DNA of 64,000 nucleotides. Source: Naegleria gruberi (taxonomy: Eukaryota). Positions 1 to 64,000 of the stretch are shown in pieces. The position numbers were made by a program, and so were the translations under genes. How positions within the stretch are numbered: position 1 is the stretch's first letter; the number at the start of each line of letters is the position of its first letter. The stretch lies in the NCBI GenBank assembly GCA_000004985.1, contig GG738927.1; one strand, 5' to 3'. The notes beneath the pieces were generated by a model that made no database searches, was not told the DNA's origin, and saw only the letters and a program-made list of their open reading frames with translations.

Positions 1-669
1 ACACACTATTACTAAAAAGACAATATATATTTATATATTATATTATTAATATTGTCAAAGGCATCAATCAAGTTAAAAAAGATATAAATCTATTAATAGA
101 TCCAGCAGTAAACAAAATAAACTGCAACAAGTCGTTAAATACGAGAAGAAACCTCAAGTTCGAAAGCAAAACATCAACACACAAAAAAAATGCCACAACA
201 CCAAATCCAACACAAACACCTCCAAACCGTCTCTGACCTCAAACTCAACATTAAACCACGAAAAATCAGTGATTACAATCAGAAACGTTGGAATTCCCTC
301 ACCGATGCTGAAAAACGAATCTACAACGACAATTATTGTTGTTCCTATTGCGACCTTCACAGGTATAGCATGAAAACATACTCTAGTAATATGATCCCAT
401 TGGCTGTTGTAATGGAATCTACTGGTGGACATGGTCCTCGTTTTGTTTCAAAGAAATTTGGACGAAACTTGTCAGTACACTCCAAGATTTTTGTTGGCAT
501 TACTGATTGTTAAACAAGAATATGCTTCTACAACTGTGAGATACTGTTTTTTGAGACAGGGAAAGTTTGGTCATAGGATTGATCATTCGAAATGCGCAAT
601 TTTAGAAAAGGGTGAATTCTTCAACCATTCTTTGTTGGGATAAAGAAACTGGACGAAACACAAGTAGAT

Positions 670-1596
670 TTGGTGCTGTTAAACAGATGGAAAACCAAAA
701 TTGTTACCATCATGCTGAATCAGGATAACATTAAGGAATCTCAAGTGTCTTGGAAAAAGGGAAAAGGACTAGTTTTTGAAAAAAATGAAGAACAAAGGTT
801 GATTCCATGCATTTCTGATGGAAACTGTCTGGATTTTGTTGGAAGCACTGATTCTACAGTGTTCAAAGCTAGTTTTTCCAATACAGATAGTCCAGAATTT
901 ACTGATGTTTCTCTGAAGTGTGATAAGAAATGTTTGGTTTTAGTCAACCAAACAGATCAAGCAATTTACTTGATTTACAATCAAATTCACAAAATGGTGA
1001 AGATGGAAGATGAATACTCAAGTGAATTGGTTCAATTTACTAATTTCTCACAATTTTCAAAGCTCATTACTCAGTCTGAGTCAAGAGCACTCTGTCGATT
1101 GACCAAAACCAAATACTTGGTGTTGATTTTTGAAGACAACTCCAACGCAATCACTTTCCAAGATCTAATCACACAAAATACACGTTGGTTTCTCTTTGAC
1201 TTGCAAAGCCACTCAATTGAGGTTGTGAGCCCAATTGTCCATCCATTAATTCAGCAGGGAAAGCATGAATTCTCAATCATTCAAAAAAAATCAAGAAAAA
1301 GAAAAGATTTTCGTTTTCTAGATGGTGATGTCAATGGTGGATACAGTGAAGCTTTGGAATTTCCTCAATCTTTCTCAAAACCAAAGTTGTTCGCTTTTCG
1401 TCCATTTAAGGCAAATCCTGACCTCTTCCAAGTTCATTTGAATTTGAGAGAGGAATTTGAAGCAATGAGTTTTTCTCTTAATTCATTGGGGTTTTCGTTC
1501 AGATTCTTGTTCAAAGTGAAGAGTGAAGCTCCAACTCCTTTTTCTCAAAAACAAACATCCTCCTTTTCCGATGTTTCTCTTCAATGTTTTTATTAA
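670..1596 (+). CDS. Hypothetical protein, 308 aa ORF. The upstream ORFs 190..513 and 425..643 may be 5' exons of the same gene.
   Basis: Long ORF in an AT-rich background. No recognisable family motif. Exon structure was not resolved. Confidence 0.3.
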   Translation: MVLLNRWKTKIVTIMLNQDNIKESQVSWKKGKGLVFEKNEEQRLIPCISDGNCLDFVGSTDSTVFKASFSNTDSPEFTDVSLKCDKKCLVLVNQTDQAIYLIYNQIHKMVKMEDEYSSELVQFTNFSQFSKLITQSESRALCRLTKTKYLVLIFEDNSNAITFQDLITQNTRWFLFDLQSHSIEVVSPIVHPLIQQGKHEFSIIQKKSRKRKDFRFLDGDVNGGYSEALEFPQSFSKPKLFAFRPFKANPDLFQVHLNLREEFEAMSFSLNSLGFSFRFLFKVKSEAPTPFSQKQTSSFSDVSLQCFY

Positions 1597-2072
1597 TTCA
1601 TCCAACATACTCATAAAATGTAATGAATAACGAATACATTGTAAAGAGTGCATGCATTCATTTTTCTCATCAAAATTATGGATGTTGAATTTATGAAATT
1701 GATGGCTCTGTATTTCGTAAGAATGAATTAAGCGAAGAAGCACATCTAAATAAACAATGAAAAGGCATTTCTTCCAAGAAAGCAATCAATATTTAACAGC
1801 AGATGCTTTAGCTTGCACTTTATCTTTCAATCCTGAAAAAACTGTTGGTGGTAAATCTGGAGCATCAACAGCAATTGCTTTGGGTATTTATTATTACTAT
1901 CATGTAGCAATAGAAGAAATTCCATTATGAGAAGACAAAAAATTTTTAGTTCAATAATAATCATCTTTATTGTAAACATTCAATTCAAAAACAGTAAATA
2001 AAGTAATTGCATATCATCAATGAAACTATTCCTCAAAATATAACTTGATTAAAACCCTTTCTAGAGATCTTT

Positions 2073-2540
2073 TTAGATTCTAAAAAATTGTCTCTTTCCC
2101 ATCAGATAATAGGCCACAATTCTCGTACCTATCAGTGCAACCGAACCAAATGATGCAATCAAAAAGCCATAAAGTATGGAACCAATATAAAAAATCATGT
2201 GATACTTGTAGAACTCAGGTTCAACCGTACTGCATTCTTTTTGGTTGACTAAAGCAAACGAACATATACGAAGGACAATTGCAATCAGTATACAGCAATA
2301 ATTGAGGATATTAAAGATGGTAAAACCCTTCGTCGTTTGCTTTTTAACATGATATTCAAATGTCTCTGCATCCCATTCCTTGTCAACCTTCATGCACTTT
2401 TGTTTAATTGTTTCCTCTACAAAATGCATAATCTGATAAAGGGAAAATAACAGAAACTGAATGAGAAAAAGTATGGTGATTGTTTTGCACTGACACGATT
2501 CAGTATCATCCAAATGAAAGAAGAAAGCAATGATCAGCAC
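2073..2540 (-). CDS. Small multi-pass membrane protein, paralog A (3' exon). It is paralogous to 3939..4341 and shares the motifs DTESC, EFY and GK.EF.
   Basis: The 155 aa ORF has 3-4 hydrophobic helices. Motifs shared with the 3939..4331 ORF (DDTESCQC vs SDTESCKS; PEFY; MGKRQF vs VGKNEF) indicate paralogy. Confidence 0.45.
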   Translation of the reverse strand: MLIIAFFFHLDDTESCQCKTITILFLIQFLLFSLYQIMHFVEETIKQKCMKVDKEWDAETFEYHVKKQTTKGFTIFNILNYCCILIAIVLRICSFALVNQKECSTVEPEFYKYHMIFYIGSILYGFLIASFGSVALIGTRIVAYYLMGKRQFFRI

Positions 2541-2696
2541 TATAGTTTGTCAAAATTATTTGAAACTATATCCGAAACAAAAACACATACCTTCAACTAT
2601 TTTATAAAGCAAGGAAACCAAGTAAGCTAAAACGAGTCCTACTTTTGACAAACTATTGTGTTTTTATCTTCAACAAGTTATCGGAAAGTGAGAAAC

Positions 2697-2927
2697 TTAC
2701 ATTTTGGCAAGCAGAGTGGCGAGTTTACTTCTCTTCTCACTTTCGTTTTCTTGTTGAACAACTAAATTATTCTCAAGATTGTTGACAACCTTTTTTTCCA
2801 CATTTTCTCTTTTTTCGAAATTCTCATCATCAATTCCCAAATTCTCCTTGCTATTGTTGTGTGAAATCATATTTTTTTTAAAACGAATTTTTTTAAAAAA
2901 TGTCAATTGACTTGTCGTCATCCTCAA
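2697..2927 (-). CDS. Putative 5' exon of the paralog A membrane-protein gene.
   Basis: The ORF ends at a GTAAGT donor (AAAAT|GTAAGT). Its N-terminal peptide resembles the 5' exon of paralog B. The only canonical acceptor before 2540 gives a 1-nt frame mismatch, so paralog A may carry a frameshift or use a different acceptor. Confidence 0.3.
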   Translation of the reverse strand: MRMTTSQLTFFKKIRFKKNMISHNNSKENLGIDDENFEKRENVEKKVVNNLENNLVVQQENESEKRSKLATLLAKM

Positions 2928-3920
2928 AGAAGAAGCATCACGATGACATTTTAAACAAGTTTGGTCTCGATGTGAACATTACACTTGTTGGATCTGGTGG
3001 TTTTGGTTGTGTGTACAAGGTTGATGTGTCAGAAAATTGCTATGCCATAAAGGCAGTTGATTTTGTGGAGGATAATCAAATTTCGGAGAAACCAACAAGA
3101 AGTGAAGTGGTTATAGAAGCCATGAGAGATTTTAAACATGAGAGATTGTTGAATATTATGGAGAGGTTTGAAGTGGACTATACTTTGTACATGGTTTCGA
3201 ATTTTTGCAAATACGAAACATTGGAACAAATTGGAGGATATTTGAAACTAGATGAATACCATTGTTTGTTGATACTGAATCAATTACTGGAAGGTTTAGA
3301 ATATTTGCATTCCCAAAAACTCATACATAGGTTTGTTTTATAACTTAACCAAATATTGTAATATACGAAACAACCTAAACAGAGATATTAAACCTAGTAA
3401 TGTCCTAGTGGAATCAATAGATCCTACACGAGTTATTCTCGCAGATTTTGGGTTATTATTGCATGAGCATGGAAATAGAGCTGATCAAATGTGTGGTACC
3501 TTATACTATCTGCCTCCTGAAATTTCCCCAACAGGAGGAAAACGATTCACCTTCGCAGCTGATATTTATTCACTCGGATTGACCATAATTTCAATGATGG
3601 GAGTTCATATTCAGTTTCCAAGAACCTCACTTACTGTCAAAGGTCAAGTAATTCAGGGACTAAGGGAGAAATTAAGTAAGGCAACTATAGATATCCTATT
3701 GGATATGATTCATCCGTCACCTTCTCTCAGAGCTAACTTTTGCACAAACTTAAAAAAGAGAGTCAATCAAGTGATGAAAACTCTTGAAAACACTGAAAAT
3801 CTCTATCAGAATCGGCAAATGTATGAAGATATTGAGGAAACTGCCTTTTACAAAATTGGTTATTTCCTAAACGAAGTTGTGGATATTATAACCAATACCA
3901 AAACAGCAAATATTATTTAA
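2900..3920 (+). CDS. Ser/Thr protein kinase, paralog 1. Structure is join(2900..3330,3383..3920) with a 52-nt intron (GTTTGT...AACAG).
   Basis: Gly-loop GSGGFGCVYK, the VAIK-like motif AIKAV, catalytic loop HRDIKPSNVLV, and DFG (ILADFGLL). The intron splits the R codon of the HRD motif at exactly the same position as in paralog 2, and the frame is restored across it. Confidence 0.8.
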
Positions 3921-3938
3921 TCAATTATTACAAAAGAT

Positions 3939-4759
3939 TTATTTATATCTAGAGAATTCATTCTTTCCCACCATGAAATTGGCAACAACTCTCAACAGCA
4001 TGTAAACACAAACTGTACACAAATTGAATACTATGACATATACTAAAAAGGAGCAAGTATACGACAAGACATTCGAATAAAATTCTGGAACTTGACTAGT
4101 GTTTTGGCATTGAGAAACGAGTGCAATATTACATATTGTTAGAATAACGACTGGAACTATGTGTACAACATTACATGATCTGATACAACCGTACATTGAA
4201 TCATCACACACTTCACATTTGAAACATGATTTCATACAGACCAAGCAAGTGTTTAACAATAATGAAAATATGGAACATGACAAGATGATAGAAGAGATGG
4301 AATGTGATTTACATGATTCGGTATCACTCAACTGATTGTATCTATTATAGAGAACGCCTAAACTGTCAAGTTATTCAAATATTGCAGAATAAACTTACAT
4401 CCCCAAATGTTAAATGCCAAAATTGTGAAATAATCAAAGAGAAGGTATAATCTAAATATTCTATTGTGTAAATTGCCAAGTTAATAAAGAAAATCCAAAA
4501 CTTTGAAAACTCACATGGATCCTGCTTTTTTTCCAGTCGTGGTCTGAGATGAGATTTGTTCTTCAACAGTTTTTGGTTTAGCATTTGGAATCACAAGAAG
4601 CGAATTATCATTCCAAAGATCCGATACTTGTTCAGAATGTTCATTAGGGTGGAGAGCAACTAATGACATGTCATCAACATCATTGTGTGAATCCATTTTT
4701 TTGAGATGACTGTCAACTAAACTGTTGAAGAAATGCTTGTGGAAATAGACGTGGGACAT
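3939..4759 (-). CDS. Small multi-pass membrane protein, paralog B. Structure is join(3939..4341,4515..4759).
   Basis: The 5' exon ends in-frame at a GTGAGT donor. The acceptor CTATAATAG|A restores the frame into the 3939..4331 ORF (junction ...KKAGS-I-YNQLSDTESC...). The 3' exon encodes several transmembrane helices. Confidence 0.5.
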
Positions 4760-4796
4760 CTTTCACACACACTTTGTGTGAAACACTTATTAAAAA

Positions 4797-5922
4797 ATGG
4801 CTGACAACGATACAACATGTGATCAAATGATGATGGATTATTCATTTGGAGGTGGTCATATCAATTCAAATTTGCGAGGAAATTTACCCAACGATCAAAG
4901 AATTAGAATGAAACACATGAATGCCATCAATAACCATTATTACCTTTACAGTAATAATTCTAATACGAATTCTAATACTAATTCTAATAATGTAATAGAA
5001 CCTATAGGAGCAGGAGGATTCGGCACTGTCTACAAAACACAAATTCCCTTCGATAATACCATACACAATGTTGCCATTAAAGCAATTGAATTTGCAGAGG
5101 ATAATCCAAAGAGTGAAAGTGAAAAGCAAAAGCCAAGCAGAAGACAAGTAATGAAAGAGGCCAACAGAGTATTTGTGCATCCTCGACTTTTATATGTGAT
5201 GGATAGTTTTGAGGAGGATAAAACTCTCTATATTGTCTCGCCATTCTATGCAGGTGGAAGTTTGGAAAAGAATCAAGTAATAGAGGAGAGGTCATGTTTG
5301 ATAATTCTTGAACAGGTGTTGGAAGCTCTCGAGGTGTTACATGCCAATGATTACATTCATAGGTAGGTTTTGGTTTGGCAATCATGGAAACTAAACTAAT
5401 CTCAGAGATATTAAGCCTCACAATATTTTTGTCAGAAATTCGAATCCAATTGATGTTGTTCTTGGTGATTATGGACTGCTGAGATCTGTACACACCTTAA
5501 AAACAACAGGATTTTGTGGAACAAAATACTTTACAGCACCTGAAATTAAGGGAACAGATGTTTCAAGTTACACAAACAAATCAGATATTTACTCAACTGG
5601 TATGACAGCATTGAGATTATTGGGAGTTATTATTTCCGATCCAAGAACGACGACTACATTTAAAAGCCAAGTCGTCAATGGATTAGCATCTAGGAATGTT
5701 AGTAGGGAAACAACAGAGTTGATATTGCAAATGGTTCATCCAAACAGAAGAAAGAGGCCAAATGCCACACAAGCAAGACAACAAGTTCAACAAATTTATT
5801 TCATCTTGTTGCAACAATCGAATGATTTCTCTCCAGTTTCGCCAATTCAAACAACTAATAGTGGTAATTATGGAGGTTTTTTGCATGCTGTGTTGGACTC
5901 CTTTTCAGAACTTTTCTTTTAA
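4797..5922 (+). CDS. Ser/Thr protein kinase, paralog 2. Structure is join(4797..5362,5406..5922) with a 43-nt intron (GTAGGT...CTCAG). It has an N/S-rich N-terminal region.
   Basis: Gly-loop GAGGFGTVYK, AIKAI, HRDIKPHNIFV, a DYG variant of DFG (LGDYGLL), and APE (FTAPEIKG). The intron position and phase are identical to paralog 1. Confidence 0.8.
4950..4995 (+). repeat. Imperfect hexanucleotide microsatellite (AATTCTAATAC)n inside the kinase-2 coding region. It encodes an SNTNSNTNSN tract.
   Basis: Direct repeats of aattctaata(c/g) are seen in the sequence. Confidence 0.6.
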
Positions 5923-6018
5923 TACTTTTGTAAAAAATTGAAGAGAATCTTTTAGTTTAGTTTTTTTACACACAAGTCAACCAGAGAAAAGTAAATTTTG
6001 AGATTGATTTAAAAAAAA

Positions 6019-7497
6019 ATGCAAACAAGGGTCGTACTGTCGGACTTTCAAACTCTTGATGATTCATCACTGTTTCAATTATTTGAAAAGATGAAACATA
6101 AACTTTCAACAGCTAGAAAATCAAAAAGAAAATTCTTGGAAAATCGAATGAATATTGCTTTCGGATACATTCCCATAGAATTTTACAAAGATAGGGAATA
6201 CGTTTTGGCATCCATCAAGAAGAATGGCTCTCATTGTCTCTATGATATTCATCCAGAAGCCTTCTCCGATCGTGAAATTCTATTCGAAATGTTAAAATCC
6301 CTTAAAAATGATAATTTTGCATCTGTTCCAATTGACAATGAAATATTGAAACCATTTGCTAATGATCGTGAAATTGTCAAATTATTAATTCACCTAGATT
6401 CTTCTTTCTTTGACAATCAAAAATTCAAATTCGATAGAGAAATGGCTCTATTGGCATGCATTTCATGTTCAGATAACTGTTTCGGGATTAGTACGGAGTT
6501 TATGGAGGATGAGGAGTTTGTTTTGAGTGCTATTGAGGAGAATTATTCAGTATTCAATACAACAAGTGATAAATTGAAAAATGATAAAGCATTTATTAGA
6601 AAGGCATTGAAGAGAAATGGAAAGGTAATTTACGAGTTGAGTGATGAGCTGATGGGTGATGAGGAGCTCATTAAGATTGCTATTGAACAAAACCCAATGG
6701 TATTCGAAGCGATATATGAAAATGAGAGTATTAATTGTGGAGCAGATGTTATCAAGATGGCTGTCGAGAAGAATGGACAGTTATTGCAATTTGTGACGGA
6801 AGATTTGGAGAATTTTGATAGAATTGCAGTGAAACAGAATCCATTGGCATTGGATTATGCAAGTGATCAATTGAAAAATGATAGAGATAGTGTTCTGGAA
6901 GCTGTCAAAAAGGATGGATCTTGTTTTGTTTATGCATCTGAAGAATTGAGAAGTAATTCTTCATTCGTGCAAGAGGTAATTGATAATTGTGCAATTCCAA
7001 AGGAAAGCAATGAAATGCATCACGTTCTACTCCTCATTTTGAAAGAAAAAGGATATTGCCCTACCTCTGTCTATGAAGCATTGAGAAATATTGATAAGGA
7101 ACTTGCTTTGAGAATAGTTAGCATTCATGGAGAGATGATTTGTATAATGGTCGATTGGCAGAATGATAGGGATGTGTTACTGACAGCATTTGAAACATGC
7201 ACTTCATCTACAGGAAGAAAACGTATCTGCTCAAATATTTATATTACTGATAAGGAGTTAATTTATGAGATTTTTGTAAAATATTCCACTGATATTATAG
7301 GTCAAATTTATGAATTGGATGTTGAATTGTTGAGAAGATTGCTTCAAATTGATGGTTCTGCATTTCGTTTAATGGATGGAAAGTTTAAGGATGAACCTAT
7401 ACTGATTGAAGAAGCTTGGAAACAAAGTGGATATGTTGATGGGCCATCTGATGAATTATATACGAAACGTATGGAATATGCCTATCCAGAATTGTAA
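6019..7497 (+). CDS. DUF4116-repeat protein, 492 aa.
   Basis: Roughly 30-aa repeat units recur with the pattern D.E.VL.A......AL.YAS..L..D..F (for example REYVLASIKKNGSHCLYDIHPEAFSDREILFEM and RDSVLEAVKKDGSCFVYASEELRSNSSFVQEV). This matches the DUF4116 repeat family. Confidence 0.55.
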   Translation: MQTRVVLSDFQTLDDSSLFQLFEKMKHKLSTARKSKRKFLENRMNIAFGYIPIEFYKDREYVLASIKKNGSHCLYDIHPEAFSDREILFEMLKSLKNDNFASVPIDNEILKPFANDREIVKLLIHLDSSFFDNQKFKFDREMALLACISCSDNCFGISTEFMEDEEFVLSAIEENYSVFNTTSDKLKNDKAFIRKALKRNGKVIYELSDELMGDEELIKIAIEQNPMVFEAIYENESINCGADVIKMAVEKNGQLLQFVTEDLENFDRIAVKQNPLALDYASDQLKNDRDSVLEAVKKDGSCFVYASEELRSNSSFVQEVIDNCAIPKESNEMHHVLLLILKEKGYCPTSVYEALRNIDKELALRIVSIHGEMICIMVDWQNDRDVLLTAFETCTSSTGRKRICSNIYITDKELIYEIFVKYSTDIIGQIYELDVELLRRLLQIDGSAFRLMDGKFKDEPILIEEAWKQSGYVDGPSDELYTKRMEYAYPEL

Positions 7498-7634
7498 AAG
7501 TCATCATCAAATCCTAATTGAATTAAATCTCTACCAGCAAATATAAACAATTTCACTATTAGGTAAAATTAACAGTTCAAATAATGGTTTTTATATTCAT
7601 GTATCAAGTTGGATTTAAAATCCCAAAATCCCAT

Positions 7635-8402
7635 TTAATATTGAACTTTTCTTTGATTAATAAAGTTCATAATTTTTTGAGCTGTTTCCTTTGCCTTATA
7701 ATAATTAAGGTAGCCCTTTGTAAACTTAACATTTCCAGAGCTAGTCACAATTATAATCTTTCCACTTGGAACTCCATTCACTCTCATTGAAAAATCCATC
7801 TCCACCACAACATCATTTATCGAACTATAAGGCACAGAAACTTCACGATCCAGACAGCCAAATTTCACAACTGCTCCATAACTCTTACTCATCAATTCTC
7901 TCTTCCTATCATCAAATATAAAGTCAGTATCTCTTGTAATAAGTGCAATAATCAAGAATGGTATGGCCAGGAATGGAAACCACAAAAAGACAAGGCCAAC
8001 AATAAAGAAAACCCAAGCGAAATTATTCTTTGGAGCTTTCATTACTATTCTTCCGTGCTCATCTACCTGAACATCAGCCGAGTTAAGATTTGATGGTGGT
8101 GATTGTGGAATGTAAACTTGTTGCACTGGAGGCATTTGCTGATTATATTGAGGCTGCAATGGTTGTTGTGGAGGGACAAAACCTATTGGTTCTGGTAGAT
8201 TATTCATCATACCTTGTTGGGGAGGAATTTGAGAAGGAACTTGATAAATATATTGTTGTTGTTGTTGATGTTGTTGTACCTGATCAATAGTTTCATTCAC
8301 CACACCAGTTGGTTGATAATACTCTGCGTGATCGGAAGAGTTTGATGCTTCTTGTTGAACAAGAGGTTCCTTAAGGGAATCTTGAGTTTGTTGCAAATGC
8401 AT
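7635..8402 (-). CDS. Q/P-rich single-pass membrane protein. The ORF-track start at 8471 is GTG; the first ATG is at 8402.
   Basis: A poly-Q/P-rich N-terminus, one strongly hydrophobic segment (FAWVFFIVGLVFLWFPFLAIPFLIIALI), and a C-terminal globular region. No family assignment. Confidence 0.4.
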   Translation of the reverse strand: MHLQQTQDSLKEPLVQQEASNSSDHAEYYQPTGVVNETIDQVQQHQQQQQYIYQVPSQIPPQQGMMNNLPEPIGFVPPQQPLQPQYNQQMPPVQQVYIPQSPPSNLNSADVQVDEHGRIVMKAPKNNFAWVFFIVGLVFLWFPFLAIPFLIIALITRDTDFIFDDRKRELMSKSYGAVVKFGCLDREVSVPYSSINDVVVEMDFSMRVNGVPSGKIIIVTSSGNVKFTKGYLNYYKAKETAQKIMNFINQRKVQY

Positions 8403-8825
8403 TTCGCTGGAACTGTAAGGAGGTATTTGAGGTATTTTGTTTGCTGTTGTTTTTTCAATAATAACATTCACAACAGCAATATATTACGAGAGATATTAAG
8501 GGCGGCTTGATGTTATGGTTCAACAACATAGAAGTAATGTAATAAGGGCATTCAATGGTGTGGATAATGGCAATGATGGTCCATCAGCATTTTATTAAAT
8601 ATACTTCAACATGCATTAGTATAAGTCAATTGAACTCTTACTCCACCCATTATTATGAGATCTCAGAAAGTACATTTGGCTCACAATTTATCTTTTGGTA
8701 TAATCAGAGTTGTTTCTTTTGTACCGAATTACGGCTCCAATTTTTAAATTACTGTTCAGGGTGCTCCTTAATGTTAAGAACTATCCAATTTTTCGATTTA
8801 CATCTTGTATCCATTCAATACCTTG

Positions 8826-11764
8826 CTACTGGATACTACAACTCTTGTGTGACTTCTTCCCTGGCTTACTTGGCGATTTTCTACTGAGCAGTTGCTTAAT
8901 GTGAGGAATAGAGTCCCATTCATTCAATTTTCCTTCATACATTTTAGAAAGTGGTTTCAAATTCATTTCTGCAAACTGAGTGAGTAAATTGAATATTTCA
9001 TGAACTGGTGGTATCATTTCTGGTTCGTAGATTGGAGAGGAGGAAGGTATTCTTTGTTGTTGGAAAAGAGTTTCGTCACCAAACATTAACATCCACTTGC
9101 AAATATCTAAAAAGTTTTCAACAGAGAGTAAGGTGGCGAGCTTTCTGATTAGATATATTTGAATAACACTGTCCATTTGGAATAAACTGGCATGATAAAT
9201 CATTCCAATTAGAATGGTTATTTCACTATTCAAAAGGACGAAAGAATCATCCACCGAGTCTTGTTGTTTGGATATTCCATAGCATGCGTGCATGAGATGG
9301 AGTAGTGCCTTTTCCTTAATCTTGGCCTCTGATGCTTCGATTGCATTTCTAGAATCGAGGTCAAAATCATATAAATCCAAGCAATTATCATCTTTGGAGA
9401 ATTGGAACTGTTCATCAAATATCTTTTCAAAAAGAGGGCTATAAGATGAGAGGATTGTCTTGTGCAAGTACAATACGTGCTTCTTTTCTGAATCGATAAT
9501 TACCTTGACATCTGAAGTAGCTTGATCGTTGAACATGTTGTGGAAAATATGTCTATGGTTCGATTGTTCATGAATTGGATGATTAATGTAGTGAGCGAAG
9601 GGTTTTTTCAAGCGAACTACACGAGAGACCTTTTCCAATGGTGTATCTTGAATATTTGCATTGAAATCTTGGAAATTATCCAAGAGCATTCTTATCTCAT
9701 CGGCTACTTGATCTGTAAGTTCCACATTACCATCTATTTCTTCAACCAAATAGTACATTACAAATCTTCTAAAATTCTCTATAATTAAATCAGTTTCGAT
9801 ATGATTCATGACATAGAGAGCATGAACCTTCTCGATAGGGGTCATGCTTACTAAGTGGTCCACTATCTTCTCCTTCTTGTGCACAAAATGACCTTGAACA
9901 CAATCCACTAAATATTGAGCAAAATTTAGTGCGATAGTAGTCATGGAATTGAGATACTCTTCATTAATCACCACATTCTCATAAAATTTTGGTGTTACCT
10001 TTCTCAATAGTGGACCATATCCATAAATCTTGTCATGGATTCTATCTCTATTGTAATGTCTAATAGGGAAGTGAAGTATTGGCAGAGAATCAATTATGGC
10101 CTTTCTGTGTGCAAAGTAAAAATGTGATGAGAATGCAGATGTCTCAACTCTGTTGATGGTATCAGTGTTAATTGAGGAAACCTTCCTGAAAACAGATGAA
10201 TATTGTGTTATATCCCCTGTACCAAGTCTATTTAACTTGTGAAGAGCAGCTCTATTTAAAAACTTACCTTCCATCAGTATTAATACCACAACTGTAAGCA
10301 TTCTGATCAGTTAGGAAAACAGACAACGAAGCTCCACATGAAACATGTTTTGGAATGAGATTAGTTTTCAGCATTGCAAATTGTGGCTTTTTCACTCTAT
10401 CTGAAAGACCCAACTCACCATTGATATTTCCACCACTGCAAATCATGTATCCACCAGTATTAGTAATAGCCATCGAATGAACAAATCCACATGAAATTTT
10501 TGTAATCTTAAATCCTGGTCTTACCATGTTAATTTTGACAAACTTTTTTACACTCTTCACATTACCCAGTCCAATTTGTCCCGATTCATTAGATCCAGAT
10601 ACGTAAATCTGACCATCCTGACTCAGTAGAACTGAATGGTCCTTACCAAAACTAATATCTTGAGCCAAAAACCCAGCTTGAACCAATGTGAAATAGGCAA
10701 CGTTGGGCTTGGATGACTTTCTACCAATGCCCAACTCTCCACAATTATTCTTTCCAGCAACATATAGAGCTCCATTATTTGTAATGAATGCAGAATGATG
10801 CTCTCCACAACATAGTCTCTTGATGGGTATATTCAACTCGTACGATTCAATAATTTCTTCCTTTCCATCTTCTAATGAGTGTTCCACGACATTATCTTCA
10901 TTACTGCTTCCACTCCCACTGGATGAACATTCTTCCTCTTCATTGTTTGAGGTATTTACAGTATATTTTGGTATATTTACTTTTTCGAAATCCTCCCGTT
11001 TCACTAAATCTCCCTAAAATGATGAGTCAATAAATCAATTTCACTAACTTACCAATCCAAGTTGACCATTGGTATTTAAACCTAAATTTAATCAATTAAT
11101 ATAACAAGTCCAATTGGATGTTTCCAATAATAATTATCAGTTTCCATATTTAGATATTTTATGACTTACCACTGCTGTACAACTCTCCTTCATTCGTTAA
11201 CAACATCAAATGAAACCATCCACTCGATATTGCCTTCACCTTCTTATCAAAATGTAATTTATGCATTTGTGACAATCCAGATTGATTTGTTTTCATTGCT
11301 CCCTTGAACGAATTATATCCACTCACATAAACTTCTCCAAATTCTGTTAATATTGCCAAATGATATGCACCTGCTTCCACTTGTTTAATCATAATCGGAG
11401 CAAAAGAAGGATTTTCAATTGTATGATGAGATGAATTCTTGCTAATTGGTGTTACAGTTGGAACTGGCTTTTCCGAATAATCATCCAATTGACCCAATAT
11501 TCCATACTTGTTTTTGCCACAAGAATAGATAAGATTGAGAGGTGCATTAGGAGAGGCAATATGTAATAGAGGAAGTGAAACACTATTTCTATTATTGTTT
11601 GATGATGATTTTGAAGTATTCGGAGAAGAATTATTATTCAATGTTTCCTCTTCATCATGTTGATGATTAGCAAGCGACGATGATGCTGATGAAGAAGGAC
11701 TCTCAGGTGAAGTTGCCTCCACCATTGAATCATCTTCCGTAGTTGAAAGTCTACTCTCTTCCAT
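8826..11764 (-). CDS. RCC1-repeat + BTB domain protein (RCBTB-like). Structure is join(8826..10227,10268..11013,11053..11081,11170..11764), including a 29-nt micro-exon.
   Basis: RCC1 blade motifs occur repeatedly (YSCGKNKYGILGQ, LYVAGKNNCGELGIG, IYVSGSNESGQIGLG, CSGGNINGELGLS). GTAAGT donors and AG acceptors restore the frame at each junction. The micro-exon encodes (G)LNTNGQLGL, itself an RCC1 motif. The C-terminal exon contains a BTB/POZ domain (VKVIIDSEKKHVLYLHKTILSSYSPLFEKIF...). Confidence 0.7.
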
Positions 11765-12280
11765 TATTGAAAATTGAGTTGGTTACTGGAAGTTCTTTGA
11801 GGTGTTTTTTCTTATATTATTAATATCTATCGGGACAGAGCAACAATTAATCGTACTACTCTGATGATTAATTCTAATGATTGTTGCTGTGTTGGGTTGG
11901 GCTCTCGTAGTTTCCTCTATTGGCCACAGTTTCTAATTTTGATGTTTTCTTCTTATTGTCTTGCAGCTTATTCTTGATTCTTTGTTATTAATAATTCTTC
12001 CTTATTGTACTACCAAGGAAAAACAACAAATCACTGGGCGGGAATTTTGTAGAGTTGTGGCTAGAAAGCTTTGGCGCTTGTTTTTTTCTTTTGAAATTTA
12101 AAAAGTTTGAAAAGAGTAAAATTGATGATGAATTTTTGAGTTGTGCTTGAAGTTTTGAAGGTCTTTCTAAAATGGACAGATGTGGCTTGGTGGCCATGTT
12201 GAGAAAAAGGCAGTTGATACCCTTGAGGTGAAACCAATGAGGATGGTTCAAAAAATTGTTGTAATCTCGAGTTCATTTCG

Positions 12281-13801
12281 GTGCCTTATACGAAATATCA
12301 TGAAGATGAGGATGTAAAGTGGAATAGGGTTAGTCCAAATCGTTTCAAACATTTATTGGCACTGGAGATTGGAGAAACAGAATCTTTGAAAGAACTTGAA
12401 AATATGTGGACAAGGTACGAGCAAGATCCATCTCTTTTGGATACAGTTACAGATTTTGTTACAAGGTTTTTGCGAAACAAATATTTTAAAAAAACCCTGG
12501 TGACCAAGTATGTCATTAAATTGAATAATACCGAACTAGCCAAAGATTTACTGAGAGTTTCCTCGAGTGGCAATAACTTGGATGCTGAGAGTTTAGTTGC
12601 ATTGATAAAAGCATTTGGGTTGGAAACATATAGAGAGAGGGTAATGGATCTTTTGGTAAAATGCAAAGCCAATCTTGCCTATGGATTCTTACAAGAAATT
12701 GAGGATGAGGAGATGGCAGAGAAGGTCATTTCTTTTTTTAGTGTAAAAGGAGGGGCCTCAAGCTATGAAAGTATTGTTTTACTCTGCCAAAAATATAACA
12801 GGAATTTGAGTGAAGAGGTCAGAAAGAAAATGTTATCGAATTGGTATGGGGATGTGCAAGATCTATTTGAAATGGCTAAAAGGTTGAAGGACAAGAACTG
12901 TTTCAACGCAGTGTTGGAGAAGTATTTCCGTCCTGCTAAAGATAATGTACCACATTATGCAAGAAACAAATTGAATGATTTTGATATGAATGTTAGCATG
13001 GTGGTGGATTGCATTCAATATCTTGGACTCGACAATTGCTCCAATTTTTTGAAGGAGTTAATAGCTGAATATTGTGCGAATGTTTTCGACTCTGTACTAA
13101 TAAGAATTCTCAAAATGTTTATCGGCCACCCAACCAATGAGCATGTAATCATGTTCATGATAGAGCAATTATGCTCTGGAATCTCTAAAAAAGTCACAAG
13201 TGACAAGGTGGATGAACTGGTTGGAATTTTACAAGGATTTGAAACAAGAGATGTTGGATTTATGAAAGCTTTCGTAAAAGGAATTACACCTTCTAAGGAA
13301 AATAGAAAAAATTATCATGTAATAATTTGTCCTCTAATTACAAAAGTTAAAGGAGTGGATGCTATCATCAACAGTGAGCCAATACAAAAATTAATATCCA
13401 AATGTATCTCATACTATGACAAGGTTATTGATAAACCTTCTAAATTAACACCTCCACCTTCAAATTGGACAATTGATGTAACTCTGAAATGTACTTGTGA
13501 TTATTGTCAGATGGCCACACAATTTTTGAAGAATCCTCACGTAACTGAATACAAACTTCAGGAAAATGAAAAACTCAGAAAGCACGTTACAGATAATATT
13601 GTGGCAGTCACTAGAGAATGTCTCTATAATACAGAAAAGACAAATAGACCGCCTTACATCTTGCATATTACAAAGAATACTCAATCTAAAGCCATGCAAG
13701 CAAAAGCATTGGAAGAAGTCAAAGCCAACAAAATCGAGCTGACCTCATTACTTACCTCAAGTTTGGAACCCAATAAGAAAAAGTTGAAAATTGAGGAATA
13801 A
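12281..13801 (+). CDS. Hypothetical protein, about 500 aa. The annotated start is GTG. The true start may be ATG at 12407 or lie in an upstream exon.
   Basis: Long ORF. A Cys-containing C-terminal segment (LKCTCDYCQ) is present. No confident family. Confidence 0.4.
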   Translation: MPYTKYHEDEDVKWNRVSPNRFKHLLALEIGETESLKELENMWTRYEQDPSLLDTVTDFVTRFLRNKYFKKTLVTKYVIKLNNTELAKDLLRVSSSGNNLDAESLVALIKAFGLETYRERVMDLLVKCKANLAYGFLQEIEDEEMAEKVISFFSVKGGASSYESIVLLCQKYNRNLSEEVRKKMLSNWYGDVQDLFEMAKRLKDKNCFNAVLEKYFRPAKDNVPHYARNKLNDFDMNVSMVVDCIQYLGLDNCSNFLKELIAEYCANVFDSVLIRILKMFIGHPTNEHVIMFMIEQLCSGISKKVTSDKVDELVGILQGFETRDVGFMKAFVKGITPSKENRKNYHVIICPLITKVKGVDAIINSEPIQKLISKCISYYDKVIDKPSKLTPPPSNWTIDVTLKCTCDYCQMATQFLKNPHVTEYKLQENEKLRKHVTDNIVAVTRECLYNTEKTNRPPYILHITKNTQSKAMQAKALEEVKANKIELTSLLTSSLEPNKKKLKIEE

Positions 13802-14207
13802 TCTAGAGGATTAAATTATTACAATAATTTTATTATAAGAATATGATATTGAGAAATCTATTCATCTTGGTCTTCCTCCAAATCCTCAATATCTTCAAAA
13901 TCCGCTTCTTCAACATCCTCACTAATATGCCATTCTTCATTCTCATCTTTAATAATGGATAATATTTGAAAAAGAGGATTCTGCAATATATAAATGGTTT
14001 GATTGTATGGACGTTTCCTTTCACTTTGGATTTACCAACCGGATATGTTTGTAATCTGTGTAAATTCTCATAAATGACACCATGTACAAATTCCGTAACG
14101 AGCAAAAGACTCGAATTTCTTATTGGAGGTTTGGACTAGACGTTCCTTAATTTCTTTCTGGAAATAATTCCAATCTGAAACATAGTACATTCCTCTTGAT
14201 ACCAAAA

Positions 14208-15490
14208 TTAGGATACAATGTTCAAATCAGTCAAATTTCCTTCTGTCAAATATTGTAGTAATCTTACTCTCATTTCTCTTTCTGTTTTCTTCACTATCCT
14301 CCCAAGTAAGAGAGAGGGCGAAATGAATGGTATTCGTACTGGAGAATTCTCTTCCTCCTCATCAAACACTCTCCCCAGTACACATTTCACTTCTTCCAAT
14401 TCTGTTGTGTTGATAATATGATGAATGAATCTTTGGATAATCAAAATCCAAATAATATGAAACGATTGAATTGACAGAATTTCTGATATGTGAATCAGAA
14501 ATAACTTCAAATTCAGGTCTCATTTTGAAATGAATTTCCCAAATTGACTGTAACTCCTTTCTGTAATTTCTTAATTAGAATATCTGGTTTGGTGAAGAGT
14601 ACTATTTTTCTTGTGTCCATTAATTCTGGAATACTGTTCATAAATTTAAACATCCTTTTGGTATCTTGAATTCTCAAAGTTTGCGAATCATCTTCAGCTA
14701 GATATTGATCTATCTCTGAAAGTGAGATCACCAAAAAGATTGTTTCTGGCATGGAAGCCAAAGACTGCATCCATGTTCTTCTTTCAGTTCTAGCCCCTCC
14801 CACATCCCTGAAATAGCCATACCTGAATTCAAATTGTTTGCTTGAATTTGTACATTCATAACACCACGTCAAAGGAAGAAAGCTTTCGTTTGGATTTTCA
14901 ATATTTTCCAAGAATTCTGGTAAATTTTCCAGCATTTGAAGGTTCAGTCTTGAATGTAAATTGATGCTATTTTTGTGTTCATTGCAATATTGTGAAATAT
15001 TTAAACTTATTTCATTCCATCTAATTTCGTATAATTCTCGCATATTTGGAATTTTCCAAACATGGATTAATAATTCACAAAAATCAAAATTAGAAACTTG
15101 TGGAAAGGAATCGAATAAATCCCAATCTTTTATCCTGATAATTTCCTCAATTTTATCCAAAGTCGATTCAAATCTCTCTAAAATCAACCCTTTCATTTGC
15201 TTTCTTTCACTTTCTTCCAAAATACTCCACAATTTTCCCATCATTGAACAACAAGCATACTGCAAATCATGCTCAAACTCTATTTTACTCGAATAAAACC
15301 ATTCCTTCCTCAAAATATGTTTTGCCAAATAATACAATGTTGATTTTCCACTATTGGCTGTTCCAAAAAGTGAGCAGCCCTCACCTATTTTTCTCCTAAT
15401 GGGTTGTTGTTGATTGGTTGCATCCGAAGGCAGTTGTTGCTGCTGATGATGATGATTATTTGGTATCGGATGTGATTGTTGTGCTCCCAT
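14208..15490 (-). CDS. Divergent heterotrimeric G-protein alpha-subunit-like protein. It starts at MGAQQS (ATG 15490). The 3' portion lies in a different frame below 14513.
   Basis: Motifs present are an N-terminal MG (myristoylation-type start), a P-loop FGTANSGKST, the DVGGAR(T)ERRTW switch II (the canonical form is DVGGQRSERKKW), and LFTKPDIL in place of NKKD. The downstream frame 14208..14510 encodes a G-alpha C-terminal-like segment (SEILSIQSF...FIHHIINTTEL, resembling AAYIQCQF...IYTHFTCATDT). Confidence 0.6.
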
Positions 15491-15693
15491 TTTTTTCTCT
15501 AAGGAAAAGTTCACCATCTTTTCTTTTCAATTTTTTGTAATTTTTGATATAGTTTACAATAAATAGCAGCTCATATATTAGCAATTATTGAGATCATTTT
15601 TGAACATTGTTGCATACTGGACGGAAACATAGAACAAATCGTTTCTTTTCCAATTCCAGTTCAGAAAAAATTGTCACAACCATAACCACCACC

Positions 15694-16140
15694 ATGACAC
15701 TCCACGCACGATCTTATACCCCAAGTGGTGGTGTTGCTACTTCCTCTTTTGTGATTGCCATTATTATTATTGCCACCATGTTCTTATTAATTCACTCTTC
15801 CAATGCCTTGAAGTGTTATAGTGGCAGTTTCACTGGTAGTATCACTCCGATTACTTTGCAGAATAATCTGACTCAGGTTTCAATTAGTGCCTCTGGTAAT
15901 GTGTGTTATAGTTATAAGGTGGCCATGAATGGAGTCTTGAATGTGTTCGGAGAGATGAGCAGCAGTGAATGCTCTGCTACCAAGAGTAAAGGTTCTCCCT
16001 ATTTTGATGTTGCATGTTGTGCTGTGAGTGATTTGTGTAATACTGGAGCTACTAGTGGTGTTGTTGCTGTTCCGACAATGTCTTCTTCATTGATGATGTT
16101 TGTTGGTTTGATTGTTTGGTGTTGTTGCTTAACGTTTTAA
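15694..16140 (+). CDS. Small secreted GPI-anchored protein with a Ly6/uPAR (three-finger)-like Cys pattern.
   Basis: A signal-like hydrophobic stretch is followed by LKCYSG...C...C...CC.VSDLCN, matching the L.CY.C start and CC....CN end of LU domains. A Ser/Gly omega region and a C-terminal hydrophobic tail (VVAVPTMSSSLMMFVGLIVWCCCLTF) are typical of GPI signals. Only 6 Cys are present, so the assignment is tentative. Confidence 0.4.
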   Translation: MTLHARSYTPSGGVATSSFVIAIIIIATMFLLIHSSNALKCYSGSFTGSITPITLQNNLTQVSISASGNVCYSYKVAMNGVLNVFGEMSSSECSATKSKGSPYFDVACCAVSDLCNTGATSGVVAVPTMSSSLMMFVGLIVWCCCLTF

Positions 16141-16257
16141 TTATTTTCCAAATTCAACTGAAAATTCTGTTTTATCAAAAGTCAACATAATTGTAAATAG
16201 AGTAAATTATAATTTCCAATAAGAGTTCAATAATCAATAGAGAAAATATTTTCTTCT

Positions 16258-18480
16258 TTAATAATTGTCTTCTTCATCGACGTGAACACCAGTCAAGTGA
16301 GAGTGATTGGAATCTCCAGCAATGTGCCAACTGTTTGGATTTGACTTTCCGATTGGAGCAGAACCACCCAATTGACCCTTATGAGCATTGTGTTCCTTCA
16401 AAAATACATCATGGAAATTCTTCCAGAAATCTAATGAGGCAAATGTGTTAATTAGTGACTCGTTAGATGTAGCTCCAGTTGAGGCAACCTTATTTTGGAT
16501 CAGTTCAACCATATCTAACAAGTATCCCATACCAACAGTTCCTTTCCATGATTGACTATCAGCGGATTTAATAGTCTTACACTTTTCAACGATACGTTTA
16601 CATAATTGAATATCTTGCACCAATAATTTGGTCTTTAAATCAACAACAGATCCCTCGGAAATTGATAAACCACAAACAGCTGCAACCAAATTGTAAAGTT
16701 GCTTGTGTAAAAGTGAGTTGAAATCAAACTTGAAGGAAAGGTCTACAATAATTGCAGTGGAGGAGGTTTCCTTCAATGATGCAATAATTGAAGAAATAAC
16801 CTTTTGAACAGATTGTTCCTTTTCATTCTTTGAATATTGGAGGTTGACCAAACTCTTTTGGAGACTTATTAATTGTGAGTGAATGGTAACAATATAGTCA
16901 ATAGTAATCAAACGAACTTCACCAAGGGTTTCCTTCAATTCAACACCACATTGAAGAACTTGTATAACTTGTTGTTTTGGAGCTACATTGAGAATGGCAG
17001 TCAACTTTTCAAGAAGAGATGATGAAGTCAATGACTTTAAAGCTTCAACACCAAGTTCGATAACTTTGATATCAGTTGCAGATAATGTGGCATAGTCAAG
17101 AGTAGTAAGCATGGAAATGGCAGAAATGGCAGAAACAATTTGAGTCAAGAGATTCTTCATAAATTCAATTCCCAAAATGAAAAGTGATCTTTGAACCTCA
17201 TTGGTTTGGTCACACTTTAAAATAATATCCCAAAGTCTTTCAATATTGGTTGTTGATAAAATAGATTGAATAGCTGGCAAAGTATAGCTTGGTCTCTTTG
17301 TGAGTGATTTTTCAATCAATTGAGTCAAGAGAGAAAAGATATTCTTTTGTTCATCTTCAATTTCAATGTTCAAATCTTCATCGAAAACTTGTGTAGTATA
17401 ACTTTCAAGCTTGTTGAGCAATCTATCAAGCATAGCATATTTAGAGAATGTCCATTCTTGAACTGCCTTGTATGTTTTCATTTCTTCACTATTTTCCTCT
17501 TCACTTTCATTACCAAATGATGAATTTGAATTGACAGAGAAGGAGTAAGAGTCAGAGAATGAAGAGAACCCGCTCAACAATTGAATGAGTTGAGTTTGAG
17601 TTTGGAAAATCATAGATTCCATTCCAATAAACTTCAAGAAGAAGGTATCAAAGTCACACAAACCAATATTTCTAATAAATAAGTTTTCAAAGAGAGCCTC
17701 GGAAGTTGCAGTAAGCGATTCATCAACAGTCAAACTAACTGGAAGAGCCTTTTCATCAATAATTTCACACATTCTTTTCACAACATCAATATAATACTTG
17801 TCTGGTTTTTCCAAAATGACCAACATGGCCTTGATCCAGTATGTTGAAAGACTTCTATTCTTTGGGATAAAGTATGGCTTTCTTGTGAGAAGATACTTGA
17901 TGAGAAGCAAATCCAAAAATCGTTCTCCATAAACTTGATAATTTTCATCTTCACTCTTGCTAATAAGAGCACTATTAATACCATCAATAAAACAACCGAA
18001 AATTTCAGCAACAACATATGGATGTTGGAAGATAGCCTTGAGTTCTGGTCTATTTTCCAATTCTTCTAATTTATCTTTCATTGGAAGATTTGCCAAATAT
18101 TCTTGCTTCATCTTTTCTTCTTCTTGTTTGGCTTGTTTTCTAATGGAATCCGATGAAGTATTTTCTGTTGTAGCTGATGATTGATCATCCCATGAACCAA
18201 AATCGTCATCAAAAAAGTTTGAAGCTGTTTTTGGTTGATTCTTCTTATTCAAAATATCATCTTCAAAGTACTCCTCCACAGAAATATAATCAATTAATTT
18301 ACGTAAATTCTTGGAATTGGTGAGGAAGGAAATCAACTTTGGATTCAAGGATTTGACTTCTTGAAGCAAGGTTTCTTGATCTAAAATTTCTTCCAAGGTT
18401 GTTGATGGATTATCGAGAATGGTATCCAACGATTCAAAAACTTCGTCATCCGAGAACAAATCCCAAACACTTTGAGCCAT
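16258..18480 (-). CDS. SIT4/PP6 phosphatase-associated (SAPS-domain) regulatory subunit.
   Basis: The N-terminus (WDLFSDDEVFESLDTILDNPSTTLEEILDQETLLQEVKSLNPKLISFL) matches the conserved SAPS/PP6R start (F........LD.LL..E.vTLEELLDEEDvLQECK.QN.KLIDFL). It is a 740 aa acidic helical protein in a single exon. Confidence 0.7.
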   Translation of the reverse strand: MAQSVWDLFSDDEVFESLDTILDNPSTTLEEILDQETLLQEVKSLNPKLISFLTNSKNLRKLIDYISVEEYFEDDILNKKNQPKTASNFFDDDFGSWDDQSSATTENTSSDSIRKQAKQEEEKMKQEYLANLPMKDKLEELENRPELKAIFQHPYVVAEIFGCFIDGINSALISKSEDENYQVYGERFLDLLLIKYLLTRKPYFIPKNRSLSTYWIKAMLVILEKPDKYYIDVVKRMCEIIDEKALPVSLTVDESLTATSEALFENLFIRNIGLCDFDTFFLKFIGMESMIFQTQTQLIQLLSGFSSFSDSYSFSVNSNSSFGNESEEENSEEMKTYKAVQEWTFSKYAMLDRLLNKLESYTTQVFDEDLNIEIEDEQKNIFSLLTQLIEKSLTKRPSYTLPAIQSILSTTNIERLWDIILKCDQTNEVQRSLFILGIEFMKNLLTQIVSAISAISMLTTLDYATLSATDIKVIELGVEALKSLTSSSLLEKLTAILNVAPKQQVIQVLQCGVELKETLGEVRLITIDYIVTIHSQLISLQKSLVNLQYSKNEKEQSVQKVISSIIASLKETSSTAIIVDLSFKFDFNSLLHKQLYNLVAAVCGLSISEGSVVDLKTKLLVQDIQLCKRIVEKCKTIKSADSQSWKGTVGMGYLLDMVELIQNKVASTGATSNESLINTFASLDFWKNFHDVFLKEHNAHKGQLGGSAPIGKSNPNSWHIAGDSNHSHLTGVHVDEEDNY

Positions 18481-18973
18481 TTCTTATTGTTGATGATGAT
18501 GAAAATTAAAAACAGAAAAACAAATAGCAGCAAGTGATGATGTAACCGAAATTTTTTTCGATTTTTTTAAAATTAAATTTTTTTAATTGAATTCAAAATC
18601 ATGTTTTACAGCTCAGTTAAGTATTGCAAGACAAACAGAACTGCTTGTTGAAATGATAAGGATAAATTGAAATATTGAAATGATCATTACTATTGGGTTC
18701 TTTTTCAATTTAAAATTATAAATTTAAAATAATTCCGTTCAGCAATTTGATTTCCATTGAGAAATAATTCGTACGCAATATTTGTGCTACTGTTGACACG
18801 TGTGTTGTTGTGATTAGTTTGAAGATTGGCCCTTCTATCTTGATCTATTTTGCGTTCAATTTCTTGGCTGCGCATGCATTAAATTCAATATCAAATTCAA
18901 ATGGAGCGGATAATAAAATTCTCAATTTGTTAATTGCAACATCCATCGATTTAGAAAAAACCCAAAAAACAAA

Positions 18974-20200
18974 ATGCACAACATTAGCAGTCTAGACAAC
19001 AGCACTTCCTCTCCATTATTCGATTTGATATGGCAGAATAAGAATGCTTACTATGAGCATTTGGCACTCTCCAATAAACATCAACAAGCCAAGAAGGAAT
19101 CTACTAATTCCTCTGAAAAGGAGTCAATGAATGAAGAGGAAATTGATGAAACTCTCCGATATATTGAAAATCCGTATCTTGTTGTAGAAAACAAACCAGA
19201 CACACATTTCATGCTATTGGCAAAAAATCCAGAAACTGAAGAAGGACAAGTCATGACTTTCTATAATCAAATCCATATTAATCCAGACCTTAATGATGCT
19301 AACAAATTGGATGAAGAATTGAATGGATGTTTTGAAAAATCAGCCCAACTCAAAGTTCCAATAATTTGCAGTGTTCCAACAAACGCTAAAAACACCTCTC
19401 AGATAATGGATAAGTTAATTAATAAGGGGTTCATACCATCTGGTACTGGACCAGGAATGATTTTGAATTACTCTACATTTGATAAACAGAAAGCCAAAGA
19501 TGCACTGAAATCCAATTCTGAAAAGTTGGAAATTGGTGAATTGAAACAAGTGAATTGGATACACAGATATGACGATGAACACCCTGATAATATCATGTTG
19601 AGATTATGGTGTTATACTTTGGTTTCTTCATTTGGATTCTATTCTAAAGAGACAACTGCAAATCATTTCTATGAGGTGTTCAGACATGCTCGTTTTGGAC
19701 CAGAAGAATCTCTTAGAATGTTCTATGTACTCTATAGAGAAACTCCAGAATCTAAACCAAAAATGATTAGTGTAGCCACACTCTTCGTAGAAAAGGAGAA
19801 GAGTGTGTGTGGGCTCTACAATGTTGGTACTGTAAAGGATCCAGCTATTAGAAGGATGGGTTCTGCTCGATTATTGTCCTATCATGCAGTTTTTGAAATA
19901 GGACAGGAAGAACTCAATTTGAAATATTGTACCTTGCAATCTTCAAAGGCAGCATTCAATTTGTACAAGCAATTGGGATTTGAACACATTGGAGATTGGA
20001 ACATGATTGTATATCCAGATAATGTTCACTGGTTGTTAAATCTCTTACTCAAGTTGGTTTTGTTGAGATTTGCCATGCGTCTGTTGGGTGTGAGAGATCT
20101 TTCCGAGGGATCGGCTTGGAAAAAGTTGCTGGCCTTTGTAGTGCTGTGGTTCTCATTTTTGGTTACTGTCATATTTTGGGTAGCTCCTCAAATTCAATAA
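18974..20200 (+). CDS. Protein with a C-terminal GNAT-type N-acetyltransferase fold.
   Basis: A GNAT motif A-like segment (VKDPAIRRMGSARLL, i.e. R..G.A) and a motif B-like AFNLYKQLGFEHIG. The N-terminal two thirds is unassigned. Confidence 0.4.
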   Translation: MHNISSLDNSTSSPLFDLIWQNKNAYYEHLALSNKHQQAKKESTNSSEKESMNEEEIDETLRYIENPYLVVENKPDTHFMLLAKNPETEEGQVMTFYNQIHINPDLNDANKLDEELNGCFEKSAQLKVPIICSVPTNAKNTSQIMDKLINKGFIPSGTGPGMILNYSTFDKQKAKDALKSNSEKLEIGELKQVNWIHRYDDEHPDNIMLRLWCYTLVSSFGFYSKETTANHFYEVFRHARFGPEESLRMFYVLYRETPESKPKMISVATLFVEKEKSVCGLYNVGTVKDPAIRRMGSARLLSYHAVFEIGQEELNLKYCTLQSSKAAFNLYKQLGFEHIGDWNMIVYPDNVHWLLNLLLKLVLLRFAMRLLGVRDLSEGSAWKKLLAFVVLWFSFLVTVIFWVAPQIQ

Positions 20201-20205
20201 AATCC

Positions 20206-21594
20206 TCAATTTCCAGATAATTTCAACCATTTTCCTAATAATTGTTCCATGTTGACATTGTTATGTGTTGTTGATGATGATGAAGAGGAAATGTTTTGAT
20301 TAATGATATCATTTGTAGATGTAGAATCATTGTCTGTGAAAAAATAATTCAATGAGGATGCTACCATCAATTTGGAACAAGTTATTGCTCCTTTCATATT
20401 GGCTAGAGCTATCCTTTTGAATTTTTCATGTTCCAATCTAGTGGGATGATAATTTCTAGCAAAGCATTCAGATCTAACAATTTTTAAACAATGAACCATA
20501 TAAATCTGTAGAGAGCTAGCTTCAAATAGTTGAAAATCTTTACATTGATAAATATCCTTACTCTGATCGTATAGATAATTGAGACAGGAGGTAAGAGCAG
20601 TGGCAGTCAACTCAGAAGCTGAACCCACAAATATTTTTACACCTTCCTCTATAGCTTTAAATATTTGATGTGATTTTGGGTAAAACTTAGGATCAAACTC
20701 TGGTCTTGAAGTGCTACTCTTTTCCATCATTTCAATATTAAACAATTTGGTGATAAACTCGTGTTGTCCCTCCAAAATTAAATTATTTTCGGCTTGCTCT
20801 TCCATCAAATCCAATTCAAACTCCTCATCAAAATCTATTTCATCAATATCTACTTCATCCTTATCCTCTTCCTCATTAATAATCTCAACTCGGTCGAATA
20901 TTGTTTCACTCGTAACTGATTCTCCACTTTCACTAATTATATCATAAGTTACAGCTTGTTCATTACTAAGATCAGATATTTCTGAAATAGGTTGAGTAAT
21001 TAAGGTGAGTGATATCTCATGTTCGTCCCTCCAAATTATTTCCTTAAAATCCAAATCAATAATGGCTCTAAATTCTGTTGGGTCCACAGTTCCTTGTTTG
21101 GCCTTGTTCACAAATTCTTTACCATCCAAAAATTCCTTTTCAATATCACTTGCTCTCTCCTCAGCAATGACTTTGAAAGAAAATAAAAGTGTTGATGGTT
21201 TCAAATGGCACGGATAAAAAGCCTGTTTAAATTGTCTCATATAATTCGTGACATTCTTCAAGTAATCCTCAGTGCCAGCTCCTTCCACTCGCACAAAGAT
21301 CGGAGTTCTCTTCAAACTCTTAATCATGTGTGCCTTCTCACCAACAGAAAGCCTAGAGAAAAAGGAATTAAAATAATAATTTTCACGATATTTAACAATG
21401 ACTGTATCGGTGACTAGATGTTCTCGAGAAACCTTCTCCGATTTGATTTTTGTTTTTTCTCCCGATTTTACATTTAATGATGTTGTTGTTGTTGAAGAAG
21501 GAGTTGTTGTACTACTTCTCCTAGAAGAAGAGGCAGCATCAGCAGATGAAGAAGTTTTTCTTGCCTTCTTGCTCCTTGTGTTTTTTGTTCTCAT
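20206..21594 (-). CDS. Hypothetical nuclear-type protein, 462 aa, with an S/T-rich basic N-terminus and an acidic DE-rich middle.
   Basis: Long ORF with a proper ATG at 21594. No confident family. Confidence 0.35.
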   Translation of the reverse strand: MRTKNTRSKKARKTSSSADAASSSRRSSTTTPSSTTTTSLNVKSGEKTKIKSEKVSREHLVTDTVIVKYRENYYFNSFFSRLSVGEKAHMIKSLKRTPIFVRVEGAGTEDYLKNVTNYMRQFKQAFYPCHLKPSTLLFSFKVIAEERASDIEKEFLDGKEFVNKAKQGTVDPTEFRAIIDLDFKEIIWRDEHEISLTLITQPISEISDLSNEQAVTYDIISESGESVTSETIFDRVEIINEEEDKDEVDIDEIDFDEEFELDLMEEQAENNLILEGQHEFITKLFNIEMMEKSSTSRPEFDPKFYPKSHQIFKAIEEGVKIFVGSASELTATALTSCLNYLYDQSKDIYQCKDFQLFEASSLQIYMVHCLKIVRSECFARNYHPTRLEHEKFKRIALANMKGAITCSKLMVASSLNYFFTDNDSTSTNDIINQNISSSSSSTTHNNVNMEQLLGKWLKLSGN

Positions 21595-22372
21595 TTTTTT
21601 GGCTGATTGTCTGGACTATTGAGTTTACAAAGTCAAGATGGTGAAACTATTAACATTGAGTGTTTACATTGATAATGAGTTGTGGAGCTAATTTTCTGTT
21701 CACTCATCTTTGAGAAATATTTCGAATAGAATATTAAACCAATTATTCCACAAACAAGTGTTTTCTAAGGTTATTGCTCACGATCTGCTTACAGTTTTTT
21801 CTATACAACAAAATTTCTATCATCATCTATTAATATTTCTATCGGAAAAAAGAGACATTCCCACAAATATTTTCTATACACTCATCATGACCCATTAATA
21901 TAATTTCTCCTTTCCCAACACTTGTACTATTAATTCCTTCTCAGCCTTAAGAATATAAAAAACCAACAAAGCTTAAAAACTCTTCTTTCAGGTTGTAAAT
22001 GGCAATGGAGGCATTTTTAAAAACAACACAAAAAAAAGGAAAATACAAACTCTGTTATAAAAATAGCGCGCACGTGGTCGGAAAACAAGTGTTGCCAACG
22101 AGCTTGAAAATTTCTTCTTCTCTTGAGAACAGCAGTGCGCTTTTTTATTAATAGGTTTAATTTCTCATCATACTTATAGTAATACAATAATACATTGGCT
22201 ATTCTTTGTTGAATTTGACAAATTTAAAAAAAGCCAGCTTTTCAAAGTTCCGAAGGCTTTCATCAAATTCTAACAACAACAAACTCTCTCTTGCTAAATA
22301 GTGTACATACAATCTAAAGAAGCTAACAGTAATAATAGTAATATAATATAATTTGTAAATAATTTGTAAATC

Positions 22373-23557
22373 ATGGAAACACAAGATAGTGTAACGGTTA
22401 AATTATTTAAACCATTAAATCACGATACGAATCCATACTTGTTTGTCAATGATGAACATAGTGATACATCATCTGATGTGAGTAGTAATAGAGAGTTTCA
22501 AAATATGATTGAAGATTTGAGGAGAGAAAGAAAACAAATGGAACAACAAAGTCTCTACGAAAGTCAACTACACTCCTCGAGACACTCTTCATCAGCAGAG
22601 GAGGAAATCAATTCATCAACCTTTACTACTGATTTGGATACTATTCAAGCATTAAATGTATTACAAAATTATATTCTTAAAGAATATGAAACTCTTAAAA
22701 GTAAAATTACTAGAGAATTAAAGGAATCTTGGACGATAATAGATGAAAATGGGAATAGTGTTGATGATGAAATGTCAATACAATCACTTTATCTTGAACA
22801 TTACAAAATCAACAAGATATTTCACGAGCGATTAACTGCTATATATAATAGTTTTAATAGAGAATACTTTTCCTTCAGTAAGGCCACAACTCTGTTAGAA
22901 TTACATAATGCCACTACTGAAATAAGTGCACATTACGATAGAATGTCTCTCAAATTTTCCAAAGCTTCAAAATCATTTAGACAAGTTCCTGAAATTCAAA
23001 TTGTTCAAAGCTCGCCAATTGTAAAGAAAGGCATGTCTTCTCTCTATGAAGATATTGAATCAGATGGAGAAGAGAGTGACGATGATAGTGTAGTTGAACA
23101 AGTGGAAGGGTCTATTCTTACTGAAAATGCCCTACAACAATATAGAAATGACACTAATGAACATGACTATTCTCCGGCATATTCTATTGTTACGAGTTCT
23201 ACAGTGTTGACTGGACCTTTCAGTCCTCTTATCACTCCAGTTAATCCTGTTCAAAATAATAATATATTCGATGATAATCACTCTATTCATACTGTTACAG
23301 AGGATGGCAGTATTGAAGATGAAAATAATAATCAAAGTACAGATTCTGTCAAGACAGTTCATCGAATTGCAACAACACCAAAATTAACTAGTAATAGCTT
23401 TTTCGCTCTTCCTTCCGAACTCGATGGTAGTACCATCGTTACTGAGCTATTACGAGTCATTGTTGAACAAGGTTTACAAATTTCTGAAACATTCAACAAG
23501 TATTACGCGAATGAATTCTACAAGAATGCAAAATTATCTCAAAGTGAGAGTAAATAA
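22373..23557 (+). CDS. Hypothetical protein, 394 aa.
   Basis: Long ORF with ATG at 22373 and an A/T-rich upstream region. No family assignment. Confidence 0.35.
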   Translation: METQDSVTVKLFKPLNHDTNPYLFVNDEHSDTSSDVSSNREFQNMIEDLRRERKQMEQQSLYESQLHSSRHSSSAEEEINSSTFTTDLDTIQALNVLQNYILKEYETLKSKITRELKESWTIIDENGNSVDDEMSIQSLYLEHYKINKIFHERLTAIYNSFNREYFSFSKATTLLELHNATTEISAHYDRMSLKFSKASKSFRQVPEIQIVQSSPIVKKGMSSLYEDIESDGEESDDDSVVEQVEGSILTENALQQYRNDTNEHDYSPAYSIVTSSTVLTGPFSPLITPVNPVQNNNIFDDNHSIHTVTEDGSIEDENNNQSTDSVKTVHRIATTPKLTSNSFFALPSELDGSTIVTELLRVIVEQGLQISETFNKYYANEFYKNAKLSQSESK

Positions 23558-23718
23558 AATCAAAGTATTCAAACAAATTAAATGATTTAAAGGTTGTATT
23601 TGTACAATTTAGATTTCAAAATTGCCTTGGGTGAACCCTTCTAGTTTGTAATTTACAACAATAATCTAAAATGTAAATTCCTTAGAGATCTCAATCCACT
23701 CGTGGCAAAATAATCAGA

Positions 23719-25202
23719 TTAATCATCAGAATCATCAGAATCATTAGAATCAGCAGAATCAGCAGAATCCTCTGAATCCTCAGAATCCTCATAGGACTCT
23801 TCCTCTTCTCTCTTGAATTTTGGAGCAAGAGTTCTCAAAAACTTATCCTTCAAAGCTGCAGGCGTTCTACATGTGTGAAAGGTTGTAGAATAAACTTTCA
23901 ATATCTTAGTCCAATTATCACTGAATCGTCTGTATCCTTCCTCTAACTTGTCCATCTCTTGTTCAGACCAAAATCTTGAGCTAGACTTTTTGGTAGGGGA
24001 AGACAATATTGACCTAGCTGCAGAGTCAGAGAGAACAGTACTATTCCTACTTTTTCTTCGACTAGATTTTCTCTTTTCTGTCTTTTCTAACTTGACAAAT
24101 AACGAGCCTCCTTCCTCTTCCTCCTCTCTTCTTCACTTGTTTCTACACATGTTGTAATACCATTTACTCTATCAGTAATGAAATTTGTATACTTATTTTC
24201 TGTATAATATTCTGAAGTTTTTCTATATTTGTTCAGTCCTTGCAAAGTGCAATCAGGTTCAAATTCTTGCTTCATTTTAGCATTATCATCACTTAGTCCA
24301 GTAGAAATTCTTTGTTTGTCCTTGTTTGGAGTTAAATCAAAGAGTTTTGTTTGCCTTAATCGTTTTTTACCGTTCTTTGATTGAGTTGATGAGGTAGTGC
24401 TTTGGGTGTCCTCTTGATTGTGAATAGATTGTAGAATGGAATCACTATGTGAAATGAAACTCTCTTGATGATTTTCGAGTGGATGAATCTCTGAAGGCAG
24501 TTGTGATGGAGAGGAGGCACCTGCTCCCAATTCTGGTAAATCAGTATCTATTTTATGTTGTACACCATTAACTTCTTCATGCTTGGAATTATTTACGAGA
24601 TTTAGTAATTTATCAGGAATGCAGAATATCAATTTTTCCACATTAATCAACAAGCCAGATAAAGCATCCTTCCTTTCATTTGGTTCTGCTTTGTTAATTT
24701 TCCTCTTCCATGATGCAAGTTTCTTCTCAAACCTCTCCTTTCCGAAACTTGATAATTGGGCTACTGATTTAAATCCTTCTTCCGAAAGTCCAGAAATTAT
24801 TTCCTGTAATTTAGTTATTAAAGCATTCACTTGATCGATGAAAGATGTACTCATCACAGAGTCTTTTAATTGTGATAGGTTTGTAAAAATCTCCTGAATC
24901 TTTACTATTACATCATCACGATTATATTGGTCACCAATGGCTTGCACAAATTTTGCAATCAAATCGCCATGTTCTCGAAAATTATTATACAAATAACTCA
25001 GGACGATTGTATTTGCTTCCGATCGTATTTGTGGCAAGACTTCATCATCGGTAATCATTTCATCAGTTATGTTTGATTGTTCCATTTTTTTTGTCTTGGT
25101 TTGCTGCTTCGAGAGAATTACCAGGTTGGATGCTGGCTTTGCATCGTTTTCTGTCGAATAGGTCTTGTGCCAATTTACGTGAGAGAGTTGATATTTCTTC
25201 AT
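23719..25202 (-). CDS. TRF/Tbf1-like telomeric-type Myb (SANT-like) DNA-binding protein. It is probably two exons (24087..25085 and 23719..24006) with an acidic SD-rich tail.
   Basis: The C-terminal exon contains a single TRF-type Myb domain (RFWSEQEMDKLEEGYRRFSDNWTKILKVYSTTFHTCRTPAALKDKFLRTL), showing the W..E....L..G.......W..I.........RT...LKDK.R pattern. The upstream part is helical and could be a TRFH-like dimerisation region. The first ATG in frame is at 25085. Confidence 0.5.
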
Positions 25203-28200
25203 TCTCGTGTCTAATGTATTTCAAAAGAAGACCACTATTCTCTTCAGATTCGGTTGCCAGGGTTGCGAATGAATCAGCCAATACAATCAAACAACTCATA
25301 ATGAGTGGAGCACCATCACTGGTAAAGACTTTAAGACAACTGATTACGAGTGGATAAAATTCTGAAGCCAGTGTTTTGGAAACGATCATAATCTTACCAA
25401 TTGCAGCTACAGCATGACTTTTCAATGATTTTGGTGCCTTTCTTGATTGCATACAGTTCCTTAGTAGATTGACATATCTAGAAAGAAATCCCTTGGTTAA
25501 GCTTTCAGTAACAGCCCTTTCTAAAACAAGTCCTTTGGCTTGTTCTCTTTGATTTTCCTTCATGCAGTTTTCCTCCTCACCTTCAAAATCATCCTCCTCT
25601 GATATCAGCTTGTCACTATTCTCGTTGAATTTCCTAGTAGCAATAGACCTAATTTCCAAACTATCCCTATAACAAATCTCTCCAACTAAATCAAAGAATG
25701 CACTCATCTTTTCGAGATCAGTTTCTTGTTTTTCAGTAAAATCCTTCCAAACTGAGCTCTCCACTTTTCCAATTCCATAGTAGGCCAATCTTCTATTACT
25801 CTCTGTAGAGTATACCAAGGAAAGGGTCTCACGACCAAATTCTAGTAGTAGGAACGCAATGTTTTCTTCCAAAAAGTTGTCCACAGACTTTTTGAAGGGT
25901 TGATTATTGCTTATTCTATATACCTCCTCTATAATTCTTATTTTCAATGAGATTAGCTTTCGATTACCTTCAATGTTGGAAATCAAATCTTTAAGGTTTT
26001 GAAGAATGTTTTCAAAAGGAATGAATACCAAAAAACTAGAGTCTAACTTGAGCAACAACAACATGGTGAATATTGCTGTTGTTAAATCTAGCTTCTCCCT
26101 ACAATACTCAACCAGAGATCTCAAACTCAAGTTAGGGAAGTAAGTCTTGATTCCACTGAATAAAATCAGCCATGGATCGATTAATTCAGTATTTCTTTTA
26201 CAGGTTACATTGATGAAAAAGCACTATAACTTACGTGATTGATTGCAACAATAAACCGAACTTGAACTTGGATTGAGGATCTACAAAATAGGAAACAAAC
26301 AGATTGCATATTCTCTGCTTAACAGATGAGTGTGTATCCTTTCCAATACAGGATACAAGTTCTGACCAGTCAATCTTCAAACCTTGAATGGTCAGTTTGT
26401 CAAACAAGTTGAACACTGATAGTATGGATTCTTTGCAAAATAGAGGGCCTTCAAGTGATAAAGCTCTCAAAGTGTTGAGCAATTTGGGAATGAATTTGTA
26501 GTAGACTTTTTCGAGAAATTCTACGTGCATTCTCTTACAAGAAATGTCATCATCCAAGTCATTTGATTCATGTTGGAACAGAATACACTCACTTTTTGTG
26601 GATGAAAATCTCACTTTAACATGCGAACTTTGTTGTAATCTTCTACTAAGGCTTTCGAATGTTTCATCAATGAATGGTACCATATTCTTTGGTTGTTGTT
26701 CCAAAAATAACATGGTGTTATCATATAAGGATTGACCTAATTTCTCAATCACATTATTCTTGTATAATTGATATAAATCCAACAATTCGACGCTTTTTTC
26801 AAAGTTGTCTCTACACAATAATAAATCAAAAGCTCTGGTGTAGGGATTTCTTTGTATTAGACCAAATGAAGCATTAATACTCTGTACTCTTGTTGTCTTT
26901 GACTTGTCAGAGATGTGGTCAAGGCAATTATTCTAATTACCTTAATAATCATATTTGAAATGTAACTTACCAAGAATTTGTTAAACTCAACAGCATAATT
27001 ATTCCAATCAACCTGACCCGAAATATCTGCAATTTTCTGGAATGCTCTTGTTCTAACAAAGGCGTCCTTATCGTTTGTTCTTTGAAGTACAATATTCAAG
27101 AAATCCTTATTGAGTATGTTTGCCTCTATCAAGTTGGAAATTACTTCCAAAAAGTATTTTCTAATTGAACCATTTGAGGAATTGGAAATGAAATCCAGAT
27201 CAGAAATGTACATTACGAATACTTTTGGAATTTTCTTTGAAAGGATTGACAACAGCTCTACAGCCTTTGATACATCTTTGCTCTTCTTATTGGTCAACTC
27301 TACCATATTCTGTACAAGTTGAATGAAATAATCCAAAAAGACGAAGGAGAATTCTTCGTTATGATTATGTATATCAACAAGTATTGAGCACATATTTTGT
27401 GGCTCAATTATTCCTTCTATGCACAACTTGGAAATAAATGCGCAAAATCTCAGGTGATATTTTCTTAAATCCTCTTCATCATTGATAATCTTGAACGGTA
27501 ATAGAAGCAACACTTGGAACGCACTCCACAAGCTTGTACTAGACTTTTTTCCTCCATTTGAAAATGCCAATAGGAGCTTTGGTAGGGAATAGTGCACCAA
27601 TTCAATCAAGATTTCCATTCTCATTTGCTTTCTTTTTGCATTCTCATAAAGAAGTGAAGTATAAGAATCAATAGAACCGAGTATCTTTTCCAAGCTACCT
27701 CCCTTCAATTTTCTGTTTTGTGACAGCTTGAAGAGTGAAGCAACTAGAATTAAGAAATGTCTATTGAATATTCTCATCAATAAAGCTCCATCAGGGTTAC
27801 GTGATGATGCCTCACCCTCATTCAATGAAATAGCCTCACTAATTGAATGACATCCATATTCTACAACCCTCACTATTTGACATAAAGTGTCACTACTCAA
27901 TGAATCAAAGGCTAAAACAATACTGTTGAAAATTCTACTATCCAACATCGGGAAAGCTATCATTAAAATTACATGATCACAATACATGAATAATTATTCG
28001 AAACATACCATCAACAATACTATGAAATTGATTTTTAATTTTCATCGGAAAATCATTCAAAAGACTTAACAAGCCTTCACTTGAAATTGGATTCTCTACA
28101 ATCAAACTATCCACAGACTTGAATAAGGATGAATAATCACCCACTCTTTCATTTTCACTCTCCTTGAACAATCCTTTTGAATTCGAAACAAGGCTTTCAA

Positions 28201-28366
28201 AATTCCAAACTTTTGAATTTCTAATCAATTTTGGCATATCCAAATAGCCTTTCTCCTCCTCTTTACTACCATTAGCCAGCACATTCAAATTGATCAACTC
28301 ACCATTATCAGCCTTTCTCTTCTTTCTTGGTTGTTTATCACTTGATTGCTGCTTCTTGTTTGCCAT
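25063..28366 (-). CDS. Large helical-repeat (HEAT/ARM-like) protein of about 1,100 aa encoded by at least four exons. Function unknown.
   Basis: Four consecutive same-strand ORFs (27977..28366, 26857..27987, 26231..26818, 25063..26130) are separated by short gaps or overlaps consistent with introns. An N-terminal basic KKRK segment is followed by long amphipathic helical repeats. Confidence 0.45.
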
Positions 28367-28372
28367 TTTTTT

Positions 28373-29077
28373 TCAATTTGTTTTTGGCGCCTTAGAATGT
28401 TGTTGATCTTTGATAATTTCCTCAACCTTTCTCATTACAAAATTCAAATAGACTCTATCTAAATCACTACAGAATACCTCTGATTCATGCATGGTTTTCT
28501 CTCCATACGAGCCATGGAAACTACTGGCTCCCAATTGTCGATCATCTTGTCTATTGAATGAGGCTATTTCCTCACCACCGAATGAAGTACTTGATGGTTG
28601 CTGCTTGATGAGGACAATAGAAAAATGATGAGCATTCGAAAACATTAATCCAAATTGATTATCAGTGACTAATTGGACAATCTTTGCGAGAAGGTGAAAT
28701 TCTGCCAACAAGTCAGCTCTTCCTTCCTTGTTTAAATCAAAAACATGATCATCAGGATGATTGACTTCCTTCTTATCATTTTCCAAACATTCAAACATCA
28801 TGGTTCTTTCTTCATTGACATAGAATGACCACACTGGAAACTTTCCTTCAATGCAGAGTTTGTATTTTGTAGGGAGTTTATTCTCTTCCGAAGAGGGTGA
28901 TGATGAGGGTGATTCACGTTTGTTATTTCCCTTTCCATTCATTAAAAAACCACTCGATATTGAATATTCATAGGAATGAGAAAGAAAGCAGCCACTCACT
29001 TGTTCCGATTCGTACCAGTTATATGATGAGGATGCCTTTCCACTGAAAGGATTATTCTTATTATTTGAATTGCCCAT
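28373..29077 (-). CDS. Hypothetical protein, 234 aa, starting MGNSNNK (possible N-myristoylation site).
   Basis: ORF with ATG at 29077. No family assignment. Confidence 0.35.
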   Translation of the reverse strand: MGNSNNKNNPFSGKASSSYNWYESEQVSGCFLSHSYEYSISSGFLMNGKGNNKRESPSSSPSSEENKLPTKYKLCIEGKFPVWSFYVNEERTMMFECLENDKKEVNHPDDHVFDLNKEGRADLLAEFHLLAKIVQLVTDNQFGLMFSNAHHFSIVLIKQQPSSTSFGGEEIASFNRQDDRQLGASSFHGSYGEKTMHESEVFCSDLDRVYLNFVMRKVEEIIKDQQHSKAPKTN

Positions 29078-29931
29078 TTTTTTCTGTTAGTTGTAGATTT
29101 TACTAAGTGCAGGTTCGGAGATTTATCTTTTTTTGGGTTGAAAGATTGAATTGGAAATTCATCACGTTTGGAATATTTAAAGATTGATTCTATGAAATAT
29201 AAAATGTCTTGCTTAATAGTGAACGATGGAAGGTGGTAACAATTTGGACATGAATTGTTCTTTTCAATTCTACTGCTTTATTATAATAAGGTTTAGTCAA
29301 ACAATGTTGCTGAATATTTTCCATTCAATCGAAACATGTAATTTCAAACATTATTCTTGATATCGGTCATTGTTATCTCAATCTAAAATGTGCTTCTCTG
29401 AGAATGTCAATATTGTGCTCAAAGGATCTTTGGGGTCTATTTAAAGTCTTTGCTTATCTCTTCAGAAAATGATGTGTCTTGAGGTTTTTGCAGAGTTGGG
29501 GGTATAGCGTGAAACAGGTTGCCAAACAAAGTCATGTACTGTTTTACCTCAAGTATTATCCTTAACATTGTTCTTGATAATGGATATTGCATCATCTTCA
29601 TGATAAACCAAATGCAAAGGATAAGATGCAAGTAATGTATAAATAATTCAACTTCAAGAATAAACATTACCAGAGTAACTGGCAATGCGCTAGAGCAACA
29701 CTATCTACATACATTGTTGTACTCAATCATAGCCATAGTTGATTTTCAATTAGCTCATTCAAGTACACAATAGTCGCACAGTGTAGGCAAAATAAAAAAG
29801 ATTGAAGAGGATCAACTAGAAAAAAAATAACAAAAACACCCTGCCGCTGCGAGTTGCGTTTGTTTGATAACGTTTGAATCTCTCAAAGGATTATCTTCTC
29901 AATAGACAAGTTTCCATTTAACAACAACAAT

Positions 29932-31389
29932 ATGGCACAACAAGGAAGTGATGGAATTGATTCTTTCTTCTCCTCCGCAAACTTCCTCTCTAACTTCAAG
30001 TATACTTCTTCCTCTCATCAAGATGAACAATTATCGACTAGTAGACAATTTTCTGATAACTATTTATCCTCCTCTACCATCATGATGAATAATAATAACA
30101 ATATGTGGTTCTCCTCCAAACCAGCTTCATCATCAAACTTTTTCCTTTCCTCCAATCATCCTTCTTCCTCTGTTAGTACTTCATCAGCAATGAATTCACT
30201 GCAACACCACCTCTCCTCCACCTATCCTATAGCCCCTATTTCGAGATCATTGTCTGATAATTCACTCAAATCAACTCCACTCTATCAATCCAACAATAAT
30301 AACTTTTCACCCGAATCATCCAAGAAGAAGAGAAAACGATGCGATGAAGAGTACGAGAATGATGAGATTGAGTACGATCATTCTACTAATAACATCAATA
30401 ATTCTATTGATTTGATGAGAGAGGCAATGATTCTTCCAACCATCAATTTCCATGACAATATGATGGAAGAGAGTAATAATAATAATGGAGAGGATCATGA
30501 TTCGAGTATGTTCTTTCCACAATCATTCAACATGTTTGGCAATGTGAATAGTGGTCTGATGCAATTTTCCTTGCAGCATCAACAACATAATGCATTTCCA
30601 TTGTTTGAATCGGAAGAAGATATGGTTACGAGTGCTTCATCTGCTACTGGTGGTGTAAAGAAGAATAGAATGTCTCCACAATCACACCTGATTGAATTCA
30701 TTCGGGACAATATTATGCAATACTTACTGTTTCATCTCAAGCTTGATATGAGACAGACCATTTCTGGTGATGTGAATAATAGTGAGGATGTCAAGATGAG
30801 TGATGATTCAACCTCCTCCAACACTACTGGAATTGAACAGGATGTTGTCGATATTACCATACCTGTTGGTCTCTTGTTAGACTATATTGTACAACAAGCC
30901 CAGAGATTGTATTTTAATATGTATGAATATATTAGAGAGCTTGCATCCTCCTCAGTCAAACACCAAAGTAAATCAACAGATAATCAAAAAGAGATTGAGC
31001 TCTCACTTGCCTGTAACGAATTCGAAAAGATGGTTATTGAGCAAGTCCATTTTCTCCTCTCCCAAATCCAACTCATGAGATCCACAAATCAATCCAATGA
31101 TACTCAAATCATTCCAATGCTCAAAAAGTATGACAAGATTTTGCCAAAGAATTTTCACACATTACGATTGGTTAGCAGCACTAATGATGACAGTAGTATA
31201 GGGAGTAATGCTGATTCGTTCACTCTAGAGGGCATTGTGGACGAATCATTTCTCTTCAAATCATCCAGCTCCTCTCCCTCCATTCATAGATCATCCTTTG
31301 CACAAAACTTTGACGACATGAAAACCAATTCCTCCCTTAACGATATTTCCTCACTTCTCCTCAATACCAAGTTTAAATTGTTTTATTAA
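29932..31389 (+). CDS. Hypothetical S/N-rich low-complexity protein, 485 aa.
   Basis: Long ORF with ATG at 29932, highly biased composition, and a structured C-terminal third. Confidence 0.35.
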   Translation: MAQQGSDGIDSFFSSANFLSNFKYTSSSHQDEQLSTSRQFSDNYLSSSTIMMNNNNNMWFSSKPASSSNFFLSSNHPSSSVSTSSAMNSLQHHLSSTYPIAPISRSLSDNSLKSTPLYQSNNNNFSPESSKKKRKRCDEEYENDEIEYDHSTNNINNSIDLMREAMILPTINFHDNMMEESNNNNGEDHDSSMFFPQSFNMFGNVNSGLMQFSLQHQQHNAFPLFESEEDMVTSASSATGGVKKNRMSPQSHLIEFIRDNIMQYLLFHLKLDMRQTISGDVNNSEDVKMSDDSTSSNTTGIEQDVVDITIPVGLLLDYIVQQAQRLYFNMYEYIRELASSSVKHQSKSTDNQKEIELSLACNEFEKMVIEQVHFLLSQIQLMRSTNQSNDTQIIPMLKKYDKILPKNFHTLRLVSSTNDDSSIGSNADSFTLEGIVDESFLFKSSSSSPSIHRSSFAQNFDDMKTNSSLNDISSLLLNTKFKLFY

Positions 31390-32098
31390 ATGTGAATTTA
31401 CTATAGTCAATCGAATATAGGATGTATCGTGAGTAACTATTGCTTGTACTAATAACAAACAAGGTTAGGTATAATATGCAAAGCTTCTTCTACTTGACAA
31501 GGGTTCGAATAAAGCAACAAATGTGGTCGAGTGACTTGGAACGCACTCACACCTCAATTAGCCGTATTATTATTTGCCCAAATGAATGTCAGACAATTTC
31601 CTTAACAATCCATGTCTTCGTTTTGAGATGAAAACACTCTCAAATTGAGATGGAGCCAATCTCCTTAGTTCTGTGTCTCCCTTAATTTAGATCTTGACAT
31701 TAATAATGGTTTTACATCACCCTTAATTAAGATCTTTACAACGCACCTCAACCTTGTTCTGTGTCTACAACTTATATATTCAGGCATTCGGAGAGTCAAC
31801 GATTAAGGATTTTGTATTGCTAGTTGTTTCAATAGCTCTTTATTTAGCCAATGCCACTTTCCTCAAAATCAAATTTATCCATTTCTAGTAAGCTCCATGT
31901 TTAGCGGTCTTCCAAATTAGGCCTTCACTAAAGACATACTCATATGAACCAATTGAGATTGACTGGAGATTACGTCTCTTTAAGTTTTTAAAACGAAAAT
32001 ATCAAAAAAAACAAGCAAACGCACGCTTTTACAAAGCAAAAGAGAAAAAATCTCATTTCTGCTCTCTTTTCCAAAGCTCTCTTGAAGCACCTTTGAGC

Positions 32099-32728
32099 AT
32101 GATGAATCCATCATCAGTAACAACAACACTACACAGGAGTTTGTCATGGAGTGGTGGTGGTGGCTTGAATAATAGCAACTGCTCTAAATTCTTTAATCAT
32201 ACTATAGCGAGACAACGTCAAATTAATCAGAGAAGAAAGATGGTGAATTTTGAATGTGGTTGTTCATCGTCCATGTCATCTGAAGCTTCGTTATCGACAA
32301 TGACAAACTCATCAACAACAATGAATAATAGCACACCAAGATATTTCTCATCCAAACATGGGAGAAGAGAAGCAACAAGTGATAGTTACTTGTTGAAATC
32401 AAATACAGTTCGAAACTATTCTCATGAGACTCGACAACATGTGAGTCGACCTCAACGGGTCTTACCTAAAGCTCACAATCCACAATCACTCTTATTACTG
32501 ATAAGAAGTGTAATGGACAGTGAAGAATTCACAACATTATCTGGAGACGAAAGTCCAAAAAAACTCCACAAGCAATTCCAGTCCACTGAATCTCTCAGTT
32601 TACCAACTGAATCCCAAATTGTAATTAATCTTCCAACCTTTACCATTAATTGTATAGGTTTTCTTCGAACCCAAATCCACAAATTTGTAAATTATTTCAA
32701 TACAATCTTCAATAAAACCATGCGGTAA
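32099..32728 (+). CDS. Hypothetical Ser-rich protein. The ORF-track start at 32093 is TTG; the first ATG is at 32099.
   Basis: ORF only. Confidence 0.3.
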   Translation: MMNPSSVTTTLHRSLSWSGGGGLNNSNCSKFFNHTIARQRQINQRRKMVNFECGCSSSMSSEASLSTMTNSSTTMNNSTPRYFSSKHGRREATSDSYLLKSNTVRNYSHETRQHVSRPQRVLPKAHNPQSLLLLIRSVMDSEEFTTLSGDESPKKLHKQFQSTESLSLPTESQIVINLPTFTINCIGFLRTQIHKFVNYFNTIFNKTMR

Positions 32729-32986
32729 TAGTAACTAATACAAACTTTCTAATATTTCAACAATATAATTTTCCAAGTTAGCTGAGTACAATTTATTTTA
32801 ATGAGTAACATGATATTCACAATGACCTACAAGTTAAAACAATTAACTATTCTTGATAGTGGTAGAAAAGAATGTATCGAATATCTTGAAATCAGCTGCA
32901 ATCACATAGGTTCCGAGGGAACCAGACAACTTGAATAATGTTAGAAGCATTAGCATATTATTACAATGAATAAAGTACACGTTGAA

Positions 32987-34873
32987 CTAGTCCGAATCTT
33001 CCTCTTCAGTTTTTGGTTTCTGACTAAAAAAGGAGCCAATTTCACTTTGCTTCTTTTTAACTTTCAGCTTACAATTCACTTTTTCTTCCTTTCCTGTCTC
33101 CTTATCAACTATGAAAATATCATCTTCATCATCTATTTCATTCTCCTGGGGAAGAATTGATTTTTTCACAAGCTTAATATTACTCTGCTTTTTGGTTGGT
33201 TTTTTGGATGATGGCTCTGGAAATTCCTTTCCAGGAATAAATGGAGTCTGGAATAGATTGATGAGTTTCTTCACCTTCTTCTTACCAAAACCTGGCAAGT
33301 CATTCAGTTCATCAGATGTTGTCTGAATGACCTCTTTCAGTGATCCAAAGTGATTGAGCAATGTAATGTGATCTCTCTTGTTGAGTGTGTTTTTCAGAGT
33401 GGCAGCAAAGAGTTGATGCACTTCCTCAGTGTGCGAAAGTTTTTCTACCTCAACTGGTTTGGAGTTGCTATTGGAGCTACTTTCCCTACTCCATCTCCTA
33501 TTTCCCTTTCGTTTACCTTGTCCTCCTGTTGATGTAACCAATGAATTGGTTGATGATTGAAGTGAGGCCAATGATTGATTAGGTCCTTGAATCAATGATG
33601 AACCCTTAGTCTCGCATGCTCTAATGGTTTCCAAATACAGTGCACATTCCTCATCTGAAAATCCACAAATCACAGTCCAATCGGCCCACATGGAAATTCT
33701 CGTTACTTCTATGAGTGCCTCATCGAGTGCAGTCTCTGAAACATAGGTTGGTGCCTTAAAGGTTCCACCATTCTCACCCTGAGAGTCCTGATGATTAGAT
33801 AGATAAATTGATGAATCTCCACAGGCATCCACATGTACATCCACATTCACTAGAATGATTCGATTAGTAAACGTGCCTCTTTTACAAATTTCAGTCTTGT
33901 GAAAATTCTTAATTCTCTCTAAAATATATTTCGGTTTGGTCATGTGAAATTTAAGACTGAGATAGAATGCAGTGGTTTGTCTTCCTAGAATATAATCAGT
34001 TAAGGTCCAATCTTTTGTAAAGTGTAATTTGAAAACCTTGTCCCGAATGTGTTTTACAATGGGATTCTTCTTTTGCACTTCATTTGCAACAATGGTTGTG
34101 GCAGTGGTGGGAAAAGGCACATACGAATTAGGTGGTACAGGATTTGATGTTACAGCAACTTGTGGACTAATGCTTTCAATCAATGGAGAAGCAGAAGCAC
34201 TATTACTACTTCCAACAGAAGAAGGCGTCGATGGTGTACTACTATTAAATGGAGGAATAAATATTGGAGGAGTACTTTGATTCAAAGATGTCATAGACGA
34301 CTTGACAGGAGTAACAAAAGATGAAGATCCACTACCAACACTCGGAGAAGAATTACTCTTTTGAGAATTTTGAGAATTTTGAGATGTTTGTGAAATCCTT
34401 TGTGGAGGAATAAACTTTTGTGGCACGAATGGCACGTTACTATTACTCGGAATGCTATTTGGTGGAGAAACCACAGTACCAGGTGTTCTATTGATAATTC
34501 TACTCGTGTAATTTGTTGTTGGTGTGTTGCTACTGCTTGCTACAGACGATGATTGTCTCGTTTGTTGTTGTTGATTGAAATTAATTAAATTATTATTATT
34601 ATTGGATGATCCCAAGCCTGGAGCACTATTCGGAAGCCTCAAAGTAGCAGATGACGATGATGGTGATGATGATGATTTAAAATTCCTTTTCAATTCGGCA
34701 AGCCTTTGATTGGCATCTTGTCGATAACTTTCCAATTCTCGTTCTTCCTTTTCCTGTTCCTCATCAATATCAAAATCCATTACATTGACAATCAATCCGC
34801 CTCCTCCTCCACTACTACCCTTCGAAGATGATGATGAATTGTTATTCCGAGAGGATGAATTGTTTTCTTGCAT
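32987..34873 (-). CDS. ERCC1: DNA excision repair protein ERCC1 homolog (XPF partner), with an N/S/Q-rich N-terminal extension of about 270 aa.
   Basis: The central domain aligns with ERCC1 (NPIVKHIRDKVFKLHF...YILGRQTTAFYLSLKFH......RIILVNVDV...WADWTVICGFSDEECALYLETIRACE, compared with human [49 protein letters not shown]). The C-terminal tandem helix-hairpin-helix (HhH2) reads LLNHFGSLKEVIQTTSDELNDLPGFGKKKVKKLINLFQTPF. Confidence 0.8.
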   Translation of the reverse strand: MQENNSSSRNNNSSSSSKGSSGGGGGLIVNVMDFDIDEEQEKEERELESYRQDANQRLAELKRNFKSSSSPSSSSATLRLPNSAPGLGSSNNNNNLINFNQQQQTRQSSSVASSSNTPTTNYTSRIINRTPGTVVSPPNSIPSNSNVPFVPQKFIPPQRISQTSQNSQNSQKSNSSPSVGSGSSSFVTPVKSSMTSLNQSTPPIFIPPFNSSTPSTPSSVGSSNSASASPLIESISPQVAVTSNPVPPNSYVPFPTTATTIVANEVQKKNPIVKHIRDKVFKLHFTKDWTLTDYILGRQTTAFYLSLKFHMTKPKYILERIKNFHKTEICKRGTFTNRIILVNVDVHVDACGDSSIYLSNHQDSQGENGGTFKAPTYVSETALDEALIEVTRISMWADWTVICGFSDEECALYLETIRACETKGSSLIQGPNQSLASLQSSTNSLVTSTGGQGKRKGNRRWSRESSSNSNSKPVEVEKLSHTEEVHQLFAATLKNTLNKRDHITLLNHFGSLKEVIQTTSDELNDLPGFGKKKVKKLINLFQTPFIPGKEFPEPSSKKPTKKQSNIKLVKKSILPQENEIDDEDDIFIVDKETGKEEKVNCKLKVKKKQSEIGSFFSQKPKTEEEDSD

Positions 34874-34960
34874 TTTTTTTGATTTTGGAAAATTCTAGTG
34901 AAAATTCGAACAATTTTACTTTTTCACTGTTTGCATTCGTCAAAGTTGAAAGATTGGAGT

Positions 34961-37900
34961 TTATTTCTTCTTCTTGGTAGAGTAACTTGTTTCTTTTGGT
35001 GTTGGTAGCTTTTTCTTTGGTTTCTCTTCCTCAGATTCCGAACTTTCTATCTTCTTTTTAGTTTCATATTTCATATCATCATCGGATTCTTCAGAGTCAT
35101 ACTTCTTTGCTTTCTTTGAAACAGGTGATTTGAGTGGTTTCTCTATCTTCTTTGGTGATGGACACCCATCAGAAGAGTCGTCATCTGAACTTTCTTTCTT
35201 CTTTTCACTCTTTTTAGTTTTCCATGTTTCTGTTTCTTCCTCTTCGTCATCCAATACTTCATGAATGTTTGTGAGCTCGTCTTTGGATCTCTTGACATAA
35301 ATGTGAGATTCACGAGTTCTCAATACTAATTTTCTAGACCGATACCAAGATTTGTTCATTTTTGATTCTAAGCTCATTGTTTGAAAGTTAATTGTGTTGC
35401 CATTAGAGAGTTCGTATAGAGAATTTGTAGCCTTTTTTGAGCTTGACTTTTGAGCTTTGAATAACCTGTATGCTTGTTCCACTAGTTTTGCTTCTTCTTC
35501 ACCAAGTACATTTCTACCAGAGCCTATCCCAAGTATCCATTGATACTTGGTAAACTTTTTCTTTCCTACTGACTTGTTCTCTATTTTTTCATCAACATAG
35601 GCATCTCTAAAAAAGTTTCTATTATGTGGATGGAATGAGCCAACAACATATTGACGGGTTGGCTCATATGTTATAAATTCCAAATGTGGAGGGAGGTCAC
35701 TCTTTGGTTCCTTTGGTTGAATAATTCCATTAATATCGTTAAGTGAATACTCAAAGAATAGTTTCATCTTTTTCTCCTCAACTACGTATGTTGTTCTTGC
35801 CTTAATGTGATTAAAAAGCTGACTAGCAGATATAAATTCAGAATTCCAACTGTACCTAGGAAGACGAATTTGTGTATAGTCATGATATTTTGACTTGGAA
35901 ACCGTCTTTTCGGCAGATTCAACATCATTTCCTGCTCCAATTGATTTCAGTCCTCCTCTAAAATTGGCATGCTTATAGGCATGTCTGATGAGGAGAATTT
36001 TGGCAAGACCTGTGACATTATGAAGTTTGGCTCTTGGTTGAGGCTGTCTAAAGTATCTTCTATTATGTTTGTAGAAATGATCCCCTATCAAAATATCATT
36101 TTGAACTCTTTTTTCTTCATAGCCAGCTACTCCAACTCTAAAGCCACGGAGAGCATACTTGGTTAACCTTAATTCGTCTTATGAAATTATTAGAATTTAA
36201 TTTTAAAGTACTCACAAGTTGTAGATTGTCTATCAACGTCTACAATATTGCATCTTGTCTTTATGGCTTGAATGGCTCTTGGTAATGCGTAAACTTGAGA
36301 GCCATCAAAACCAACACAACAACAATTCACATCGAATCCAATTAAGACTTCAGCCTTTTGTTGACCAAGAGATTTGTAAATTTTAAAAATTACGTAAACT
36401 TACTGGAGATTTGTAAATTCTCAAAATTACTTGCACTGTCCTTACTGAGCTGATAAACTTGAATGTAATAGCATTTTCAGTTCTGATCAACAAAATATCA
36501 TCATAATTTGTGCCTTCTTCGGTGGACTTTGGAGAGGAGTATTTTTTGGATTTTTTAGTGAGCTTGTTGAACTTGTTGCTATCATTTGCATTTTCTGGTT
36601 TTGCAAAATGTGGAATGTTTTTGATATTCTTTTTGAATAATTCAAAAAGGTAAAAAATCTTCTTTTCGGCTTCCTTTTCATCCAAACCATAAATGAATAA
36701 ATCTATATCACTGTTTTTCCAATAGGATTTTCTAAAATAGTTGAAAAGTTCTTCATCCAAATCATCTTGTTCGTATTTTTTGAATGAGCTTGCTTTTTTG
36801 GCTCGAACAGGTTTATCGTCCTCAGAACTTGTTGCTGAAAAATATCCATCTGCAACAGACCCATTATCATTATCAGAATTAGAACCATCATCCTCATCCC
36901 AGAGCACTTTTTTCTTTGCTTGTTGCATTACTCCACCTTGGAAAGGATCAACCTTTTGAAATCTACTGTAACGGTTTTCTTGTAGCAAGTCTTTTCTATC
37001 CAATTTAGCTTTGAGCATGCATGCCAAAATTCCACCACCTAATTTTTAAATATTATTGAAAATTGAATAATTAAAAATATTAAAGAAAGACATACCTGCT
37101 GCGAATACATTACTCCAATCCATATCTTTAAATAGACCACAAGTTAGAGCGTTAAATTGAGTGAAGAATTCTTCTCTATCAGAAACAATTTCTGGGATTG
37201 GTGGCAATTTGAGTCTTGAATATTCATTGATAAGTTCAGAACATTCAACAGGGTTTTCAAAATCAAAAAGCAAAGGTAGGGTACTTGGAGGATCGCATGG
37301 TTTGAGTAATTCTCTGGTAGAATGTTCATTACCAAAAACACTAACCAAATGAATGTAAGGATCTGAAAGAATCTGATTTTCTCTATCTGAAACATATAAA
37401 TTTCTCAAAAAGTCTTCCTCTTTTTTGATTTTTAAATTATTAGATCCAATATCTTCGATTGGATAACGAAGAGGATCTAAAAAGTCTAAAAGTCCTTGGA
37501 GTTTGAATTCTTTGGCCTCTTTGTAAACCAGTTTTCTCTGAGACATTTCTCTTGGGACTGAAGTGAAGGTTGCACTCTCCAAATATTCGTACAATACAGA
37601 AAAGACTTCACTATCTCTGTCAAGGAATATTTCACGGTTGGTACTTGCTTGAATCAATTGAGGGAAAATACTTTCTGGATGGACAAGTAACTTTTCAATA
37701 CCAATGCAAAATTTCACACCTCTTACATTGAAAACAATTGGTTCCTTTTTCAAAAAGGCCTCTCTTTTTCTGAGTTCTTCTCTTTCCTGTTCAAGATCAA
37801 CCTCAGCCTTTTTCAAAAAGTCTTCCATGACAGTCTTTTCCTTGAGTGTAAGCTTTGAAAACATATCCAACCATTTTTCATCACTTTCGTTTTGATTAGA

Positions 37901-38720
37901 ATGGAGAGTGTTATGTTGAGAAACTCTGTATTCTTTGATTTCAGGTGTATCTTCCTTTTCTTCCATTCTTTGGTGTCTTTGATTGGAATTGTGTTGCTTG
38001 ATCAATTCGGCAACTCTTGCACTTAATTTACTTGTACCAAAGTAATCAGATTCTATCAGCAAAGCTTTTAACTTTTCAATGGTATCTTCAGTTATATTTT
38101 CCCACAAACCTACATATGTGGTGGATCCTGTGTGAATTAAATAAATGTCACTCGTCATCACAACTAAACATTCTTAACCTACCAGTTCTAATATGCTCCA
38201 AAATGATTGGAAAATAATCTGGATTACTCTCACTCAACAAGATACAGCCATTCTCATCACGATCAACCTTAAAATCAGAATTCAACATGGTCTTGATCAT
38301 ATTCTCTCTTCTATTAATGGTAGAAAGTGAGGTAACAAACATTTTCCCTCCGACCATCAATTTGACAATATTTTCACCTGATTGCAAGATTTCCTTCACC
38401 TTTTCACTATTCAGATGATCATCTTGTTGGTCATCCATCTTGTTGCCATTAAACTTTTCTAGAACTTCGATTTCCTTCATCTTTTGTTGATTTCTTCTCC
38501 TTTCTTCATCGATTTTGTGGAGAGCATCAATTCGGACTGTTTCTAATTCTTCTCTCTCTTTGATGTATTGTGGATCATCTTTTGAAGAGGAAAATGATGA
38601 TGGTTTTGGTGCATAGGATGAAGATGACGAAGAGCTTGGTTCTTCTGCTTTGCGTTTCTTCTGATGTTCGAAGGCGGAGGATGAGCTTACTTTCCTTGCC
38701 GTTTGTTTGGTTCGGGCCAT
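34961..38720 (-). CDS. Large multi-domain protein: a histone H3 N-terminal tail mimic (MARTKQTARK), two KCTD/T1-type BTB domains, an unassigned D-x-D-containing central domain, and a K/E/S-rich tail. Approximate structure is join(34961..36167,36212..36354,36404..37038,37096..~38130,~38148..38720).
   Basis: ATG at 38720 with an A-rich leader. The first 10 residues are identical to histone H3. BTB/T1 signatures include VKLMVGGKMFVTSLSTI...DRDENGCILLSESNPDYFPIILEHIRTGRLRM and IVFNVRGVKFCIGIEKLL...REIFLDRDSEVFSVLYEYLESATF. Three downstream introns (GTATGT, GTAAGT and GTACTT donors) restore the frame exactly into the 36383..37027 ORF, a 139/143-nt exon, and the 34961..36091 ORF. The BTB1/BTB2 junction near 38130-38168 is unresolved. 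Confidence 0.55.
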
Positions 38721-38878
38721 TTTTTTTCTTGTTGAAACTAGAAATCATTCAAAGATGTTGTAATGATCACAGCTGTGATTTTCATAGTAACTTGTGGATT
38801 TTGTAAAGATTTACAGTAAAGTAACACATTTTAATTGGTTAAAATAATTGGTTTAATAAATTGATGAGATCAGCTCAA

Positions 38879-39426
38879 TTTAAAAGTGGAAAACATAGGA
38901 AAAGTTTTGAGTAGTTTCTTCCTTACCGCCATAAGGATACCAACAAGTGTTACCCTTGGCCTTTCCTGGAATATCACCATGAGAAGTATGTGCTAGATAT
39001 TCATGAATTTTCAAATATTTTAAAATGTGAAATAGTTGTTGTTATTTCACAAATGATCAAAACACTTACCAATAGCGCTCCACAAAGTACCAGCACCATC
39101 ATTTTGATAACCAGTGGCAACTGATTGAGCTGGAGAGTCACCACTATGCTTGTAAGTAGTACCATTTACGACATAGGAGAAATTATTAGTGACTTGTTCT
39201 TGTCCACCATATGGGAACCAAGCAGTTCCACTGGCATTGGCCTTTCCTGGAATGTTACCCCATTGTGAGTGGGCTTTTTTATAATATTAAATATTTGATC
39301 CGATTAATATCACGATATGATCAATTAAATCAAACCTACCAACAGCTACATAAACAACACCAGCACCATCATTTTGGAAACCAGTGATAGCATTATGAGG
39401 AACCATACCAGAATTAGCAACTAACA
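38879..39426 (-). CDS. DM9-repeat protein of about 135 aa with two DM9 motifs. Structure is join(38879..38991,39069..39272,39339..39426).
   Basis: Three exons are joined by GTAGGT/GGTAAGT donors and AG acceptors with the frame maintained. The motif ITGFQNDGAG..(V/L)......H...G.IPGKA.....W.PYGG.E....NFSYV is repeated twice, as in DM9 domains (DUF3421). Confidence 0.6.
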
Positions 39427-40066
39427 TCTTGTTGTGTGGATTAATATTTATCAAGCGAGTGCTTTGAGTATTTTTTTTGTAAATTATTGATCAGATTTTG
39501 ATCTCATTTTAGCGCCAAAAATAGATCCGTAGACGTGTTACCTTTCCACAGCCTTGAAAAAAATTGTCGAACACGTTATTCCTCGGAGATGGACGTGTTG
39601 TTGGCACAAAACGTGTGGATAGGAGGTTAATGAAGCAGAGAAGGAATGAGTTAGGAACACGTATTGATGGTTCCTTATTTTTACAATGTTTTCAAAGTTT
39701 AAATGATGATATTTAAGAGGAACAACACGATAATTTTGATTATACATTTTAGAATGTGTTATAATTTTGTTAAATATTTACGAGATACCAAGTTTCATTT
39801 TACAAATTTTGGAGAGAACGAGAGCTGGTCGATCGAGTGGTGGTTCTAATTGAGGAGCATTGGCAGAATCTTTGAGAGATTCAGCTGTTTCCTTATTTGA
39901 GCTTTCGGCCATGAATTCTTCGAATAATTTCAAGGCATTTTCATAATGTTCTGAAAAGTATTCGAGGCAAGCATCTTGATACTTTTTCCATTTCAATAAT
40001 TGATTCTTTTGTTGCAATTCATACATCCATTCTAAAGTTTGGAAAGTCAATATTAATTAACAAAAA

Positions 40067-42514
40067 TCAGGAAAAAAACTTACCATCTTCCGAGACCTTA
40101 TTACTCGATCCCAATTCATAAATAGCCTCCTGACCAGCAATATCATTGGTAATTACGCTATCTTCAATACTATGAATATCAATTAAGGAATCAGTTTTTA
40201 CAAAAATGGAATTTTGATAAAATTGATCAGCAGCTAACATTTTCATATCGACAAATCTGGTCTGATATGTCTTACTTGCAGTTTCGAATATCCTCTCTGG
40301 AATGACTACTTGTAAATCTAAACGATGCGCAGTTTCCAATAACTTTTCCAAGTTGACTTTAGCAGAACTAATTATTGAGAAATTCTTGCTTTCTGAAGTG
40401 CCCAAATTTCCACAATATACTCTTTGGGTAGTAATTGCAAATCTGAACTGCAAATTTTCTGCCAATTGATGTGAAACCTTTTCACTCTTCTTACTGGAAT
40501 GAGATGAAAAACTGTTCGAAACCAAATTCTTTCTCACAGCTAGCAATTTCTCCTGTAAAACCTTAACAGTTGAAAGCGCCTTTTCCACATGATTCTGACT
40601 ATCTTTTGTTGTATTAAACGAAAGAATAATAATATCATTCTCAAATGCTCCAATATTAAATCCACTGCTTCGACTCTGAACATTAATTTGCTCATAAACA
40701 AGAGATAGCAAGTTGACCACCGATTTACAATCCTCTGTCTTGTACCACTGATCCAGACCGTCTAGTAAAATCCCCAGAAACGTAACTTGTTTACCTTCCA
40801 AATAGAGAGAAAACATGGAATTTTGACCTTTCTTTGAAGAGTTGGATTTTTGGGATTTGATCATATCAATCGAGCTGAACAAACCTGATTTGAAATTGCC
40901 ACTTGTTAAAATTCTGGACCTGTTTATACTTTGATGGAGAGCAGAAGAAGCTGCCTGCTGTTGTTTCCCTGTTTCATCTGATTGTCCATCTAATTCTGCT
41001 AACAAATAACTTGGAATGAAAGCTCGATACATTTTGAGTTTTTTTAACATTGCTGCAAATTGAGTTTGAACATAATTGAGCTCTGAAAAGTAACTTTTCG
41101 ATTCTTGATCTTGTAGAGCAGCATCTATATCCATGTTGGCCACTCTCTCAAACATTGTCATTAAAGTCTTGAATGGTTTTACAATACGGAATGAAAAGGC
41201 AACTCCAACCAAAACACTAACTCCGATAATTACTATACTTCCACCCAAAGCAGCCAATAGAGCAATGATAATTGGAGAAATGTAATTCCATTGTGGAGTG
41301 GACATGGCAATGACCCAATCCAAATTATATTTTGAACAAAATCTATATACGGTAATGTATTCATTAAGGGTAGAAATTTGGTAAAGAGTGTCACATTTCA
41401 ATTCTTTCAAATTTGGATAGTTTCTGTACATTTCCTTAGCCAACTTGTTATGCTCCTCAGACAAAACAGTCAACCCAGTCCTTCTAATCACATCCACCTT
41501 ATTTTCTGCCAAATAAGCCAAAGAAATCGTTCGATTATTGACAGCTATCAAATAATCAGTTTTCGTTTCTATAATAAATGCTGTCGATCTTGCAATACTC
41601 GAAACGAGATCTTCCAAGAATTTGGAGATACGTTTTAACTCCATGCTAAATGCCAAATATTTGGAAATTTCAGTTGTGGAATTTGATTTAAGCCAAGATG
41701 TCATCATGGTGACAAATGTTAAATCGGCACCGACATTATAGGAAGGAGTAAATAATGAATTGTCAGGATTTGACTTGGCAGTGGCATATAATCCAGATAA
41801 TTCAAAACTTGGCATGATCATATTAGGAGTTACTGATCTTTTGCAATAGTCGACTGTCAAACCTGCCAAACAATAATATACTTTCTGATAGGACGTGCCA
41901 ATGTCAACAAATGCTGGAATAGTTCCCCAATTAATTATTGAAATAGAACCTGTCTGATTACCAATCAAAATGGCAGAGGGCAATGCATCATGTGTTTCAA
42001 ACTCTGATTTGTAAAATTTGAACATTGACAACTCCAACTTGTCAGGATGATCCAAATCATCTTCGTGAATTTGACTTTTGGCAGTATTGACAACTAGCAC
42101 AATTTCCTGAACTGTTTTTTCGATATAGGAACGAACAGATTCGAATTCATTCTTTCGAATAGTTGATGAGAGAGATGTGATTGCTGGACCGAAACTTGAC
42201 AGCCAAGTTGCTGAGATAATTAAAGCTGACAGGACAACTAGGATTGTAATCATGGAAATGATAAAGAATTTGACAGATCTGAAACAGCTGACAGTTTTTT
42301 CATTCTTGACATTCTCAGCTAGGGAACCATCAGAATCTGCATTCGAAACTTCTTCGACATTTTGCTTTAATCCAGAAAATGATTTTTGGTTGACAGCTGT
42401 CACGACTGAATAACGTAGAGCATATGTATTCTTGGAATTGGTTGAAAGGTTGAGTGGATTCTCTATGGATTGTCGAATACTGGCAGGAACGACTTTACTA
42501 CTCGAATAAACCAT
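40067..42514 (-). CDS. Receptor-like membrane protein: TM, a ~300-aa extracellular sensor region, TM, a HAMP-like linker, and a C-terminal class III nucleotidyl cyclase-homology domain that is possibly degenerate.
   Basis: Two hydrophobic segments flank a large loop. After TM2 comes a HAMP-like amphipathic segment (FRIVKPFKTLMTMFERVANMDIDAALQDQESKSYFSELNYVQTQFAAMLKKL). The C-terminal region shows the cyclase-homology-domain layout (VTFLGILLDGLDQW... ...FRFAITTQRVYCGNLGTSESKNFSIISSAKVNLEKLLE, compared with RIGIHTGPVVAGVVG.....Y.LFGDTVNTASRMES). Confidence 0.55.
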   Translation of the reverse strand: MVYSSSKVVPASIRQSIENPLNLSTNSKNTYALRYSVVTAVNQKSFSGLKQNVEEVSNADSDGSLAENVKNEKTVSCFRSVKFFIISMITILVVLSALIISATWLSSFGPAITSLSSTIRKNEFESVRSYIEKTVQEIVLVVNTAKSQIHEDDLDHPDKLELSMFKFYKSEFETHDALPSAILIGNQTGSISIINWGTIPAFVDIGTSYQKVYYCLAGLTVDYCKRSVTPNMIMPSFELSGLYATAKSNPDNSLFTPSYNVGADLTFVTMMTSWLKSNSTTEISKYLAFSMELKRISKFLEDLVSSIARSTAFIIETKTDYLIAVNNRTISLAYLAENKVDVIRRTGLTVLSEEHNKLAKEMYRNYPNLKELKCDTLYQISTLNEYITVYRFCSKYNLDWVIAMSTPQWNYISPIIIALLAALGGSIVIIGVSVLVGVAFSFRIVKPFKTLMTMFERVANMDIDAALQDQESKSYFSELNYVQTQFAAMLKKLKMYRAFIPSYLLAELDGQSDETGKQQQAASSALHQSINRSRILTSGNFKSGLFSSIDMIKSQKSNSSKKGQNSMFSLYLEGKQVTFLGILLDGLDQWYKTEDCKSVVNLLSLVYEQINVQSRSSGFNIGAFENDIIILSFNTTKDSQNHVEKALSTVKVLQEKLLAVRKNLVSNSFSSHSSKKSEKVSHQLAENLQFRFAITTQRVYCGNLGTSESKNFSIISSAKVNLEKLLETAHRLDLQVVIPERIFETASKTYQTRFVDMKMLAADQFYQNSIFVKTDSLIDIHSIEDSVITNDIAGQEAIYELGSSNKVSEDGKFFS

Positions 42515-42941
42515 AATGCTGAGTTTCGTAGAGTTTCGTCTATTTTCGACTTTGAATGTTTTAAGGTTTAAAGTTGTTTTTTTTCGTTGTGAGTAAAAAG
42601 GTTTTGAAATCGTCAGAGTTTAATGAAGAATGAAATATCCTTAGAGATAGCCATGAAGCAAACACATTCCCGCGCAAAGTTATACGAAACTCATTGGTCA
42701 ATCGACTTGGTTGCAAAAAATCAAAAAAGTATTTAGAACTCCATATCAGAAATGGTTCAATGCATATTCGTCAACTAAATTAAAATACAAACTCGGTTTT
42801 CGTGATTAGAGGACTTTCGTGTTGAGGTTTCGTATAAATCAACCAACATCAAAATTTTAATAGCAATTTACATTTAGAAATGAGAAAATCGTAATTCGTT
42901 CATTTCAGAATATGAAAATTTAATGTCATTTGAGGTTGAAA

Positions 42942-43559
42942 TCATTTATTCATCCTTTTTTGGAAATCTCTTTGCATAGGTGCTGATTTGCTTCGAATTC
43001 TTATATCTCTTTCATTTGATTGATAATTTTCAAGTGTATCAACTGTGTCAATTGTCATTCGTCTCGAGTTTCGTTTAAAAGCCAAGTTTTCATTCGAAAG
43101 AATGGAACCTCTCCTTACCACTTTATCAGTTTCAAACAGTGCTTCATCATAACTGGTTAAATCTGGAGAAACTGAGAATACACTATCACAAACTGAACTA
43201 ATTGTTTCTACCCAAGTAGACGAATCTTCTCCATCTTTGCTGTCTTTACTCCCAGATGATGGAAATGTATAACTGTTCAAGGGTGATGCACTTGTATGAT
43301 TGTTCTCACTATGATTTGATGAAATAATGTTGTATAAATCGGACGAAACTGGAGAGAAACTATTCCCACTACCAGAAAGACTAATGTCTTTTGATTTGGA
43401 GAACGAAGATCCCAAAATATCGAGCTGGACTGAAGAAGCTGAAATTGAGGTCAATGTATTCCAACAACCAAACGCAAAATTCGCAACCCACAAATAAACA
43501 AAACTAAAGGTTTCTAATATTAATTTTCTATACTCTTTCTCTTCAAATAGCAGAGACAT
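42942..43559 (-). CDS. Hypothetical Ser-rich protein, 205 aa.
   Basis: ORF only. It lies between the two divergently oriented receptor-like genes. Confidence 0.25.
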   Translation of the reverse strand: MSLLFEEKEYRKLILETFSFVYLWVANFAFGCWNTLTSISASSVQLDILGSSFSKSKDISLSGSGNSFSPVSSDLYNIISSNHSENNHTSASPLNSYTFPSSGSKDSKDGEDSSTWVETISSVCDSVFSVSPDLTSYDEALFETDKVVRRGSILSNENLAFKRNSRRMTIDTVDTLENYQSNERDIRIRSKSAPMQRDFQKRMNK

Positions 43560-44321
43560 TTCTTTTTATTTGGTTTCTCCTCTTGGACCCAACAATTATC
43601 TGAGAGGTTTCAGTCTTTTCTTCATTCACATCATTGGAAAGCATATCTCTTTCCATTTTCTCCATTTTTATCTTTTAACTTTCCAATAAAAGTTGTGAAT
43701 TTCATGAAGGCTAGTCTATTACTTCAATCTCTCTTGATATCAAGGTCTATTTATGGATCTACTAGTTTCGAATAAAGTGAGATAGTTTAATTGAATCAAT
43801 AAAACAGTGTTTATGTTATGAATTGGCCAATTCACCGTATTTTCTATTAATTTCTCCTTTTTTTTTTTATTATTAATTTTAAAAAATTGAAATTAATTTA
43901 TTTATAAATTTTCTGAATTAAGGTTGCATTTGGAAATTCTTGGAATTTGATTACTTTGAATTTCTTGTAATATTAAACTATTCGAAATTCCAAATTAGGT
44001 CTATCCGTTAGTGTGTTTCTTTGTAACCACAAATGTTCCCTAAACGGAAAGAAAGGTAATCCAAAGACACTTCAGTTTGTGAATGATGTAAAGACACACA
44101 ACAAAAAAATGTCTTCACAACCAAAACATGTTTCTTCTTCAGTTTCGAATAATAACAATGCAACAGTTGTTCGAAAGCAATTGTCTACCGAGTAGGTTTA
44201 TAATTAATGGATTGTTACCTTATCTATTGTTCTAATTCGAATATCTCTTGTCCAAAAACATAGAAATATAAAAGATTCGGCAGGTTTCGAACAATTAGAA
44301 AAGAAAGCTTTCATCAACGAT

Positions 44322-46676
44322 ATGAAAACAAGACAAATAACGCCGAGCCCTCTAACGATTTCATCATCTTCAAATCGTCCCGAAAAACATTCGAATAATA
44401 ACATTAAAACTTGCTGCTTTGGAAGAAACTTTAGTTTACGAGTGAAAACTACTTTCGTATTAATTATAATGTTTCTCGGATTGATGGCACTTTGTCTGGG
44501 GATTTTACTAGCTGCCTTTTTCGTGGTTTTTCAAAATGTGGAATATCAACAAGCTAAAGAAGCAAGTAAACGAGTTTCTCGAGCATTATTGGACGATTTG
44601 AATTATTTACAGTCAAAAGTATTCGAATTTGGAGCATTTGATGATACAGTTTCCGTCTATGAAAATCTCACTCAGGAAAATATTGGAAATTACACTGAAA
44701 TGTATTGGCACTGTGTTTATTTAAATAGTGTGAATGTGAATATGGCTTTTCTTTATTCGAAAGATGGAACTTTAATTACAAAAGTTCATTGCTTTAAGGG
44801 GCAAATGATAGAACAAGTTCCTGATGAGTTTTCAAGTTTGGAAAAGAATTCGTATGGAAATTTCTTTTTACAAGATATTGAAAATGTTTGGAGTAGGAAA
44901 TCTGGAATTTTAATTCCAAAAAAGACAATTTTTGAGATGGCAACTTCTGATGAATCGAGGAATTTCCTTTCGAGTTATGAATCGAATGTGACGAATATTG
45001 TGTTGGTAGCTGCAATGCCAGTGCAGAGTACAAATTATGATTATTCGAGAGGTTTAGTCTTGTTTGCCAAGTATCAATTGGATGAACATGCTTTGGATAT
45101 GGCTGAAAGAACTCAACTTTGCATGACCATGATGAATTTGAAAAACGAAACTGACCTCTATTCATTCAAGGAATCGATTGGATCGTTGGATACGAATGCA
45201 TTTTCGAGTGGAACTGATTGGAAAGTAACAAATATTACAACCTCATCCTATTTAACTGATTGGATTGATAACGAATCGTCGTTGGTTCAGTTTTTGGACT
45301 CGAGTGAAGAAAATTCAGTGAAATTGAATAATCGTCAATGTTGGAAAGATAATATGAATGATGAAAGTTCTGTTTCCTTCAATGCTGGATCTCCTACCGA
45401 TAGAATGGCTTCCTATCAAGCATTCTACACACTAGATGGAGAAAAGTCACTCATTATTCGATCCGATATTCCAAGAAAGACATTTCAAATAGGAATGGCA
45501 TCATTTCTAGTTGTTTGGTCAGTCATGACTTTTATGATTGTTGTCATGTCAATTGCCATTGTCTGTTTTGTGGAAATGATAGTTCTGAGAAGAGTCATCT
45601 CACTATCAAGTACTGTACAACGTGTGCACGACACTGTTAATTATGCAATTAGAGCTCCAAAACTAGGAAATGATGAACTAGGTCAATTATCCAAAGATCT
45701 TAACACCATGCTCGGAGAGATTGAACATGTGCAAAATCAACTCGAAAAGGACAATACAGTGATGCAGGATTTATTGGAGAAGACTGCTCTCGAAGAGGCC
45801 AAGAGTAGATGCGTCATGAATAGTATTGACGATTTCATTGTAACTGTTGACTGCTCAAATGGCATGCTTCTCAATATCAACCTCTCATTTGAGAGTAGAA
45901 TCTTGAGAAAACAGAGAGCTTCCGTAAATTTTGAAGCACTCCCCTTCAATCAAGCTGTCTTTGCCTATTTTAAGGAAATTCCATCATTGGAATTGCTTTT
46001 ACAAAAATTGGAAAATCTTGCCACGACTGGATCACATTGGGAAACTACCATTCTATCAGGATTTGGATTGAATATTCCAGTACATGTCACTGCTAAAAGA
46101 ATTAAGGTAATTATGGGTAAATTCACACGAGTGGATGCATACATGATTGTTGCCAGAAATTTGAGCGATCAAAACGAAATGAAACAAACCATCAAGAACA
46201 AACAAGATAAACTCGATGAAATGAAACAACATTCTGACTTTGACAGATACATGACAGATCCAATACTAAGACAACAATTTAAGGAATTTTGCACTAAGGA
46301 ACGAGCTGAGGAAAATGTCATCTTTTTGGAACAAGTAATGGAATATAAGAAATTATCAAGAACTCACGAAAGAGCCAAGAAACAAAAGGAAATTATTGAA
46401 ATGTTTCTTTCTGAAAATTCAGCAACACCAATCAATATTTCAAAACAAGTTTTTACAACAGAAGTGAAGAAAATTTTGGAAGGTTTTGGCCAATTACAAC
46501 TTTTTGATAATTTAGAAACAATTATTAAGAGTATGCTCATTTTGGATAAGTTTAAGAGATTTATTTCACAATTTGAAACAAGTCAAATGACGACCATTGA
46601 TACGGACAACATGTCTAGCTCAGGATCAATCGCATCAGATGCCAGTTATCAACACACTTTTACATCAACTGATTAA
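44322..46676 (+). CDS. Receptor-like membrane protein: TM, a ~340-aa extracellular sensor region, TM, HAMP, a PAS-like domain and an RGS domain.
   Basis: The HAMP sequence immediately follows TM2 (VLRRVISLSSTVQRVHDTVNYAIRAPKLGNDELGQLSKDLNTMLGEIE). The RGS-domain signature is ILRQQFKEFCTKERAEENVIFLEQVMEYKKL...IIEMFLSENSATPINIS....KKILE. Confidence 0.65.
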   Translation: MKTRQITPSPLTISSSSNRPEKHSNNNIKTCCFGRNFSLRVKTTFVLIIMFLGLMALCLGILLAAFFVVFQNVEYQQAKEASKRVSRALLDDLNYLQSKVFEFGAFDDTVSVYENLTQENIGNYTEMYWHCVYLNSVNVNMAFLYSKDGTLITKVHCFKGQMIEQVPDEFSSLEKNSYGNFFLQDIENVWSRKSGILIPKKTIFEMATSDESRNFLSSYESNVTNIVLVAAMPVQSTNYDYSRGLVLFAKYQLDEHALDMAERTQLCMTMMNLKNETDLYSFKESIGSLDTNAFSSGTDWKVTNITTSSYLTDWIDNESSLVQFLDSSEENSVKLNNRQCWKDNMNDESSVSFNAGSPTDRMASYQAFYTLDGEKSLIIRSDIPRKTFQIGMASFLVVWSVMTFMIVVMSIAIVCFVEMIVLRRVISLSSTVQRVHDTVNYAIRAPKLGNDELGQLSKDLNTMLGEIEHVQNQLEKDNTVMQDLLEKTALEEAKSRCVMNSIDDFIVTVDCSNGMLLNINLSFESRILRKQRASVNFEALPFNQAVFAYFKEIPSLELLLQKLENLATTGSHWETTILSGFGLNIPVHVTAKRIKVIMGKFTRVDAYMIVARNLSDQNEMKQTIKNKQDKLDEMKQHSDFDRYMTDPILRQQFKEFCTKERAEENVIFLEQVMEYKKLSRTHERAKKQKEIIEMFLSENSATPINISKQVFTTEVKKILEGFGQLQLFDNLETIIKSMLILDKFKRFISQFETSQMTTIDTDNMSSSGSIASDASYQHTFTSTD

Positions 46677-46801
46677 TTTGGATAATAATTTAAACCCTTC
46701 CAATAAATTTAACACTAAATCTTTGAAATTCATGAATTAATAATTAAATTACAAAATACTGTAAATTATTAATAAAATCTAAAATTTTGAGATGAAAAAA
46801 A

Positions 46802-48112
46802 ATGAACCAACAAGAAGGACCAAATTTTTCCCTCCTCGCTTCATCATCATCGGACAATAACTTTATCGGGATGAATACACCATCATCGTCATCATCAAAT
46901 AATTCATCATCATTATCATCATTATCAAATAATATTCATGTTTGCGTTACTGGCGCAACTGGCTTTATCGCCACTCATCTCGTCTATCAATTATTAGCAA
47001 AGGGATATATTGTACATGCTACGGTTCGTTCCCTTGAAAGCGGAAGAAGAGAATTAATACAAAATATATTACAATTTGATCAGAAAAATTCAAAGGAGAA
47101 GGGAACAGGGTTATTGGTGAGTAGGGAATTGATGGAGAAGAATTTGGTGTGTTTTGAGGCTGATTTGCTCAAGTCGGGAAGTTTTGAGAAGGTAATTAAG
47201 GGATGTCGATTTGTTCATCACACTGCTTCACCTTTTAAGGTTGATGTTAAGGATCCACAGAGAGATTTAGTTGATCCTGCATTGAAGGGAACTTTGAATG
47301 TGTTGCAAGAGTGTGTTAAATTGAGAAAGAGCCAATCCAGTACTGATCCAGCAAGATTACAGAGAATTATGTTGACTAGCTCTATTGCTTCTATTGTTGA
47401 AACATCTGTTCCTGGAAAGGTTTATGATGAAACTGATTGGAATCTTGATTCTTCTGTGAATAATAATCCATATCTCTATTCGAAGGTTGTTGCTGAAAAG
47501 GCTGCTTGGACTTTAATGCAAGATGCTCAAGCTAAGAATGGTGATGACTTTTTGGAGTTAGTGACCTTGTGTCCTGCTGTTGTTATTGGACCTCCAATTA
47601 ATCCAAAACTTATCAGTCAATCTCATGAAAGTATCATGTTGATGGCCAGAGGTGAATTCCCTGTTATTTTACCACTTGATTTTGCATTTGTTGATGTTAG
47701 AGATGTTTCCAAAGCTCATATCAATGCCATGGAAAAGAATATGGACGACAAGACATACTTTGCACCATCCAAGAAGCAACGTTTCGTTGTTTCAAATGGT
47801 GTCACAACCTCAATGAAGGATTTGGTGAATCACATGAGAGAAGCATTCCCTAATCCACCATACAAATGGAACAAGAATTTGCCAACTATTAATTTGACTG
47901 GATATCTTGGAATTGGTGTTGGTAAATTAGCTGCCTTGATTCAACCAAAAGGATTGAGACAATACTTGAACTCTGTGATGGGCAAACCACAATTCTTCAA
48001 TAATAGCAAGATTAGGAATACTTTTAATTTGGACTTTATGAATTGGAAAGATAGTGTTACAGATTCTGTTAAATTTTTGGATGAAAATGGTTTCATCACT
48101 AGCAAGTTGTAA
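46802..48112 (+). CDS. NAD(P)-dependent epimerase/dehydratase-family (extended SDR) reductase, cinnamoyl-CoA/dihydroflavonol reductase-like.
   Basis: The N-terminal Rossmann motif VCVTGATGFIATHLVYQLLAKGYIVHATVR is typical of CCR/DFR-like SDRs. The ORF is 436 aa with an S-rich leader. Confidence 0.7.
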   Translation: MNQQEGPNFSLLASSSSDNNFIGMNTPSSSSSNNSSSLSSLSNNIHVCVTGATGFIATHLVYQLLAKGYIVHATVRSLESGRRELIQNILQFDQKNSKEKGTGLLVSRELMEKNLVCFEADLLKSGSFEKVIKGCRFVHHTASPFKVDVKDPQRDLVDPALKGTLNVLQECVKLRKSQSSTDPARLQRIMLTSSIASIVETSVPGKVYDETDWNLDSSVNNNPYLYSKVVAEKAAWTLMQDAQAKNGDDFLELVTLCPAVVIGPPINPKLISQSHESIMLMARGEFPVILPLDFAFVDVRDVSKAHINAMEKNMDDKTYFAPSKKQRFVVSNGVTTSMKDLVNHMREAFPNPPYKWNKNLPTINLTGYLGIGVGKLAALIQPKGLRQYLNSVMGKPQFFNNSKIRNTFNLDFMNWKDSVTDSVKFLDENGFITSKL

Positions 48113-48399
48113 TTTTATTAAAGTGTTTGTTGATGCACAAAATTGATAAAGACTAAGATTTTTGATTGTTGTGGAATTTTAAATCCTATCCGAGATTTCT
48201 GTTCTAGCTCCTCATGCATTCCAAGGTAGAGGGAAAGAGTTTCAAAGAGCTATTGTGATGGAAAGAAGTAAACAATAGCATGTCTCTGTTCAATTAGGTG
48301 CATAATTTTGTTTTCTAACAAATAAACTTGCTTCCGTAATGCTTACAAGGAATTCACACTTGCCAATTACTTGTACAAGCAAATCAAAGAAAGGAAAAA

Positions 48400-51300
48400 A
48401 TGTATTCAAACAACAACAAGTGTCATTGTGGTTTAATTGCCAAGCAAGGAACGACCTCGAAGGGAGAAAATCAGGGTAGAAAGTACACCTCCTGTTCTAA
48501 AAGTATGACTGATAAGAGTCGATGCAAATTCTTCAAGTGGTTAGATTCATCAGAACAAACAGCAACAACCAACATATCATCTTCTTCATCATCCTTCAAA
48601 AGCAATAGCAAATTACAGCACAGTGAGCAGGCTTTTGATGATACTTTGAACAAGACGATACAATTGATGAATAGAGTGCTTCCTTCTTCCTTGTTATCAT
48701 CAACAAGTGGTTCTTCTTCTTCATCATCAAATAACAAGTCTCCTTCCAACAACACTAATAGCCAGTGCTCATCTCTCACACTCTCACAATTGTGCTCCAG
48801 TATGGAAGACTTGAATATTGACAAAGATCTTTCAAAGCCTTCTTCTTCTCAAGCTATTGATAGAGACTTCATATTGAATGATAGTCTTTTTCCTTCTTCT
48901 TCTTCAGAAGCAAGCAAGAATAGTCTTCCTCTGATTGGAAACAATCAGCATAAAGGAGGAACATCATCTTCATCGTTACCAAATTCTCTCCTTGAAGAAT
49001 GTATGCAAAAGGAATTAAATAGCAAACAATTGGAGGCTGTCTGTGCTAGCGAACATGATTGTGTATGTGTTTATAGTGGACCGGGATCTGGTAAGACAAA
49101 GGTAAGTTGTTGTTATTATTGGATGGTAGAGGGAATTAATAATTAATTATTTGATGAATATTCATCTTGTGATGATGTGATGAATTTTTTTTTAATTTTT
49201 ATTTAATTTTTTTAAAAAATTCATAACGGTCATGGATCCAAATTTTAGACCATCACCAACAGGATTGCCTACTTGTGTATTGTTAAAGGAATTGAACCAA
49301 GGAATGTATTTGCCATGACTTTTACTAACAAGGCTGCTCAGGAGATGAAAACAAGACTTGTTCACCTTGTGAAATTGTACGATTTTCAAAAGAGAATTAA
49401 TGCAAAGGATTTCAGTCATATTGGAACGTTTCATGCAGTTTGTGCTAATATTTTGAGAAATGAGATGCATCATTTGACTCGTATTGTTGGATTGGATCAG
49501 AAATTTATGATATTTGATTCGGAAGAGCAGCTGTCATAATTAGGAGCTTGTACAAGTCATCAACTAATCATTCCATTAGAAGNNNNNNNNNNNNNNNNNN
49601 NNNNNNNNNNNNNNNNNNNNNNNNNNNNNNNNCTTTTAAAAAATTCGTAACGGTCATTGTAAACTTTGGGTGGATCCAAATTTTAGACCATCACCTACAG
49701 GATTGCCTACTTGTGTATTGTTAAAGGAATTGAACCAAGGAATGTATTTGCCATGACTTTTACTAACAAGGCTGCTCAGGAGATGAAAACAAGACTTGTT
49801 CACCTTGTGAAATTGTACGATTTTCAAATTAATGCAAAGGATTTCAAGACTTGTTCACCTTGTGAAATTGTACGATTTTCAAATTAATGCAAAGGATTTC
49901 AGTCATATTGGAACGTTTCATGCAGTTTGTGCTAATATTTTGAGAAATGAGATGCATCATTTGACTCGTCTTGTTGGATTGGATCAGAAATTTATGATAT
50001 TTGATTCGGAAGAGCAGCTGTCAATAATTAGGAGCTTGTACAAGTCATCAACTAATCATTTCATTAGAAGTTTACTTCCATTGAGTTTGTCTTTGGAGGA
50101 TATGGAGAAGAAACTCTCTCCAACTCTAGTTTTACAAACGATATCACGATGTAAGAATCAACAGGTTTCAGCTGATGAATATTCGAAAGCATTCCATCAA
50201 GAAATTGAGGAAACGGTCATTGCTGAACTATTTGTAGAATATCAACAGTATTTATCGAAACACAATGGGGTGGATTTTGATGATTTATTGCTTCATGTTG
50301 TGTACTTGTTTGAAAAATTCCCTCTAGTGAGAGAAAAGTATGCCAATCAATGTGAAGTATTATTGGTCGATGAATTTCAAGATATCAACAAGTTACAATA
50401 CAAGATTGCCATGCATTTGAACTCAAAGAGGAAGAACATCTTCTTGGTTGGTGATTCCGATCAAAACATTTACACTTTCAGATTCAGTGATAGCTCAATA
50501 ATGCGGGAAGTTATCAAAAAGTATGAGAAGGAGGGAAAGAGCATGAAAGTCATCATGATGAATGAAAACTATCGATCCACAAGAAGTATTGTCCAATTTT
50601 CAGACAAAATAATAGCTAGCAATTCTAACAGATTAAGAACTATCAGCTCTACCACTTCAAACACCACGGGTTTACCAGTTTCGATAGTCAGTTGCTCTGA
50701 TGAAGCCGAGTTCATTACAAATGAAATTGTAAAACTCACAAACATGAATAACAACATTCAATATTGCGACTTTGCAATCCTTATCAGAGTCAACTCTGCT
50801 TCTCGAGTATTCGAAGACATTTTTGATAGGAAAAAGTTGCCTTACAGAATTTTGAATTCCACAAGATTTTACGACTCTATGGAAGTGAAAGATATTCTTT
50901 CCTATGCAAAAGCTATTGCAAATCCAGATAATGATCACTTCCTGTTGAGCTGTGTGAATGTTCCAAGAAGATGCATCACTGAGGAGACAAAGTCCAAGTT
51001 GATAAAGCTTGCAGCTCAGAATAAGATGTCTCTGAGGTCAATTATCAAGAATCATAACAAGGAAATTGCTGGACATCTAGGAGCCAATGAGTTACAAACA
51101 CTCATTTCCACAATAGATTTTATCGAAAAGTCTCAAATTAATCTTCATTCTCCTTCAACTATTATGCAAGATATTATTCGGGTGATTGATTATGAATCCT
51201 ACTTGAAATTCACACAGAAGAATATGTTCGAAACAAGATGGGAGAATTTGAAAGAGTTAATTAACATGTGTCAAGAATTTGAGTCCAAATCAACCATTCC

Positions 51301-52570
51301 CTCAATTTCATCATTTTTACAAAGCATTTCAATTTCCACAGAGATGGAACCAATTTCAAAAGATTCATCAAATTCCATTACAATTTCCACAATCCATGCA
51401 GCCAAAGGTTTAGAATTTGGAATTGTATTTGTGGCAGGAGTTGAGAAGGGAAATATTCCATACTACAAAGCTCAGGAAAAGAATGAAATAGAGGAAGAGA
51501 GAAGATTACTGTTCGTTGCCTGTACAAGGGCTCAGTCCTTACTCTGTTTAACCAATTCCAAAACAAGATTCAGACTTGGAAAGAGTTACAACACTCAGAG
51601 TTCTGAGTTTTTGAGCATAATTCTCTCTAATCAATTCACATTCTATTCTAATTCATCATTAGCGACTCTATTGAGTGATAATTCCATATCTCAATTAAGA
51701 TATGAGACTATTAATCATTTAGTAGCTTGCAGAGACAAGAAATCTAAACAAAATCTTTCTTCCTCCTCGGATATTCTGACAAAAGATCTGAAACGAGTTA
51801 AAAATATGGAAAGTTTCGAACCTACAACCGAATCAAGCAACGTTCCAGAATATTGGTTCAATAAGGAACGATTCAAGATTGTGGACGTAACAGATACTAT
51901 GAAATTAACCATTCAAGACTTGATGGATAATTCATGTGAAAAGAAAACTCTTGGAAGTGGAAAGGATCAAACGTATTTCAAGAAACAATACACTCAATTG
52001 GAAGTTATCAAAGTGGAACGAGTTGAAAATCCAAATCTCTACGGATTATATCAAGCCAAACAATCTCAAATGAAATCTTTCAAGGATAATCCCCAACCCA
52101 TCCCAGTCAAAACTGTGGAAAAAGTTCCACCCAACTCAACAGCCAAAACCTGGATTCAAAGTGTAAAATTATGCCAACAAGTTAATGAAAAATTCTTTTG
52201 GCACGGCACTGATTCACAAGTTGTGAGCATTATTTGTGAACATGGTTTAGATGCAAGAGTGAGCTCACTTTCTGGACTATTCGGTGCAGGAATTTATTTT
52301 GCAGAATATTGTTCCAAGAGTGATCAATACTGCTCGCCAACGAATGATCTTTTTCACATGTTTCTCTGTCGAGTCATGATTGGTAATCAAATTGAAACTC
52401 TTGAAAAGGGAAAATCTCTCAATAATATTCGAAGACCAAGTGTCATTCCAAACACCAATGGACGAACATTTGATAGTATTCTAGGAAAACCAAACATGTA
52501 CAAGGAATTTGTAGTTTACGATAGTTGCCAATGCTATCCAGAATTTCTAATTACTTATAAAAGGAAATAA
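48400..52570 (+). CDS. Three-domain fusion: zf-GRF zinc finger + UvrD/Rep-type SF1 DNA helicase + C-terminal PARP catalytic domain with an H-Y-E triad. Exon 1 is 48400..49101 and exon 2 begins at 49249 (copy A) or 49687 (copy B). The coding sequence is interrupted by a scaffold gap and a duplicated, misassembled block, then is continuous from 49832 to 52570.
   Basis: The zf-GRF pattern is [27 protein letters not shown]...CKFFKWLD. Walker A is SGPGSGKTK, followed by GTAAGT (49102). The helicase motifs are Ia [49 protein letters not shown], and [19 protein letters not shown]...[13 protein letters not shown]. The PARP segment reads [47 protein letters not shown] (compared with PARP1 LLWHGSR...[21 protein letters not shown]), then [11 protein letters not shown] (PARP1 LLGEVALGNMYE) and [19 protein letters not shown]. 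Confidence 0.75.
49192..50060. repeat. Near-identical duplicated block flanking the gap (about 49192-49582 vs 49633-50060), plus a tandem 55-bp internal duplication (49792-49846 and 49847-49901). This is most likely an assembly or haplotype artefact inside the helicase gene.
   Basis: The copies differ by a 1-nt indel (ctgtcataatt vs ctgtcaataatt), a 6-nt indel (caaaagagaatt vs caaattaat), and one substitution (TITNR vs TITYR). The 55-bp unit is not a multiple of 3, so it breaks the frame. Confidence 0.7.
49583..49632. other. Scaffold/assembly gap, a run of 50 N.
   Basis: Seen directly in the sequence. Confidence 0.98.
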
Positions 52571-52763
52571 AAATGATATCAAACTAGAAATTGAACATAA
52601 CTGATTGGACATGCACTCCATTCCTTACCTCCACTGACTCCATATTTCCAAATCCATATGCGAACAAATGTTAAAATTTAATATTTATTCATTCTTTCGT
52701 GCGTTCAAATTTTGAGTTGAAATTCTCCCGCCAAAATGTAACCAAAAATCTCATCAAAAAAAA

Positions 52764-55700
52764 ATGGAACAACGACCAAACGAAGAGCACGTGCTGAAGG
52801 AAGCATCGACGACGTGTTCGTTATTATCATCATCATCACTATCATCAGCTTTTCGGAAAGTATCAGGAGGTGAAGAAGGAATGAATTTGAATGATTCATC
52901 GTCATCTTCTACGAGTACATGCAATAATAATCATAATAATTGTAATCGACGACATCGTCATTATCAAGAGGGAGGGCTTTCGGCATTGCCTAATGAAATT
53001 TATTTACATATATTTTCATTTGCACTTGATCCATTTTCTCTAATCGGAAGTGTGGCTAGTATTAGACATGTGAACAAATGTTGGTTTGAATTGACGGAAT
53101 CGGAATTCTTTTGGAAGGAAATTGTTATTAGATTGTTGAGACAAAAGATGATGGTGGAGAGTACGGAAGATGGTGTTGATACTCAGCAGAAGGAGGATAT
53201 TGAACAATTGAATGCAGAATATGAGGAATTGAGTAATAATTATGAAGATTTTGATGAATTTATGCAAGAATTATCGAATAGGTTTTACAAGACACATGAA
53301 TTTATTGATAATTTGATATATAATACTAGAACGAGCAGATACTCGGTATTTTATAAGAAGAATGATCGATTTATTGGATGGAAAAAGTATGATGATGTGG
53401 AAAGTATTGAAGAATATGATTCAGAGGAAGAAGGAGATGATATTAATGTGGGACCAAATCTTTTCGATAAATCCAAGGAATGGATAGATAGTTGCGGAGA
53501 GGAGCATCATACAGGAAATGTATTATTGCAAGCATGTTTGGAAATCATTTTAGGCCATGAGATGGTAGAACATTTGGGAATGAAATCGTGTGGAGTTTTC
53601 ATTCAACAATTTTTCTCAAAGCTTTTCGAACCAGCAATCAAAATGATTAAAACACAGAAAGAGGCAGGAACCAAGTTGAATGTGGTGGAATTGGAAAAAA
53701 CTCCAATCTTGAATAGAAACCTACTCAACTTCATCAAGGAAAATGGAAGATGCTCCAAATTATTCCAGCAAAAAATTACAAATAATTGGAATCTTTTTGA
53801 TGAACATTACTGTACAATACCAAGGCAGTATATTCTCTTTATGGTTGAACATTTTTCGAGAGTTAAAGTCAGAGAGGGAGCATGTGAAATGAATGCAGTT
53901 AAATACATTTGCAAATCTCTCAGAGATTGTGGAATTAAAATCGAGGACTTGTGCTTTATAGGTGACAATGTAATGCCAAACTTTGAGTACACAAATGGAT
54001 TGAGGTCTATGGTAAGATCTGGAAGTGGTGTTTTCTTATTGACTCATTTGGCAGTTTGGACAGAAAATTACGAGCTATTGGACTGGGCATTAACAGTGAA
54101 AAATAAGGAAGGAGATGTTACTCTGTATGATTTAGTAACCTCAACCCTGGCAGAGCATATTAATGCAGATCAAATGGACCACATAGATAGAGTTATTCCA
54201 AAAGATCTCACTGTAAAGTCGTACATTATGGCTCATCTTTCACCTGTTGAAGTGAAAACATACCTTCTCAATGAAGCTGTCATGATGAACAATGTGGAGA
54301 TGGTAAGGCACTTGTGTGACAAGTATTTGTGTAATCCATTTGGACCTTGGGAACACAAGTATTCCTCTCCTTTGCAGTATGCTCTGATGCAAAGTATGCA
54401 CGCCTCACTCTCCAAACATAATAACGAACAAAAGATTGTGGAAATTTTCGAGAAAAAGTATGGACACTCTGATAATTACAAAACTGAAATAGAAATTGCT
54501 AAAAAACTGAGTGCACAACGGAGAGTAACCTCAGAGACATGCTCATTGTGTTCTTGCTTGACCAGTGATAAAACTGCATTGGCTTACGAGAAAAAGTATG
54601 GAGGTGTCTACAAACCAAATATTGAGGAAGAGAATTATGAACATGTTGAAATGAAACGAAATTTCGTATTAGAAGAAGAGACAATAGCGCCTGTGATTTC
54701 ACTTGATGTACCAGGGGTACCATATGATGGTACTGAGTCAGATGAGGATGATACCGAAGAGTGCATGTCAATTCCATGGCTTCGTCACTATGTTCATAAT
54801 AAGAAGAGAAAGAGAGCTCACAATGATCCAGTTATTGACACTATAATTAAGGAAAAGGAAATAATGGGACCAGTGACGGACATTGTATCGAACTTTGAGA
54901 GTGTCAATGAGCATACTGACTTTGCTGATGATTTCTATATAGAGGTCAAAGCTCTAAATAGGACATGGGATCGCAGCAAGAGGATTAAATTAGATGAAGA
55001 TGCACCAAACGAGAAGTTTACCACTACTAGAGACTCTCTCTGTTTTTCTAAACTTAATTTTAGAGAAGTAGTCCAAGCAGAATTAAGAAGACAAAAAACG
55101 GATGTCTTTCTCAGTCCACATGCAAAAATGTTGGTCCAACAAGCTGCAGAAGATTTTATTGAACATCAAATCTATCGTCTCAATAATGAAATGACCTATG
55201 GAGAGCCATCTGATACTCAGACTGGCCGAGCCAAGACATTATTTACTGATAAGTTTACGGGAACACTGTACTTCCGATATCAATTCTTTAGAAATTGTGA
55301 AATTCATGATCAGCTTTCAACATTTGCCTTTGGAAAACATAATCTAGTATTTGAGGAAATTGTAAAACTTCTTAATGCCTTGATAGAGGAAGAGGAAGAT
55401 GACGAAGAGGATGATTTGGATTATCCATGTGATCATCTCTCTGTTAATTCTGATGATTCCATGTTATCATGCACTGCCTTAGAGTTTGGAGAAAATCATG
55501 AAGAGGGATTATTCAGAATGCCAAAGAACTTTATGGTTTACACTGATTTGGAGAATTTAAAATATTCTAAATCATTTGTTGGAGATGATGGTTATGAGAG
55601 AATTCTTGCTACTGAGATTCATCAAAACACAAAACATCACATTGTCACAAGTTCTGATCCTAAACTAATTACTAGTTGGGCTGACAATATTACAATCCAT

Positions 55701-55769
55701 GATTCTGGAAACGAACATAACTTGTATGAAACTAAATTATTACAATCTCAACTCGAAAAAAATAGATAA
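52764..55769 (+). CDS. F-box domain protein, 1001 aa.
   Basis: An N-terminal S-rich leader is followed by an F-box-like segment (LSALPNEIYLHIFSFALDPFSLIGSVASIRHVNKCWFELTE). The remainder is unassigned, with an acidic EDDEEDD patch near the C-terminus. Confidence 0.5.
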   Translation: MEQRPNEEHVLKEASTTCSLLSSSSLSSAFRKVSGGEEGMNLNDSSSSSTSTCNNNHNNCNRRHRHYQEGGLSALPNEIYLHIFSFALDPFSLIGSVASIRHVNKCWFELTESEFFWKEIVIRLLRQKMMVESTEDGVDTQQKEDIEQLNAEYEELSNNYEDFDEFMQELSNRFYKTHEFIDNLIYNTRTSRYSVFYKKNDRFIGWKKYDDVESIEEYDSEEEGDDINVGPNLFDKSKEWIDSCGEEHHTGNVLLQACLEIILGHEMVEHLGMKSCGVFIQQFFSKLFEPAIKMIKTQKEAGTKLNVVELEKTPILNRNLLNFIKENGRCSKLFQQKITNNWNLFDEHYCTIPRQYILFMVEHFSRVKVREGACEMNAVKYICKSLRDCGIKIEDLCFIGDNVMPNFEYTNGLRSMVRSGSGVFLLTHLAVWTENYELLDWALTVKNKEGDVTLYDLVTSTLAEHINADQMDHIDRVIPKDLTVKSYIMAHLSPVEVKTYLLNEAVMMNNVEMVRHLCDKYLCNPFGPWEHKYSSPLQYALMQSMHASLSKHNNEQKIVEIFEKKYGHSDNYKTEIEIAKKLSAQRRVTSETCSLCSCLTSDKTALAYEKKYGGVYKPNIEEENYEHVEMKRNFVLEEETIAPVISLDVPGVPYDGTESDEDDTEECMSIPWLRHYVHNKKRKRAHNDPVIDTIIKEKEIMGPVTDIVSNFESVNEHTDFADDFYIEVKALNRTWDRSKRIKLDEDAPNEKFTTTRDSLCFSKLNFREVVQAELRRQKTDVFLSPHAKMLVQQAAEDFIEHQIYRLNNEMTYGEPSDTQTGRAKTLFTDKFTGTLYFRYQFFRNCEIHDQLSTFAFGKHNLVFEEIVKLLNALIEEEEDDEEDDLDYPCDHLSVNSDDSMLSCTALEFGENHEEGLFRMPKNFMVYTDLENLKYSKSFVGDDGYERILATEIHQNTKHHIVTSSDPKLITSWADNITIHDSGNEHNLYETKLLQSQLEKNR

Positions 55770-56094
55770 TAATTTGTTTTATTCAATAAAATCAATTTAA
55801 GAGCAAAAGTTCAAAATTGTGATATATTACTCTTTTTTGCTGTTGCTAACAATAGTTTCAGTCTATTACTTTTTGTTGTTATGAAAACTGGGAGATTGAA
55901 TAAGTCAAGTTTTTCCAAAACCCAATACCACTCAACAAAATGACAATGATTAGTTTTTTCGTCTTCGATTTGAATTTCCACTAATTTGAAAAAATTTAAG
56001 ATTACTTCCTCAGATATTTGTTCGGCATCAAGCAAAATACTGGTATTTAACTTTAATTTGTCCGCCAAATCATAAATATCAGAGTGAAAATGAG

Positions 56095-57864
56095 CTAACC
56101 GGTACTTAGCAAGGAAGCATATTCATCCATATATACATGTAGCTTGATGTTGTTGAGCAAGTGGTCTATAATTTCTTGAGGTATCAATAACAAACCTGTC
56201 TCAACAAAGTGTTTGATCAAAATATCAGCCAGAAGAAAATGATGATGCATAGCATTCGATAAGGCAAGTATGGTTGCATAAATCTCATCACTGTATTTGC
56301 TTGCCTGAGCTAAATCGACAAATGGTGAAGGAAGTGTTACGTGAGCGGTTATACAGTAATTAATAATATCCTCAATAGGAAGTTTTTCAAGTAATCTCTT
56401 ATCTTGTTTAGCAATTAAATTAGCTGCTTGTAAAAGAAAATCCACATTGTCTTTCAAATTATTTGAGATTGAGTAGGGTAATATTTCTTCAATTTTTTCG
56501 AAGAATTGTAATGATTGTTCCTTGATATTTTCATTCTTGTCAAAACATTTGAAGGCAGCATGAGCCATTCTAATTGTGTATCGAGATGGACTTTTCATTA
56601 CTCTTTCAAATATCTCATCAAAAATATACTTTAAATCTGAGCCATATTCATTCCTAAGCAAAAGGTTTGAGACACATTTAGATGATTCCTCTTGAATTTG
56701 TTCGTTCGTATTATCCAACAATTGAAAAAGAACTGGTATTAAGATCAAAGAAAAGTATGCTGTGAAATTGTTAAACCCCAAAAAATCCAGACATTCCAAT
56801 ATTACATCATCTTCAGCACTAACCATTGTATACGAAAGAACTCTAATTAACTTGGAACCTAAATATAATTTAGAGTCCCCAAACTTGAAAAAAGCTAACA
56901 GTTTTCTTATTCTCATTTTGTTGGAGGTGTTGCTCTGGTTTGAAGAATCATTGTCTAGCACTGAAAGATCGTATGATACCTCCTCAATGAGTTGATCTTT
57001 GCAATGGATAAAGAAACTATTACGCAGAGCAGTTTTTAACGATTTTAACTTTTTAGTATTTTCGACTGGGAAATGTTGGTATGCTATCTTGGCCAAAGTG
57101 TTTTTGAATGTCTTATTAAAAATGTCAAGGGGTATATTGAAAAGTTCGTTGACTAACGTATAATCCATGGCAGTCATTACTATTTGTTTGTCCTCCCAAT
57201 TTCTTTTATCATAATATCGTATAATAAACAGATAGAAGCTGAAATGTTCTGATAGGAAATATTTACGTATCGATTCAGTAAATACGACAAGTAGTCCAAT
57301 TTTCCATTCTGGCATCTTGAGTGATTGTTGAAAAACAATCATGTTATCAGTTGTATTACTTTGAATTGTTCTCCAATCAAAACACTTTCGCATCACCTCA
57401 TCCAAATAATAGAAATGTTTGAAAAAACAATTATTCAAACGCTGTTCAATACTTTCAGCTCCTATCTTTCTAAAAGCTGCAATACCTAACGCCAATAATT
57501 TGTAATTTCTTACCATTTCATCATCATCTTCCAAACTAAAATTTTGCAAATATTCAAATTGAGGGAAACGTTCATCAAGCCAAAATGGTGTTTCTCCTAA
57601 ATGATTGATCTTCATGAATATCCTTTTTAAATGCTCCGAAATGGCACACCAATAATCATAATCATCATTTAATTCATCTTTATCAACTAAATCATTACTA
57701 AGAATTTGTAACAAGCCTTGTTTTAATTTGCTGAACAATTCTTCTATCGGAGCGGTTGGTGTATTGATAATTTTATCCCTAATAAGGGGAACCATCTTTT
57801 CAAAGCTTTTAAGTTTTTCTTCTTCCGATCTTTTCAAACGATCCCGTGCACGATGTGAAGACAT
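56095..57864 (-). CDS. Hypothetical all-helical protein, 589 aa.
   Basis: Long ORF with ATG at 57864. No confident family. The small downstream ORF 55811..56068 could not be joined to it in frame. Confidence 0.4.
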   Translation of the reverse strand: MSSHRARDRLKRSEEEKLKSFEKMVPLIRDKIINTPTAPIEELFSKLKQGLLQILSNDLVDKDELNDDYDYWCAISEHLKRIFMKINHLGETPFWLDERFPQFEYLQNFSLEDDDEMVRNYKLLALGIAAFRKIGAESIEQRLNNCFFKHFYYLDEVMRKCFDWRTIQSNTTDNMIVFQQSLKMPEWKIGLLVVFTESIRKYFLSEHFSFYLFIIRYYDKRNWEDKQIVMTAMDYTLVNELFNIPLDIFNKTFKNTLAKIAYQHFPVENTKKLKSLKTALRNSFFIHCKDQLIEEVSYDLSVLDNDSSNQSNTSNKMRIRKLLAFFKFGDSKLYLGSKLIRVLSYTMVSAEDDVILECLDFLGFNNFTAYFSLILIPVLFQLLDNTNEQIQEESSKCVSNLLLRNEYGSDLKYIFDEIFERVMKSPSRYTIRMAHAAFKCFDKNENIKEQSLQFFEKIEEILPYSISNNLKDNVDFLLQAANLIAKQDKRLLEKLPIEDIINYCITAHVTLPSPFVDLAQASKYSDEIYATILALSNAMHHHFLLADILIKHFVETGLLLIPQEIIDHLLNNIKLHVYMDEYASLLSTG

Positions 57865-57948
57865 TTTTTTGATTTTTTAAAAGATGTACAAAGTTTTTTG
57901 GCGGGGTTTTTTGTTGTTCCAGTGCTTATTGGAAGTTGTATCTTGACT

Positions 57949-59109
57949 TTATTTTTTGAATTGATGAAAGGATGATTGATAAGTATCTACGCGCATTCCT
58001 TTCTGTTTACATGATTCTATCAGTTTTCCAGGTTCAACATACATGCCTGCATAGTGCACACCAGCTGAAATTGTCTTGTTCGATCTGTTTTCCATCATTT
58101 GTTCAAGAACAGAGGCAATGGAAGCTGCTGTCAGGTTGTAGACATGGTCATGATAAATGGATAAGAAATATGAAGCACCTTCATCGTTAAATGCTTCTAC
58201 TTGAACTGCTGCACCGAATGGAGCTTTCACTTTACCAGTTGACCAAGGAAGAAGTTTGGAAAGAGGTTTTACCATGCATGACATATATTTGCCACTCATC
58301 TGAAGGCCAAGCATGATTAAATCTGGCACCATTCCCATTTCTGTAATATAAGCTCCTGTATTTCTCAATGATGGAATGTCCAAACTCTTCATTTCTTCCA
58401 ATTCCAAAGGATAGCACGAGAGTGTCTTGTCACCAATGGATGGAAAGTTGAACTTTCTTGCCATGACACTGTCAGAAGTCCATTTACCATCTATCATGAC
58501 ATTACTTCCAGATTCTTTCATATAATCCACAATATCTTTAATTCCTGAAGTCATCTCCATACCACCTTCTTCTCTTGACATGATGGCAACTGTAGCTCTC
58601 GACATATTTGGTAAATGTTTTGCTGCCTCCCTCACAAGTGGACTTCCCAATCCTGGATACATTCCAGTTTGACAAACAATGGTAATATTCTGTTCCTTAG
58701 CTCTATCATGGAGTGGTTTCAATAATCTTGAAGTGCTTGGTGACATGTGTGGATCAATCCAATCGACACCACATTCAATGGCCAATTCTGCCAATTTCAC
58801 AGTATGTTCATGATCATCCAATGGAGGAATAGTATTCACAACAGCATCATGACCTTGCAATAACTTCCTTATCGAATCATCATCTGAATTCTTCAGACAA
58901 TCTTCCAATTGTATTTCATGTAATTCAATTCTTCCTTCCAAATTACAAATTGATTGTAATTCCTTCATCAAATCATCTCTCAATTTCTCTAATCTTCCTC
59001 GTGTTCTTCCAACAAGTGTTAAGCTAAAACCGGTACTATATTGAAGAATGTATCTGGAAACCTGACGACCAGTTTCTCCTGTTGCTCCGAAAATGCAAAT
59101 TCTCTGCAT
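57949..59109 (-). CDS. Saccharopine dehydrogenase-like NAD(P)-binding oxidoreductase. The true start is probably MQRICIFGATG (ATG 59109); the ORF-track start at 59157 is TTG.
   Basis: The N-terminal Rossmann motif ICIFGATGETGRQV matches the SCCPDH/saccharopine-dehydrogenase-like family (V.IFGASGFTG). Length is about 385 aa. Confidence 0.65.
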   Translation of the reverse strand: MQRICIFGATGETGRQVSRYILQYSTGFSLTLVGRTRGRLEKLRDDLMKELQSICNLEGRIELHEIQLEDCLKNSDDDSIRKLLQGHDAVVNTIPPLDDHEHTVKLAELAIECGVDWIDPHMSPSTSRLLKPLHDRAKEQNITIVCQTGMYPGLGSPLVREAAKHLPNMSRATVAIMSREEGGMEMTSGIKDIVDYMKESGSNVMIDGKWTSDSVMARKFNFPSIGDKTLSCYPLELEEMKSLDIPSLRNTGAYITEMGMVPDLIMLGLQMSGKYMSCMVKPLSKLLPWSTGKVKAPFGAAVQVEAFNDEGASYFLSIYHDHVYNLTAASIASVLEQMMENRSNKTISAGVHYAGMYVEPGKLIESCKQKGMRVDTYQSSFHQFKK

Positions 59110-59951
59110 GGTTGCTAATGGTGAGGGATGTTGATGAATTATTTTCGGTATTATCAATACTAATCATTTTGTTTGTTTGTTTTTTTTGAATAAATTTCAT
59201 CCCATTGAATTGGGCAATCTTTTAAGCTGTTGTTATTAAACAACTTGAGATGGGAATAATTTATTGGCGTGTTGTTGGTTGTTTGTATGTTAGGTGTTAA
59301 GCACAAAATCAGGACATGATAAAGTGGAGGTCCTTAGTAGTACCAATAGTGCGCACGCATTCTTTTTGGCCTTTTCATTTTTTCATCATTTGATGAAATT
59401 GAATAAATATTAATATTTATTGATGATGACCGTTGTTATATTGAACATGGAATATCAGTAAAAGTATTGAATAAAGCGGGTGCAACCTTCTGCGTAATCA
59501 CGTTTTTCTACTAGGAAATTGTGTTTCTGCCATTTTGCTTGTATCTCCCTCATTTGTTGATGATACCGGAAAGAAAATATAGCACTATATAGAGCCTGTG
59601 ATGGTTGTTTAAAGGTGGAATTATGCCAGATGGTGAGATGAAATTATTAAATATATATAAAGTTGGCTCAATCTTCAGCTAATTATCAAAAGATTGTTGT
59701 TTGATTTCTTGTGATGTTTCAAAATAAAGAACTTTAAAACACAAAAAAGTTGTTTGCCAAATTTCTTAAAATCATGTGTGAAGCCAATCTCCAGACGTGG
59801 CATATTGTAAGATTTGATGAAATATTACCTTCAAATATCAAGAAAGAACACTATGTTTTCGTTTTCATTTGTAAAAAACAAAATAATGGAACTTGAGTAG
59901 GAGTTGAATTTTGTAAACTTCCGTTTTCGAATTGTAAACGTTTTAAAAAAA

Positions 59952-61139
59952 ATGCCAATAACATTCCAAGTGACTCAAGTCCATCCTGAAACTGTGAAGG
60001 TAGATGGTGATGCATTTGATCCGAAACAAGTCCTTCCATCTCTTCCGGAAGATAGAAAGTCGACGAAACCGATCACTGATTATTATGACATCAAGCCAAT
60101 TCAGTCAAGCTTTGGAAATTCACCTGTATTTAATATTGGAAGTAATTCGTTTGTGATGAGTGGTGTACAAGCCTATTCGAAACATCATCATTGGGTAATC
60201 AAACCAGATGACGTTTGGATTGCAATTTGCTCTCAATTTTCGAATTATGTAAACGAAAGATCAGAAAAGTTGAGAAGTAAATTCGTTGATTTTGATGGAA
60301 AGAAGGAATTAGTCGTGAAAGGTATTGGAACTTTATATACTGCCAATTATGAAGATCTTTCTATTCGAATGACAAGTGAAATTGCCAAAAATATTAAGGA
60401 TCCAAGTGTAAGAGAATGGGTCATGCCAGATTTCACAACAACTACTCAATCAGATCGAATGGTTGGTGCAGTTGTCTTGATGGCAGCTATGAAAAAGTAT
60501 TTTGATTACAAATTTGAATTGGAATGCAATTTACCAAGTGTTACTTTATTAGGACAAGTTGAAGATTGGATTAAAATTAGAGAAAGAGCTAATCGATTGC
60601 TTGAATTTGATACTGAGGAAGAATGTATGAAGAAATGGTCTCAATATTTATTCCCAGTTTTGGATAAATTTGTGGAATCCATTAAGGGAAATCCAGATAA
60701 GGAATGGTGGAATAGAGTAGCTAACTTTTTAGGAGGAGGTTCAGGACCTTCTTTTATCAGTGGTTGGATTACAACTTTTTGTGTATTTTCAGAAACTGGC
60801 AAATGGTTGGGTGATCAAAAAACAGAAGGTGAGGTTTGGTATGAGGATGAGGATGACAACGAACCAAAGGAAAAAGTAAGAGAAAGGGAATGGCCTGTCA
60901 TTGATGATGAAGAAATACCAAGAGGATATGTCAGTGTTCCAATTACTGTGGATGATAATGGAACAGTTTACAAAACTGAAATGTTTGCAGGACATATTGT
61001 TGCCTCAGTATTGAACCAAAATTCAATTCAACCACGAGTTGACTGGGCACTTTTCTTAAAGAAGGAAGATTATGATAAGGAATATCAATGTGCAAATGAT
61101 GAGGATGATGAGGATAACATGGACGAAAGCATGGACTAG
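59952..61139 (+). CDS. DUF4419-like protein with an acidic C-terminus. The first ATG is at 59952; the ORF-track start at 59904 is non-ATG.
   Basis: The conserved core [24 protein letters not shown] resembles the H.....PDD.W motif of DUF4419 proteins. A-rich Kozak-like context. Confidence 0.4.
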
Positions 61140-61433
61140 TAAATTATTACAAAAAGTTAACACTGACTGTAAACCTGCATTGTAATCAATTAAATACACA
61201 TCTGGAATTTTGTATTTAAAAAGAATTTAAAAACAATGTAATGAAACAAACAAAATTCTATATTTTTTTAGAGGGCTTCTTGGAATTTTATGATTTTCCA
61301 AATATATCCAAGTAGTAAGGCATAATTGCTTTAAAATGTATAGAGCACTGACAGTCAAACATCATTAGATGATTACTAAACTATTATGTAATGCGGAGGA
61401 CAATGATAGAAACAATATTTAAAAAAAAAAAAG

Positions 61434-63544
61434 ATGTTTAACATTCATTGTGTAACGATCATGATAGTGGTGATGATATCACTGATTTGTGTTGTTGCTT
61501 CTGTTGTATCTGCACAACAGAGAATCGATGTCAAGTATTCGATTCAAACTATTGTTGGTACTGGACAAACAAGTTTTAACAGGGATGGATTGACTGGATT
61601 GGCCACCACAATTAATAGCCCTATTGGTTTGTTTTATGAGGAAAGAAGTGGAGACTTGTACTTTGCAGATACTAGTAAGTTTAGTCCATGTTGTTTAGTT
61701 TACATGTCGTTCGAATCCTAAGTGAATCATAGAGTACGAGTATTGAGAAATAATTCAGGATTAATAGAAGCAGTAGCTGGAAACGGAACAGCTGGATACA
61801 CTGGAGAAGGAATTCTTGCTGTCAACTCGACACTTAACAGACCTTACGGTTTGTTTATTTCGAATAACAATGATATTTACATTGCTGGAAACTATGCCAA
61901 TCGAATTCATCTAGTTTCTTCCAAGGACAACAAGCTGTACACATTCGCTGGCACAGGTGTTTCTGGATTCAATGGTGATGGCTTACTTGCCAATCAATCA
62001 AGATTTACACAACCACTAGATATTAAACTGATCAACCAAGATAATCCAAACAACATGCAAATGATCATTGCTGATACATATGGCAGTAGAATTAGAGTGG
62101 TGAACATTTCAACGATGATCACAAAAACACTTTCAACTCTTAGGTAAGTTTCTAACAAAGTTTCGTATGAACATGTTGTTTAGTTATCCTTTTGGAATAG
62201 AATCAGATAGTGATTCTAATGAATTACTCATTGGATGTGCATCACCAAACAGTTATGTTATCCGTTATAATCTCAACACAAATATCATCACAACCGTGAC
62301 AGGTGTCAATGGAAATTCTTCTCACACAGGTGATGGTGGACTAGCTCAATTCGCCACTTTTAACAATGTGAATGGTGTTGCTATTTCCAAACTAAACGGA
62401 GCCATTTATATTGCTGAACCGAATGGTAATACTATTCGAAAGATTTCTAAAAATGGAATAATTACAGCAATTGCTGGAAGTGGGTCATCAGGTTACAATG
62501 GAGATAATCAACAAGATGCCACCAAATCTAATTTAAATGCACCAAGAGTAATTGTTACTACCAAATCTGGAGAAATCTTTTTCACAGATACTAGTAATAA
62601 TAGAATAAGAAAGTTGACAGCTGTTTGTCCAACTGGATATGTTATGGATGCGTTTAAAACTGTGTGTTTGGCAACATGTTATGGAATTGTTTATAATAAT
62701 TCAAATGTTTGTGGTTCGAATGGAAAATGTCAGGCAGTTGACAGTTGTGTTTGTGATAGTGGATATTATGGACTAGATTGTTCGATTCCTGTTTGTTTGA
62801 AGTCTACAAATGGAGAATGTGTAAATGTCACTAGTACACCAGTTATTATTGAAAACATTGAAACAAGTCAATTGTCAAACAAATCAATTTCAATTGGTAG
62901 CTCAGAAAATAACTCTACATCCAATTCGTCCATCTCAATTTCATTCCCTTCAGATTTTTCCAATTATGTTTCTAATCAAACAACTTCCTCATTAATTTCA
63001 CTCTTAACAGCTGTCTCCAAGGGAGGAGAAAATGTGACAACTTCAAACACAACCACTTCTTCAATTGTTTCAGATATTATCACAATTTCACTTGCCTTAA
63101 CAAACGGAGAAAAGATTCAAGTTTCTAAATTAGATAATCCAATTCAAATATTATTCCAAAAGCCATCAACATTTTATGGAAATTTGACATGCATGTATTT
63201 TGATGAATTGGTTAATGAATGGAAATTAGATGGAGTGGAAACTAAGATTGAAGAATGGACTGTAACTTGTCTGACTTCTCATTTGACATCATTTTCAGTA
63301 ATTGACATTAATCTCAAGAAGGAAATTGTTAAGCCAAACAACCCTAAGAATATCTATTAAGATTATTACCGATAGCAACGGAACTACCATAACAACTAGA
63401 ACTGAATCTAATCAACTCTCTGAAGAAGCTATTATCGCCATTTCAGTTTCAATTGCTGGAGCTGCAATTGTGTGTTGTGTTGTTGCAGTTATTGTAATGG
63501 TTGTAATTTGTATGATTAGAAGAAAAGGATCAAACAATAAGTAA
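61434..63544 (+). CDS. Type I membrane protein with NHL repeats (beta-propeller), EGF-like Cys-rich modules, a GPS/GAIN-like motif and a single TM. Structure is join(61434..61674,61723..62143,62184..63297 or 63327,63362..63544).
   Basis: A signal-like N-terminus. NHL motifs: LYFADTxNHRVRVL, IYIAGNYANRIHLV, IADTYGSRIRVVN, IYIAEPNGNTIRKI, IFFTDTSNNRIRKL. The 48-nt and 40-nt GTAAGT introns restore the frame. EGF-like: CGSNGKCQAVDSCVCDSGYYGLDCSIPVC. GPS-like: CMYFDE...W......W.VTCLTSHLTSFSVI. The final short intron (34 or 64 nt) joins onto a TM helix (AIIAISVSIAGAAIVCCVVAVIVMVVICMI) and an RRKGSNNK stop-transfer. Confidence 0.6.
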
Positions 63545-63558
63545 ATTCATATTTCTAA

Positions 63559-64000
63559 TTATTTGTTTTGTTTCACTAAACTATCGAAATCAATTGTCTT
63601 CTTCAATTTCTTTGAAGCGTTTTCAACTATTCTATTATTCTTATTCATTCGTTTGAGGAATTCAGTATTGTATCTCAATGAATAATGTGCAAAACGAAGT
63701 GATTCAATATTGATATCCATTGCTTGAGCAATAAAATCTTCATCACTAATAATTTCGTAAGAGGCTACCTCAAGAGCTGTAACATCGTGCTGTATAGCTC
63801 TCAGAACAATATCTCTATCATTTCTCATTTCAAACAATGCATAACAGAGGGCAGAATAACTTGTTTCATGACTAACCGCGTGCATTACAATTTCCTTATC
63901 GTTTAGGAATTCAGGTACTGCAAATTGAAGTGTGTCTTGATGGTTTTGGGCACATTTTAGAACAACATTTCTGTTATGTATAAACTTAAGAGGTACATAT
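63559..64000 (-). CDS. DUF4116-repeat protein, 3' end only; the gene continues beyond the window edge.
   Basis: It carries the same repeat signature as 6019..7497 (RNDRDIVLRAIQHDVTALEVASYEIISDEDFIAQAMDIN...LRFAHYSLRYNTEF). The reading frame is still open upstream past 63906 in the adjacent minus-strand frames. Confidence 0.5.
   Translation of the reverse strand, partial: YVPLKFIHNRNVVLKCAQNHQDTLQFAVPEFLNDKEIVMHAVSHETSYSALCYALFEMRNDRDIVLRAIQHDVTALEVASYEIISDEDFIAQAMDINIESLRFAHYSLRYNTEFLKRMNKNNRIVENASKKLKKTIDFDSLVKQNK

What the first reader, a model, noticed from the sequence alone, without database searches (positions are those of the whole stretch)
2073..5922. Tandem duplication of a head-to-head gene pair: a Ser/Thr kinase on + and a small multi-pass membrane protein on -
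The unit repeats twice, each as a two-exon membrane-protein gene (5' exon plus TM exon) on the minus strand and a kinase with one intron on the plus strand. The kinases share an identical intron position and phase, inside the HRD arginine codon. The membrane-protein paralogs share the DTESC, PEFY and GK.EF motifs and similar 5' exons. In both copies the 5' ends of the two genes are only about 0-40 bp apart on opposite strands (2927 vs 2900; 4759 vs 4797). This implies a tiny bidirectional promoter or overlapping 5' UTRs that were preserved through duplication. That suggests functional coupling, a kinase-membrane partner module, rather than chance adjacency. Paralog A of the membrane gene shows a 1-nt frame inconsistency at its only canonical acceptor, so it may be decaying.
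Basis: seen in the sequence. Interest (0 to 1): 0.55.

Follow-up and report, generated by a model that had tools for sequence, protein, structure and literature searches.

The report
Duplicated kinase / membrane-protein gene pair, Naegleria
In the amoeba Naegleria gruberi, a back-to-back pair of genes (a soluble protein kinase and a small four-helix membrane protein with no known relatives) was duplicated in tandem long ago and all four genes are still intact; this is a tidy but fairly ordinary genomic feature, and the idea that kinase and membrane protein work together remains an untested hypothesis.

Summary
Window 2073-5922 holds two tandem copies of a head-to-head unit: a small membrane-protein gene on the minus strand and a Ser/Thr kinase gene on the plus strand. 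The window is Naegleria gruberi.

- **Kinases:** my two models equal the annotated proteins XP_002669398.1 and XP_002669399.1. They are 41% identical and share one intron in the HRD arginine codon, phase 2.
- **Membrane genes:** each has three exons, not two. A 62-nt middle exon encodes the first TM helix, so the reported "1-nt frame inconsistency" disappears and paralog A is intact.
- **Homology:** the two membrane proteins are true homologs (Smith-Waterman z of 10 or more, identical intron positions and phases). They have four TM segments, no Pfam or PDB match, and no relative among 1.84 billion protein representatives except a fragment from a 97%-identical sister strain. They appear to be unannotated.
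- **Sister-strain contigs:** exon indels are all multiples of 3, all other indels lie in introns or the intergenic region, and pN/pS is 0.08-0.41 for the four genes.
- **Spacing:** start codons are 29 bp (unit A) and 100 bp (unit B) apart. Six other divergent ORF pairs in the window are 493-854 bp apart.

Shared regulation is plausible. A physical kinase-membrane partnership is only inferred, and I found the pairing nowhere else. Interest is modest.

The parts
2073..2539 (-). Membrane protein A (mA), exon 3 including the stop codon: TM2-TM4 with the DTESC, CMK, PEFY and GK..F.R motifs
   Evidence: 155-codon ORF. In-frame splice model. 97% identical in sister-strain contig L001 with no indel. 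P(open for 154 codons or more) about 1e-5.
2540..2590 (-). mA intron 2 (51 nt, GTATGT..TAG, phase 1)
   Evidence: The sister strain has a 2-bp insertion here, which would frameshift if this stretch were coding.
2591..2652 (-). mA exon 2 (62 nt): TM1.
   Evidence: Restores the reading frame. 100% conserved in the sister strain. Same length and phases as mB exon 2.
2653..2700 (-). mA intron 1 (48 nt, GTAAGT..TAG, phase 2)
   Evidence: Carries in-frame stops if retained.
2701..2870 (-). mA exon 1: hydrophilic cytosolic N-terminus (MISHNN...). An in-frame upstream ATG at 2921 cannot be excluded.
   Evidence: The sister strain has an in-frame 3-bp deletion here. Start context AAAAAAATATG is homologous to that of mB.
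2871..2899 (.). Unit A head-to-head spacer: 29 bp of A/T runs (ATTTTTTTTAAAACGAATTTTTTTAAAAA) between the two start codons
   Evidence: One substitution and no indel in the sister strain.
2900..3330 (+). Kinase A exon 1 (G-loop, VAIK, alpha-C, up to the H of HRD)
   Evidence: The spliced product equals XP_002669398.1 / NAEGRDRAFT_75663. Pkinase E 5.9e-42.
3331..3382 (+). Kinase A intron (52 nt, GT..AG, phase 2 inside the HRD Arg codon)
   Evidence: 4-bp insertion in the sister strain.
3383..3920 (+). Kinase A exon 2 including the stop codon (HRD Asp, DFG, PPE, C-terminal tail with the G.FL..V.D motif)
3921..3938 (.). 18-bp tail-to-tail junction between the kinase A stop and the mB stop; this is the boundary of the two units
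3939..4357 (-). Membrane protein B (mB), exon 3 including the stop codon: TM2-TM4, the same motifs, and a Cys-rich TM2-TM3 loop
   Evidence: pN/pS 0.08 for mB against the sister strain.
4358..4398 (-). mB intron 2 (41 nt, GTAAGT..TAG, phase 1)
   Evidence: 3-bp insertion in the sister strain.
4399..4460 (-). mB exon 2 (62 nt): TM1
   Evidence: Same length and phases as mA exon 2.
4461..4514 (-). mB intron 1 (54 nt, GTGAGT..TAG, phase 2)
4515..4696 (-). mB exon 1: hydrophilic N-terminus starting MDSHND
   Evidence: The upstream in-frame extension to 4759 is broken by a 5-bp indel in the sister strain.
4697..4796 (.). Unit B head-to-head spacer, 100 bp (79 bp in the sister strain). Contains a 9-nt-arm palindrome TTTCACACA..TGTGTGAAA that is partly removed by a 16-bp deletion in the sister strain.
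4797..5362 (+). Kinase B exon 1 (N-terminal NSNTNSN repeat, G-loop, VAIK, up to the H of HRD)
   Evidence: The spliced product equals XP_002669399.1 / NAEGRDRAFT_75664. Sister-strain indels of 3 and 12 bp are in frame.
5363..5405 (+). Kinase B intron (43 nt, phase 2 in the HRD Arg codon)
5406..5922 (+). Kinase B exon 2 including the stop codon (HRD Asp, DYG, APE, C-terminal G.FL..V.D motif)

Best explanation
This is an ancient tandem duplication, in Naegleria gruberi, of a compact cassette of about 1.9 kb with two genes. One gene, on the minus strand, has three exons and encodes a 220-232 aa protein with four TM segments, cytosolic N- and C-termini, and two short outward-facing loops carrying the conserved DTESC and PEFY motifs. 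The other, on the plus strand and transcribed divergently, has two exons and encodes a soluble Ser/Thr protein kinase with all catalytic motifs.

Shown:
- All four genes are intact.
- The paralogs have diverged to 41% (kinases) and about 28% (membrane proteins) identity while keeping every intron position and phase.
- Comparison with a 96-98% identical sister strain indicates purifying selection on all four genes.

Inferred:
- The start codons are only 29 and 100 bp apart, so each pair must share a minimal bidirectional promoter or have overlapping 5' transcript ends. The two genes are therefore most likely co-expressed.
- More speculatively, the membrane protein acts as a membrane anchor, regulatory subunit or substrate for its neighbouring kinase, making a 'split receptor-kinase' arrangement.

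My sub-probabilities are: duplication of a two-gene block 0.97; membrane genes are real protein-coding genes 0.9; shared promoter region and co-expression 0.55; direct functional partnership 0.3.
For: - **Gene models and frames:**
- **Kinase identity:** the models equal the annotated N. gruberi proteins.
- **Paralogy:** kinases 41% identical, E 5e-66; membrane proteins E 1e-8 and 0 of 2000 shuffles reaching the observed score. Intron positions and phases are identical, and the middle exon is 62 nt in both.
- **Old duplication:** only two short collinear DNA patches remain.
- **Sister-strain contigs L001-L003:** every exon indel is a multiple of 3 (3, 3, 12 bp). The 2-, 4-, 5- and 16-bp indels lie in predicted introns or the spacer. 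pN/pS is 0.17, 0.17, 0.41 and 0.08 for kA, kB, mA and mB.
- **Topology:** four hydrophobic segments in mA and mB, with charge distribution consistent with N-in/C-in. The kinases have no TM segment.
- **Catalytic motifs:** G-loop, VAIK, HRD, DFG/DYG and APE are present.
- **Spacing:** 29 and 100 bp, against 493-854 bp for six other divergent ORF pairs in the same window.
Against: - Functional coupling has no independent support. A block duplication copies gene order and spacing automatically.
- The membrane family has no detectable relative anywhere else, so conservation of the pairing across species could not be tested.
- None of the 80 distant kinase loci from metagenomes carries a related membrane ORF.
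- Spacer B is not strongly conserved: it has 5- and 16-bp deletions in the sister strain.
- No transcript, proteomic or interaction data could be examined.
- The pN/pS values rest on 13-23 substitutions per gene.
- The spacing comparison uses only six ORF pairs and crude ORF-based starts.
Confidence: 0.5

Rival explanations
1. The duplication and all four genes are real, but the kinase and the membrane protein are functionally unrelated neighbours. They were copied together only because they were adjacent in a very compact stretch. The tight spacing reflects genome compaction and overlapping transcription units, not shared regulation or partnership.
For: The whole 3.85-kb block is about 96% genic, with an 18-bp tail-to-tail junction. 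Elsewhere in the window, convergent ORFs lie only 5 bp apart. The pairing was not found anywhere else. Spacer B tolerates 21 bp of deletions between strains.
Against: Both copies of both genes have stayed intact and constrained over a divergence deep enough to erase DNA similarity. That is less expected if one gene were an irrelevant passenger. The head-to-head spacing is 5-30 times shorter than in the six other divergent ORF pairs of the window.
Confidence: 0.42
2. The minus-strand ORFs are not protein-coding. They would be chance ORFs or exons of antisense or non-coding RNAs next to two genuine kinase genes.
For: There is no annotated protein and no homolog in 1.84 billion representatives. 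There is no Pfam, PDB or fold match. The AlphaFold confidence is low (pLDDT 62.8).
Against: ORFs of 138-154 codons have a chance probability of about 1e-5 to 3e-5 at this composition. The two products are significantly similar, with conserved motifs and four TM segments each. Both have canonical GT..AG introns at identical positions and phases. Indels between strains respect the reading frame in exons only. mB has 10 synonymous against 3 non-synonymous differences.
Confidence: 0.05
3. Membrane paralog A is a decaying pseudogene.
For: mA also has the highest pN/pS of the four genes (0.41).
Against: With the 62-nt middle exon, the mA reading frame is intact over 232 codons. The sister strain keeps it intact, with only one in-frame 3-bp indel and a fully conserved exon 2. 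A pN/pS of 0.41 is still below 1.
Confidence: 0.03

Closest known systems
Eukaryotic protein kinase superfamily (Pfam PF00069 Pkinase), unclassified 'Other'-type Ser/Thr kinases
   Same: Both kinases match Pkinase at E 1e-39 to 1e-42 and carry the G-loop, VAIK, HRDxKPxN, DFG/DYG and APE motifs.
   Different: They have no specific subfamily. PKR, MELK, Aurora and SLK all score about 1e-20, and the best database relatives are only about 30% identical. There are no accessory domains. The two share a C-terminal G.FL..V.D motif found only in this pair.
Head-to-head (divergent) gene pairs driven by bidirectional promoters in compact eukaryotic genomes
   Same: Opposite-strand genes have start codons 29 and 100 bp apart, and the arrangement is kept in both paralogous units.
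   Different: Transcription start sites and co-expression are not known here. The spacing is far smaller than for the other divergent pairs in this window. At 29 bp, at least one promoter or 5' UTR must overlap the partner gene.
Small four-TM membrane proteins with cytosolic termini (tetraspanins, MARVEL-domain proteins, claudin/PMP22, MS4A/CD20)
   Same: Predicted topology: four TM segments, N- and C-termini inside, and two extracytoplasmic loops with conserved Cys.
   Different: There is no sequence match to any of these Pfam families at E of 1 or less. Both outer loops are short (about 10-16 aa). There is no tetraspanin CCG motif and no claudin W-GLW-C-C motif. The resemblance is topological only.
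Yeast Sho1-type arrangement (a four-TM membrane protein that recruits a soluble kinase), from general knowledge
   Same: It is a functional analogy for the hypothesised membrane anchor plus soluble kinase.
   Different: mA and mB have no SH3 or other recognisable docking domain. No interaction is shown. There is no homology.

Membership tests
Eukaryotic protein kinase (ePK) superfamily, catalytically competent | Pkinase domain with Gly-rich loop, VAIK lysine, HRD catalytic loop, DFG and APE motifs | tested here: met
   Pfam PF00069 at E 5.9e-42 (kA) and 3e-39 (kB). Motifs found at the expected positions; kB has DYG for DFG and kA has PPE for APE.
Receptor (transmembrane) protein kinase | TM segment and extracellular domain in the same polypeptide as the kinase domain | tested here: not met
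   The maximum 19-residue Kyte-Doolittle hydropathy is 1.42 (kA) and 1.11 (kB), both inside the kinase core, so there is no TM segment. Pfam finds no extra domains.
Tandem segmental duplication of a two-gene block | Adjacent collinear copies with the same gene order and orientation, each gene homologous to its counterpart, and shared intron positions | tested here: met
   The units 2073-3920 and 3939-5922 are 18 bp apart. Kinases E 5e-66 and membrane proteins E 1e-8. Three of three intron positions and phases are shared. There are no other copies in the window.
Bidirectional-promoter gene pair | Divergent transcription start sites less than 1 kb apart, with co-regulated transcripts | not testable with these tools
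   Start codons are 29 and 100 bp apart, so the 5' ends must be close or overlapping. TSS positions and co-expression need RNA data.
Tetraspanin (PF00335) | Four TM segments plus a large EC2 loop with a CCG motif; Pfam match | tested here: not met
   No Pfam hit at E of 1 or less. The second outer loop is about 16 residues and has no CCG.
MARVEL (PF01284), claudin/PMP22 (PF00822), MS4A/CD20 (PF04103) four-TM families | Significant match to the family profile | tested here: not met
   hmmscan against Pfam-A at E of 1 or less returned only two sub-threshold unrelated hits (DUF2207_C at 0.24, Ribophorin_II_C at 0.059). The PDB profile search returned nothing at E of 10 or less.
Processed or decaying pseudogene (membrane paralog A) | Frameshifts or premature stops, and relaxed constraint (pN/pS near 1) | tested here: not met
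   The three-exon reading frame is intact over 232 codons. The sister-strain copy is intact with only an in-frame indel. pN/pS is 0.41.

The most novel reading that the evidence does not exclude
mA and mB define a Naegleria-specific family of four-TM proteins, missing from the current annotation. Each would be the dedicated membrane partner (sensor, anchor or substrate) of the kinase encoded 29-100 bp away on the other strand. That would make a 'split receptor kinase' cassette whose stoichiometric co-expression is hard-wired by a minimal bidirectional promoter and which has been duplicated as a unit.
Probability: 0.25. Interest if true: 0.5.

Novelty: new member of a known kind. Interest (0 to 1): 0.3.

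Why it matters
If the pairing is functional, it would be a simple, genetically hard-wired way for a free-living amoeba to build a membrane-linked kinase signalling unit from two polypeptides. It would also add an unannotated, lineage-specific membrane-protein family to the Naegleria gene set.

On a practical level, the result shows that the N. gruberi reference annotation apparently misses small multi-exon genes sitting between annotated ones. It also gives exact exon coordinates for two of them.

Otherwise this is an ordinary example of an old tandem duplication in a compact protist genome.

Tried and rejected
rejected. The frame closes only with a 62-nt middle exon.
- **Upstream starts at 2927/2921 and 4759:** the 4759 extension is frameshifted by a 5-bp indel in the sister strain. 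2921 remains possible but is less likely by homology.
- **Word-indexed homolog search with mA:** only an ENA fragment was returned.
- **Word-indexed homolog search with kA:** it returned only kinases about 30% identical and missed kA's own cluster (compare). Negative results from that tool are therefore unreliable, and the orphan claim rests on the exhaustive search.
- **P0064 from the exhaustive search:** spurious (hhalign probability 1.4%).
- **Exact look-ups:** 13 alternative membrane-gene models were not in the collection.
- **Context look-ups for neighbouring ORFs and the G-alpha protein:** not on record.
- **Structure:** the AlphaFold model has pLDDT 62.8, and its Foldseek search gave nothing better than E = 1.1. 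The fold remains unassigned.
- **Metagenome scan for the kinase pair:** 80 generic kinase loci, none with a membrane-protein relative.
- **Literature:** nothing on the locus tags, the ENA project, or Naegleria bidirectional promoters.
- **Third degenerate copy in the window:** none.
Full report
**Organism and setting.** The window is a 34% GC, gene-dense eukaryotic sequence with short GT..AG introns. Its ORFs carry F-box, BTB, RGS, G-alpha, DUF4116, SAPS, ERCC1 and UvrD-PARP domains. The G-alpha ORF at 14513-15517 is 100% identical to a predicted protein of Naegleria gruberi. Exact look-ups place several window proteins on one 174,313-bp N. gruberi scaffold.

**Kinase genes.** Splicing 2900-3330 to 3383-3920 gives a 322-aa protein (kA). 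Splicing 4797-5362 to 5406-5922 gives a 360-aa protein (kB).
- These are exactly XP_002669398.1 (NAEGRDRAFT_75663) and XP_002669399.1 (NAEGRDRAFT_75664).
- The proteins are 41% identical (E 5e-66) and match Pfam Pkinase.
- They keep the G-loop, VAIK, HRDIKPxN, DFG (DYG in kB) and APE (PPE in kA) motifs, and they have no TM segment.
- They belong to no recognisable subfamily. PKR, MELK, Aurora and SLK all score about 1e-20, and database relatives are only about 30% identical.
- The two share a C-terminal G.FL..V.D motif.

**Membrane-protein genes.** Reading the minus strand shows three exons in each copy, not two.
- mA: 2870-2701, 2652-2591 and 2539-2073, giving 232 aa with introns of 48 and 51 nt.
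- mB: 4696-4515, 4460-4399 and 4357-3939, giving 220 aa with introns of 54 and 41 nt.
- All four introns start GT[AG][AT]GT and end TAG. Three of them contain TAACTTG.
- In both genes the first intron is phase 2 inside an Ile codon, the middle exon is 62 nt and encodes the first TM helix, and the second intron is phase 1.
- With the middle exon, mA is fully in frame.

**Homology of the membrane proteins.**
- blastp gives E 1e-8 over the C-terminal 72 residues.
- The Smith-Waterman score is 127, against 36 +/- 6 for global shuffles and 42 +/- 8 for shuffles within 10-residue windows that keep the TM/loop layout. None of 2000 shuffles reaches the observed score in either control.
- Invariant motifs are DTESC, CMK, PEFY and GK..F.R.
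- The exon-1 N-termini are not significantly similar (score 23 against 25 +/- 4.7), apart from the shared start MISHNN / MDSHND.
- Each protein has four hydrophobic segments. The charge distribution fits cytosolic N- and C-termini, with DTESC and PEFY facing outward.
- mB has 15 Cys, including a CMKSCFKCEVCDDSMYGCIRSC cluster in the cytosolic loop.

**Are the membrane genes real?**
- Open frames of 138-154 codons have a chance probability of about 1e-5 to 3e-5 at this composition.
- Three contigs from one ENA metagenome (ERZ929261) are 96-97.6% identical to the window and cover almost the whole locus.
- Between the two strains, every indel inside a predicted exon is a multiple of three: 3 bp in mA exon 1, and 3 and 12 bp in kB exon 1.
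- The 2-bp, 4-bp, 5-bp and 16-bp indels lie in mA intron 2, the kA intron and spacer B. mB intron 2 carries a 3-bp indel.
- mA exon 2 is 100% conserved.
- pN/pS is 0.17 (kA), 0.17 (kB), 0.41 (mA) and 0.08 (mB), from 13-23 substitutions each.
- The 5-bp indel at 4719-4723 frameshifts the in-frame extension up to 4759. The mB start is therefore the ATG at 4696, which is homologous to the mA ATG at 2870; both are preceded by an A-run.

**Distribution.**
- An exhaustive HMMER search with the exon-3 profile against 1.84 billion representatives found only the sister-strain fragment P0001 and one spurious hit.
- Pfam, the PDB sequence profile search and Foldseek on a low-confidence model (pLDDT 62.8) gave nothing.
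- Thirteen alternative gene models are absent from the protein collection. mB is certainly unannotated there, and mA very probably is.
- A metagenome scan with the kinase alignment returned 80 loci at 24-40% identity. None carries a relative of the membrane protein.
- No paper mentions these loci.

**Architecture and spacing.**
- The units occupy 2073-3920 and 3939-5922 and are separated by 18 bp.
- DNA similarity between them is limited to two short collinear patches: the VAIK..EDN region of the kinases, and the 3' end of the membrane genes. The duplication is therefore old.
- Start codons are 29 bp apart in unit A (2871-2899, an A/T-run sequence with one substitution between strains). In unit B they are 100 bp apart (79 bp in the sister strain).
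- Six other divergent ORF pairs in the window are 493-854 bp apart.
- At 29 bp, promoters or 5' UTRs must overlap each other or the partner's coding sequence.

**Interpretation.** The structural part of the finding is solid. What remains inferred is function.
- Shared regulation is plausible from the spacing.
- Retention of all four genes under constraint after deep divergence is mildly suggestive of a paired function.
- Against that, a block duplication preserves arrangement by itself, the pairing was found nowhere else, and no expression or interaction data were available.
- I therefore rate co-regulation at about 0.55 and a direct kinase-membrane partnership at about 0.3. The main rival, functionally unrelated neighbours in a compact region, is nearly as likely.

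**Verdict.** This is a correctly spotted, old tandem duplication of a head-to-head kinase/four-TM gene pair in N. gruberi. The kinases are already annotated. The membrane genes are apparently unannotated members of an orphan family, and paralog A is not decaying. The finding is of modest interest: it is a useful annotation correction and a testable hypothesis, not a new kind of system.

Noticed in passing
window 2073-2870 and 3939-4696 (minus strand): Two three-exon genes for small four-TM proteins appear to be missing from the N. gruberi reference proteome. Neither my models nor 10 alternatives are in the 15-billion-protein collection, and mB has no match in the exhaustive search.
   Followed up: yes
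L001, L002, L003 (ENA ERZ929261 / ERR1078381, PRJEB11402): An environmental metagenome contains contigs 96-97.6% identical to this N. gruberi locus, so a sister strain or species is present. I could not find what the project is.
   Followed up: partly
window 4750-4790: A palindrome TTTCACACA-CACTT-TGTGTGAAA lies in spacer B. The motif TGTGTGAA also overlaps the start-codon region of both membrane genes (2858-2866, 4683-4690). The palindrome is partly removed by a 16-bp deletion in the sister strain, so it is probably not essential.
   Followed up: partly
window 4950-4985 (kinase B N-terminus): An AATTCT-type microsatellite encodes NSNTNSNTNSN. Its length varies between strains (12-bp insertion in L002).
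   Followed up: no
window 4230-4300 (mB residues about 119-143): mB has a Cys-rich cytosolic loop, CMKSCFKCEVCDDSMYGCIRSC (15 Cys in 220 aa), that is absent from mA. It could be a metal-binding or palmitoylation cluster acquired after the duplication.
   Followed up: no
window 49832-52570 (+): A 912-aa ORF fuses a UvrD/REP-type helicase (N- and C-terminal domains) to a C-terminal PARP catalytic domain, which is an unusual architecture.
   Followed up: no
window 18974-20200 (+) and 20206-21594 (-): Two convergent ORFs of more than 400 aa, both without a Pfam match, end only 5 bp apart, so their 3' UTRs must overlap.
   Followed up: no
window 14513-15517 (-) and 44322-46676 (+): A G-alpha subunit gene and an RGS-domain gene lie in the same 64-kb window as the kinase pairs. 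Many other ORFs of more than 350 aa in the window have no Pfam domain.
   Followed up: no
one search compared (tool behaviour): The word-indexed homolog search with kinase A did not return its own cluster (representative P0059) or kinase B's cluster. Negative results from that search should not be taken as absence.
   Followed up: partly

What the first reader, a model, noticed from the sequence alone, without database searches (positions are those of the whole stretch)
14208..15490. G-alpha-like protein with the catalytic Gln replaced by Ala, a non-canonical NKxD motif, and a frame discontinuity near 14510
Switch II reads DVGGAR instead of DVGGQR, which removes the glutamine required for GTP hydrolysis. 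The NKxD guanine-specificity motif is TKPD, and the switch I Arg/Thr region is not recognisable. Such a protein would be GTPase-deficient (constitutively GTP-bound) or a pseudo-G-alpha. It sits in the same window as a receptor-like RGS protein. The C-terminal G-alpha-like segment (IQSF...FIHHIINTTEL) lies in a different frame from the main ORF. No canonical intron explains the shift; the two candidates are 23 nt and 72 nt with poor sites. The alternatives are a 1-bp indel (sequencing error or pseudogene) or a very unusual splice.
Basis: partly seen in the sequence, partly recalled or inferred. Interest (0 to 1): 0.6.

Follow-up and report, generated by a model that had tools for sequence, protein, structure and literature searches.

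The report
Frame-broken divergent Naegleria G-alpha gene
This is one of the many divergent G-protein alpha-subunit genes of the amoeba Naegleria gruberi; its odd catalytic motifs are normal for its gene family, and its reading frame is broken twice near the 3' end, so it is most likely a young pseudogene or an assembly error and not a new kind of G protein.

Summary
The window is Naegleria gruberi nuclear DNA. The minus-strand ORF 15490-14516 is 100% identical to RefSeq XP_002669428.1 (NAEGRDRAFT_75669). It scores above the Pfam G-alpha threshold. The motif observations are correct: DVGGAR replaces DVGGQR, TKPD replaces NKxD, and the switch I arginine is Tyr. The Mg-binding Thr and the P-loop GKS are kept.

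These features are not private lesions. They mark a clade whose named members are all heteroloboseans (N. gruberi, Willaertia magna). The clade has [TSV]K[PVA]D, HIVNT instead of TCAT, no N-terminal helix and a C-terminal "FISPCL...LTDI" extension. Only 1 of 15 members keeps the Gln.

The frame discontinuity is real but was mislocated. Intact paralogs (407 and 406 aa) align in three frames, with breaks at 14533 (one extra base) and 14421 (two bases missing). The stretch between the breaks is homologous coding sequence, so no intron explains them.

Both downstream segments are still open. The gene has evolved no faster than its intact paralogs. The breaks are therefore recent or artefactual. 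The annotated 325-aa product would lack alpha4, beta6 and alpha5.

A review already reports catalytic-motif deviation in Naegleria G-alphas. Interest is low.

The parts
14534..15490 (-). Segment A (frame -1), 319 codons: MGAQQS start (myristoylation-type MGxxxS) through ...KKLQKGVTVNLGN. Holds the Ras-like G1-G4 motifs and the helical domain.
   Evidence: 100% identical to XP_002669428.1. Pfam G-alpha 96.6 bits. tblastn with P0002/P0003 gives 41% identity over 279-319 aa.
15338..15364 (-). P-loop / G1 motif GTANSGKST. The GxxxxGK[ST] pattern is intact.
   Evidence: Aligned with GAGESGKST of GNAI1.
14843..14860 (-). Switch I equivalent YECTNS. The arginine finger (R178 of G-alpha-i1) is Tyr, the Mg-binding Thr (T181) is kept, and G183 is Ser.
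   Evidence: MAFFT alignment with GNAI1 and 24 relatives. Coordinates.
14789..14806 (-). Switch II / G3 motif DVGGAR. The catalytic Gln (Q204 of G-alpha-i1) is Ala.
   Evidence: HMMER alignment to G-alpha-q chains, dvggarterrtw vs DVGGQRSERRKW. MAFFT.
14582..14593 (-). G4 motif TKPD in place of NKxD. Lys and the guanine-specifying Asp are kept.
   Evidence: The same motif occurs in 15 clade representatives.
14533..14533 (-). Frame break 1: one surplus base (T) between ...LGN (frame -1) and HFKMRPEF (frame -2). Net +1; equivalently a 4-nt TCAT insertion relative to LGNFKMRPEF of P0003.
   Evidence: tblastn HSP boundaries 14534 / 14532. Direct reading.
14513..14515 (-). Premature TGA that ends the annotated 325-aa product (...SFQNET*). 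It is reached only because of frame break 1.
14422..14532 (-). Segment B (frame -2), 37 codons: HFKMRPEFEVISDSHIRNSVNSIVSYYLDFDYPKIHS. This is the loop and alpha4 region, homologous to the paralogs.
   Evidence: tblastn gives 23/42 identical to P0003 at 42.7 bits and 26/54 to P0002. Adding segments B and C raises the Pfam score to 109.7 bits with profile coverage 8-331/333.
14421..14421 (-). Frame break 2: a lone T where the paralogs have a Phe codon (KIHS-F-HIVNTT). This amounts to a 2-nt loss (net +1 shift).
   Evidence: tblastn HSP boundaries 14422 / 14420. Direct reading.
14211..14420 (-). Segment C (frame -3), 70 codons: HIINTTELEEVKCVLGRVF... Contains beta6, the G5 equivalent INTT in place of TCAT, a short alpha5, and the clade-specific C-terminal extension FISPSL...LTDLNIVS.
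   Evidence: tblastn gives 32/71 identical to P0002 at 56.6 bits. It ends level with the paralogs' stop. P(open by chance over 70 codons) is about 0.005.
14208..14210 (-). Ancestral stop codon TAA.
   Evidence: The C-terminus aligns with the ends of P0002, P0004 and P0014. Loci L001 and L002 show that no further exons follow this kind of gene.

Best explanation
The locus is NAEGRDRAFT_75669 of Naegleria gruberi. It is a single-exon member of a lineage-specific clade of divergent G-alpha-like proteins.

The intact ancestor was a protein of about 427 aa. It had an N-terminal MGxxxS lipidation motif, an intact P-loop, the Mg-binding Thr and the guanine-specifying Asp. It lacked both catalytic residues: the Arg finger is Tyr and the Gln is Ala. 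If it bound GTP, it would have hydrolysed it very slowly or not at all. It would have acted as a nucleotide-locked or nucleotide-independent membrane-tethered signalling subunit, comparable to plant XLG proteins. This functional reading is inferred, not shown.

In the sequence as assembled, two small indels break the frame in the 3' third: +1 at 14533 and -2 at 14421. Translation stops at 14513-14515. The resulting 325-aa product lacks alpha4, beta6, the G5 motif, alpha5 and the C-terminal extension, so it cannot form a complete guanine-nucleotide pocket.

The most likely status is a recently inactivated pseudogene or a null allele. The breaks are shown. That they are real mutations and not assembly errors is inferred.
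For: - Identity: 100% match to XP_002669428.1 / D2W2Q1.
- Family: Pfam G-alpha scores 96.6 bits for the truncated product and 109.7 bits, nearly full-length, after joining the three frames.
- Three-frame homology to the intact paralogs P0002 and P0003.
- No single GT/GC-AG intron restores the homologous protein. Of 8 mechanical joins, each either deletes conserved sequence including the TKPD region or retains wrong-frame residues.
- Related genes in L001 and L002 are uninterrupted single ORFs.
- The motif states are clade-wide: 15 representatives have [TSV]K[PVA]D and only 1 keeps Gln.
- The AF2 model of paralog P0002 (pLDDT 83.5, pTM 0.83) matches solved G-alpha structures over both domains.
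- Frame-breaking indels are rare elsewhere in the window. 74% of it lies in ORFs of at least 150 aa, some up to 1001 aa, and the only gap is 35 kb away. Two independent sequencing errors within 112 nt are therefore a priori unlikely.
- Another N. gruberi clade member, NAEGRDRAFT_66226 (263 aa), is also incomplete. This fits birth-and-death turnover in a family reported to have about 44 members (PMC8584482).
Against: - There is no sign of decay beyond the two indels. Segments B and C are stop-free, although about 18 random substitutions (about 5.7% divergence) would be expected to create a stop.
- Tajima relative-rate tests show no acceleration against the intact paralogs (all chi2 <= 2.0).
- Conservation after the breaks (46-55% identity) is as good as before them (41%).
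- All of this is equally what an intact gene with two local assembly errors would show.
- No independent reads, transcripts or second assembly could be obtained.
Confidence: 0.55

Rival explanations
1. The gene is intact and functional in the organism. The two indels are local errors of the draft assembly, for example a low-quality or low-coverage stretch, or a consensus made from two haplotypes. The true product is a full-length divergent G-alpha-like protein of about 427 aa.
For: - Both downstream segments are open and end exactly at the paralogs' stop.
- There is no rate acceleration.
- The repaired protein matches Pfam G-alpha from end to end.
- The two lesions lie only 112 nt apart, as expected for a locally poor read region.
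- Site 2 can be read as a T-run contraction, TCATTTCAT -> TCATCAT.
Against: - The rest of the 64-kb window shows long uninterrupted ORFs, so the assembly's indel error rate is low.
- No gap or N run lies near the locus.
- Site 1 is not a simple homopolymer error.
- The public gene model accepts the premature stop.
Confidence: 0.3
2. The indels are real, but the truncated 325-aa protein is the functional product. It would be a lipid-anchored G-alpha fragment (P-loop, helical domain, switches, beta5-alphaG) acting as a decoy or scaffold.
For: - The 975-nt ORF with an MGxxxS start is intact and is annotated as a protein.
- Nucleotide-independent roles are documented for atypical G-alphas such as the plant XLGs (PMC8584482).
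Against: - Removing beta6 and alpha5 takes a core strand and helix out of the Ras-like fold, along with the G5 guanine contact. Stable folding is doubtful (secondary-structure map of the paralog model).
- The out-of-frame remainder is still perfectly preserved, which argues that the truncation is too young to have been selected.
- No other clade representative ends at this point.
Confidence: 0.08
3. A full-length protein is made from the broken gene by recoding: two programmed +1 ribosomal frameshifts, transcript editing, or a very unusual splice.
For: Only the fact that all three segments remain open and homologous.
Against: - The breaks are not at recognisable slippery or stop-adjacent shift sites.
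- Shifting at the frame-A or frame-B stop codons would replace homologous residues, including HIINTTELEEV, with wrong-frame ones (reading).
- No canonical intron works.
- The intact clade genes in L001 and L002 need no recoding.
Confidence: 0.02

Closest known systems
N. gruberi paralogs NAEGRDRAFT_70767 (XP_002674060.1, 407 aa) and NAEGRDRAFT_73162 (XP_002671918.1, 406 aa)
   Same: - 41-45% identity along the whole length.
- MGxxxS start, TKPDILIKKLQKG, KMRPEF, NSIVS.YL, KIHS.HI(I/V)NTTE.EEV, and the FISP.LL ... L(T/S)D tail.
- No catalytic Gln (Ser in the paralogs) and Tyr at the Arg-finger position.
   Different: - The paralogs are uninterrupted ORFs.
- They have lost more of the nucleotide site than this gene: the P-loop Lys is Thr (GTADSGTST) and DxxG is NxGG. 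This gene keeps GKS and DVGG.
Canonical heterotrimeric G-alpha subunits (Pfam PF00503; e.g. human G-alpha-i1 and G-alpha-q, N. fowleri G-alpha-7 PDB 6NE6)
   Same: - Ras-like domain plus inserted helical domain.
- P-loop, DxxG, the Lys and Asp of G4, and the switch II Trp.
- N-terminal lipidation motif.
- The paralog model superposes on G-alpha-q/olf/t structures.
   Different: - About 19% identity.
- Arg finger and catalytic Gln absent.
- NKxD is TKPD and TCAT is INTT.
- No alphaN helix in the paralog model.
- Short alpha5 followed by an extension of about 45 aa instead of the receptor-coupling tail.
Plant extra-large G proteins (XLG1-3) and other atypical G-alphas with degenerate catalytic motifs
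   Same: G-alpha fold with deviating G motifs and reduced or absent GTPase cycling. A nucleotide-independent mode of action has been proposed. The review PMC8584482 explicitly lists Naegleria among the lineages with such deviations.
   Different: Independent origin. XLGs carry a long N-terminal extension with a Cys-rich region and an NLS. This clade instead has a C-terminal extension and a short low-complexity N-terminus. No biochemistry exists for the Naegleria clade.
GTPase-deficient Q204L/Q227L-type mutants of canonical G-alpha
   Same: Loss of the switch II Gln that orients the attacking water.
   Different: Those are single substitutions in otherwise canonical proteins and give constitutive GTP-bound signalling. 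Here the Arg finger, G4 and G5 also deviate, and the gene is frame-broken.

Membership tests
Heterotrimeric G-protein alpha subunit (Pfam PF00503) | Significant match to the family profile above the curated threshold | tested here: met
   96.6 bits for the annotated ORF and 109.7 bits (profile 8-331/333) for the three-frame join, against a cut-off of 48.8.
Heterotrimeric G-protein alpha subunit (Pfam PF00503) | Ras-like domain with an all-helical domain inserted between G1 and switch I | tested here: met
   The profile alignment spans both domains. The AF2 model of paralog P0002 shows helices 62-182 between beta1 and beta2, and Foldseek aligns about 350 columns to G-alpha chains. The model is of the paralog, not of this protein.
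Heterotrimeric G-protein alpha subunit (Pfam PF00503) | G1 P-loop GxxxxGK[ST] | tested here: met
   GTANSGKST at 15338-15364.
Heterotrimeric G-protein alpha subunit (Pfam PF00503) | Switch I RxxTxGI: catalytic Arg finger and Mg-binding Thr | tested here: not met
   YECTNS: the Arg is Tyr, the Thr is kept and the Gly is Ser.
Heterotrimeric G-protein alpha subunit (Pfam PF00503) | Switch II DxxGQ with catalytic Gln | tested here: not met
   DVGGAR: Asp and Gly are kept, Gln is Ala.
Heterotrimeric G-protein alpha subunit (Pfam PF00503) | G4 NKxD and G5 TCA(T) guanine-recognition motifs | tested here: not met
   G4 is TKPD, with Lys and Asp kept and Asn replaced by Thr. G5 is INTT and lies out of frame.
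Heterotrimeric G-protein alpha subunit (Pfam PF00503) | GTP binding and hydrolysis; G-beta-gamma and receptor coupling | not testable with these tools
   These need biochemistry. Indirect evidence only: no alphaN helix and a replaced C-terminal tail in the paralog model.
Divergent [TSV]K[PVA]D G-alpha-like clade (named members from Heterolobosea only) | [TSV]K[PVA]D in G4, H(I/V)(I/V)N(T) in G5, C-terminal FISPCL...L(T/S)D(I/V) extension, variable residue at the Gln position | tested here: met
   This gene has TKPD, HIINTT, FISPSL and LTDLNI. The profile search ranks it with P0002-P0005 well above canonical G-alphas: 536, 215 and 134 bits against at most 107 bits.
Pseudogene | Frame disruption relative to intact homologs | tested here: met
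   Two frame shifts, at 14533 and 14421, with a premature TGA at 14513-14515.
Pseudogene | Relaxed constraint (accelerated evolution, accumulated stops) | tested here: not met
   Relative-rate chi2 <= 2.0 with six outgroups. There are no stops in the shifted segments. If this is a pseudogene, it is very young.
Pseudogene | Lesions confirmed in independent reads; no full-length transcript or protein | not testable with these tools
   No contig carrying this product is on record, and no metagenomic relative was found.

The most novel reading that the evidence does not exclude
The two indels are genuine, and the amoeba still makes the full-length protein of about 427 aa from this locus by recoding: two programmed +1 frameshifts or transcript editing 112 nt apart. 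That would make it a regulated, conditionally expressed GTPase-dead G-alpha-like subunit.
Probability: 0.02. Interest if true: 0.7.

Novelty: already known. Interest (0 to 1): 0.15.

Why it matters
For the scan, it matters little. The gene is already in RefSeq as a G-alpha-domain 'predicted protein'. N. gruberi is reported to have about 44 G-alphas. Deviation of catalytic motifs in Naegleria G-alphas has been noted in print (PMC8584482, citing Anantharaman et al. 2011).

Two modest points remain useful:
- The public model XP_002669428.1 is a truncated reading of a frame-broken gene. It should be flagged as a pseudogene or a low-quality model. It is not evidence for a short G-alpha.
- The clade it belongs to is a coherent, apparently uncharacterised set of probable pseudo-GTPases. 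Its members have TKPD, a hypervariable residue at the Gln site, sometimes no P-loop Lys, no alphaN helix and a conserved C-terminal extension. Anyone studying nucleotide-independent G-alpha signalling outside plants could test an intact member, for example NAEGRDRAFT_70767.

Tried and rejected
1. Intron explanations. Every GT/GC...AG pair between 14640 and 14380 that joins frame A to the terminal ...LTDLNIVS was enumerated. Eight exist (44-245 nt). All either remove conserved sequence, including the TKPD region, or leave wrong-frame residues where the paralogs have KMRPEF...KIHS.

2. A downstream BTB domain. The clade's C-terminal 'L(T/S)D(I/V)x(I/V)' tail looks like the first strand of a BTB domain, and 13830-14207 (minus strand) contains open pieces in several frames. 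I tested whether the gene continues into BTB exons.
- Pfam found no BTB in any frame or in a stitched version.
- A protein search with the stitched peptide found nothing.
- In L002 a convergent gene ends 143 nt after the stop, and in L001 a double stop follows.
The idea was rejected.

3. Independent sequence for the locus.
- Exact-product look-ups of the 325-aa, 334-aa and frame-C ORFs, and of paralog P0002, found nothing on record.
- A metagenome scan with the repaired protein gave 419 pattern matches but no relative.

4. Programmed frameshifting at the frame-A and frame-B stop codons. It would skip homologous residues, so it was rejected on reading the sequence.

5. Functional linkage to the RGS gene. 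The gene is 29 kb away with many genes between, and an RGS cannot supply a missing Gln or Arg. This is not evidence of linkage.

6. Anantharaman et al. 2011 (PMC3396428) could not be read because it is not held. What that paper says about this clade is known only through the citing review.

Full report
**Origin and identity.** The window has about 34% G+C throughout. The minus-strand ORF 15490-14516 is 100% identical over 325 aa to 'predicted protein [Naegleria gruberi]'. That entry is XP_002669428.1 / EFC36684.1 / D2W2Q1, locus NAEGRDRAFT_75669, on a 174-kb scaffold. The window is therefore N. gruberi nuclear DNA, and the finding concerns an already annotated gene.

**Family.**
- The ORF matches Pfam G-alpha (PF00503) at 96.6 bits, E 2e-27, against a cut-off of 48.8.
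- It matches about 230 solved G-alpha chains at E down to 3e-10.
- In the HMMER alignments, dvggarterrtw pairs with DVGGQRSERRKW of G-alpha-q, and ivlftkpdil pairs with ILFLNKKDLL.

- The P-loop is intact: GTANSGKST at 15338-15364.
- Switch I is YECTNS (14843-14860) opposite RVKTTG. The arginine finger is Tyr, the Mg-binding Thr is kept and Gly183 is Ser.
- Switch I is thus recognisable, contrary to the finding. The catalytic Arg is indeed missing.

**The frame problem.** The protein search returned two intact N. gruberi paralogs: P0002 (407 aa, NAEGRDRAFT_70767) and P0003 (406 aa, NAEGRDRAFT_73162). They are 41-42% identical to the query. tblastn of these against the window gives three collinear HSPs in three different frames:
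- frame -1, 15490-14534, ending ...KKLQKGVTVNLGN
- frame -2, 14532-14422: HFKMRPEFEVISDSHIRNSVNSIVSYYLDFDYPKIHS, against FKMRPEFKDIINKHELKKVVNSIVSHYLDFENEMEFNKIHS of P0003
- frame -3, 14420-14211: HIINTTELEEVKCVLGRVF...LTDLNIVS, against HIVNTTELEEVNCVMERIL...LSDIRVLT of P0002, ending at the same place as the paralogs

One base (T, 14533) lies between the first two segments. One base (T, 14421) lies between the last two, where the paralogs have a Phe codon. There are therefore two frame breaks, a net +1 and a net -2, which do not compensate each other.

Joining the three segments gives a 427-aa protein. It matches the Pfam model almost end to end (positions 8-331 of 333) at 109.7 bits. It aligns with G-alpha-q through beta6/alpha5.

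**Not an intron.**
- The 111 nt between the breaks encode homologous residues, so they cannot be intronic.
- An exhaustive scan found eight GT/GC-AG pairs that could mechanically join frame -1 to the terminal frame. Each either deletes conserved sequence, including the TKPD region, or retains wrong-frame residues.
- Two related genes recovered with flanks are uninterrupted single ORFs: L001 from a Logan assembly and L002 from an ENA metagenome.

**The motif deviations are family traits.** A profile of the three N. gruberi proteins was searched against 1.84 billion cluster representatives.
- It returned a small high-scoring group (P0003, P0001, P0004, P0005 at 823-134 bits). Ordinary G-alphas followed, from 107 bits downward.
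- Among the 151 proteins held (150 hits listed plus P0002), 15 have [TSV]K[PVA]D instead of NKxD.
- These share H(I/V)VNT in place of TCAT and a C-terminal extension 'FISPCL...L(T/S)D(I/V)x(I/V)'.
- The members that carry a source name are all from Heterolobosea: five from N. gruberi and one from Willaertia magna. The rest are unnamed environmental or Logan contigs.
- Only one of the 15 (P0004) keeps the switch II Gln. The others have S, A, R, K, M, Y, D, V or T.
- The Arg-finger position is similarly variable.
- The two closest paralogs have even lost the P-loop Lys (GTADSGTST) and the Asp of DxxG. This gene is thus, if anything, the more canonical of the three.
- A review states that N. gruberi has about 44 G-alphas and that deviation of catalytic motifs occurs in Naegleria G-alphas (PMC8584482, citing Anantharaman et al. 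2011, which I could not read).
- de Mendoza et al. note a lineage-specific G-alpha diversification in N. gruberi (PMC3971589).

**Structure.** An AlphaFold2 model of the intact paralog P0002, built with a 41-sequence alignment, has mean pLDDT 83.5 and pTM 0.83.
- It shows beta1, the P-loop, a helical domain (residues 62-182), beta2/beta3, the switches, beta4, beta5, alphaG (282-290), alpha4 (312-327), beta6 (340-344), a short alpha5 (349-360) and a lower-confidence helical extension (371-397).
- There is no N-terminal alphaN helix. Residues 1-24 have pLDDT below 50.
- Foldseek's best PDB matches are G-alpha-q, G-alpha-olf, transducin and G-alpha-s, over about 350 columns.
- Mapped onto this model, the annotated 325-aa product of the present locus ends just after alphaG. 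It lacks alpha4, beta6, G5, alpha5 and the extension.

**How old are the breaks?**
- Segments B and C contain no stop. The two off-frames of segment A have a stop every 12-15 codons.
- A 70-codon open stretch has P of about 0.005 at this base composition.
- About 5.5% of single substitutions in B+C would create a stop. Roughly 18 substitutions (about 5.7% divergence) would therefore be expected to close them.
- Tajima relative-rate tests of the repaired protein against P0002/P0003 with six outgroups show no acceleration (chi2 0-2.0).
- Identity to the paralogs is as high after the breaks as before them.
- The gene was under the same constraint as its intact relatives until very recently, or it still is and the indels are assembly artefacts.

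**Real or artefact?**
- Against artefact: 74% of the window lies in ORFs of at least 150 aa, several of 740-1001 aa. The only N run is at 49583-49632. Frame-breaking errors are therefore rare in this assembly, and two within 112 nt would need a locally bad region.
- For artefact: the complete absence of other decay.
- I could not obtain independent reads. Exact-product look-ups and a metagenome scan found nothing.
- My estimates are: real mutations giving a non-functional young pseudogene or null allele 0.55, assembly error 0.30, functional truncated product 0.08, recoding 0.02.

**Mechanism (inferred).** The intact protein type has a lipidation motif, a P-loop (in this member), the Mg-binding Thr and the guanine-specifying Asp. 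It lacks both residues that stabilise the hydrolytic transition state. It also lacks the alphaN helix that binds G-beta-gamma and the canonical receptor-coupling C-terminus.

The most economical reading is a membrane-tethered G-alpha-like subunit that binds nucleotide without cycling, or does not depend on nucleotide at all. This is analogous to plant XLGs (PMC8584482). An RGS protein cannot rescue hydrolysis without the Gln and Arg. The receptor-like RGS gene in the window lies 29 kb away at 44322-46676; it has two TM segments, a CHASE4-like domain, HAMP and RGS. It says nothing about this gene. None of this biochemistry has been tested for the clade. The experimental N. fowleri study covers canonical members (PMC9283941).

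**Verdict.** The single-shift description is wrong in detail. The biological reading ('GTPase-deficient or pseudo-G-alpha; indel or pseudogene') is broadly right but unremarkable. The locus is an annotated member of a known lineage-specific expansion of divergent G-alphas, with two small frame-breaking indels. Interest is low.

Noticed in passing
window 44322-46676 (+): A 784-aa ORF with a bacterial-sensor-like layout fused to a eukaryotic RGS domain. From N to C: TM (~43-70), a ~320-aa CHASE4-like extracellular domain (weak, E 4e-4), TM (~392-420), HAMP (E 1e-4), and a C-terminal RGS domain (57 bits). It is a two-TM protein, not a 7TM-RGS.
   Followed up: partly
window 49832-52570 (+), with a 50-N gap at 49583-49632: A 912-aa ORF that combines a UvrD/REP superfamily-1 helicase (N and C domains) with a C-terminal PARP catalytic domain (89.6 bits). 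The helicase match starts at profile position 77 and the scaffold gap lies just upstream, so the N-terminus may be missing.
   Followed up: no
window 13830-14207 (-): The ~400 nt between the G-alpha stop and the convergent gene ending at 13801 contain open stretches in several frames. One ends in an acidic tail (...NPLFQILSIIKDENEEWHISEDVEEADFEDIEDLEEDQDE*). No Pfam match and no homolog in the 5.8-billion-protein search. It could be a UTR, a small unannotated gene or another decayed fragment.
   Followed up: yes
proteins P0002/P0003 (NAEGRDRAFT_70767, _73162), not in the window: The closest intact paralogs have lost the P-loop lysine (GTADSGTST) and the Asp of DxxG (NAGGSR / NVGGSR). They are more likely true pseudo-GTPases than the gene in the window.
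   Followed up: partly
protein P0005 (NAEGRDRAFT_66226, 263 aa), not in the window: Another N. gruberi member of the TKPD clade is annotated without the N-terminal P-loop and most of the helical domain. It may be a second truncated model or a decayed copy in this family.
   Followed up: no
window 24087-26130 (-), 8826-11004 (-), 37046-38720 (-): Pairs of long same-strand ORFs overlap in different frames: 24087-25202 with 25063-26130, 8826-10301 with 10264-11004, and 37046-38161 with 38148-38720. They probably mark introns, but could be further frame shifts. Not examined.
   Followed up: no
window 6019-7497 (+) and 59904-61139 (+): A DUF4116-repeat protein (164.6 bits) and a full-length DUF4419 protein (373.7 bits). 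Both domains have no known function.
   Followed up: no

Follow-up and report, generated by a model that had tools for sequence, protein, structure and literature searches.

A histone H3 N-terminal replica opens a predicted BTB-nucleotidyltransferase protein of Naegleria gruberi and recurs in its enzyme family

Introduction

Histone mimicry has so far been described in viruses, in a few human transcription factors over 3-5 residues, and at the automethylation sites of methyltransferases. In the human H3 N-terminal mimicry proteins (H3TMs: VRK1, PCLAF/PAF15, BCL11A/B, SALL and FOG), an M-Z-R-x-K N-terminus serves as a ligand for NuRD and for PHD and Tudor readers (Chen et al. 2021, PMC8166343). 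H3-mimic motifs also occur inside enzymes, as in the automethylation of G9a/GLP, SETDB1 and Clr4 (bioRxiv 10.1101/2025.01.21.634156, PMC12418378); these are internal K9 motifs of the ARKS/ARKT type, and the enzymes that carry them are SET-domain methyltransferases with well-established activity on histones. Among viral mimics, influenza NS1 carries ARSK and SARS-CoV-2 ORF8 carries ARKS (PMC6028506, bioRxiv 10.1101/2021.11.10.468057), and such peptides engage host chromatin factors.

Two further systems are relevant to the protein described here. Phage Gad2 (Gabija anti-defence 2) is a predicted Pol-beta-type nucleotidyltransferase (NTase) of ~400 aa with a single domain that blocks Gabija, and the KCTD/BACURD proteins are CUL3 adaptors that form tetramers or pentamers through a BTB_2 domain. 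The canonical H3 tail marks are present in N. gruberi (bioRxiv 10.1101/2021.11.30.470311). Our search of the literature for native non-histone proteins with ARTKQTARK, or for fusions of an H3 tail to an NTase, found nothing relevant. Here we describe a N. gruberi gene whose product is predicted to begin with this nonapeptide, and we compare it to its homologs and to the systems above.

Results

The gene lies on the minus strand at positions 38720..34961 of the window, by which we mean the whole stretch of 64,000 nucleotides from N. gruberi contig GG738927.1 that was analyzed. Its five exons (38720-38183, 38127-37096, 37038-36404, 36354-36216, and 36177-34961 with the stop codon included) yield an open spliced translation of 1186 aa. 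The introns are 55, 57, 49, and 38 nt long, all four with GT..AG borders, and the four splice junctions (marked here by a slash: HIRTG/STTYVGLWE, NVFAAG/GGILAC, RIYKSP/AEVLIGFD, and RQSTT/YELRL) are all gap-free when aligned to the full-length homologs of N. lovaniensis, N. fowleri, and Willaertia. The same locus is present in an ENA metagenome contig (L001), which represents a second strain with 99.1% identity. From the N- to the C-terminus, the protein comprises a replica of H3(1-9), a KKRK cluster, a coiled coil, a BTB domain, another coiled coil, another BTB domain, the NTase domain, a helical region, a WWE-like domain, and a charged tail. An initial annotation of this locus had proposed the five-exon model, an exact H3 1-9 start with no histone fold behind it, two T1/KCTD BTB domains, a Pol-beta-NTase-like DxD segment containing SDIDLFIYGL, and a terminal tail rich in K, E, and S, and all of these stood up to the analyses reported below.

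The ORF from ATG 38720 reads MARTKQTARKVSSSS..., so that the start codon and the nine codons after it (38691..38720, minus strand) encode M-ARTKQTARK, in which ARTKQTARK is identical at 9/9 positions to residues 1-9 of histone H3. The chance of this peptide arising at a fixed position is ~2e-12 given the local amino acid composition, or ~3e-8 over 16,000 N-termini, and ARTK/QTARK has a single occurrence in all six frames of the whole window. Three of the nine tail codons (CGA, ACG, and AGG) are seldom used elsewhere in this gene. With ATG 38720 as the start, MARTK matches the H3TM motif iMet-[AGSCTPV]-R-x-K as defined in PMC8166343, and the alanine at position 2 predicts that the initiator methionine would be removed.

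The H3 tail is ARTKQTARKSTGGKAPRK, and the likeness of the window protein to it is identity over residues 1-9, while the sequence from residue 10 on is not H3-like. A longer stretch of H3 homology was considered and rejected, residues 10-58 being no more similar to H3 than shuffled sequences are (P 0.96). The protein has no Pfam Histone match, and a tblastn search with full-length H3 aligned residues 1-25 with an E of 0.047, the identity being essentially within residues 1-10. The initial annotation had also raised the degraded H3 pseudogene as an explanation. We rejected such a remnant as well, since tblastn with H3, H4, H2A, and H2B found no histone fold, whole or residual, in or near the gene.

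The identity of the mature N-terminus depends upon the choice of start codon. The window has an in-frame stop 9 codons 5' of ATG 38720 and no further in-frame ATG on that side, and ATG 38720 sits in a strong context (AAAAAAAATGG). The homologs begin 8-30 residues ahead of their KRKR cluster. The next in-frame ATG of the window ORF is at residue 81, 3' of conserved residues. Conservation, in the form of KRKR and the coiled coil, sets in by residue 20, and because the sole in-frame ATG ahead of it is 38720, we take this codon as the start. An upstream ATG at 38748 opens an overlapping uORF of 57 aa (38575..38748, minus strand) that is out of frame in the window. In L001, a poly-A run has 7 A instead of the 8 in the window, which brings ATG 38748 into frame (MISSFNKKK-MARTKQ...; P0046); this upstream ATG could bury the tail in that strain, if transcribed and used. 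It is also what favors the view that the ARTK segment is untranslated or lies off the mature N-terminus, with the true start elsewhere or in an extra upstream exon. We consider that view highly improbable given the in-frame stop, the start context, the position of the next ATG, and the homolog starts. A 1-nt indel tolerated between strains additionally suggests that the stretch from 38748 to 38720 does not encode protein and that translation begins at ATG 38720. In L001, the 30 bases that open the coding region are unchanged, and the 5' flank at 38750-38779 is highly variable.

Downstream of the replica, the KKRK cluster at residues 21-24 (38649..38660, minus strand) aligns with KRKR or KKRK in all full-length homologs and is a putative nuclear localization signal. 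Pfam BTB_2 (PF02214) matches the protein in two stretches with an E of 1.3e-11 and 45.1 bits against a gathering cutoff of 21.4, and the PDB sequence matches of these regions are to BACURD, KCTD1, KCTD15, KCTD17, and KCTD9. The first T1/KCTD-type BTB domain (residues ~117-218; 38012..38372, minus strand) is split by intron 1 (38182-38128) and matches BACURD entries 5fta and 4uij over residues 117-185 (E 4.5e-6). The second (residues ~309-396; 37478..37741, minus strand) matches KCTD1 and KCTD15 over residues 309-397 (E 0.0016-0.011).

The central domain, which the initial annotation could not place in a family, is a Pol-beta-type NTase domain of PF26128 (Gad2). It covers residues ~497-794 (36140..37177, minus strand) and spans introns 2-4. 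The assignment was made via precomputed matches on near-identical and homologous proteins: PF26128 matches P0007, which is 99% identical to the exon-3 product, along with 39/39 domain homologs and full-length homologs, and a match on the same ORF in L001 is flagged weak (fragment). The NTase motifs are AAGGG at 522-526, D634-x-D636, and G741-F742-D743, with a disordered, acidic, Ser-rich insert at ~540-620 inside the domain. SDIDLFIYGL corresponds to residues 633-642. For the string that follows it, the initial annotation was right about the GFD...GFDG motif but one letter off in the sequence quoted, which actually reads VLIGFDVNCCCVGFDG. The G-G motif is conserved, DxD is >=90% conserved, and GFD is invariant. 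The predicted fold of the close homolog P0001 resembles the class II CCA-adding and poly(A) polymerase enzymes, and the model has a Pol-beta NTase fold with G-[GS], DxD, and a third carboxylate. The catalytic carboxylates are conserved, and catalytic activity as an NTase is a prediction.

The relationship to the phage protein itself is distant. When the family alignment was compared by hhalign to the first 133 aa of SPbetaL7 Gad2, the match was weak (E 0.0015, probability 17%) with every motif block in register. No significant similarity emerged when 50,697 phage records were searched by tblastn, and scanning prokaryotic genomes by pattern gave no match. PHROG 1614, annotated as "nucleotidyltransferase", was matched by the window domain with an E of 0.0035 and by a homolog with an E of 2e-5.

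Structure comparison of the exon-5 product with Foldseek pointed to a degenerate WWE-like domain at residues 988-1075 (35297..35560, minus strand), which the initial annotation had missed. The AF2 model of exon 5 has a low overall pLDDT of 53, with 70-87 over these residues. Nine of its 10 best PDB matches, including the top 8, are WWE domains, with E values of only 0.035-0.7; they include TRIP12 (TM 0.72, E 0.035), RNF146, Deltex, PARP13, and PARP14. Pfam gave no WWE match in the window protein at E up to 1, and the region aligns with the Pfam-significant WWE domains (PF02825) of P0005, P0006, and P0047 (39-45 bits against a cutoff of 21.1). The protein ends in a low-complexity tail rich in K, E, S, and D (residues 1081-1186; 34964..35281, minus strand) that is not conserved in homologs.

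The window protein belongs to a Heterolobosea-expanded branch of a widespread, uncharacterized NTase family of eukaryotes and giant viruses. Partner domains in this family include ankyrin repeats, PARP modules (WGR, regulatory, and catalytic), WWE, TPR, kinase, and ubiquitin domains, and an HMG box is fused to some family member. The PARP WGR-regulatory-catalytic and HMG-box fusions provide a chromatin context, which we counted in favor of reading the tail as a mimic. NACHT/NB-ARC and death-like signaling modules were not seen among the family fusions.

A profile search retrieved many family members, none of them a Naegleria or Willaertia homolog with the tail. Every homolog known from N. lovaniensis, N. 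fowleri, and Willaertia lacks it, BTB-bearing ones of other Naegleria species included, and a search with exon 1 for tail-bearing orthologs retrieved the same locus in L001 (99% identical) as its sole match. The replica was therefore gained in this lineage; it is young within Naegleria and could be neutral. A paralog begins MARKKS in a very similar AAAAAAAATGGCAAG context, so an 18-nt insertion could have made the motif.

Four further members of the NTase family carry an H3-tail copy without a histone fold, from Cladochytrium tenue, Rhizamoeba saxonica, and two metagenomic contigs. The Rhizamoeba transcript (P0170) starts MARTKQTARKSTGGKAPRK and is identical to H3 at 18/18 positions; being a Trinity assembly, it could be a chimera. 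The Cladochytrium protein (P0024) starts MARTRQTARKSTGGIAPR, and its tail shares an exon with the next 170 aa, 3' of a canonical 164-nt intron. One of the metagenomic sequences (P0154) is an uninterrupted 6.6-kb ORF in which ARTKQTCRMSTGGKAPRKQM is internal, so that a free Ala1 cannot be a universal requirement. The other (L049) begins with MARTQQTARK and leads directly into the NTase domain, in an ORF that stays open for at least 919 codons; its H3 likeness ends at residue 9, the remainder giving P 0.89 in the shuffle test. That both the window protein and L049 are H3-like over residues 1-9 only suggests that it is the very N-terminal end that counts. Over the five tails, the K4 position is K, K, R, K, and Q and the K9 position is K, K, K, M, and K, a variation that a simple K4/K9 methyl-reader model does not fit in all cases.

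When 668 kb of family loci were scanned in six frames, only two matches reached 7/9 or better, both within NTase ORFs; a shuffled-peptide control gave 2 matches in 20 trials, and ~670 kb of sequence flanking the family loci contained no tail match. Copies of H4, H2A, H2B, or H3 21-42 were not found in the family. Carriers make up a few percent of the members examined, and their distribution is sporadic, as the closest relatives of each lack the tail; the Microthyrium, Fusarium, and Planoprotostelium relatives showed no hidden H3-like exon upstream, and none of the 10 giant-virus loci has an H3 tail. No BTB domain was seen in the other four carriers, one of which has ankyrin repeats and one no other Pfam domain. 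Since these four show no BTB domain and BTB-bearing homologs in other Naegleria species lack the tail, the recurrence ties the tail to the NTase and not to the BTB scaffold. It suggests a previously undescribed link between the NTase family and the histone H3 tail.

Discussion

We propose that the tail was captured from H3 and has been retained as a mimic of the histone tail in a nuclear, oligomeric enzyme, functionally coupled to its NTase, a reading to which we assign a probability of about 0.5. From the features above we infer nuclear localization, a role of KKRK in it, and oligomerization, as well as every functional role of the tail. In this lineage, the nonapeptide ARTKQTARK was gained either by capture from an H3 gene or by convergence on the H3 sequence, removal of the methionine would expose a free Ala1, and oligomerization via the BTB domains would display several copies of the tail. 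These could then engage the cell's H3-tail binders and modifiers as a bait or targeting signal; alternatively, the tail might work in cis, with the enzyme or its partners treating it as a pseudosubstrate. By either route, the tail would link NTase activity with the H3-tail machinery. The initial annotation's idea of a decoy or recruiter gains plausibility from the finding that other family members carry H3-tail copies as well.

The same observations have to be weighed for readings in which the tail does less. It may be a neutral relic, derived from a 5' piece of an H3 gene or from gene conversion for which an ancestral MARK... start provided the seed, which is harmless and has no function. The lack of the tail in the other Naegleria and Willaertia homologs, the span of only 9 residues, the rare codons with their suggestion of a foreign or recent origin, and the MARKKS paralog, for which the 18-nt insertion could suffice, would all be expected of such a relic. 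The independent recurrence in at least four other family members, set against 0 matches in ~670 kb of flanks, would not be, nor would H3 likeness confined to residues 1-9 in two lineages. The identity of the tail in L001 also speaks for retention, at a divergence too low to be decisive, and on balance we doubt the neutral origin without dismissing it. A purely nuclear-import role is a good deal harder to sustain. The H3 tail is an importin ligand, the peptide is basic, and the protein looks nuclear by its KKRK cluster and the chromatin-type partner domains in the family. However, a conserved KKRK/KRKR is already present 10 residues downstream, also in tail-less homologs, and any basic peptide would do, leaving the exact H3 sequence and its recurrence in one family unexplained; we regard this role as very unlikely.

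Another possibility places the tail in a conflict or immunity protein as an integrated decoy, a bait for effectors that pathogens such as intracellular bacteria or giant viruses aim at host H3 tails. Once modified or cleaved, the bait would activate the NTase as effector. Sharing a Pfam family with a phage anti-defense protein, being encoded in giant-virus MAGs, having the ankyrin, TPR, PARP, and WWE partners typical of conflict systems, and a patchy, lineage-specific spread among amoebae and zoosporic fungi all fit this. Nevertheless, the family fusions show no NACHT/NB-ARC or death-like modules and the giant-virus homologs have no tails, and we think such a decoy improbable.

Beyond the mimic reading itself, the eukaryotic Gad2-like NTases may work on chromatin, with the H3 N-terminal tail, or ADP-ribose linked to that tail, as their target, a speculative and on present indications unlikely extension. 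T3, T6, or a ribose hydroxyl might be nucleotidylylated, for example, and the H3 replicas would serve as cis-substrates or pseudosubstrates. If so, the H3-tail-NTase, PARP(WGR-regulatory-catalytic)-NTase, and NTase-WWE fusions in one family would, as Rosetta stones, point to a new pathway of histone-tail modification spanning amoebae, fungi, and giant viruses.

Recurrent fusion is a classic clue to function. What is new here is an authentic H3 N-terminal segment of 9 to 18 residues within cellular proteins, and its repeated, apparently independent occurrence in one uncharacterized enzyme family that spans three eukaryotic supergroups and shares its Pfam family with a phage anti-defense protein. 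For hundreds of entries named "ankyrin repeat protein" or "BTB domain-containing protein", this offers the testable hypothesis that the H3 tail or its readers and writers are their target or their means of action, possibly with the involvement of ADP-ribosylation. The proteins may also serve as natural reagents, in which a BTB scaffold would present several H3 tails at once in an amoeba that can be cultured.

Among the known systems, the window protein shares the BTB_2 domain type with the KCTD/BACURD proteins but differs in having two such domains in tandem, with coiled coils and a predicted enzyme. Identity to the class II CCA-adding enzymes, bacterial poly(A) polymerase, and TENT5 is only 11-16%; the window protein has no recognizable tRNA- or RNA-binding body and tail domains, and a large disordered insert parts its G-G from its DxD. 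With phage Gad2 it has in common PF26128 and the AGG, DxD, Q.I, and FD..C..FD motifs, whereas it is eukaryotic, multidomain, and of nuclear type, and the pairwise similarity is undetectable by tblastn and weak by hhalign (E 0.0015). The viral mimics are likewise short H3-like peptides in non-histone proteins, but theirs are internal or C-terminal and 4-6 residues long, whereas the peptide here is cellular, N-terminal, and longer. As in G9a/GLP, SETDB1, and Clr4, an H3-like peptide is carried in cis on an enzyme, there as substrate, pseudosubstrate, or reader-recruiting site; here, in contrast, the mimic comprises H3 residues 1-9 and the enzyme is a predicted NTase. The H3TMs also have a non-histone N-terminus that imitates A1-R2-x-K4 after methionine removal, and both the window protein and its paralog with the MARKK start fit the M-Z-R-x-K rule. 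In contrast to the H3TMs, which match H3 over 3-5 residues, the match here is 9/9 and reaches 18/18 in a family relative, the longer copies suggesting descent from H3 beyond convergence, and the host protein is a protist enzyme from a family unrelated to theirs.

An exact H3 N-terminus on a protein without a histone fold

The minus-strand gene at 38720..34961 opens with an ATG at 38720 and reads MARTKQTARKVSSSSAFEHQKKRK..., with residues ARTKQTARK identical at all nine positions to residues 1-9 of histone H3. With the local amino-acid composition, this nonapeptide is expected at any one given position with a probability of about 2e-12; it occurs once in the whole window, which has a G+C content of 34%. 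Three of its nine codons (CGA, ACG, and AGG) are rare elsewhere in the gene, and no likeness to H3 was found past residue 9. The initial annotation had described an exact H3-tail start with no histone fold behind it, and this description holds, as no remnant of a histone fold was found in or near the gene; the same result speaks against a degraded H3 pseudogene. Elsewhere in the window, at 55038-55160 on the plus strand, tblastn finds a faint resemblance to the part of H3 that forms the histone fold (E 0.04); it falls within the ORF of an F-box protein (52764-55769) and is probably due to chance.

Five exons, the number proposed initially, are placed at 38720-38183, 38127-37096, 37038-36404, 36354-36216, and 36177-34961, all on the minus strand, and yield a spliced product of 1186 aa. 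The four introns are all short GT..AG introns of 55, 57, 49, and 38 nt, and all four splice junctions are supported by gap-free alignment with full-length homologs. The ATG at 38720 is the only plausible start, as had been assumed, because an in-frame stop codon lies nine codons upstream and the next in-frame ATG, at residue 81, lies downstream of residues conserved among homologs.

The chief caveat on a free ARTK N-terminus comes from comparing two strains. In the ENA metagenome contig L001 the locus is found again, 99.1% identical, with the first 30 coding bases unchanged and the 30 bases of 5' flank at 38750-38779 hypervariable. The poly-A run preceding the ATG has eight A in the window and seven in L001, and an upstream ATG at 38748, which in the window is out of frame and opens a 57-aa uORF (38575-38748, minus strand), is in frame in L001 (886-1485). 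Since a frame-changing indel is tolerated between the upstream ATG and 38720, we infer that this stretch is non-coding, although the in-frame reading in L001 may still bear on where translation begins in that strain.

The central domain is a nucleotidyltransferase

The initial annotation recognized a central D-x-D domain and gave its family as unknown. The motif stands, with D634-x-D636 conserved alongside G-G (522-526) and an invariant G-F-D743, and the family can now be named: judged by its sequence, the domain is a nucleotidyltransferase (NTase) of Pfam family PF26128 (Gad2). This family is annotated on a 99%-identical product of exon 3, on full-length homologs, and on each of the 39 proteins that a search with only this domain retrieved. 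The phage protein Gad2, which counteracts Gabija, is itself a predicted NTase (bioRxiv 10.1101/2023.05.01.538930), and hhalign gave a weak match of our family alignment to the published N-terminal 133 aa of Gad2, with E 0.0015 and every motif in register. A tblastn search against phages gave no significant match.

The two KCTD-type BTB domains reported earlier were recovered as two matches to Pfam BTB_2 (E 1.3e-11), with residues 117-185 and 309-397 matching BACURD and KCTD BTB domains in the PDB. Toward the C-terminus, residues 988-1075 can be aligned with regions that score as significant Pfam WWE domains in the Willaertia, N. lovaniensis, and N. fowleri homologs, and are the sole confident part of the predicted structure of exon 5. 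WWE domains make up nine of the ten best PDB matches to this modeled region, including the top eight, with weak E-values, and we call it a putative degenerate WWE-like domain. Near the N-terminus, the KKRK cluster at residues 21-24, a putative nuclear signal, aligns with KRKR in every homolog.

Recurrence of H3-tail copies in the NTase family

Every close homolog belongs to Heterolobosea (Naegleria lovaniensis, N. fowleri, and Willaertia magna), which makes a gruberi-type Naegleria the very probable source. Within this group the tail is not conserved, with homologs beginning MITQEIPSSQKRKR, MIPSSPKRKR, MLPSPTLQVKRKR, and similar. The nonapeptide looks like an insertion right behind the initial methionine. 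In an organism of the same kind, a paralog (P0045; L002 4457-6079 / L003 6001-7623) begins MARKKSMVVSSS, which fits the M-Z-R-x-K rule of H3 N-terminal mimicry (H3TM) proteins, and shares the AAAAAAAATGGCAAG context with our gene. One possible origin of the tail is therefore that 18 nt were inserted into a MARK start present in an ancestor. Separately, the annotated N. lovaniensis homolog P0003 (869 aa) jumps from ...CAGGVV to GFDGTQ and is missing most of the NTase domain; the sequence may truly have been deleted there, or the gene model may be wrong.

When 1.84 billion representative proteins were searched with a profile, 668 matched at E <1e-30, mostly through the NTase domain. Scanning 176 retrieved proteins for H3-like peptides revealed three more carriers, all without a histone fold. 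A transcript of Rhizamoeba saxonica (P0170) begins MARTKQTARKSTGGKAPRK, with 18 of 18 residues identical to H3. A Cladochytrium tenue protein (P0024) begins MARTRQTARKSTGGIAPR; its TRQTARK... codons share an exon with the following 170 residues, after a canonical intron behind ATGGCGCGG. The third, a 2209-aa metagenomic NTase-ankyrin protein encoded by one uninterrupted ORF (P0154), has an internal copy, ARTKQTCRMSTGGKAPRKQM. The NTase alignment was also used to collect 80 metagenomic loci as an independent sample, and a six-frame scan of their 668 kb produced two hits with 7 or more of the 9 residues, both within NTase ORFs: P0154 again, and locus L049, whose ORF of at least 919 codons begins MARTQQTARK and continues directly into the NTase domain. 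Twenty trials with shuffled peptides produced 2 matches.

A1, R2, T3, Q5, T6, and R8 are the same in all five tails, while K4 varies (K, K, R, K, and Q), as does K9 (K, K, K, M, and K). No carrier shares the tail with its closest relatives, the DNA of the three relatives examined conceals no H3-like exon upstream, and no copies of H4, H2A, H2B, or H3 21-42 were seen in the family. Chance cannot account for repeated H3 1-9/1-20 copies in one enzyme family. Their recurrence links the tail to the NTase domain and not to the BTB scaffold.

Family and genomic context

The only names that annotation gives to family members are "ankyrin repeat protein" (Fusarium, Trametes, Microthyrium, Planoprotostelium, and Syncephalis) and "BTB domain-containing protein". 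Their partner domains include BTB_2, ankyrin, TPR, protein kinase, PP2C, ubiquitin, and WWE, along with complete DNA-damage-type PARP modules (WGR, regulatory, and catalytic) and one HMG box. The PARP fusions occur in Amoebozoa and unidentified contigs, with all three PARP parts in P0120 (Clydonella) and P0095, the latter also bearing the HMG box, and the catalytic domain only in P0103 and P0022. P0120 and P0148 have Lys/Ala/Pro-rich, histone-H1-like tails with GKAPRK and KAPRKSAPS. Giant-virus MAG contigs from IMG/VR (L086-L095) encode NTase-domain homologs that are 33-49% identical, some of them within proteins roughly 1500 aa long, and none has an H3-like tail. A pattern scan found no prokaryotic chromosomal homolog.

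Among neighboring genes, an ORF at 49832-52570 (plus strand) fuses a UvrD-type SF1 helicase (UvrD-helicase and UvrD_C) to a C-terminal PARP catalytic domain, an unusual architecture lying 11 kb away from the H3-tail gene, whose family likewise has PARP and WWE links. Immediately downstream of the H3-tail gene, 32987-34873 (minus strand) encodes an ERCC1/Rad10 homolog (Rad10 and HhH) with a long Ser/Asn-rich N-terminal extension, and the ORF at 44322-46676 (plus strand) encodes an RGS domain together with the sensor domains CHASE4 and HAMP.

Interpretation

The best-supported reading is that the tail is a putative histone-tail mimic coupled to an NTase enzyme, its function being inferred from sequence comparison. 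One rival holds that the tail is a neutral relic, and its absence from homologs in other Naegleria species and Willaertia may seem to suit this, but the recurrence of H3-tail copies on a single enzyme family is hard to explain by neutral capture. A start-site artefact would draw on the in-frame upstream ATG of the second strain, set against the upstream stop codon and conserved residues that favor ATG 38720. The tail could also serve only as an import signal. A further rival sees an integrated decoy for pathogen effectors.

For proteins that bind or modify the H3 tail, such a mimic may be bait or a targeting signal; alternatively, it may act in cis as a pseudosubstrate. In the Naegleria protein the two T1-type BTB domains and coiled coils would display several copies of it. 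Canonical H3 tail marks are present in N. gruberi (bioRxiv 10.1101/2021.11.30.470311), and readers and writers should therefore exist. Histone mimicry as a concept is already known; we found no description in the literature of cellular non-histone proteins with ARTKQTARK or of fusions between an H3 tail and an NTase. Human H3TM proteins (PMC8166343), which mimic H3 at their N-terminus, offer a parallel for the bait or targeting option, and the automodification sites of G9a, SETDB1, and Clr4, themselves histone mimics, offer one for the cis-pseudosubstrate option.

What the first reader, a model, noticed from the sequence alone, without database searches (positions are those of the whole stretch)
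40067..46676. Divergently oriented pair of bacterial-style sensor/HAMP receptor-like genes: one with a cyclase-homology output, one with PAS+RGS output
Both proteins have the two-TM periplasmic-sensor architecture, with a HAMP linker immediately after TM2. This layout is characteristic of prokaryotic chemoreceptors and histidine kinases. The outputs, however, are eukaryotic-style. One is a C-terminal class III cyclase-homology domain, with possibly degenerate catalytic residues. The other is a PAS-like module followed by a canonical RGS domain. A HAMP-coupled RGS would be a direct ligand-gated GAP for G-alpha. That is interesting given the atypical G-alpha at 14208..15490. The two genes are transcribed away from a shared 1.8-kb intergenic region, which contains a small S-rich ORF.
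Basis: partly seen in the sequence, partly recalled or inferred. Interest (0 to 1): 0.65.

Follow-up and report, generated by a model that had tools for sequence, protein, structure and literature searches.

The report
Naegleria receptor-RGS and receptor pseudo-cyclase genes
Two neighbouring but unlinked genes of the amoeba Naegleria gruberi encode two-pass membrane receptors: one joins a bacterial-type CHASE4-HAMP sensor to a eukaryotic RGS (G-protein off-switch) domain, and the other carries a cyclase-like domain that has lost its catalytic residues.

Summary
The window is Naegleria gruberi. Both ORFs exist exactly at the stated coordinates.

Gene B (44322..46676 +) is TM1, CHASE4, TM2, HAMP, coiled coil, PAS-like fold, RGS.
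- RGS passes Pfam's threshold and keeps the G-alpha contact residues.
- Residues 37-489 align collinearly with a bacterial CHASE4-HAMP protein (hhalign 98.9%).
- The PAS call rests on a model only.

Gene A (ORF 40067..42514 -) gets no Pfam HAMP or cyclase hit itself.
- It belongs to a large, mainly heterolobosean family (494 hits).
- Its C-terminal domain is a class III cyclase-homology domain (hhalign 99.1%; all top-50 PDB fold matches are cyclases).
- The first metal Asp, the substrate Lys and the transition-state Arg are replaced (L583, A623, K724), so it is most likely a pseudo-cyclase. So are nearly all family members.
- Its HAMP is only HAMP-like.
- A 52-nt intron adds an 84-aa tail.

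The "divergent pair" is not a unit. An annotated gene lies between the two, and the N. lovaniensis orthologues sit on different contigs.

B is best read as a two-TM receptor-GAP, analogous to the 7TM-RGS proteins that act on Naegleria's self-activating G-alpha subunits. I found no paper describing a CHASE4/HAMP-RGS architecture. Verdict: new variant of a known kind, moderate interest.

The parts
44322..46676 (+). Gene B: receptor-type RGS protein, 784 aa, single exon as annotated
   Evidence: The ORF is. It is 100% identical to the NCBI 'predicted protein [Naegleria gruberi]' P0001. It aligns collinearly over its full length with N. lovaniensis P0002 and environmental P0003.
44448..44531 (+). 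B TM1 (about aa 43-70)
   Evidence: Kyte-Doolittle peak of 3.01, with 3 K/R in the N-terminal flank. AlphaFold predicts a helix over 39-104.
44532..45488 (+). B extracellular CHASE4-type sensor loop (about aa 71-389)
   Evidence: Pfam CHASE4 covers aa 88-270 at E=4e-4 and 21 bits, below the threshold of 26.2. Orthologue P0003 carries a precomputed CHASE4 hit. hhalign against a bacterial CHASE4-HAMP protein gives 98.9%. C267 and C340 are invariant. The AlphaFold model is poor here, with pLDDT below 50.
45489..45587 (+). B TM2 (about aa 390-422)
   Evidence: Kyte-Doolittle peak of 2.85, with 3 K/R in the C-terminal flank.
45582..45731 (+). B HAMP domain (aa 421-470), of the 'NYAIRAP...DELGxL' type
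   Evidence: Pfam HAMP at E=1e-4 and 23.0 bits, threshold 25. NCBIfam models for YfiN/DgcN and HK_near_YfiR match aa 394-483 at E=3.5e-9. phmmer against bacterial HAMP proteins P0005 and P0006 gives domain E-values of 1e-11 to 4e-13 in a six-sequence database. Orthologues P0002 and P0003 carry precomputed HAMP hits.
45732..45821 (+). B helical connector (aa 471-500), with the invariant 'LLEKTALEE.KSR' motif
   Evidence: The residues are invariant in the three orthologues. AlphaFold predicts a continuous helix over 452-500.
45822..46166 (+). B PAS-like fold (aa 501-615)
   Evidence: The AlphaFold model has a beta-beta-alpha-alpha-beta-beta-beta order, with block-mean pLDDT of 38-82 and highest values at 550-610. 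Foldseek matches FixL, LOV and HTR PAS domains at E of 3e-4 to 1e-3 and TMt of 0.5-0.58. There is no Pfam PAS hit in any orthologue. The profile search of PDB sequences gives only weak photoactive-yellow-protein hits at E of 0.26-0.9.
46239..46571 (+). B RGS domain (aa 640-750)
   Evidence: Pfam RGS at E=2.3e-15 and 57.4 bits, threshold 23.9. phmmer against PDB gives RGS10 at 1.8e-8, plus RGS5, 12, 14 and 4. Foldseek gives RGS8, 1, 4 and 16 at TMt 0.62-0.77 and rmsd 2.6-2.9. E663-E664-N665, N705, D742 and R746 are conserved in all three orthologues.
42942..43559 (-). Intervening gene: S-rich 205-aa predicted protein. It is not part of either receptor.
   Evidence: It matches exactly the annotated N. 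gruberi protein NAEGRDRAFT_75679 / D2W2R2. It has no significant Pfam domain and no tblastn match near either N. lovaniensis orthologue.
40084..42514 (-). Gene A exon 1 (aa 1-810 plus the first base of codon 811)
   Evidence: The ORF is. The splice donor G|GTAAGT is at 40084/40083. The spliced translation is 894 aa.
40032..40083 (-). Gene A intron, 52 nt, GT..AG
   Evidence: The sequence was read directly. Splicing restores the frame and gives '...SEDEWMYELQQ...', as in the NCBI model P0007 and N. lovaniensis P0008.
39778..40031 (-). Gene A exon 2: an 84-aa helical tail, weakly TPR-like, ending '...ICKMKLGIS*'
   Evidence: The tail matches the C-terminus of N. lovaniensis P0008, '...ICRMKIENL', and gives a tblastn hit of 3.6e-26 to L001. 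Paralogues have sub-threshold TPR hits at the same position. A's own tail has no Pfam hit.
42200..42268 (-). A TM1 (about aa 83-105)
   Evidence: Kyte-Doolittle peak of 2.79, with 4 K/R in the N-terminal flank.
41282..42199 (-). A extracellular sensor loop (about aa 106-411). The fold is unresolved but may be Cache/PDC-like.
   Evidence: The four Cys residues (C215, C224, C374, C393) are invariant in the orthologues. Five of 50 family members hit MCP-like_PDC_1, one hits dCache_1 and three hit NIT. The AlphaFold model shows a long helix followed by alpha/beta modules. Most of it has low pLDDT, but aa 350-407 reach about 80.
41195..41281 (-). A TM2 (about aa 412-440)
   Evidence: Kyte-Doolittle peak of 2.60, with 2 K/R in the C-terminal flank.
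41024..41194 (-). A HAMP-like juxtamembrane segment (aa 441-497)
   Evidence: Pfam gives no HAMP hit for A or for 9 of 10 paralogue segments; P0012 alone scores 16.4 bits at E=0.012. hhalign of the family segment against real HAMPs gives P=9.6e-4 and probability 22% over 53 columns. The register is right: P447 aligns with the AS1 proline, and 'FSEl..vq..F..M' aligns with 'DEiG.L...N.M'. The AlphaFold model is helical but has pLDDT of about 45.
40985..41029 (-). A 'YRAFIPSYLLAEL' motif (aa 496-510), resembling the helical element that precedes class III cyclase domains
   Evidence: F499, P501 and L505 are nearly invariant across 50 family members. The motif resembles 'LGKYLPRDVAEQIL' in the bacterial cyclase P0163. 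This is an inference from reading the sequences, not a statistical test.
40817..40984 (-). A S/K/Q-rich low-complexity linker (aa 511-566), inserted between that motif and the cyclase-like domain
   Evidence: The segment is poorly conserved and varies in length among orthologues and paralogues. AlphaFold pLDDT is 26-40.
40235..40816 (-). A degenerate class III cyclase-homology domain (aa 567-760)
   Evidence: hhalign of the subfamily against canonical cyclase domains gives 99.1% and E=1.7e-18. The family profile hits bacterial class III cyclases at 3e-32 to 4e-8. Nineteen of 50 family members hit Pfam Guanylate_cyc. AlphaFold block-mean pLDDT is 71-89 over most of the domain, with dips to about 44-66 in inserted loops near 640, 680 and 705. 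The Foldseek top 50 in PDB are all class III nucleotidyl cyclases, with E down to 1.8e-10 and TMt up to 0.76. The catalytic positions read L583, A623, D627, S713, V720 (with N721 next to it) and K724.

Best explanation
These are two independent N. gruberi genes for two-pass membrane receptors. They happen to be neighbours.

Gene B:
- It is a chimeric receptor-GAP. An extracellular CHASE4 domain between two TM helices, followed by a HAMP domain, forms a block homologous as a whole to bacterial CHASE4-HAMP sensors.
- A conserved helix and a PAS-like fold join this block to a canonical eukaryotic RGS domain that keeps the G-alpha-contacting residues.
- Inferred mechanism: ligand binding outside shifts TM2 and the HAMP bundle in a dimer. 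The change travels down the helical connector and the PAS-like module, and alters how well the membrane-tethered RGS domains reach G-alpha-GTP. Deactivation of G-alpha then becomes ligand-dependent.
- Published work reports some Naegleria G-alpha subunits to be self-activating, so a regulated GAP would be the controlling step. B would be a two-TM counterpart of the 7TM-RGS receptors.

Gene A:
- It is a receptor pseudo-cyclase: extracellular Cys-containing sensor, TM2, a divergent HAMP-like segment, a cyclase-transducer-like motif, a disordered linker, a class III cyclase-homology domain and a helical tail.
- The cyclase domain lacks the first metal-binding Asp, the substrate-binding Lys and the transition-state Arg. 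A most likely makes no cAMP or cGMP as a homodimer.
- It probably signals through conformation-dependent protein interactions: dimerisation of the pseudo-catalytic domain, the TPR-like tail, and possibly heterodimers with paralogues.

Shown: ORFs, intron, domain homologies, residue substitutions, taxonomic range, lack of conserved linkage. Inferred: topology, ligand gating, GAP activity, catalytic inactivity.
For: Organism and gene models.

Topology. Invariant loop cysteines.

Gene B:
- RGS is above the Pfam threshold. PDB RGS10/5/12/14/4 sequence hits cover the EEN motif, N705 and D742/R746. Foldseek gives RGS8, 1, 4 and 16 at TMt 0.62-0.77.
- HAMP and CHASE4 are near threshold in B and present in the orthologues.
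- B residues 37-489 align collinearly with residues 7-381 of an Anaerolineales CHASE4-HAMP-PAS-GAF-GGDEF-EAL protein (hhalign 98.9%, E=2.8e-17, 366 columns).
- The HAMP shares the NYAIRAP/DELG motif with bacterial kinases and diguanylate cyclases.
- The top Foldseek hit is the two-TM sensor kinase WalK.
- GC content is the same in both halves of the gene, and the architecture is conserved in N. lovaniensis and an environmental relative. This rules out a chimeric assembly.
- Context: N. fowleri G-alpha subunits self-activate and are deactivated by receptor-RGS proteins (PMC9283941).

Gene A:
- The family search gave 494 hits at E<=1e-3.
- Nineteen of 50 members hit Guanylate_cyc, and UniProt names paralogues 'Guanylate cyclase domain-containing'.
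- The family profile hits bacterial class III cyclases.
- hhalign against canonical cyclase domains gives 99.1%, and the Foldseek top 50 are all cyclases.
- Catalytic substitutions. In the census, only 2 of 116 eukaryotic sequences keep all four of Asp, Asp, Asn and Arg.

No linkage between A and B.
Against: - No biochemical data exist for either protein.
- B's sensor loop is modelled at pLDDT below 50, and CHASE4 and HAMP both fall just under Pfam's thresholds in B itself.
- The PAS call has no significant sequence support.
- No N. fowleri orthologue of B appeared, so B may be dispensable or lineage-restricted.
- A's HAMP is weakly supported.
- The register at the Asn/Arg helix of A is ambiguous by one residue. 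N721 is aligned with the catalytic Asn in one MAFFT run but not or in hhalign.
- A keeps the second metal Asp (D627), and a Lys sits at the Arg position. Residual or heterodimer-dependent activity cannot be excluded.
- The 55-aa disordered linker between the transducer-like motif and the cyclase-like domain sits awkwardly with rigid helical signal transmission.
Confidence: 0.7

Rival explanations
1. The two genes form a functionally coupled divergent pair sharing a regulatory region. One is an active receptor cyclase and the other a receptor-GAP, and both act in one pathway with the G-alpha encoded 29 kb away.
For: The genes are adjacent and transcribed in opposite directions. Both have a two-TM receptor layout. 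A G-alpha gene does lie in the window at 14513..15517.
Against: An annotated gene (NAEGRDRAFT_75679) lies between them. The N. lovaniensis orthologues are on different contigs: A's upstream neighbour there is a Cys_Met_Meta_PP gene and B's is a START-domain gene. Synteny downstream of A (the Rad10 gene) is partly kept, but B is absent there. A lacks essential catalytic residues. N. fowleri is reported to have about 107 RGS-domain and 80 cyclase-domain proteins, so chance proximity is expected.
Confidence: 0.07
2. Gene A is still an enzyme. Either it uses a non-canonical set of catalytic residues, or it forms one competent active site in a heterodimer with a canonical paralogue, as the mammalian C1/C2 halves do.
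For: D627 (second metal Asp) is kept. S713 sits at the specificity position, N721 lies next to the Asn position and K724 sits at the Arg position. Canonical members exist within the same family: P0091 from Willaertia, and P0137. The fold is intact, with pLDDT mostly 70-89.
Against: A supplies a complete set for neither half-site. On the metal side L583 replaces the first Asp. On the substrate side A623 replaces Lys and K724 or L725 replaces Arg. Only 8 of 121 domains in the census keep the first Asp, and 5 of those are the bacterial controls. The degeneracy is therefore a long-standing property of the family and not a complementary C1/C2-style split.
Confidence: 0.15
3. B's RGS domain acts as a G-alpha-binding effector or anchor module, as in RGS-RhoGEFs or GRKs, and not as a GAP. 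Alternatively, the CHASE4 loop no longer binds a ligand and B is a constitutive membrane-tethered GAP.
For: Naegleria has an RGS-RhoGEF that binds G-alpha as an effector through a canonical RGS interface. B's sensor is highly diverged, at 22% identity to the nearest bacterial protein, and scores below the Pfam CHASE4 threshold.
Against: B's best sequence and fold matches are R4/R12-type GAP-competent RGS domains (RGS10, 8, 1, 4, 16), not RhoGEF or GRK RH domains, which score E of 0.14-0.7. The residues equivalent to RGS4 E87/N88, N128 and D163/R167 are invariant in the three orthologues. That numbering comes from my recollection of the RGS4-Gi-alpha1 structure. The sensor loop keeps many invariant positions among orthologues that share only 34-38% identity, which suggests purifying selection on it.
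Confidence: 0.2
4. The architectures are artefacts: bacterial contamination, a chimeric assembly or mis-joined gene models.
For: The NCBI model of A (P0007) is probably chimeric at its 3' end, where a DM9 tail has been joined on.
Against: Both ORFs are uninterrupted across all domain boundaries. They lie on a 174-kb N. gruberi scaffold and have the window's GC content throughout. Full-length collinear orthologues exist in N. lovaniensis, in N. fowleri (for A) and in environmental contigs.
Confidence: 0.02

Closest known systems
Seven-transmembrane RGS receptors (Arabidopsis AtRGS1; the 28 Nf 7TM-RGS proteins of Naegleria fowleri, Bosch et al. 2022, PMC9283941)
   Same: A membrane receptor carries a C-terminal cytoplasmic RGS domain. 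The organism's G-alpha subunits are self-activating, so a receptor-controlled GAP is the regulated step. B's RGS domain is canonical.
   Different: B has two TM helices around a large CHASE4 ectodomain, not a 7TM bundle. It couples to the RGS through HAMP, a coiled coil and a PAS-like module, which is the bacterial transmitter logic. It shows no detectable homology to 7TM-RGS proteins outside the RGS domain.
Bacterial CHASE4-HAMP(-PAS)-GGDEF/EAL sensors and YfiN/DgcN-type HAMP proteins
   Same: The TM1-CHASE4-TM2-HAMP block is collinear (hhalign 98.9%). The HAMP motif NYAIRAP...DE(L/I)G is shared. NCBIfam YfiN/DgcN models match aa 394-483.
   Different: The output is a eukaryotic RGS domain, not GGDEF/EAL or a histidine kinase. 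The host is a eukaryote. Identity to the bacterial proteins is only about 20-30%.
Bacterial HAMP- or CHASE2-linked class III adenylate cyclases (for example P0162 HAMP+Guanylate_cyc and P0159 CHASE2+Guanylate_cyc; the mycobacterial Rv3645 type, from my own knowledge)
   Same: A has a two-TM receptor layout, a juxtamembrane HAMP-like segment, a transducer-like 'Y.xFIPxxLL' motif and then a class III cyclase fold.
   Different: A lacks the first metal Asp, the substrate Lys and the Arg. It has a 55-aa disordered insertion before the domain and a helical TPR-like tail. Its HAMP is not recognised by Pfam.
The Naegleria adenylyl/guanylyl cyclase expansion (80 CYCc proteins reported in N. fowleri, PMC9283941)
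   Same: A belongs to this expansion. Paralogues are named 'Guanylate cyclase domain-containing protein' by UniProt and 'class 3 adenylate cyclase' by JGI.
   Different: The paper I read treats these proteins as putative cyclic-nucleotide-forming enzymes. In A's family, nearly all members lack the canonical catalytic set.

Membership tests
RGS domain (PF00615) - gene B | Profile match above the curated threshold | tested here: met
   57.4 bits against a threshold of 23.9, E=2.3e-15, aa 640-749.
RGS domain (PF00615) - gene B | All-helical RGS-box fold | tested here: met
   AlphaFold pLDDT is 64-83 over 640-750. Foldseek gives RGS8, 1, 4 and 16 at TMt 0.62-0.77 and rmsd 2.6-2.9 A.
RGS domain (PF00615) - gene B | G-alpha switch-contacting residues (equivalents of RGS4 E87/N88, N128, D163, R167; numbering from my own knowledge) | tested here: met
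   E663-E664-N665, N705, D742 and R746 align with the corresponding residues of RGS10 and are invariant in the three orthologues.
RGS domain (PF00615) - gene B | GAP activity on a G-alpha subunit | not testable with these tools
   This needs single-turnover GTPase assays.
HAMP (PF00672) - gene B | Profile match, and position directly after TM2 | tested here: met
   B itself scores 23.0 bits against a threshold of 25, so it is just short. The orthologues carry Pfam HAMP hits. NCBIfam YfiN models match at E=3.5e-9. phmmer to bacterial HAMP proteins gives 4e-13. hhalign across the block gives 98.9%. The domain starts at the end of TM2.
CHASE4 (PF05228) - gene B | Profile match, and location between two TM helices | tested here: met
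   B scores 21.0 bits against a threshold of 26.2, which is sub-threshold. P0003 carries a CHASE4 hit. hhalign to a CHASE4-bearing bacterial protein gives 98.9% and covers the whole loop. The fold could not be checked, because pLDDT is below 50.
PAS fold - gene B | Profile match or a five-stranded antiparallel sheet with flanking helices | tested here: inconclusive
   No orthologue has a Pfam PAS hit. The profile search of PDB sequences gives only photoactive yellow protein at E of 0.26-0.9. The AlphaFold topology is PAS-like, and Foldseek matches FixL and LOV PAS domains at TMt 0.5-0.58 and E of about 5e-4.
7TM-RGS receptors (AtRGS1 type) - gene B | Seven-transmembrane domain N-terminal to the RGS | tested here: not met
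   Only two hydrophobic segments are present. B works like a receptor-RGS but is not a member of this family.
Class III nucleotidyl cyclase (PF00211) - gene A | Profile match of the protein itself | tested here: not met
   No hit at E<=1. The closest paralogues are marginal, at 14-21 bits against a threshold of 21.9.
Class III nucleotidyl cyclase (PF00211) - gene A | Homology of the domain, by profile-profile comparison and by fold | tested here: met
   hhalign gives 99.1% and E=1.7e-18. The family profile hits bacterial cyclases. Nineteen of 50 relatives hit PF00211. The Foldseek top 50 are all cyclases.
Class III nucleotidyl cyclase (PF00211) - gene A | Catalytic set: two metal-binding Asp, substrate Lys, transition-state Asn and Arg | tested here: not met
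   The positions read L583, A623, D627, V720 (with N721 next to it) and K724. A is therefore filed as a cyclase-homology pseudoenzyme and not as a cyclase.
Class III nucleotidyl cyclase (PF00211) - gene A | cAMP or cGMP synthesis | not testable with these tools
   This needs an enzyme assay.
HAMP (PF00672) - gene A | Profile match | tested here: inconclusive
   Pfam gives no hit for A. One paralogue scores 16.4 bits. hhalign against real HAMPs gives P=9.6e-4 and probability 22%, in the correct register. The position after TM2 and the conserved Pro447 fit.
Cache/PDC-type extracellular sensor - gene A | Profile match or PDC fold in the loop | tested here: inconclusive
   A has no hit. Five of 50 relatives hit MCP-like_PDC_1 and one hits dCache_1. 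The model of the loop is mostly low confidence.
Functionally linked divergent gene pair | Shared intergenic region and conserved adjacency in relatives | tested here: not met
   An annotated gene lies between the two. The N. lovaniensis orthologues are on different contigs with different neighbours.

The most novel reading that the evidence does not exclude
Gene B is a working ligand-gated GAP. A bacterial CHASE4-HAMP transmitter module was acquired by an ancestor of Naegleria, probably by horizontal transfer, and now directly controls a eukaryotic RGS domain. It would thereby switch off self-activating G-alpha subunits in response to an extracellular ligand. That would be a direct mechanistic bridge between prokaryotic two-TM/HAMP signalling and heterotrimeric G-protein signalling. 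In parallel, gene A would represent a large heterolobosean family of receptor pseudo-cyclases, which would mean that a sizeable part of the celebrated Naegleria cyclase expansion does not make cyclic nucleotides.
Probability: 0.4. Interest if true: 0.7.

Novelty: new variant of a known kind. Interest (0 to 1): 0.5.

Why it matters
Receptor-RGS proteins are the proposed controllers of G-protein signalling in organisms with self-activating G-alpha subunits, such as plants, Trichomonas and Naegleria. The known examples are 7TM proteins whose ligands and gating mechanism are poorly understood.

A two-TM CHASE4-HAMP-RGS protein would show that the same job can be done with the modular bacterial transmitter. 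The piston and rotation mechanics of that transmitter are comparatively well understood, and it is easy to swap in chimeras. The question of how a receptor gates a GAP would then become experimentally tractable. B would also be a clear case of a prokaryotic sensor module wired to a eukaryote-specific output.

The pseudo-cyclase result matters for interpreting the 80-plus "cyclases" counted in Naegleria genomes, including the pathogen N. fowleri. In the family sampled here, almost all members lack the catalytic residues.

Tried and rejected
- Pfam and NCBIfam run directly on A gave no HAMP or cyclase hit, so the family route was needed.
- A profile of A's cytoplasmic part from three orthologues found nothing among PDB sequences.
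- Pfam on isolated HAMP-like segments of A and nine paralogues gave one weak hit only.
- The third homologous-protein search, using the 50-sequence family alignment, returned only 7 proteins because of the word-index candidate limit. It was useful for the bacterial cyclase link, but it did not deepen the alignment for structure prediction. Both AlphaFold models therefore rest on 6-8 sequences and are poor outside the CHD, RGS and PAS-like parts.
- The look-up of encoding contigs for the N. gruberi protein itself found no record.
- A metagenome scan for more relatives of B found none.
- The afdb50 fold library was not available, so the architecture survey by fold could not be done.
- Literature searches for HAMP+RGS, CHASE4+RGS and Naegleria pseudo-cyclases returned nothing relevant.
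- The Anantharaman et al. 2011 comparative-genomics paper on G-protein systems could not be retrieved. It might mention such architectures.
- N-glycosylation sequon counts do not discriminate the loop from the cytoplasmic parts.
- I considered and rejected contamination or chimeric assembly, a functional divergent pair, and membership of B in the 7TM-RGS family.

Full report
**Source and observation**

The window is from Naegleria gruberi. The product of ORF 44322..46676 (+) is 100% identical to an NCBI "predicted protein [Naegleria gruberi]" on a 174-kb scaffold. ORF 40067..42514 (-) matches another protein on the same scaffold. GC content is uniform at about 0.34 across the window and across both genes.

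**Gene structure**

Gene B is a single uninterrupted ORF of 784 aa, identical to the NCBI model.

Gene A is longer than its ORF.
- The reading frame leaves the ORF at a G|GTAAGT donor (40084/40083). It re-enters after a 52-nt intron ending TTTAG (40032).
- The spliced product is 894 aa.
- Its last 84 residues, including the end '...ICKMKLGIS', are matched by the N. lovaniensis orthologue P0008.
- The NCBI model P0007 splices further, onto a DM9-repeat tail. That tail maps to 39427..38883, 350 nt beyond A's stop codon. The N. lovaniensis orthologue ends before such a tail, so this fusion is probably an annotation error.
- The intron does not separate any of the domains at issue.

**Topology**

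Each protein has two strong hydrophobic segments: A at about 83-105 and 412-440, B at about 43-70 and 390-422. K/R residues cluster before TM1 and after TM2. This predicts N-in, a loop of about 300 aa outside, and C-in. All four cysteines of A's loop, and two of B's, are invariant among orthologues, which fits an extracellular domain. No dedicated topology predictor was available.

**Gene B domains**

- *RGS.* The domain is unambiguous: Pfam 57.4 bits (threshold 23.9) at aa 640-749, and sequence hits to RGS10, 5, 12, 14 and 4 in PDB. Fold matches to RGS8, 1, 4 and 16 reach TMt 0.62-0.77 at 2.6-2.9 A.
- *G-alpha contact residues.* E663-E664-N665, N705, D742 and R746 align with the residues that contact the G-alpha switch regions in RGS4 (E87/N88, N128, D163, R167; numbering from my own knowledge). 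They are invariant in the three orthologues.
- *HAMP and CHASE4 in B itself.* HAMP (aa 421-468, 23.0 bits, threshold 25) and CHASE4 (aa 88-270, 21.0 bits, threshold 26.2) fall just short of the Pfam thresholds.
- *Support from relatives.* N. lovaniensis P0002 carries a precomputed HAMP hit, and the environmental protein P0003 carries both HAMP and CHASE4.
- *Support from bacterial models.* NCBIfam models for YfiN/DgcN-type proteins match aa 394-483. The HAMP shares the 'NYAIRAP...DELG.L' signature with bacterial kinases and diguanylate cyclases.
- *The sensor block as a whole.* A profile of the three orthologues aligns residues 37-489 collinearly with residues 7-381 of an Anaerolineales CHASE4-HAMP-PAS-GAF-GGDEF-EAL protein (hhalign 98.9%, E=2.8e-17, 366 columns). 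The whole TM1-CHASE4-TM2-HAMP block is therefore homologous to a bacterial sensor module.
- *Taxonomic reach.* Apart from the two orthologues, the only proteins found at E<=1e-3 were bacterial.
- *PAS-like region.* Between HAMP and RGS lie an invariant helix ('LLEKTALEE.KSR') and a region of about 115 aa. The AlphaFold model gives it a beta-beta-alpha-alpha-beta-beta-beta order. Foldseek matches it to FixL, LOV and HTR PAS domains (TMt 0.5-0.58, E about 5e-4), and the top hit for the whole chain is the sensor kinase WalK.
- *Weakness of the PAS call.* No Pfam PAS model matches any orthologue. A profile search of PDB sequences gives only sub-significant photoactive-yellow-protein hits. "PAS-like" is therefore a reasonable but unproven label.

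**Gene A domains**

- *Direct searches fail.* Pfam and NCBIfam find neither HAMP nor a cyclase domain in A. A three-orthologue profile finds nothing among PDB sequences.
- *The family.* An exhaustive HMMER search with the orthologue profile found 494 relatives at E<=1e-3, and 154 at E<=1e-10. Many match over nearly the full length.
- *Who they are.* The named ones are from N. fowleri, N. lovaniensis, N. gruberi and Willaertia magna, plus environmental contigs. Several are labelled "Guanylate cyclase domain-containing" or "class 3 adenylate cyclase" by their sources.
- *Link to cyclases by profile.* Of 50 sampled members, 19 hit Pfam Guanylate_cyc, the best at 7e-20. The closest paralogues of A are marginal, at 14-21 bits. 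The family profile retrieves bacterial CHASE2- and HAMP-linked class III cyclases at 3e-32 to 4e-8.
- *Link by profile-profile comparison.* A's subfamily against canonical domains gives 99.1%, E=1.7e-18, over 168 columns.
- *Link by fold.* The AlphaFold model is confident over most of aa 572-760 (block-mean pLDDT 71-89, with dips in inserted loops). All 50 best PDB matches are class III nucleotidyl cyclases (E down to 1.8e-10, TMt up to 0.76). The cyclase-homology assignment is therefore sound.

**Catalytic residues of A**

MAFFT, hhalign and an HMM alignment agree on the following positions in A:

| Canonical role | Residue in A |
|---|---|
| First metal-binding Asp | L583 |
| Substrate Lys | A623 |
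| Second metal-binding Asp | D627 (kept) |
| Specificity Thr/Asp | S713 |
| Transition-state Asn | V720 (N721 is one residue out of register) |
| Transition-state Arg | K724 |

One other MAFFT run aligns N721 with the catalytic Asn, which would put L725 at the Arg position.

In a census of 121 domains, only 7 keep both Asp, the Asn and the Arg. Five of these are the bacterial controls and two are eukaryotic (P0091 from Willaertia, and P0137). The first Asp is present in only 8 of the 121. From established knowledge of class III cyclases, which use two-metal catalysis by the two Asp residues and transition-state stabilisation by Asn and Arg, A is most likely inactive as a homodimer. It also supplies a complete set for neither half of a heterodimeric site.

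**Other parts of A**

- *HAMP-like segment.* The segment after TM2 (aa 441-497) has the expected position, a conserved Pro and a two-helix pattern. Support is weak: one paralogue scores 16.4 bits in Pfam, and hhalign against real HAMPs gives P=9.6e-4 and probability 22%, although in the correct register.
- *Transducer-like motif.* A nearly invariant 'YR.FIP..LL' motif follows. It resembles the helix that precedes bacterial cyclase domains.
- *Linker.* Next comes a disordered S-rich insertion of about 55 aa.
- *Sensor loop.* Its fold is unresolved. Some relatives hit PDC/dCache or NIT models.
- *Tail.* The C-terminal tail is helical, and paralogues show sub-threshold TPR hits there.

**Are the two genes a unit?**

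No.
- The S-rich ORF between them is an annotated gene, NAEGRDRAFT_75679.
- In N. lovaniensis the orthologues are on contigs PYSW02000021 and PYSW02000038, with unrelated neighbours.
- A Rad10-family gene downstream of A is still nearby there. Local synteny around A is therefore partly kept, without B.
- The G-alpha gene is real (14513..15517, Pfam 96.6 bits), but it lies 29 kb away in a genome family with very many G-alpha, RGS and cyclase genes.

**Mechanism**

For B, I commit to a ligand-regulated receptor-GAP. The CHASE4 ectodomain senses a ligand. TM2, HAMP, the helical connector and the PAS-like module transmit the change in a dimer. The membrane-tethered RGS domain then changes its access to, or activity on, G-alpha-GTP. 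The published finding that N. fowleri G-alpha subunits self-activate and are deactivated by 7TM-RGS proteins (PMC9283941) makes a receptor-controlled GAP the natural control point. The domain composition is shown. The gating and the GAP activity are inferred.

For A, I commit to a signalling pseudoenzyme: a sensor-controlled dimeric cyclase-like module with a protein-interaction tail. The fold and the residue losses are shown. The inactivity and the mode of output are inferred.

**Novelty**

Both proteins are in public databases as uncharacterised predictions. UniProt names the N. lovaniensis orthologue of B "RGS domain-containing protein". I found no paper that describes a HAMP- or CHASE4-coupled RGS protein, or pseudo-cyclases in Naegleria. 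One potentially relevant comparative-genomics paper could not be retrieved.

B is a new variant of the receptor-RGS kind, with a prokaryotic sensor-transmitter and a eukaryotic output. A is a divergent member of the known Naegleria cyclase expansion, with the added point that its family is overwhelmingly degenerate at the active site.

**Limits**

- The alignments behind both structure models are shallow.
- No topology predictor or AFDB search was available.
- The survey of HAMP+RGS architectures is restricted by the word-index search and by one empty metagenome scan.

Overall interest is moderate, at 0.5.

Noticed in passing
window 38883..39427 (-): The DM9-repeat (PF11901) tail of the NCBI model for gene A (P0007, 1015 aa) maps here, about 350 nt downstream of A's stop codon. 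The N. lovaniensis orthologue ends before any such tail. This is probably a separate small DM9 gene wrongly fused to A in the annotation.
   Followed up: partly
The match covers profile positions 8-276 of 333, so the gene may have further exons.
   Followed up: partly
window 49832..52570 (+): A 912-aa ORF combines a UvrD/REP-type superfamily-1 helicase (UvrD-helicase plus UvrD_C, E of 1e-41 to 5e-57) with a C-terminal PARP catalytic domain (E=2.5e-25). This is an unusual fusion. The S-rich ORF at 48400..49146 just upstream may be part of the same gene.
   Followed up: no
window 37046..38161 (-) and 38148..38720 (-): Two overlapping ORFs each carry a BTB_2 (KCTD-type) domain. They could be tandem paralogues or one gene interrupted by an intron or frameshift.
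   Followed up: no
window 44110..44193 (+): A short ATG-initiated ORF ('MSSQPKHVSSSVSNNNNATVVRKQLSTE') lies in the same frame as gene B, about 130 nt upstream of its ATG, and is separated from it by two stop codons. The orthologues P0002 and P0003 have much longer N-termini, so B may have an unannotated upstream exon. No convincing GT..AG intron was identified.
   Followed up: partly
family of gene A (P0010-P0158): Only 2 of 116 eukaryotic sequences with a detectable cyclase-homology domain (gene A plus 115 relatives) keep the canonical Asp/Asp/Asn/Arg set. Eight of 50 sampled members carry N-terminal ankyrin repeats and three carry NIT sensor domains. A conserved 'YELG...DEW.YEL' motif follows the domain.
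   Followed up: partly
window 32987..34873 (-) and L001 16939..18777: A Rad10/ERCC1-family gene lies a few kb from gene A in both N. gruberi and N. lovaniensis (48% identity). Its relative strand orientation differs between the two species, which suggests a local inversion.
   Followed up: no
gene B orthologues: No N. fowleri orthologue of gene B was returned, although N. fowleri proteins are in the database and gene A's orthologue P0010 was found. B may have been lost in, or not annotated in, the pathogenic species.
   Followed up: no
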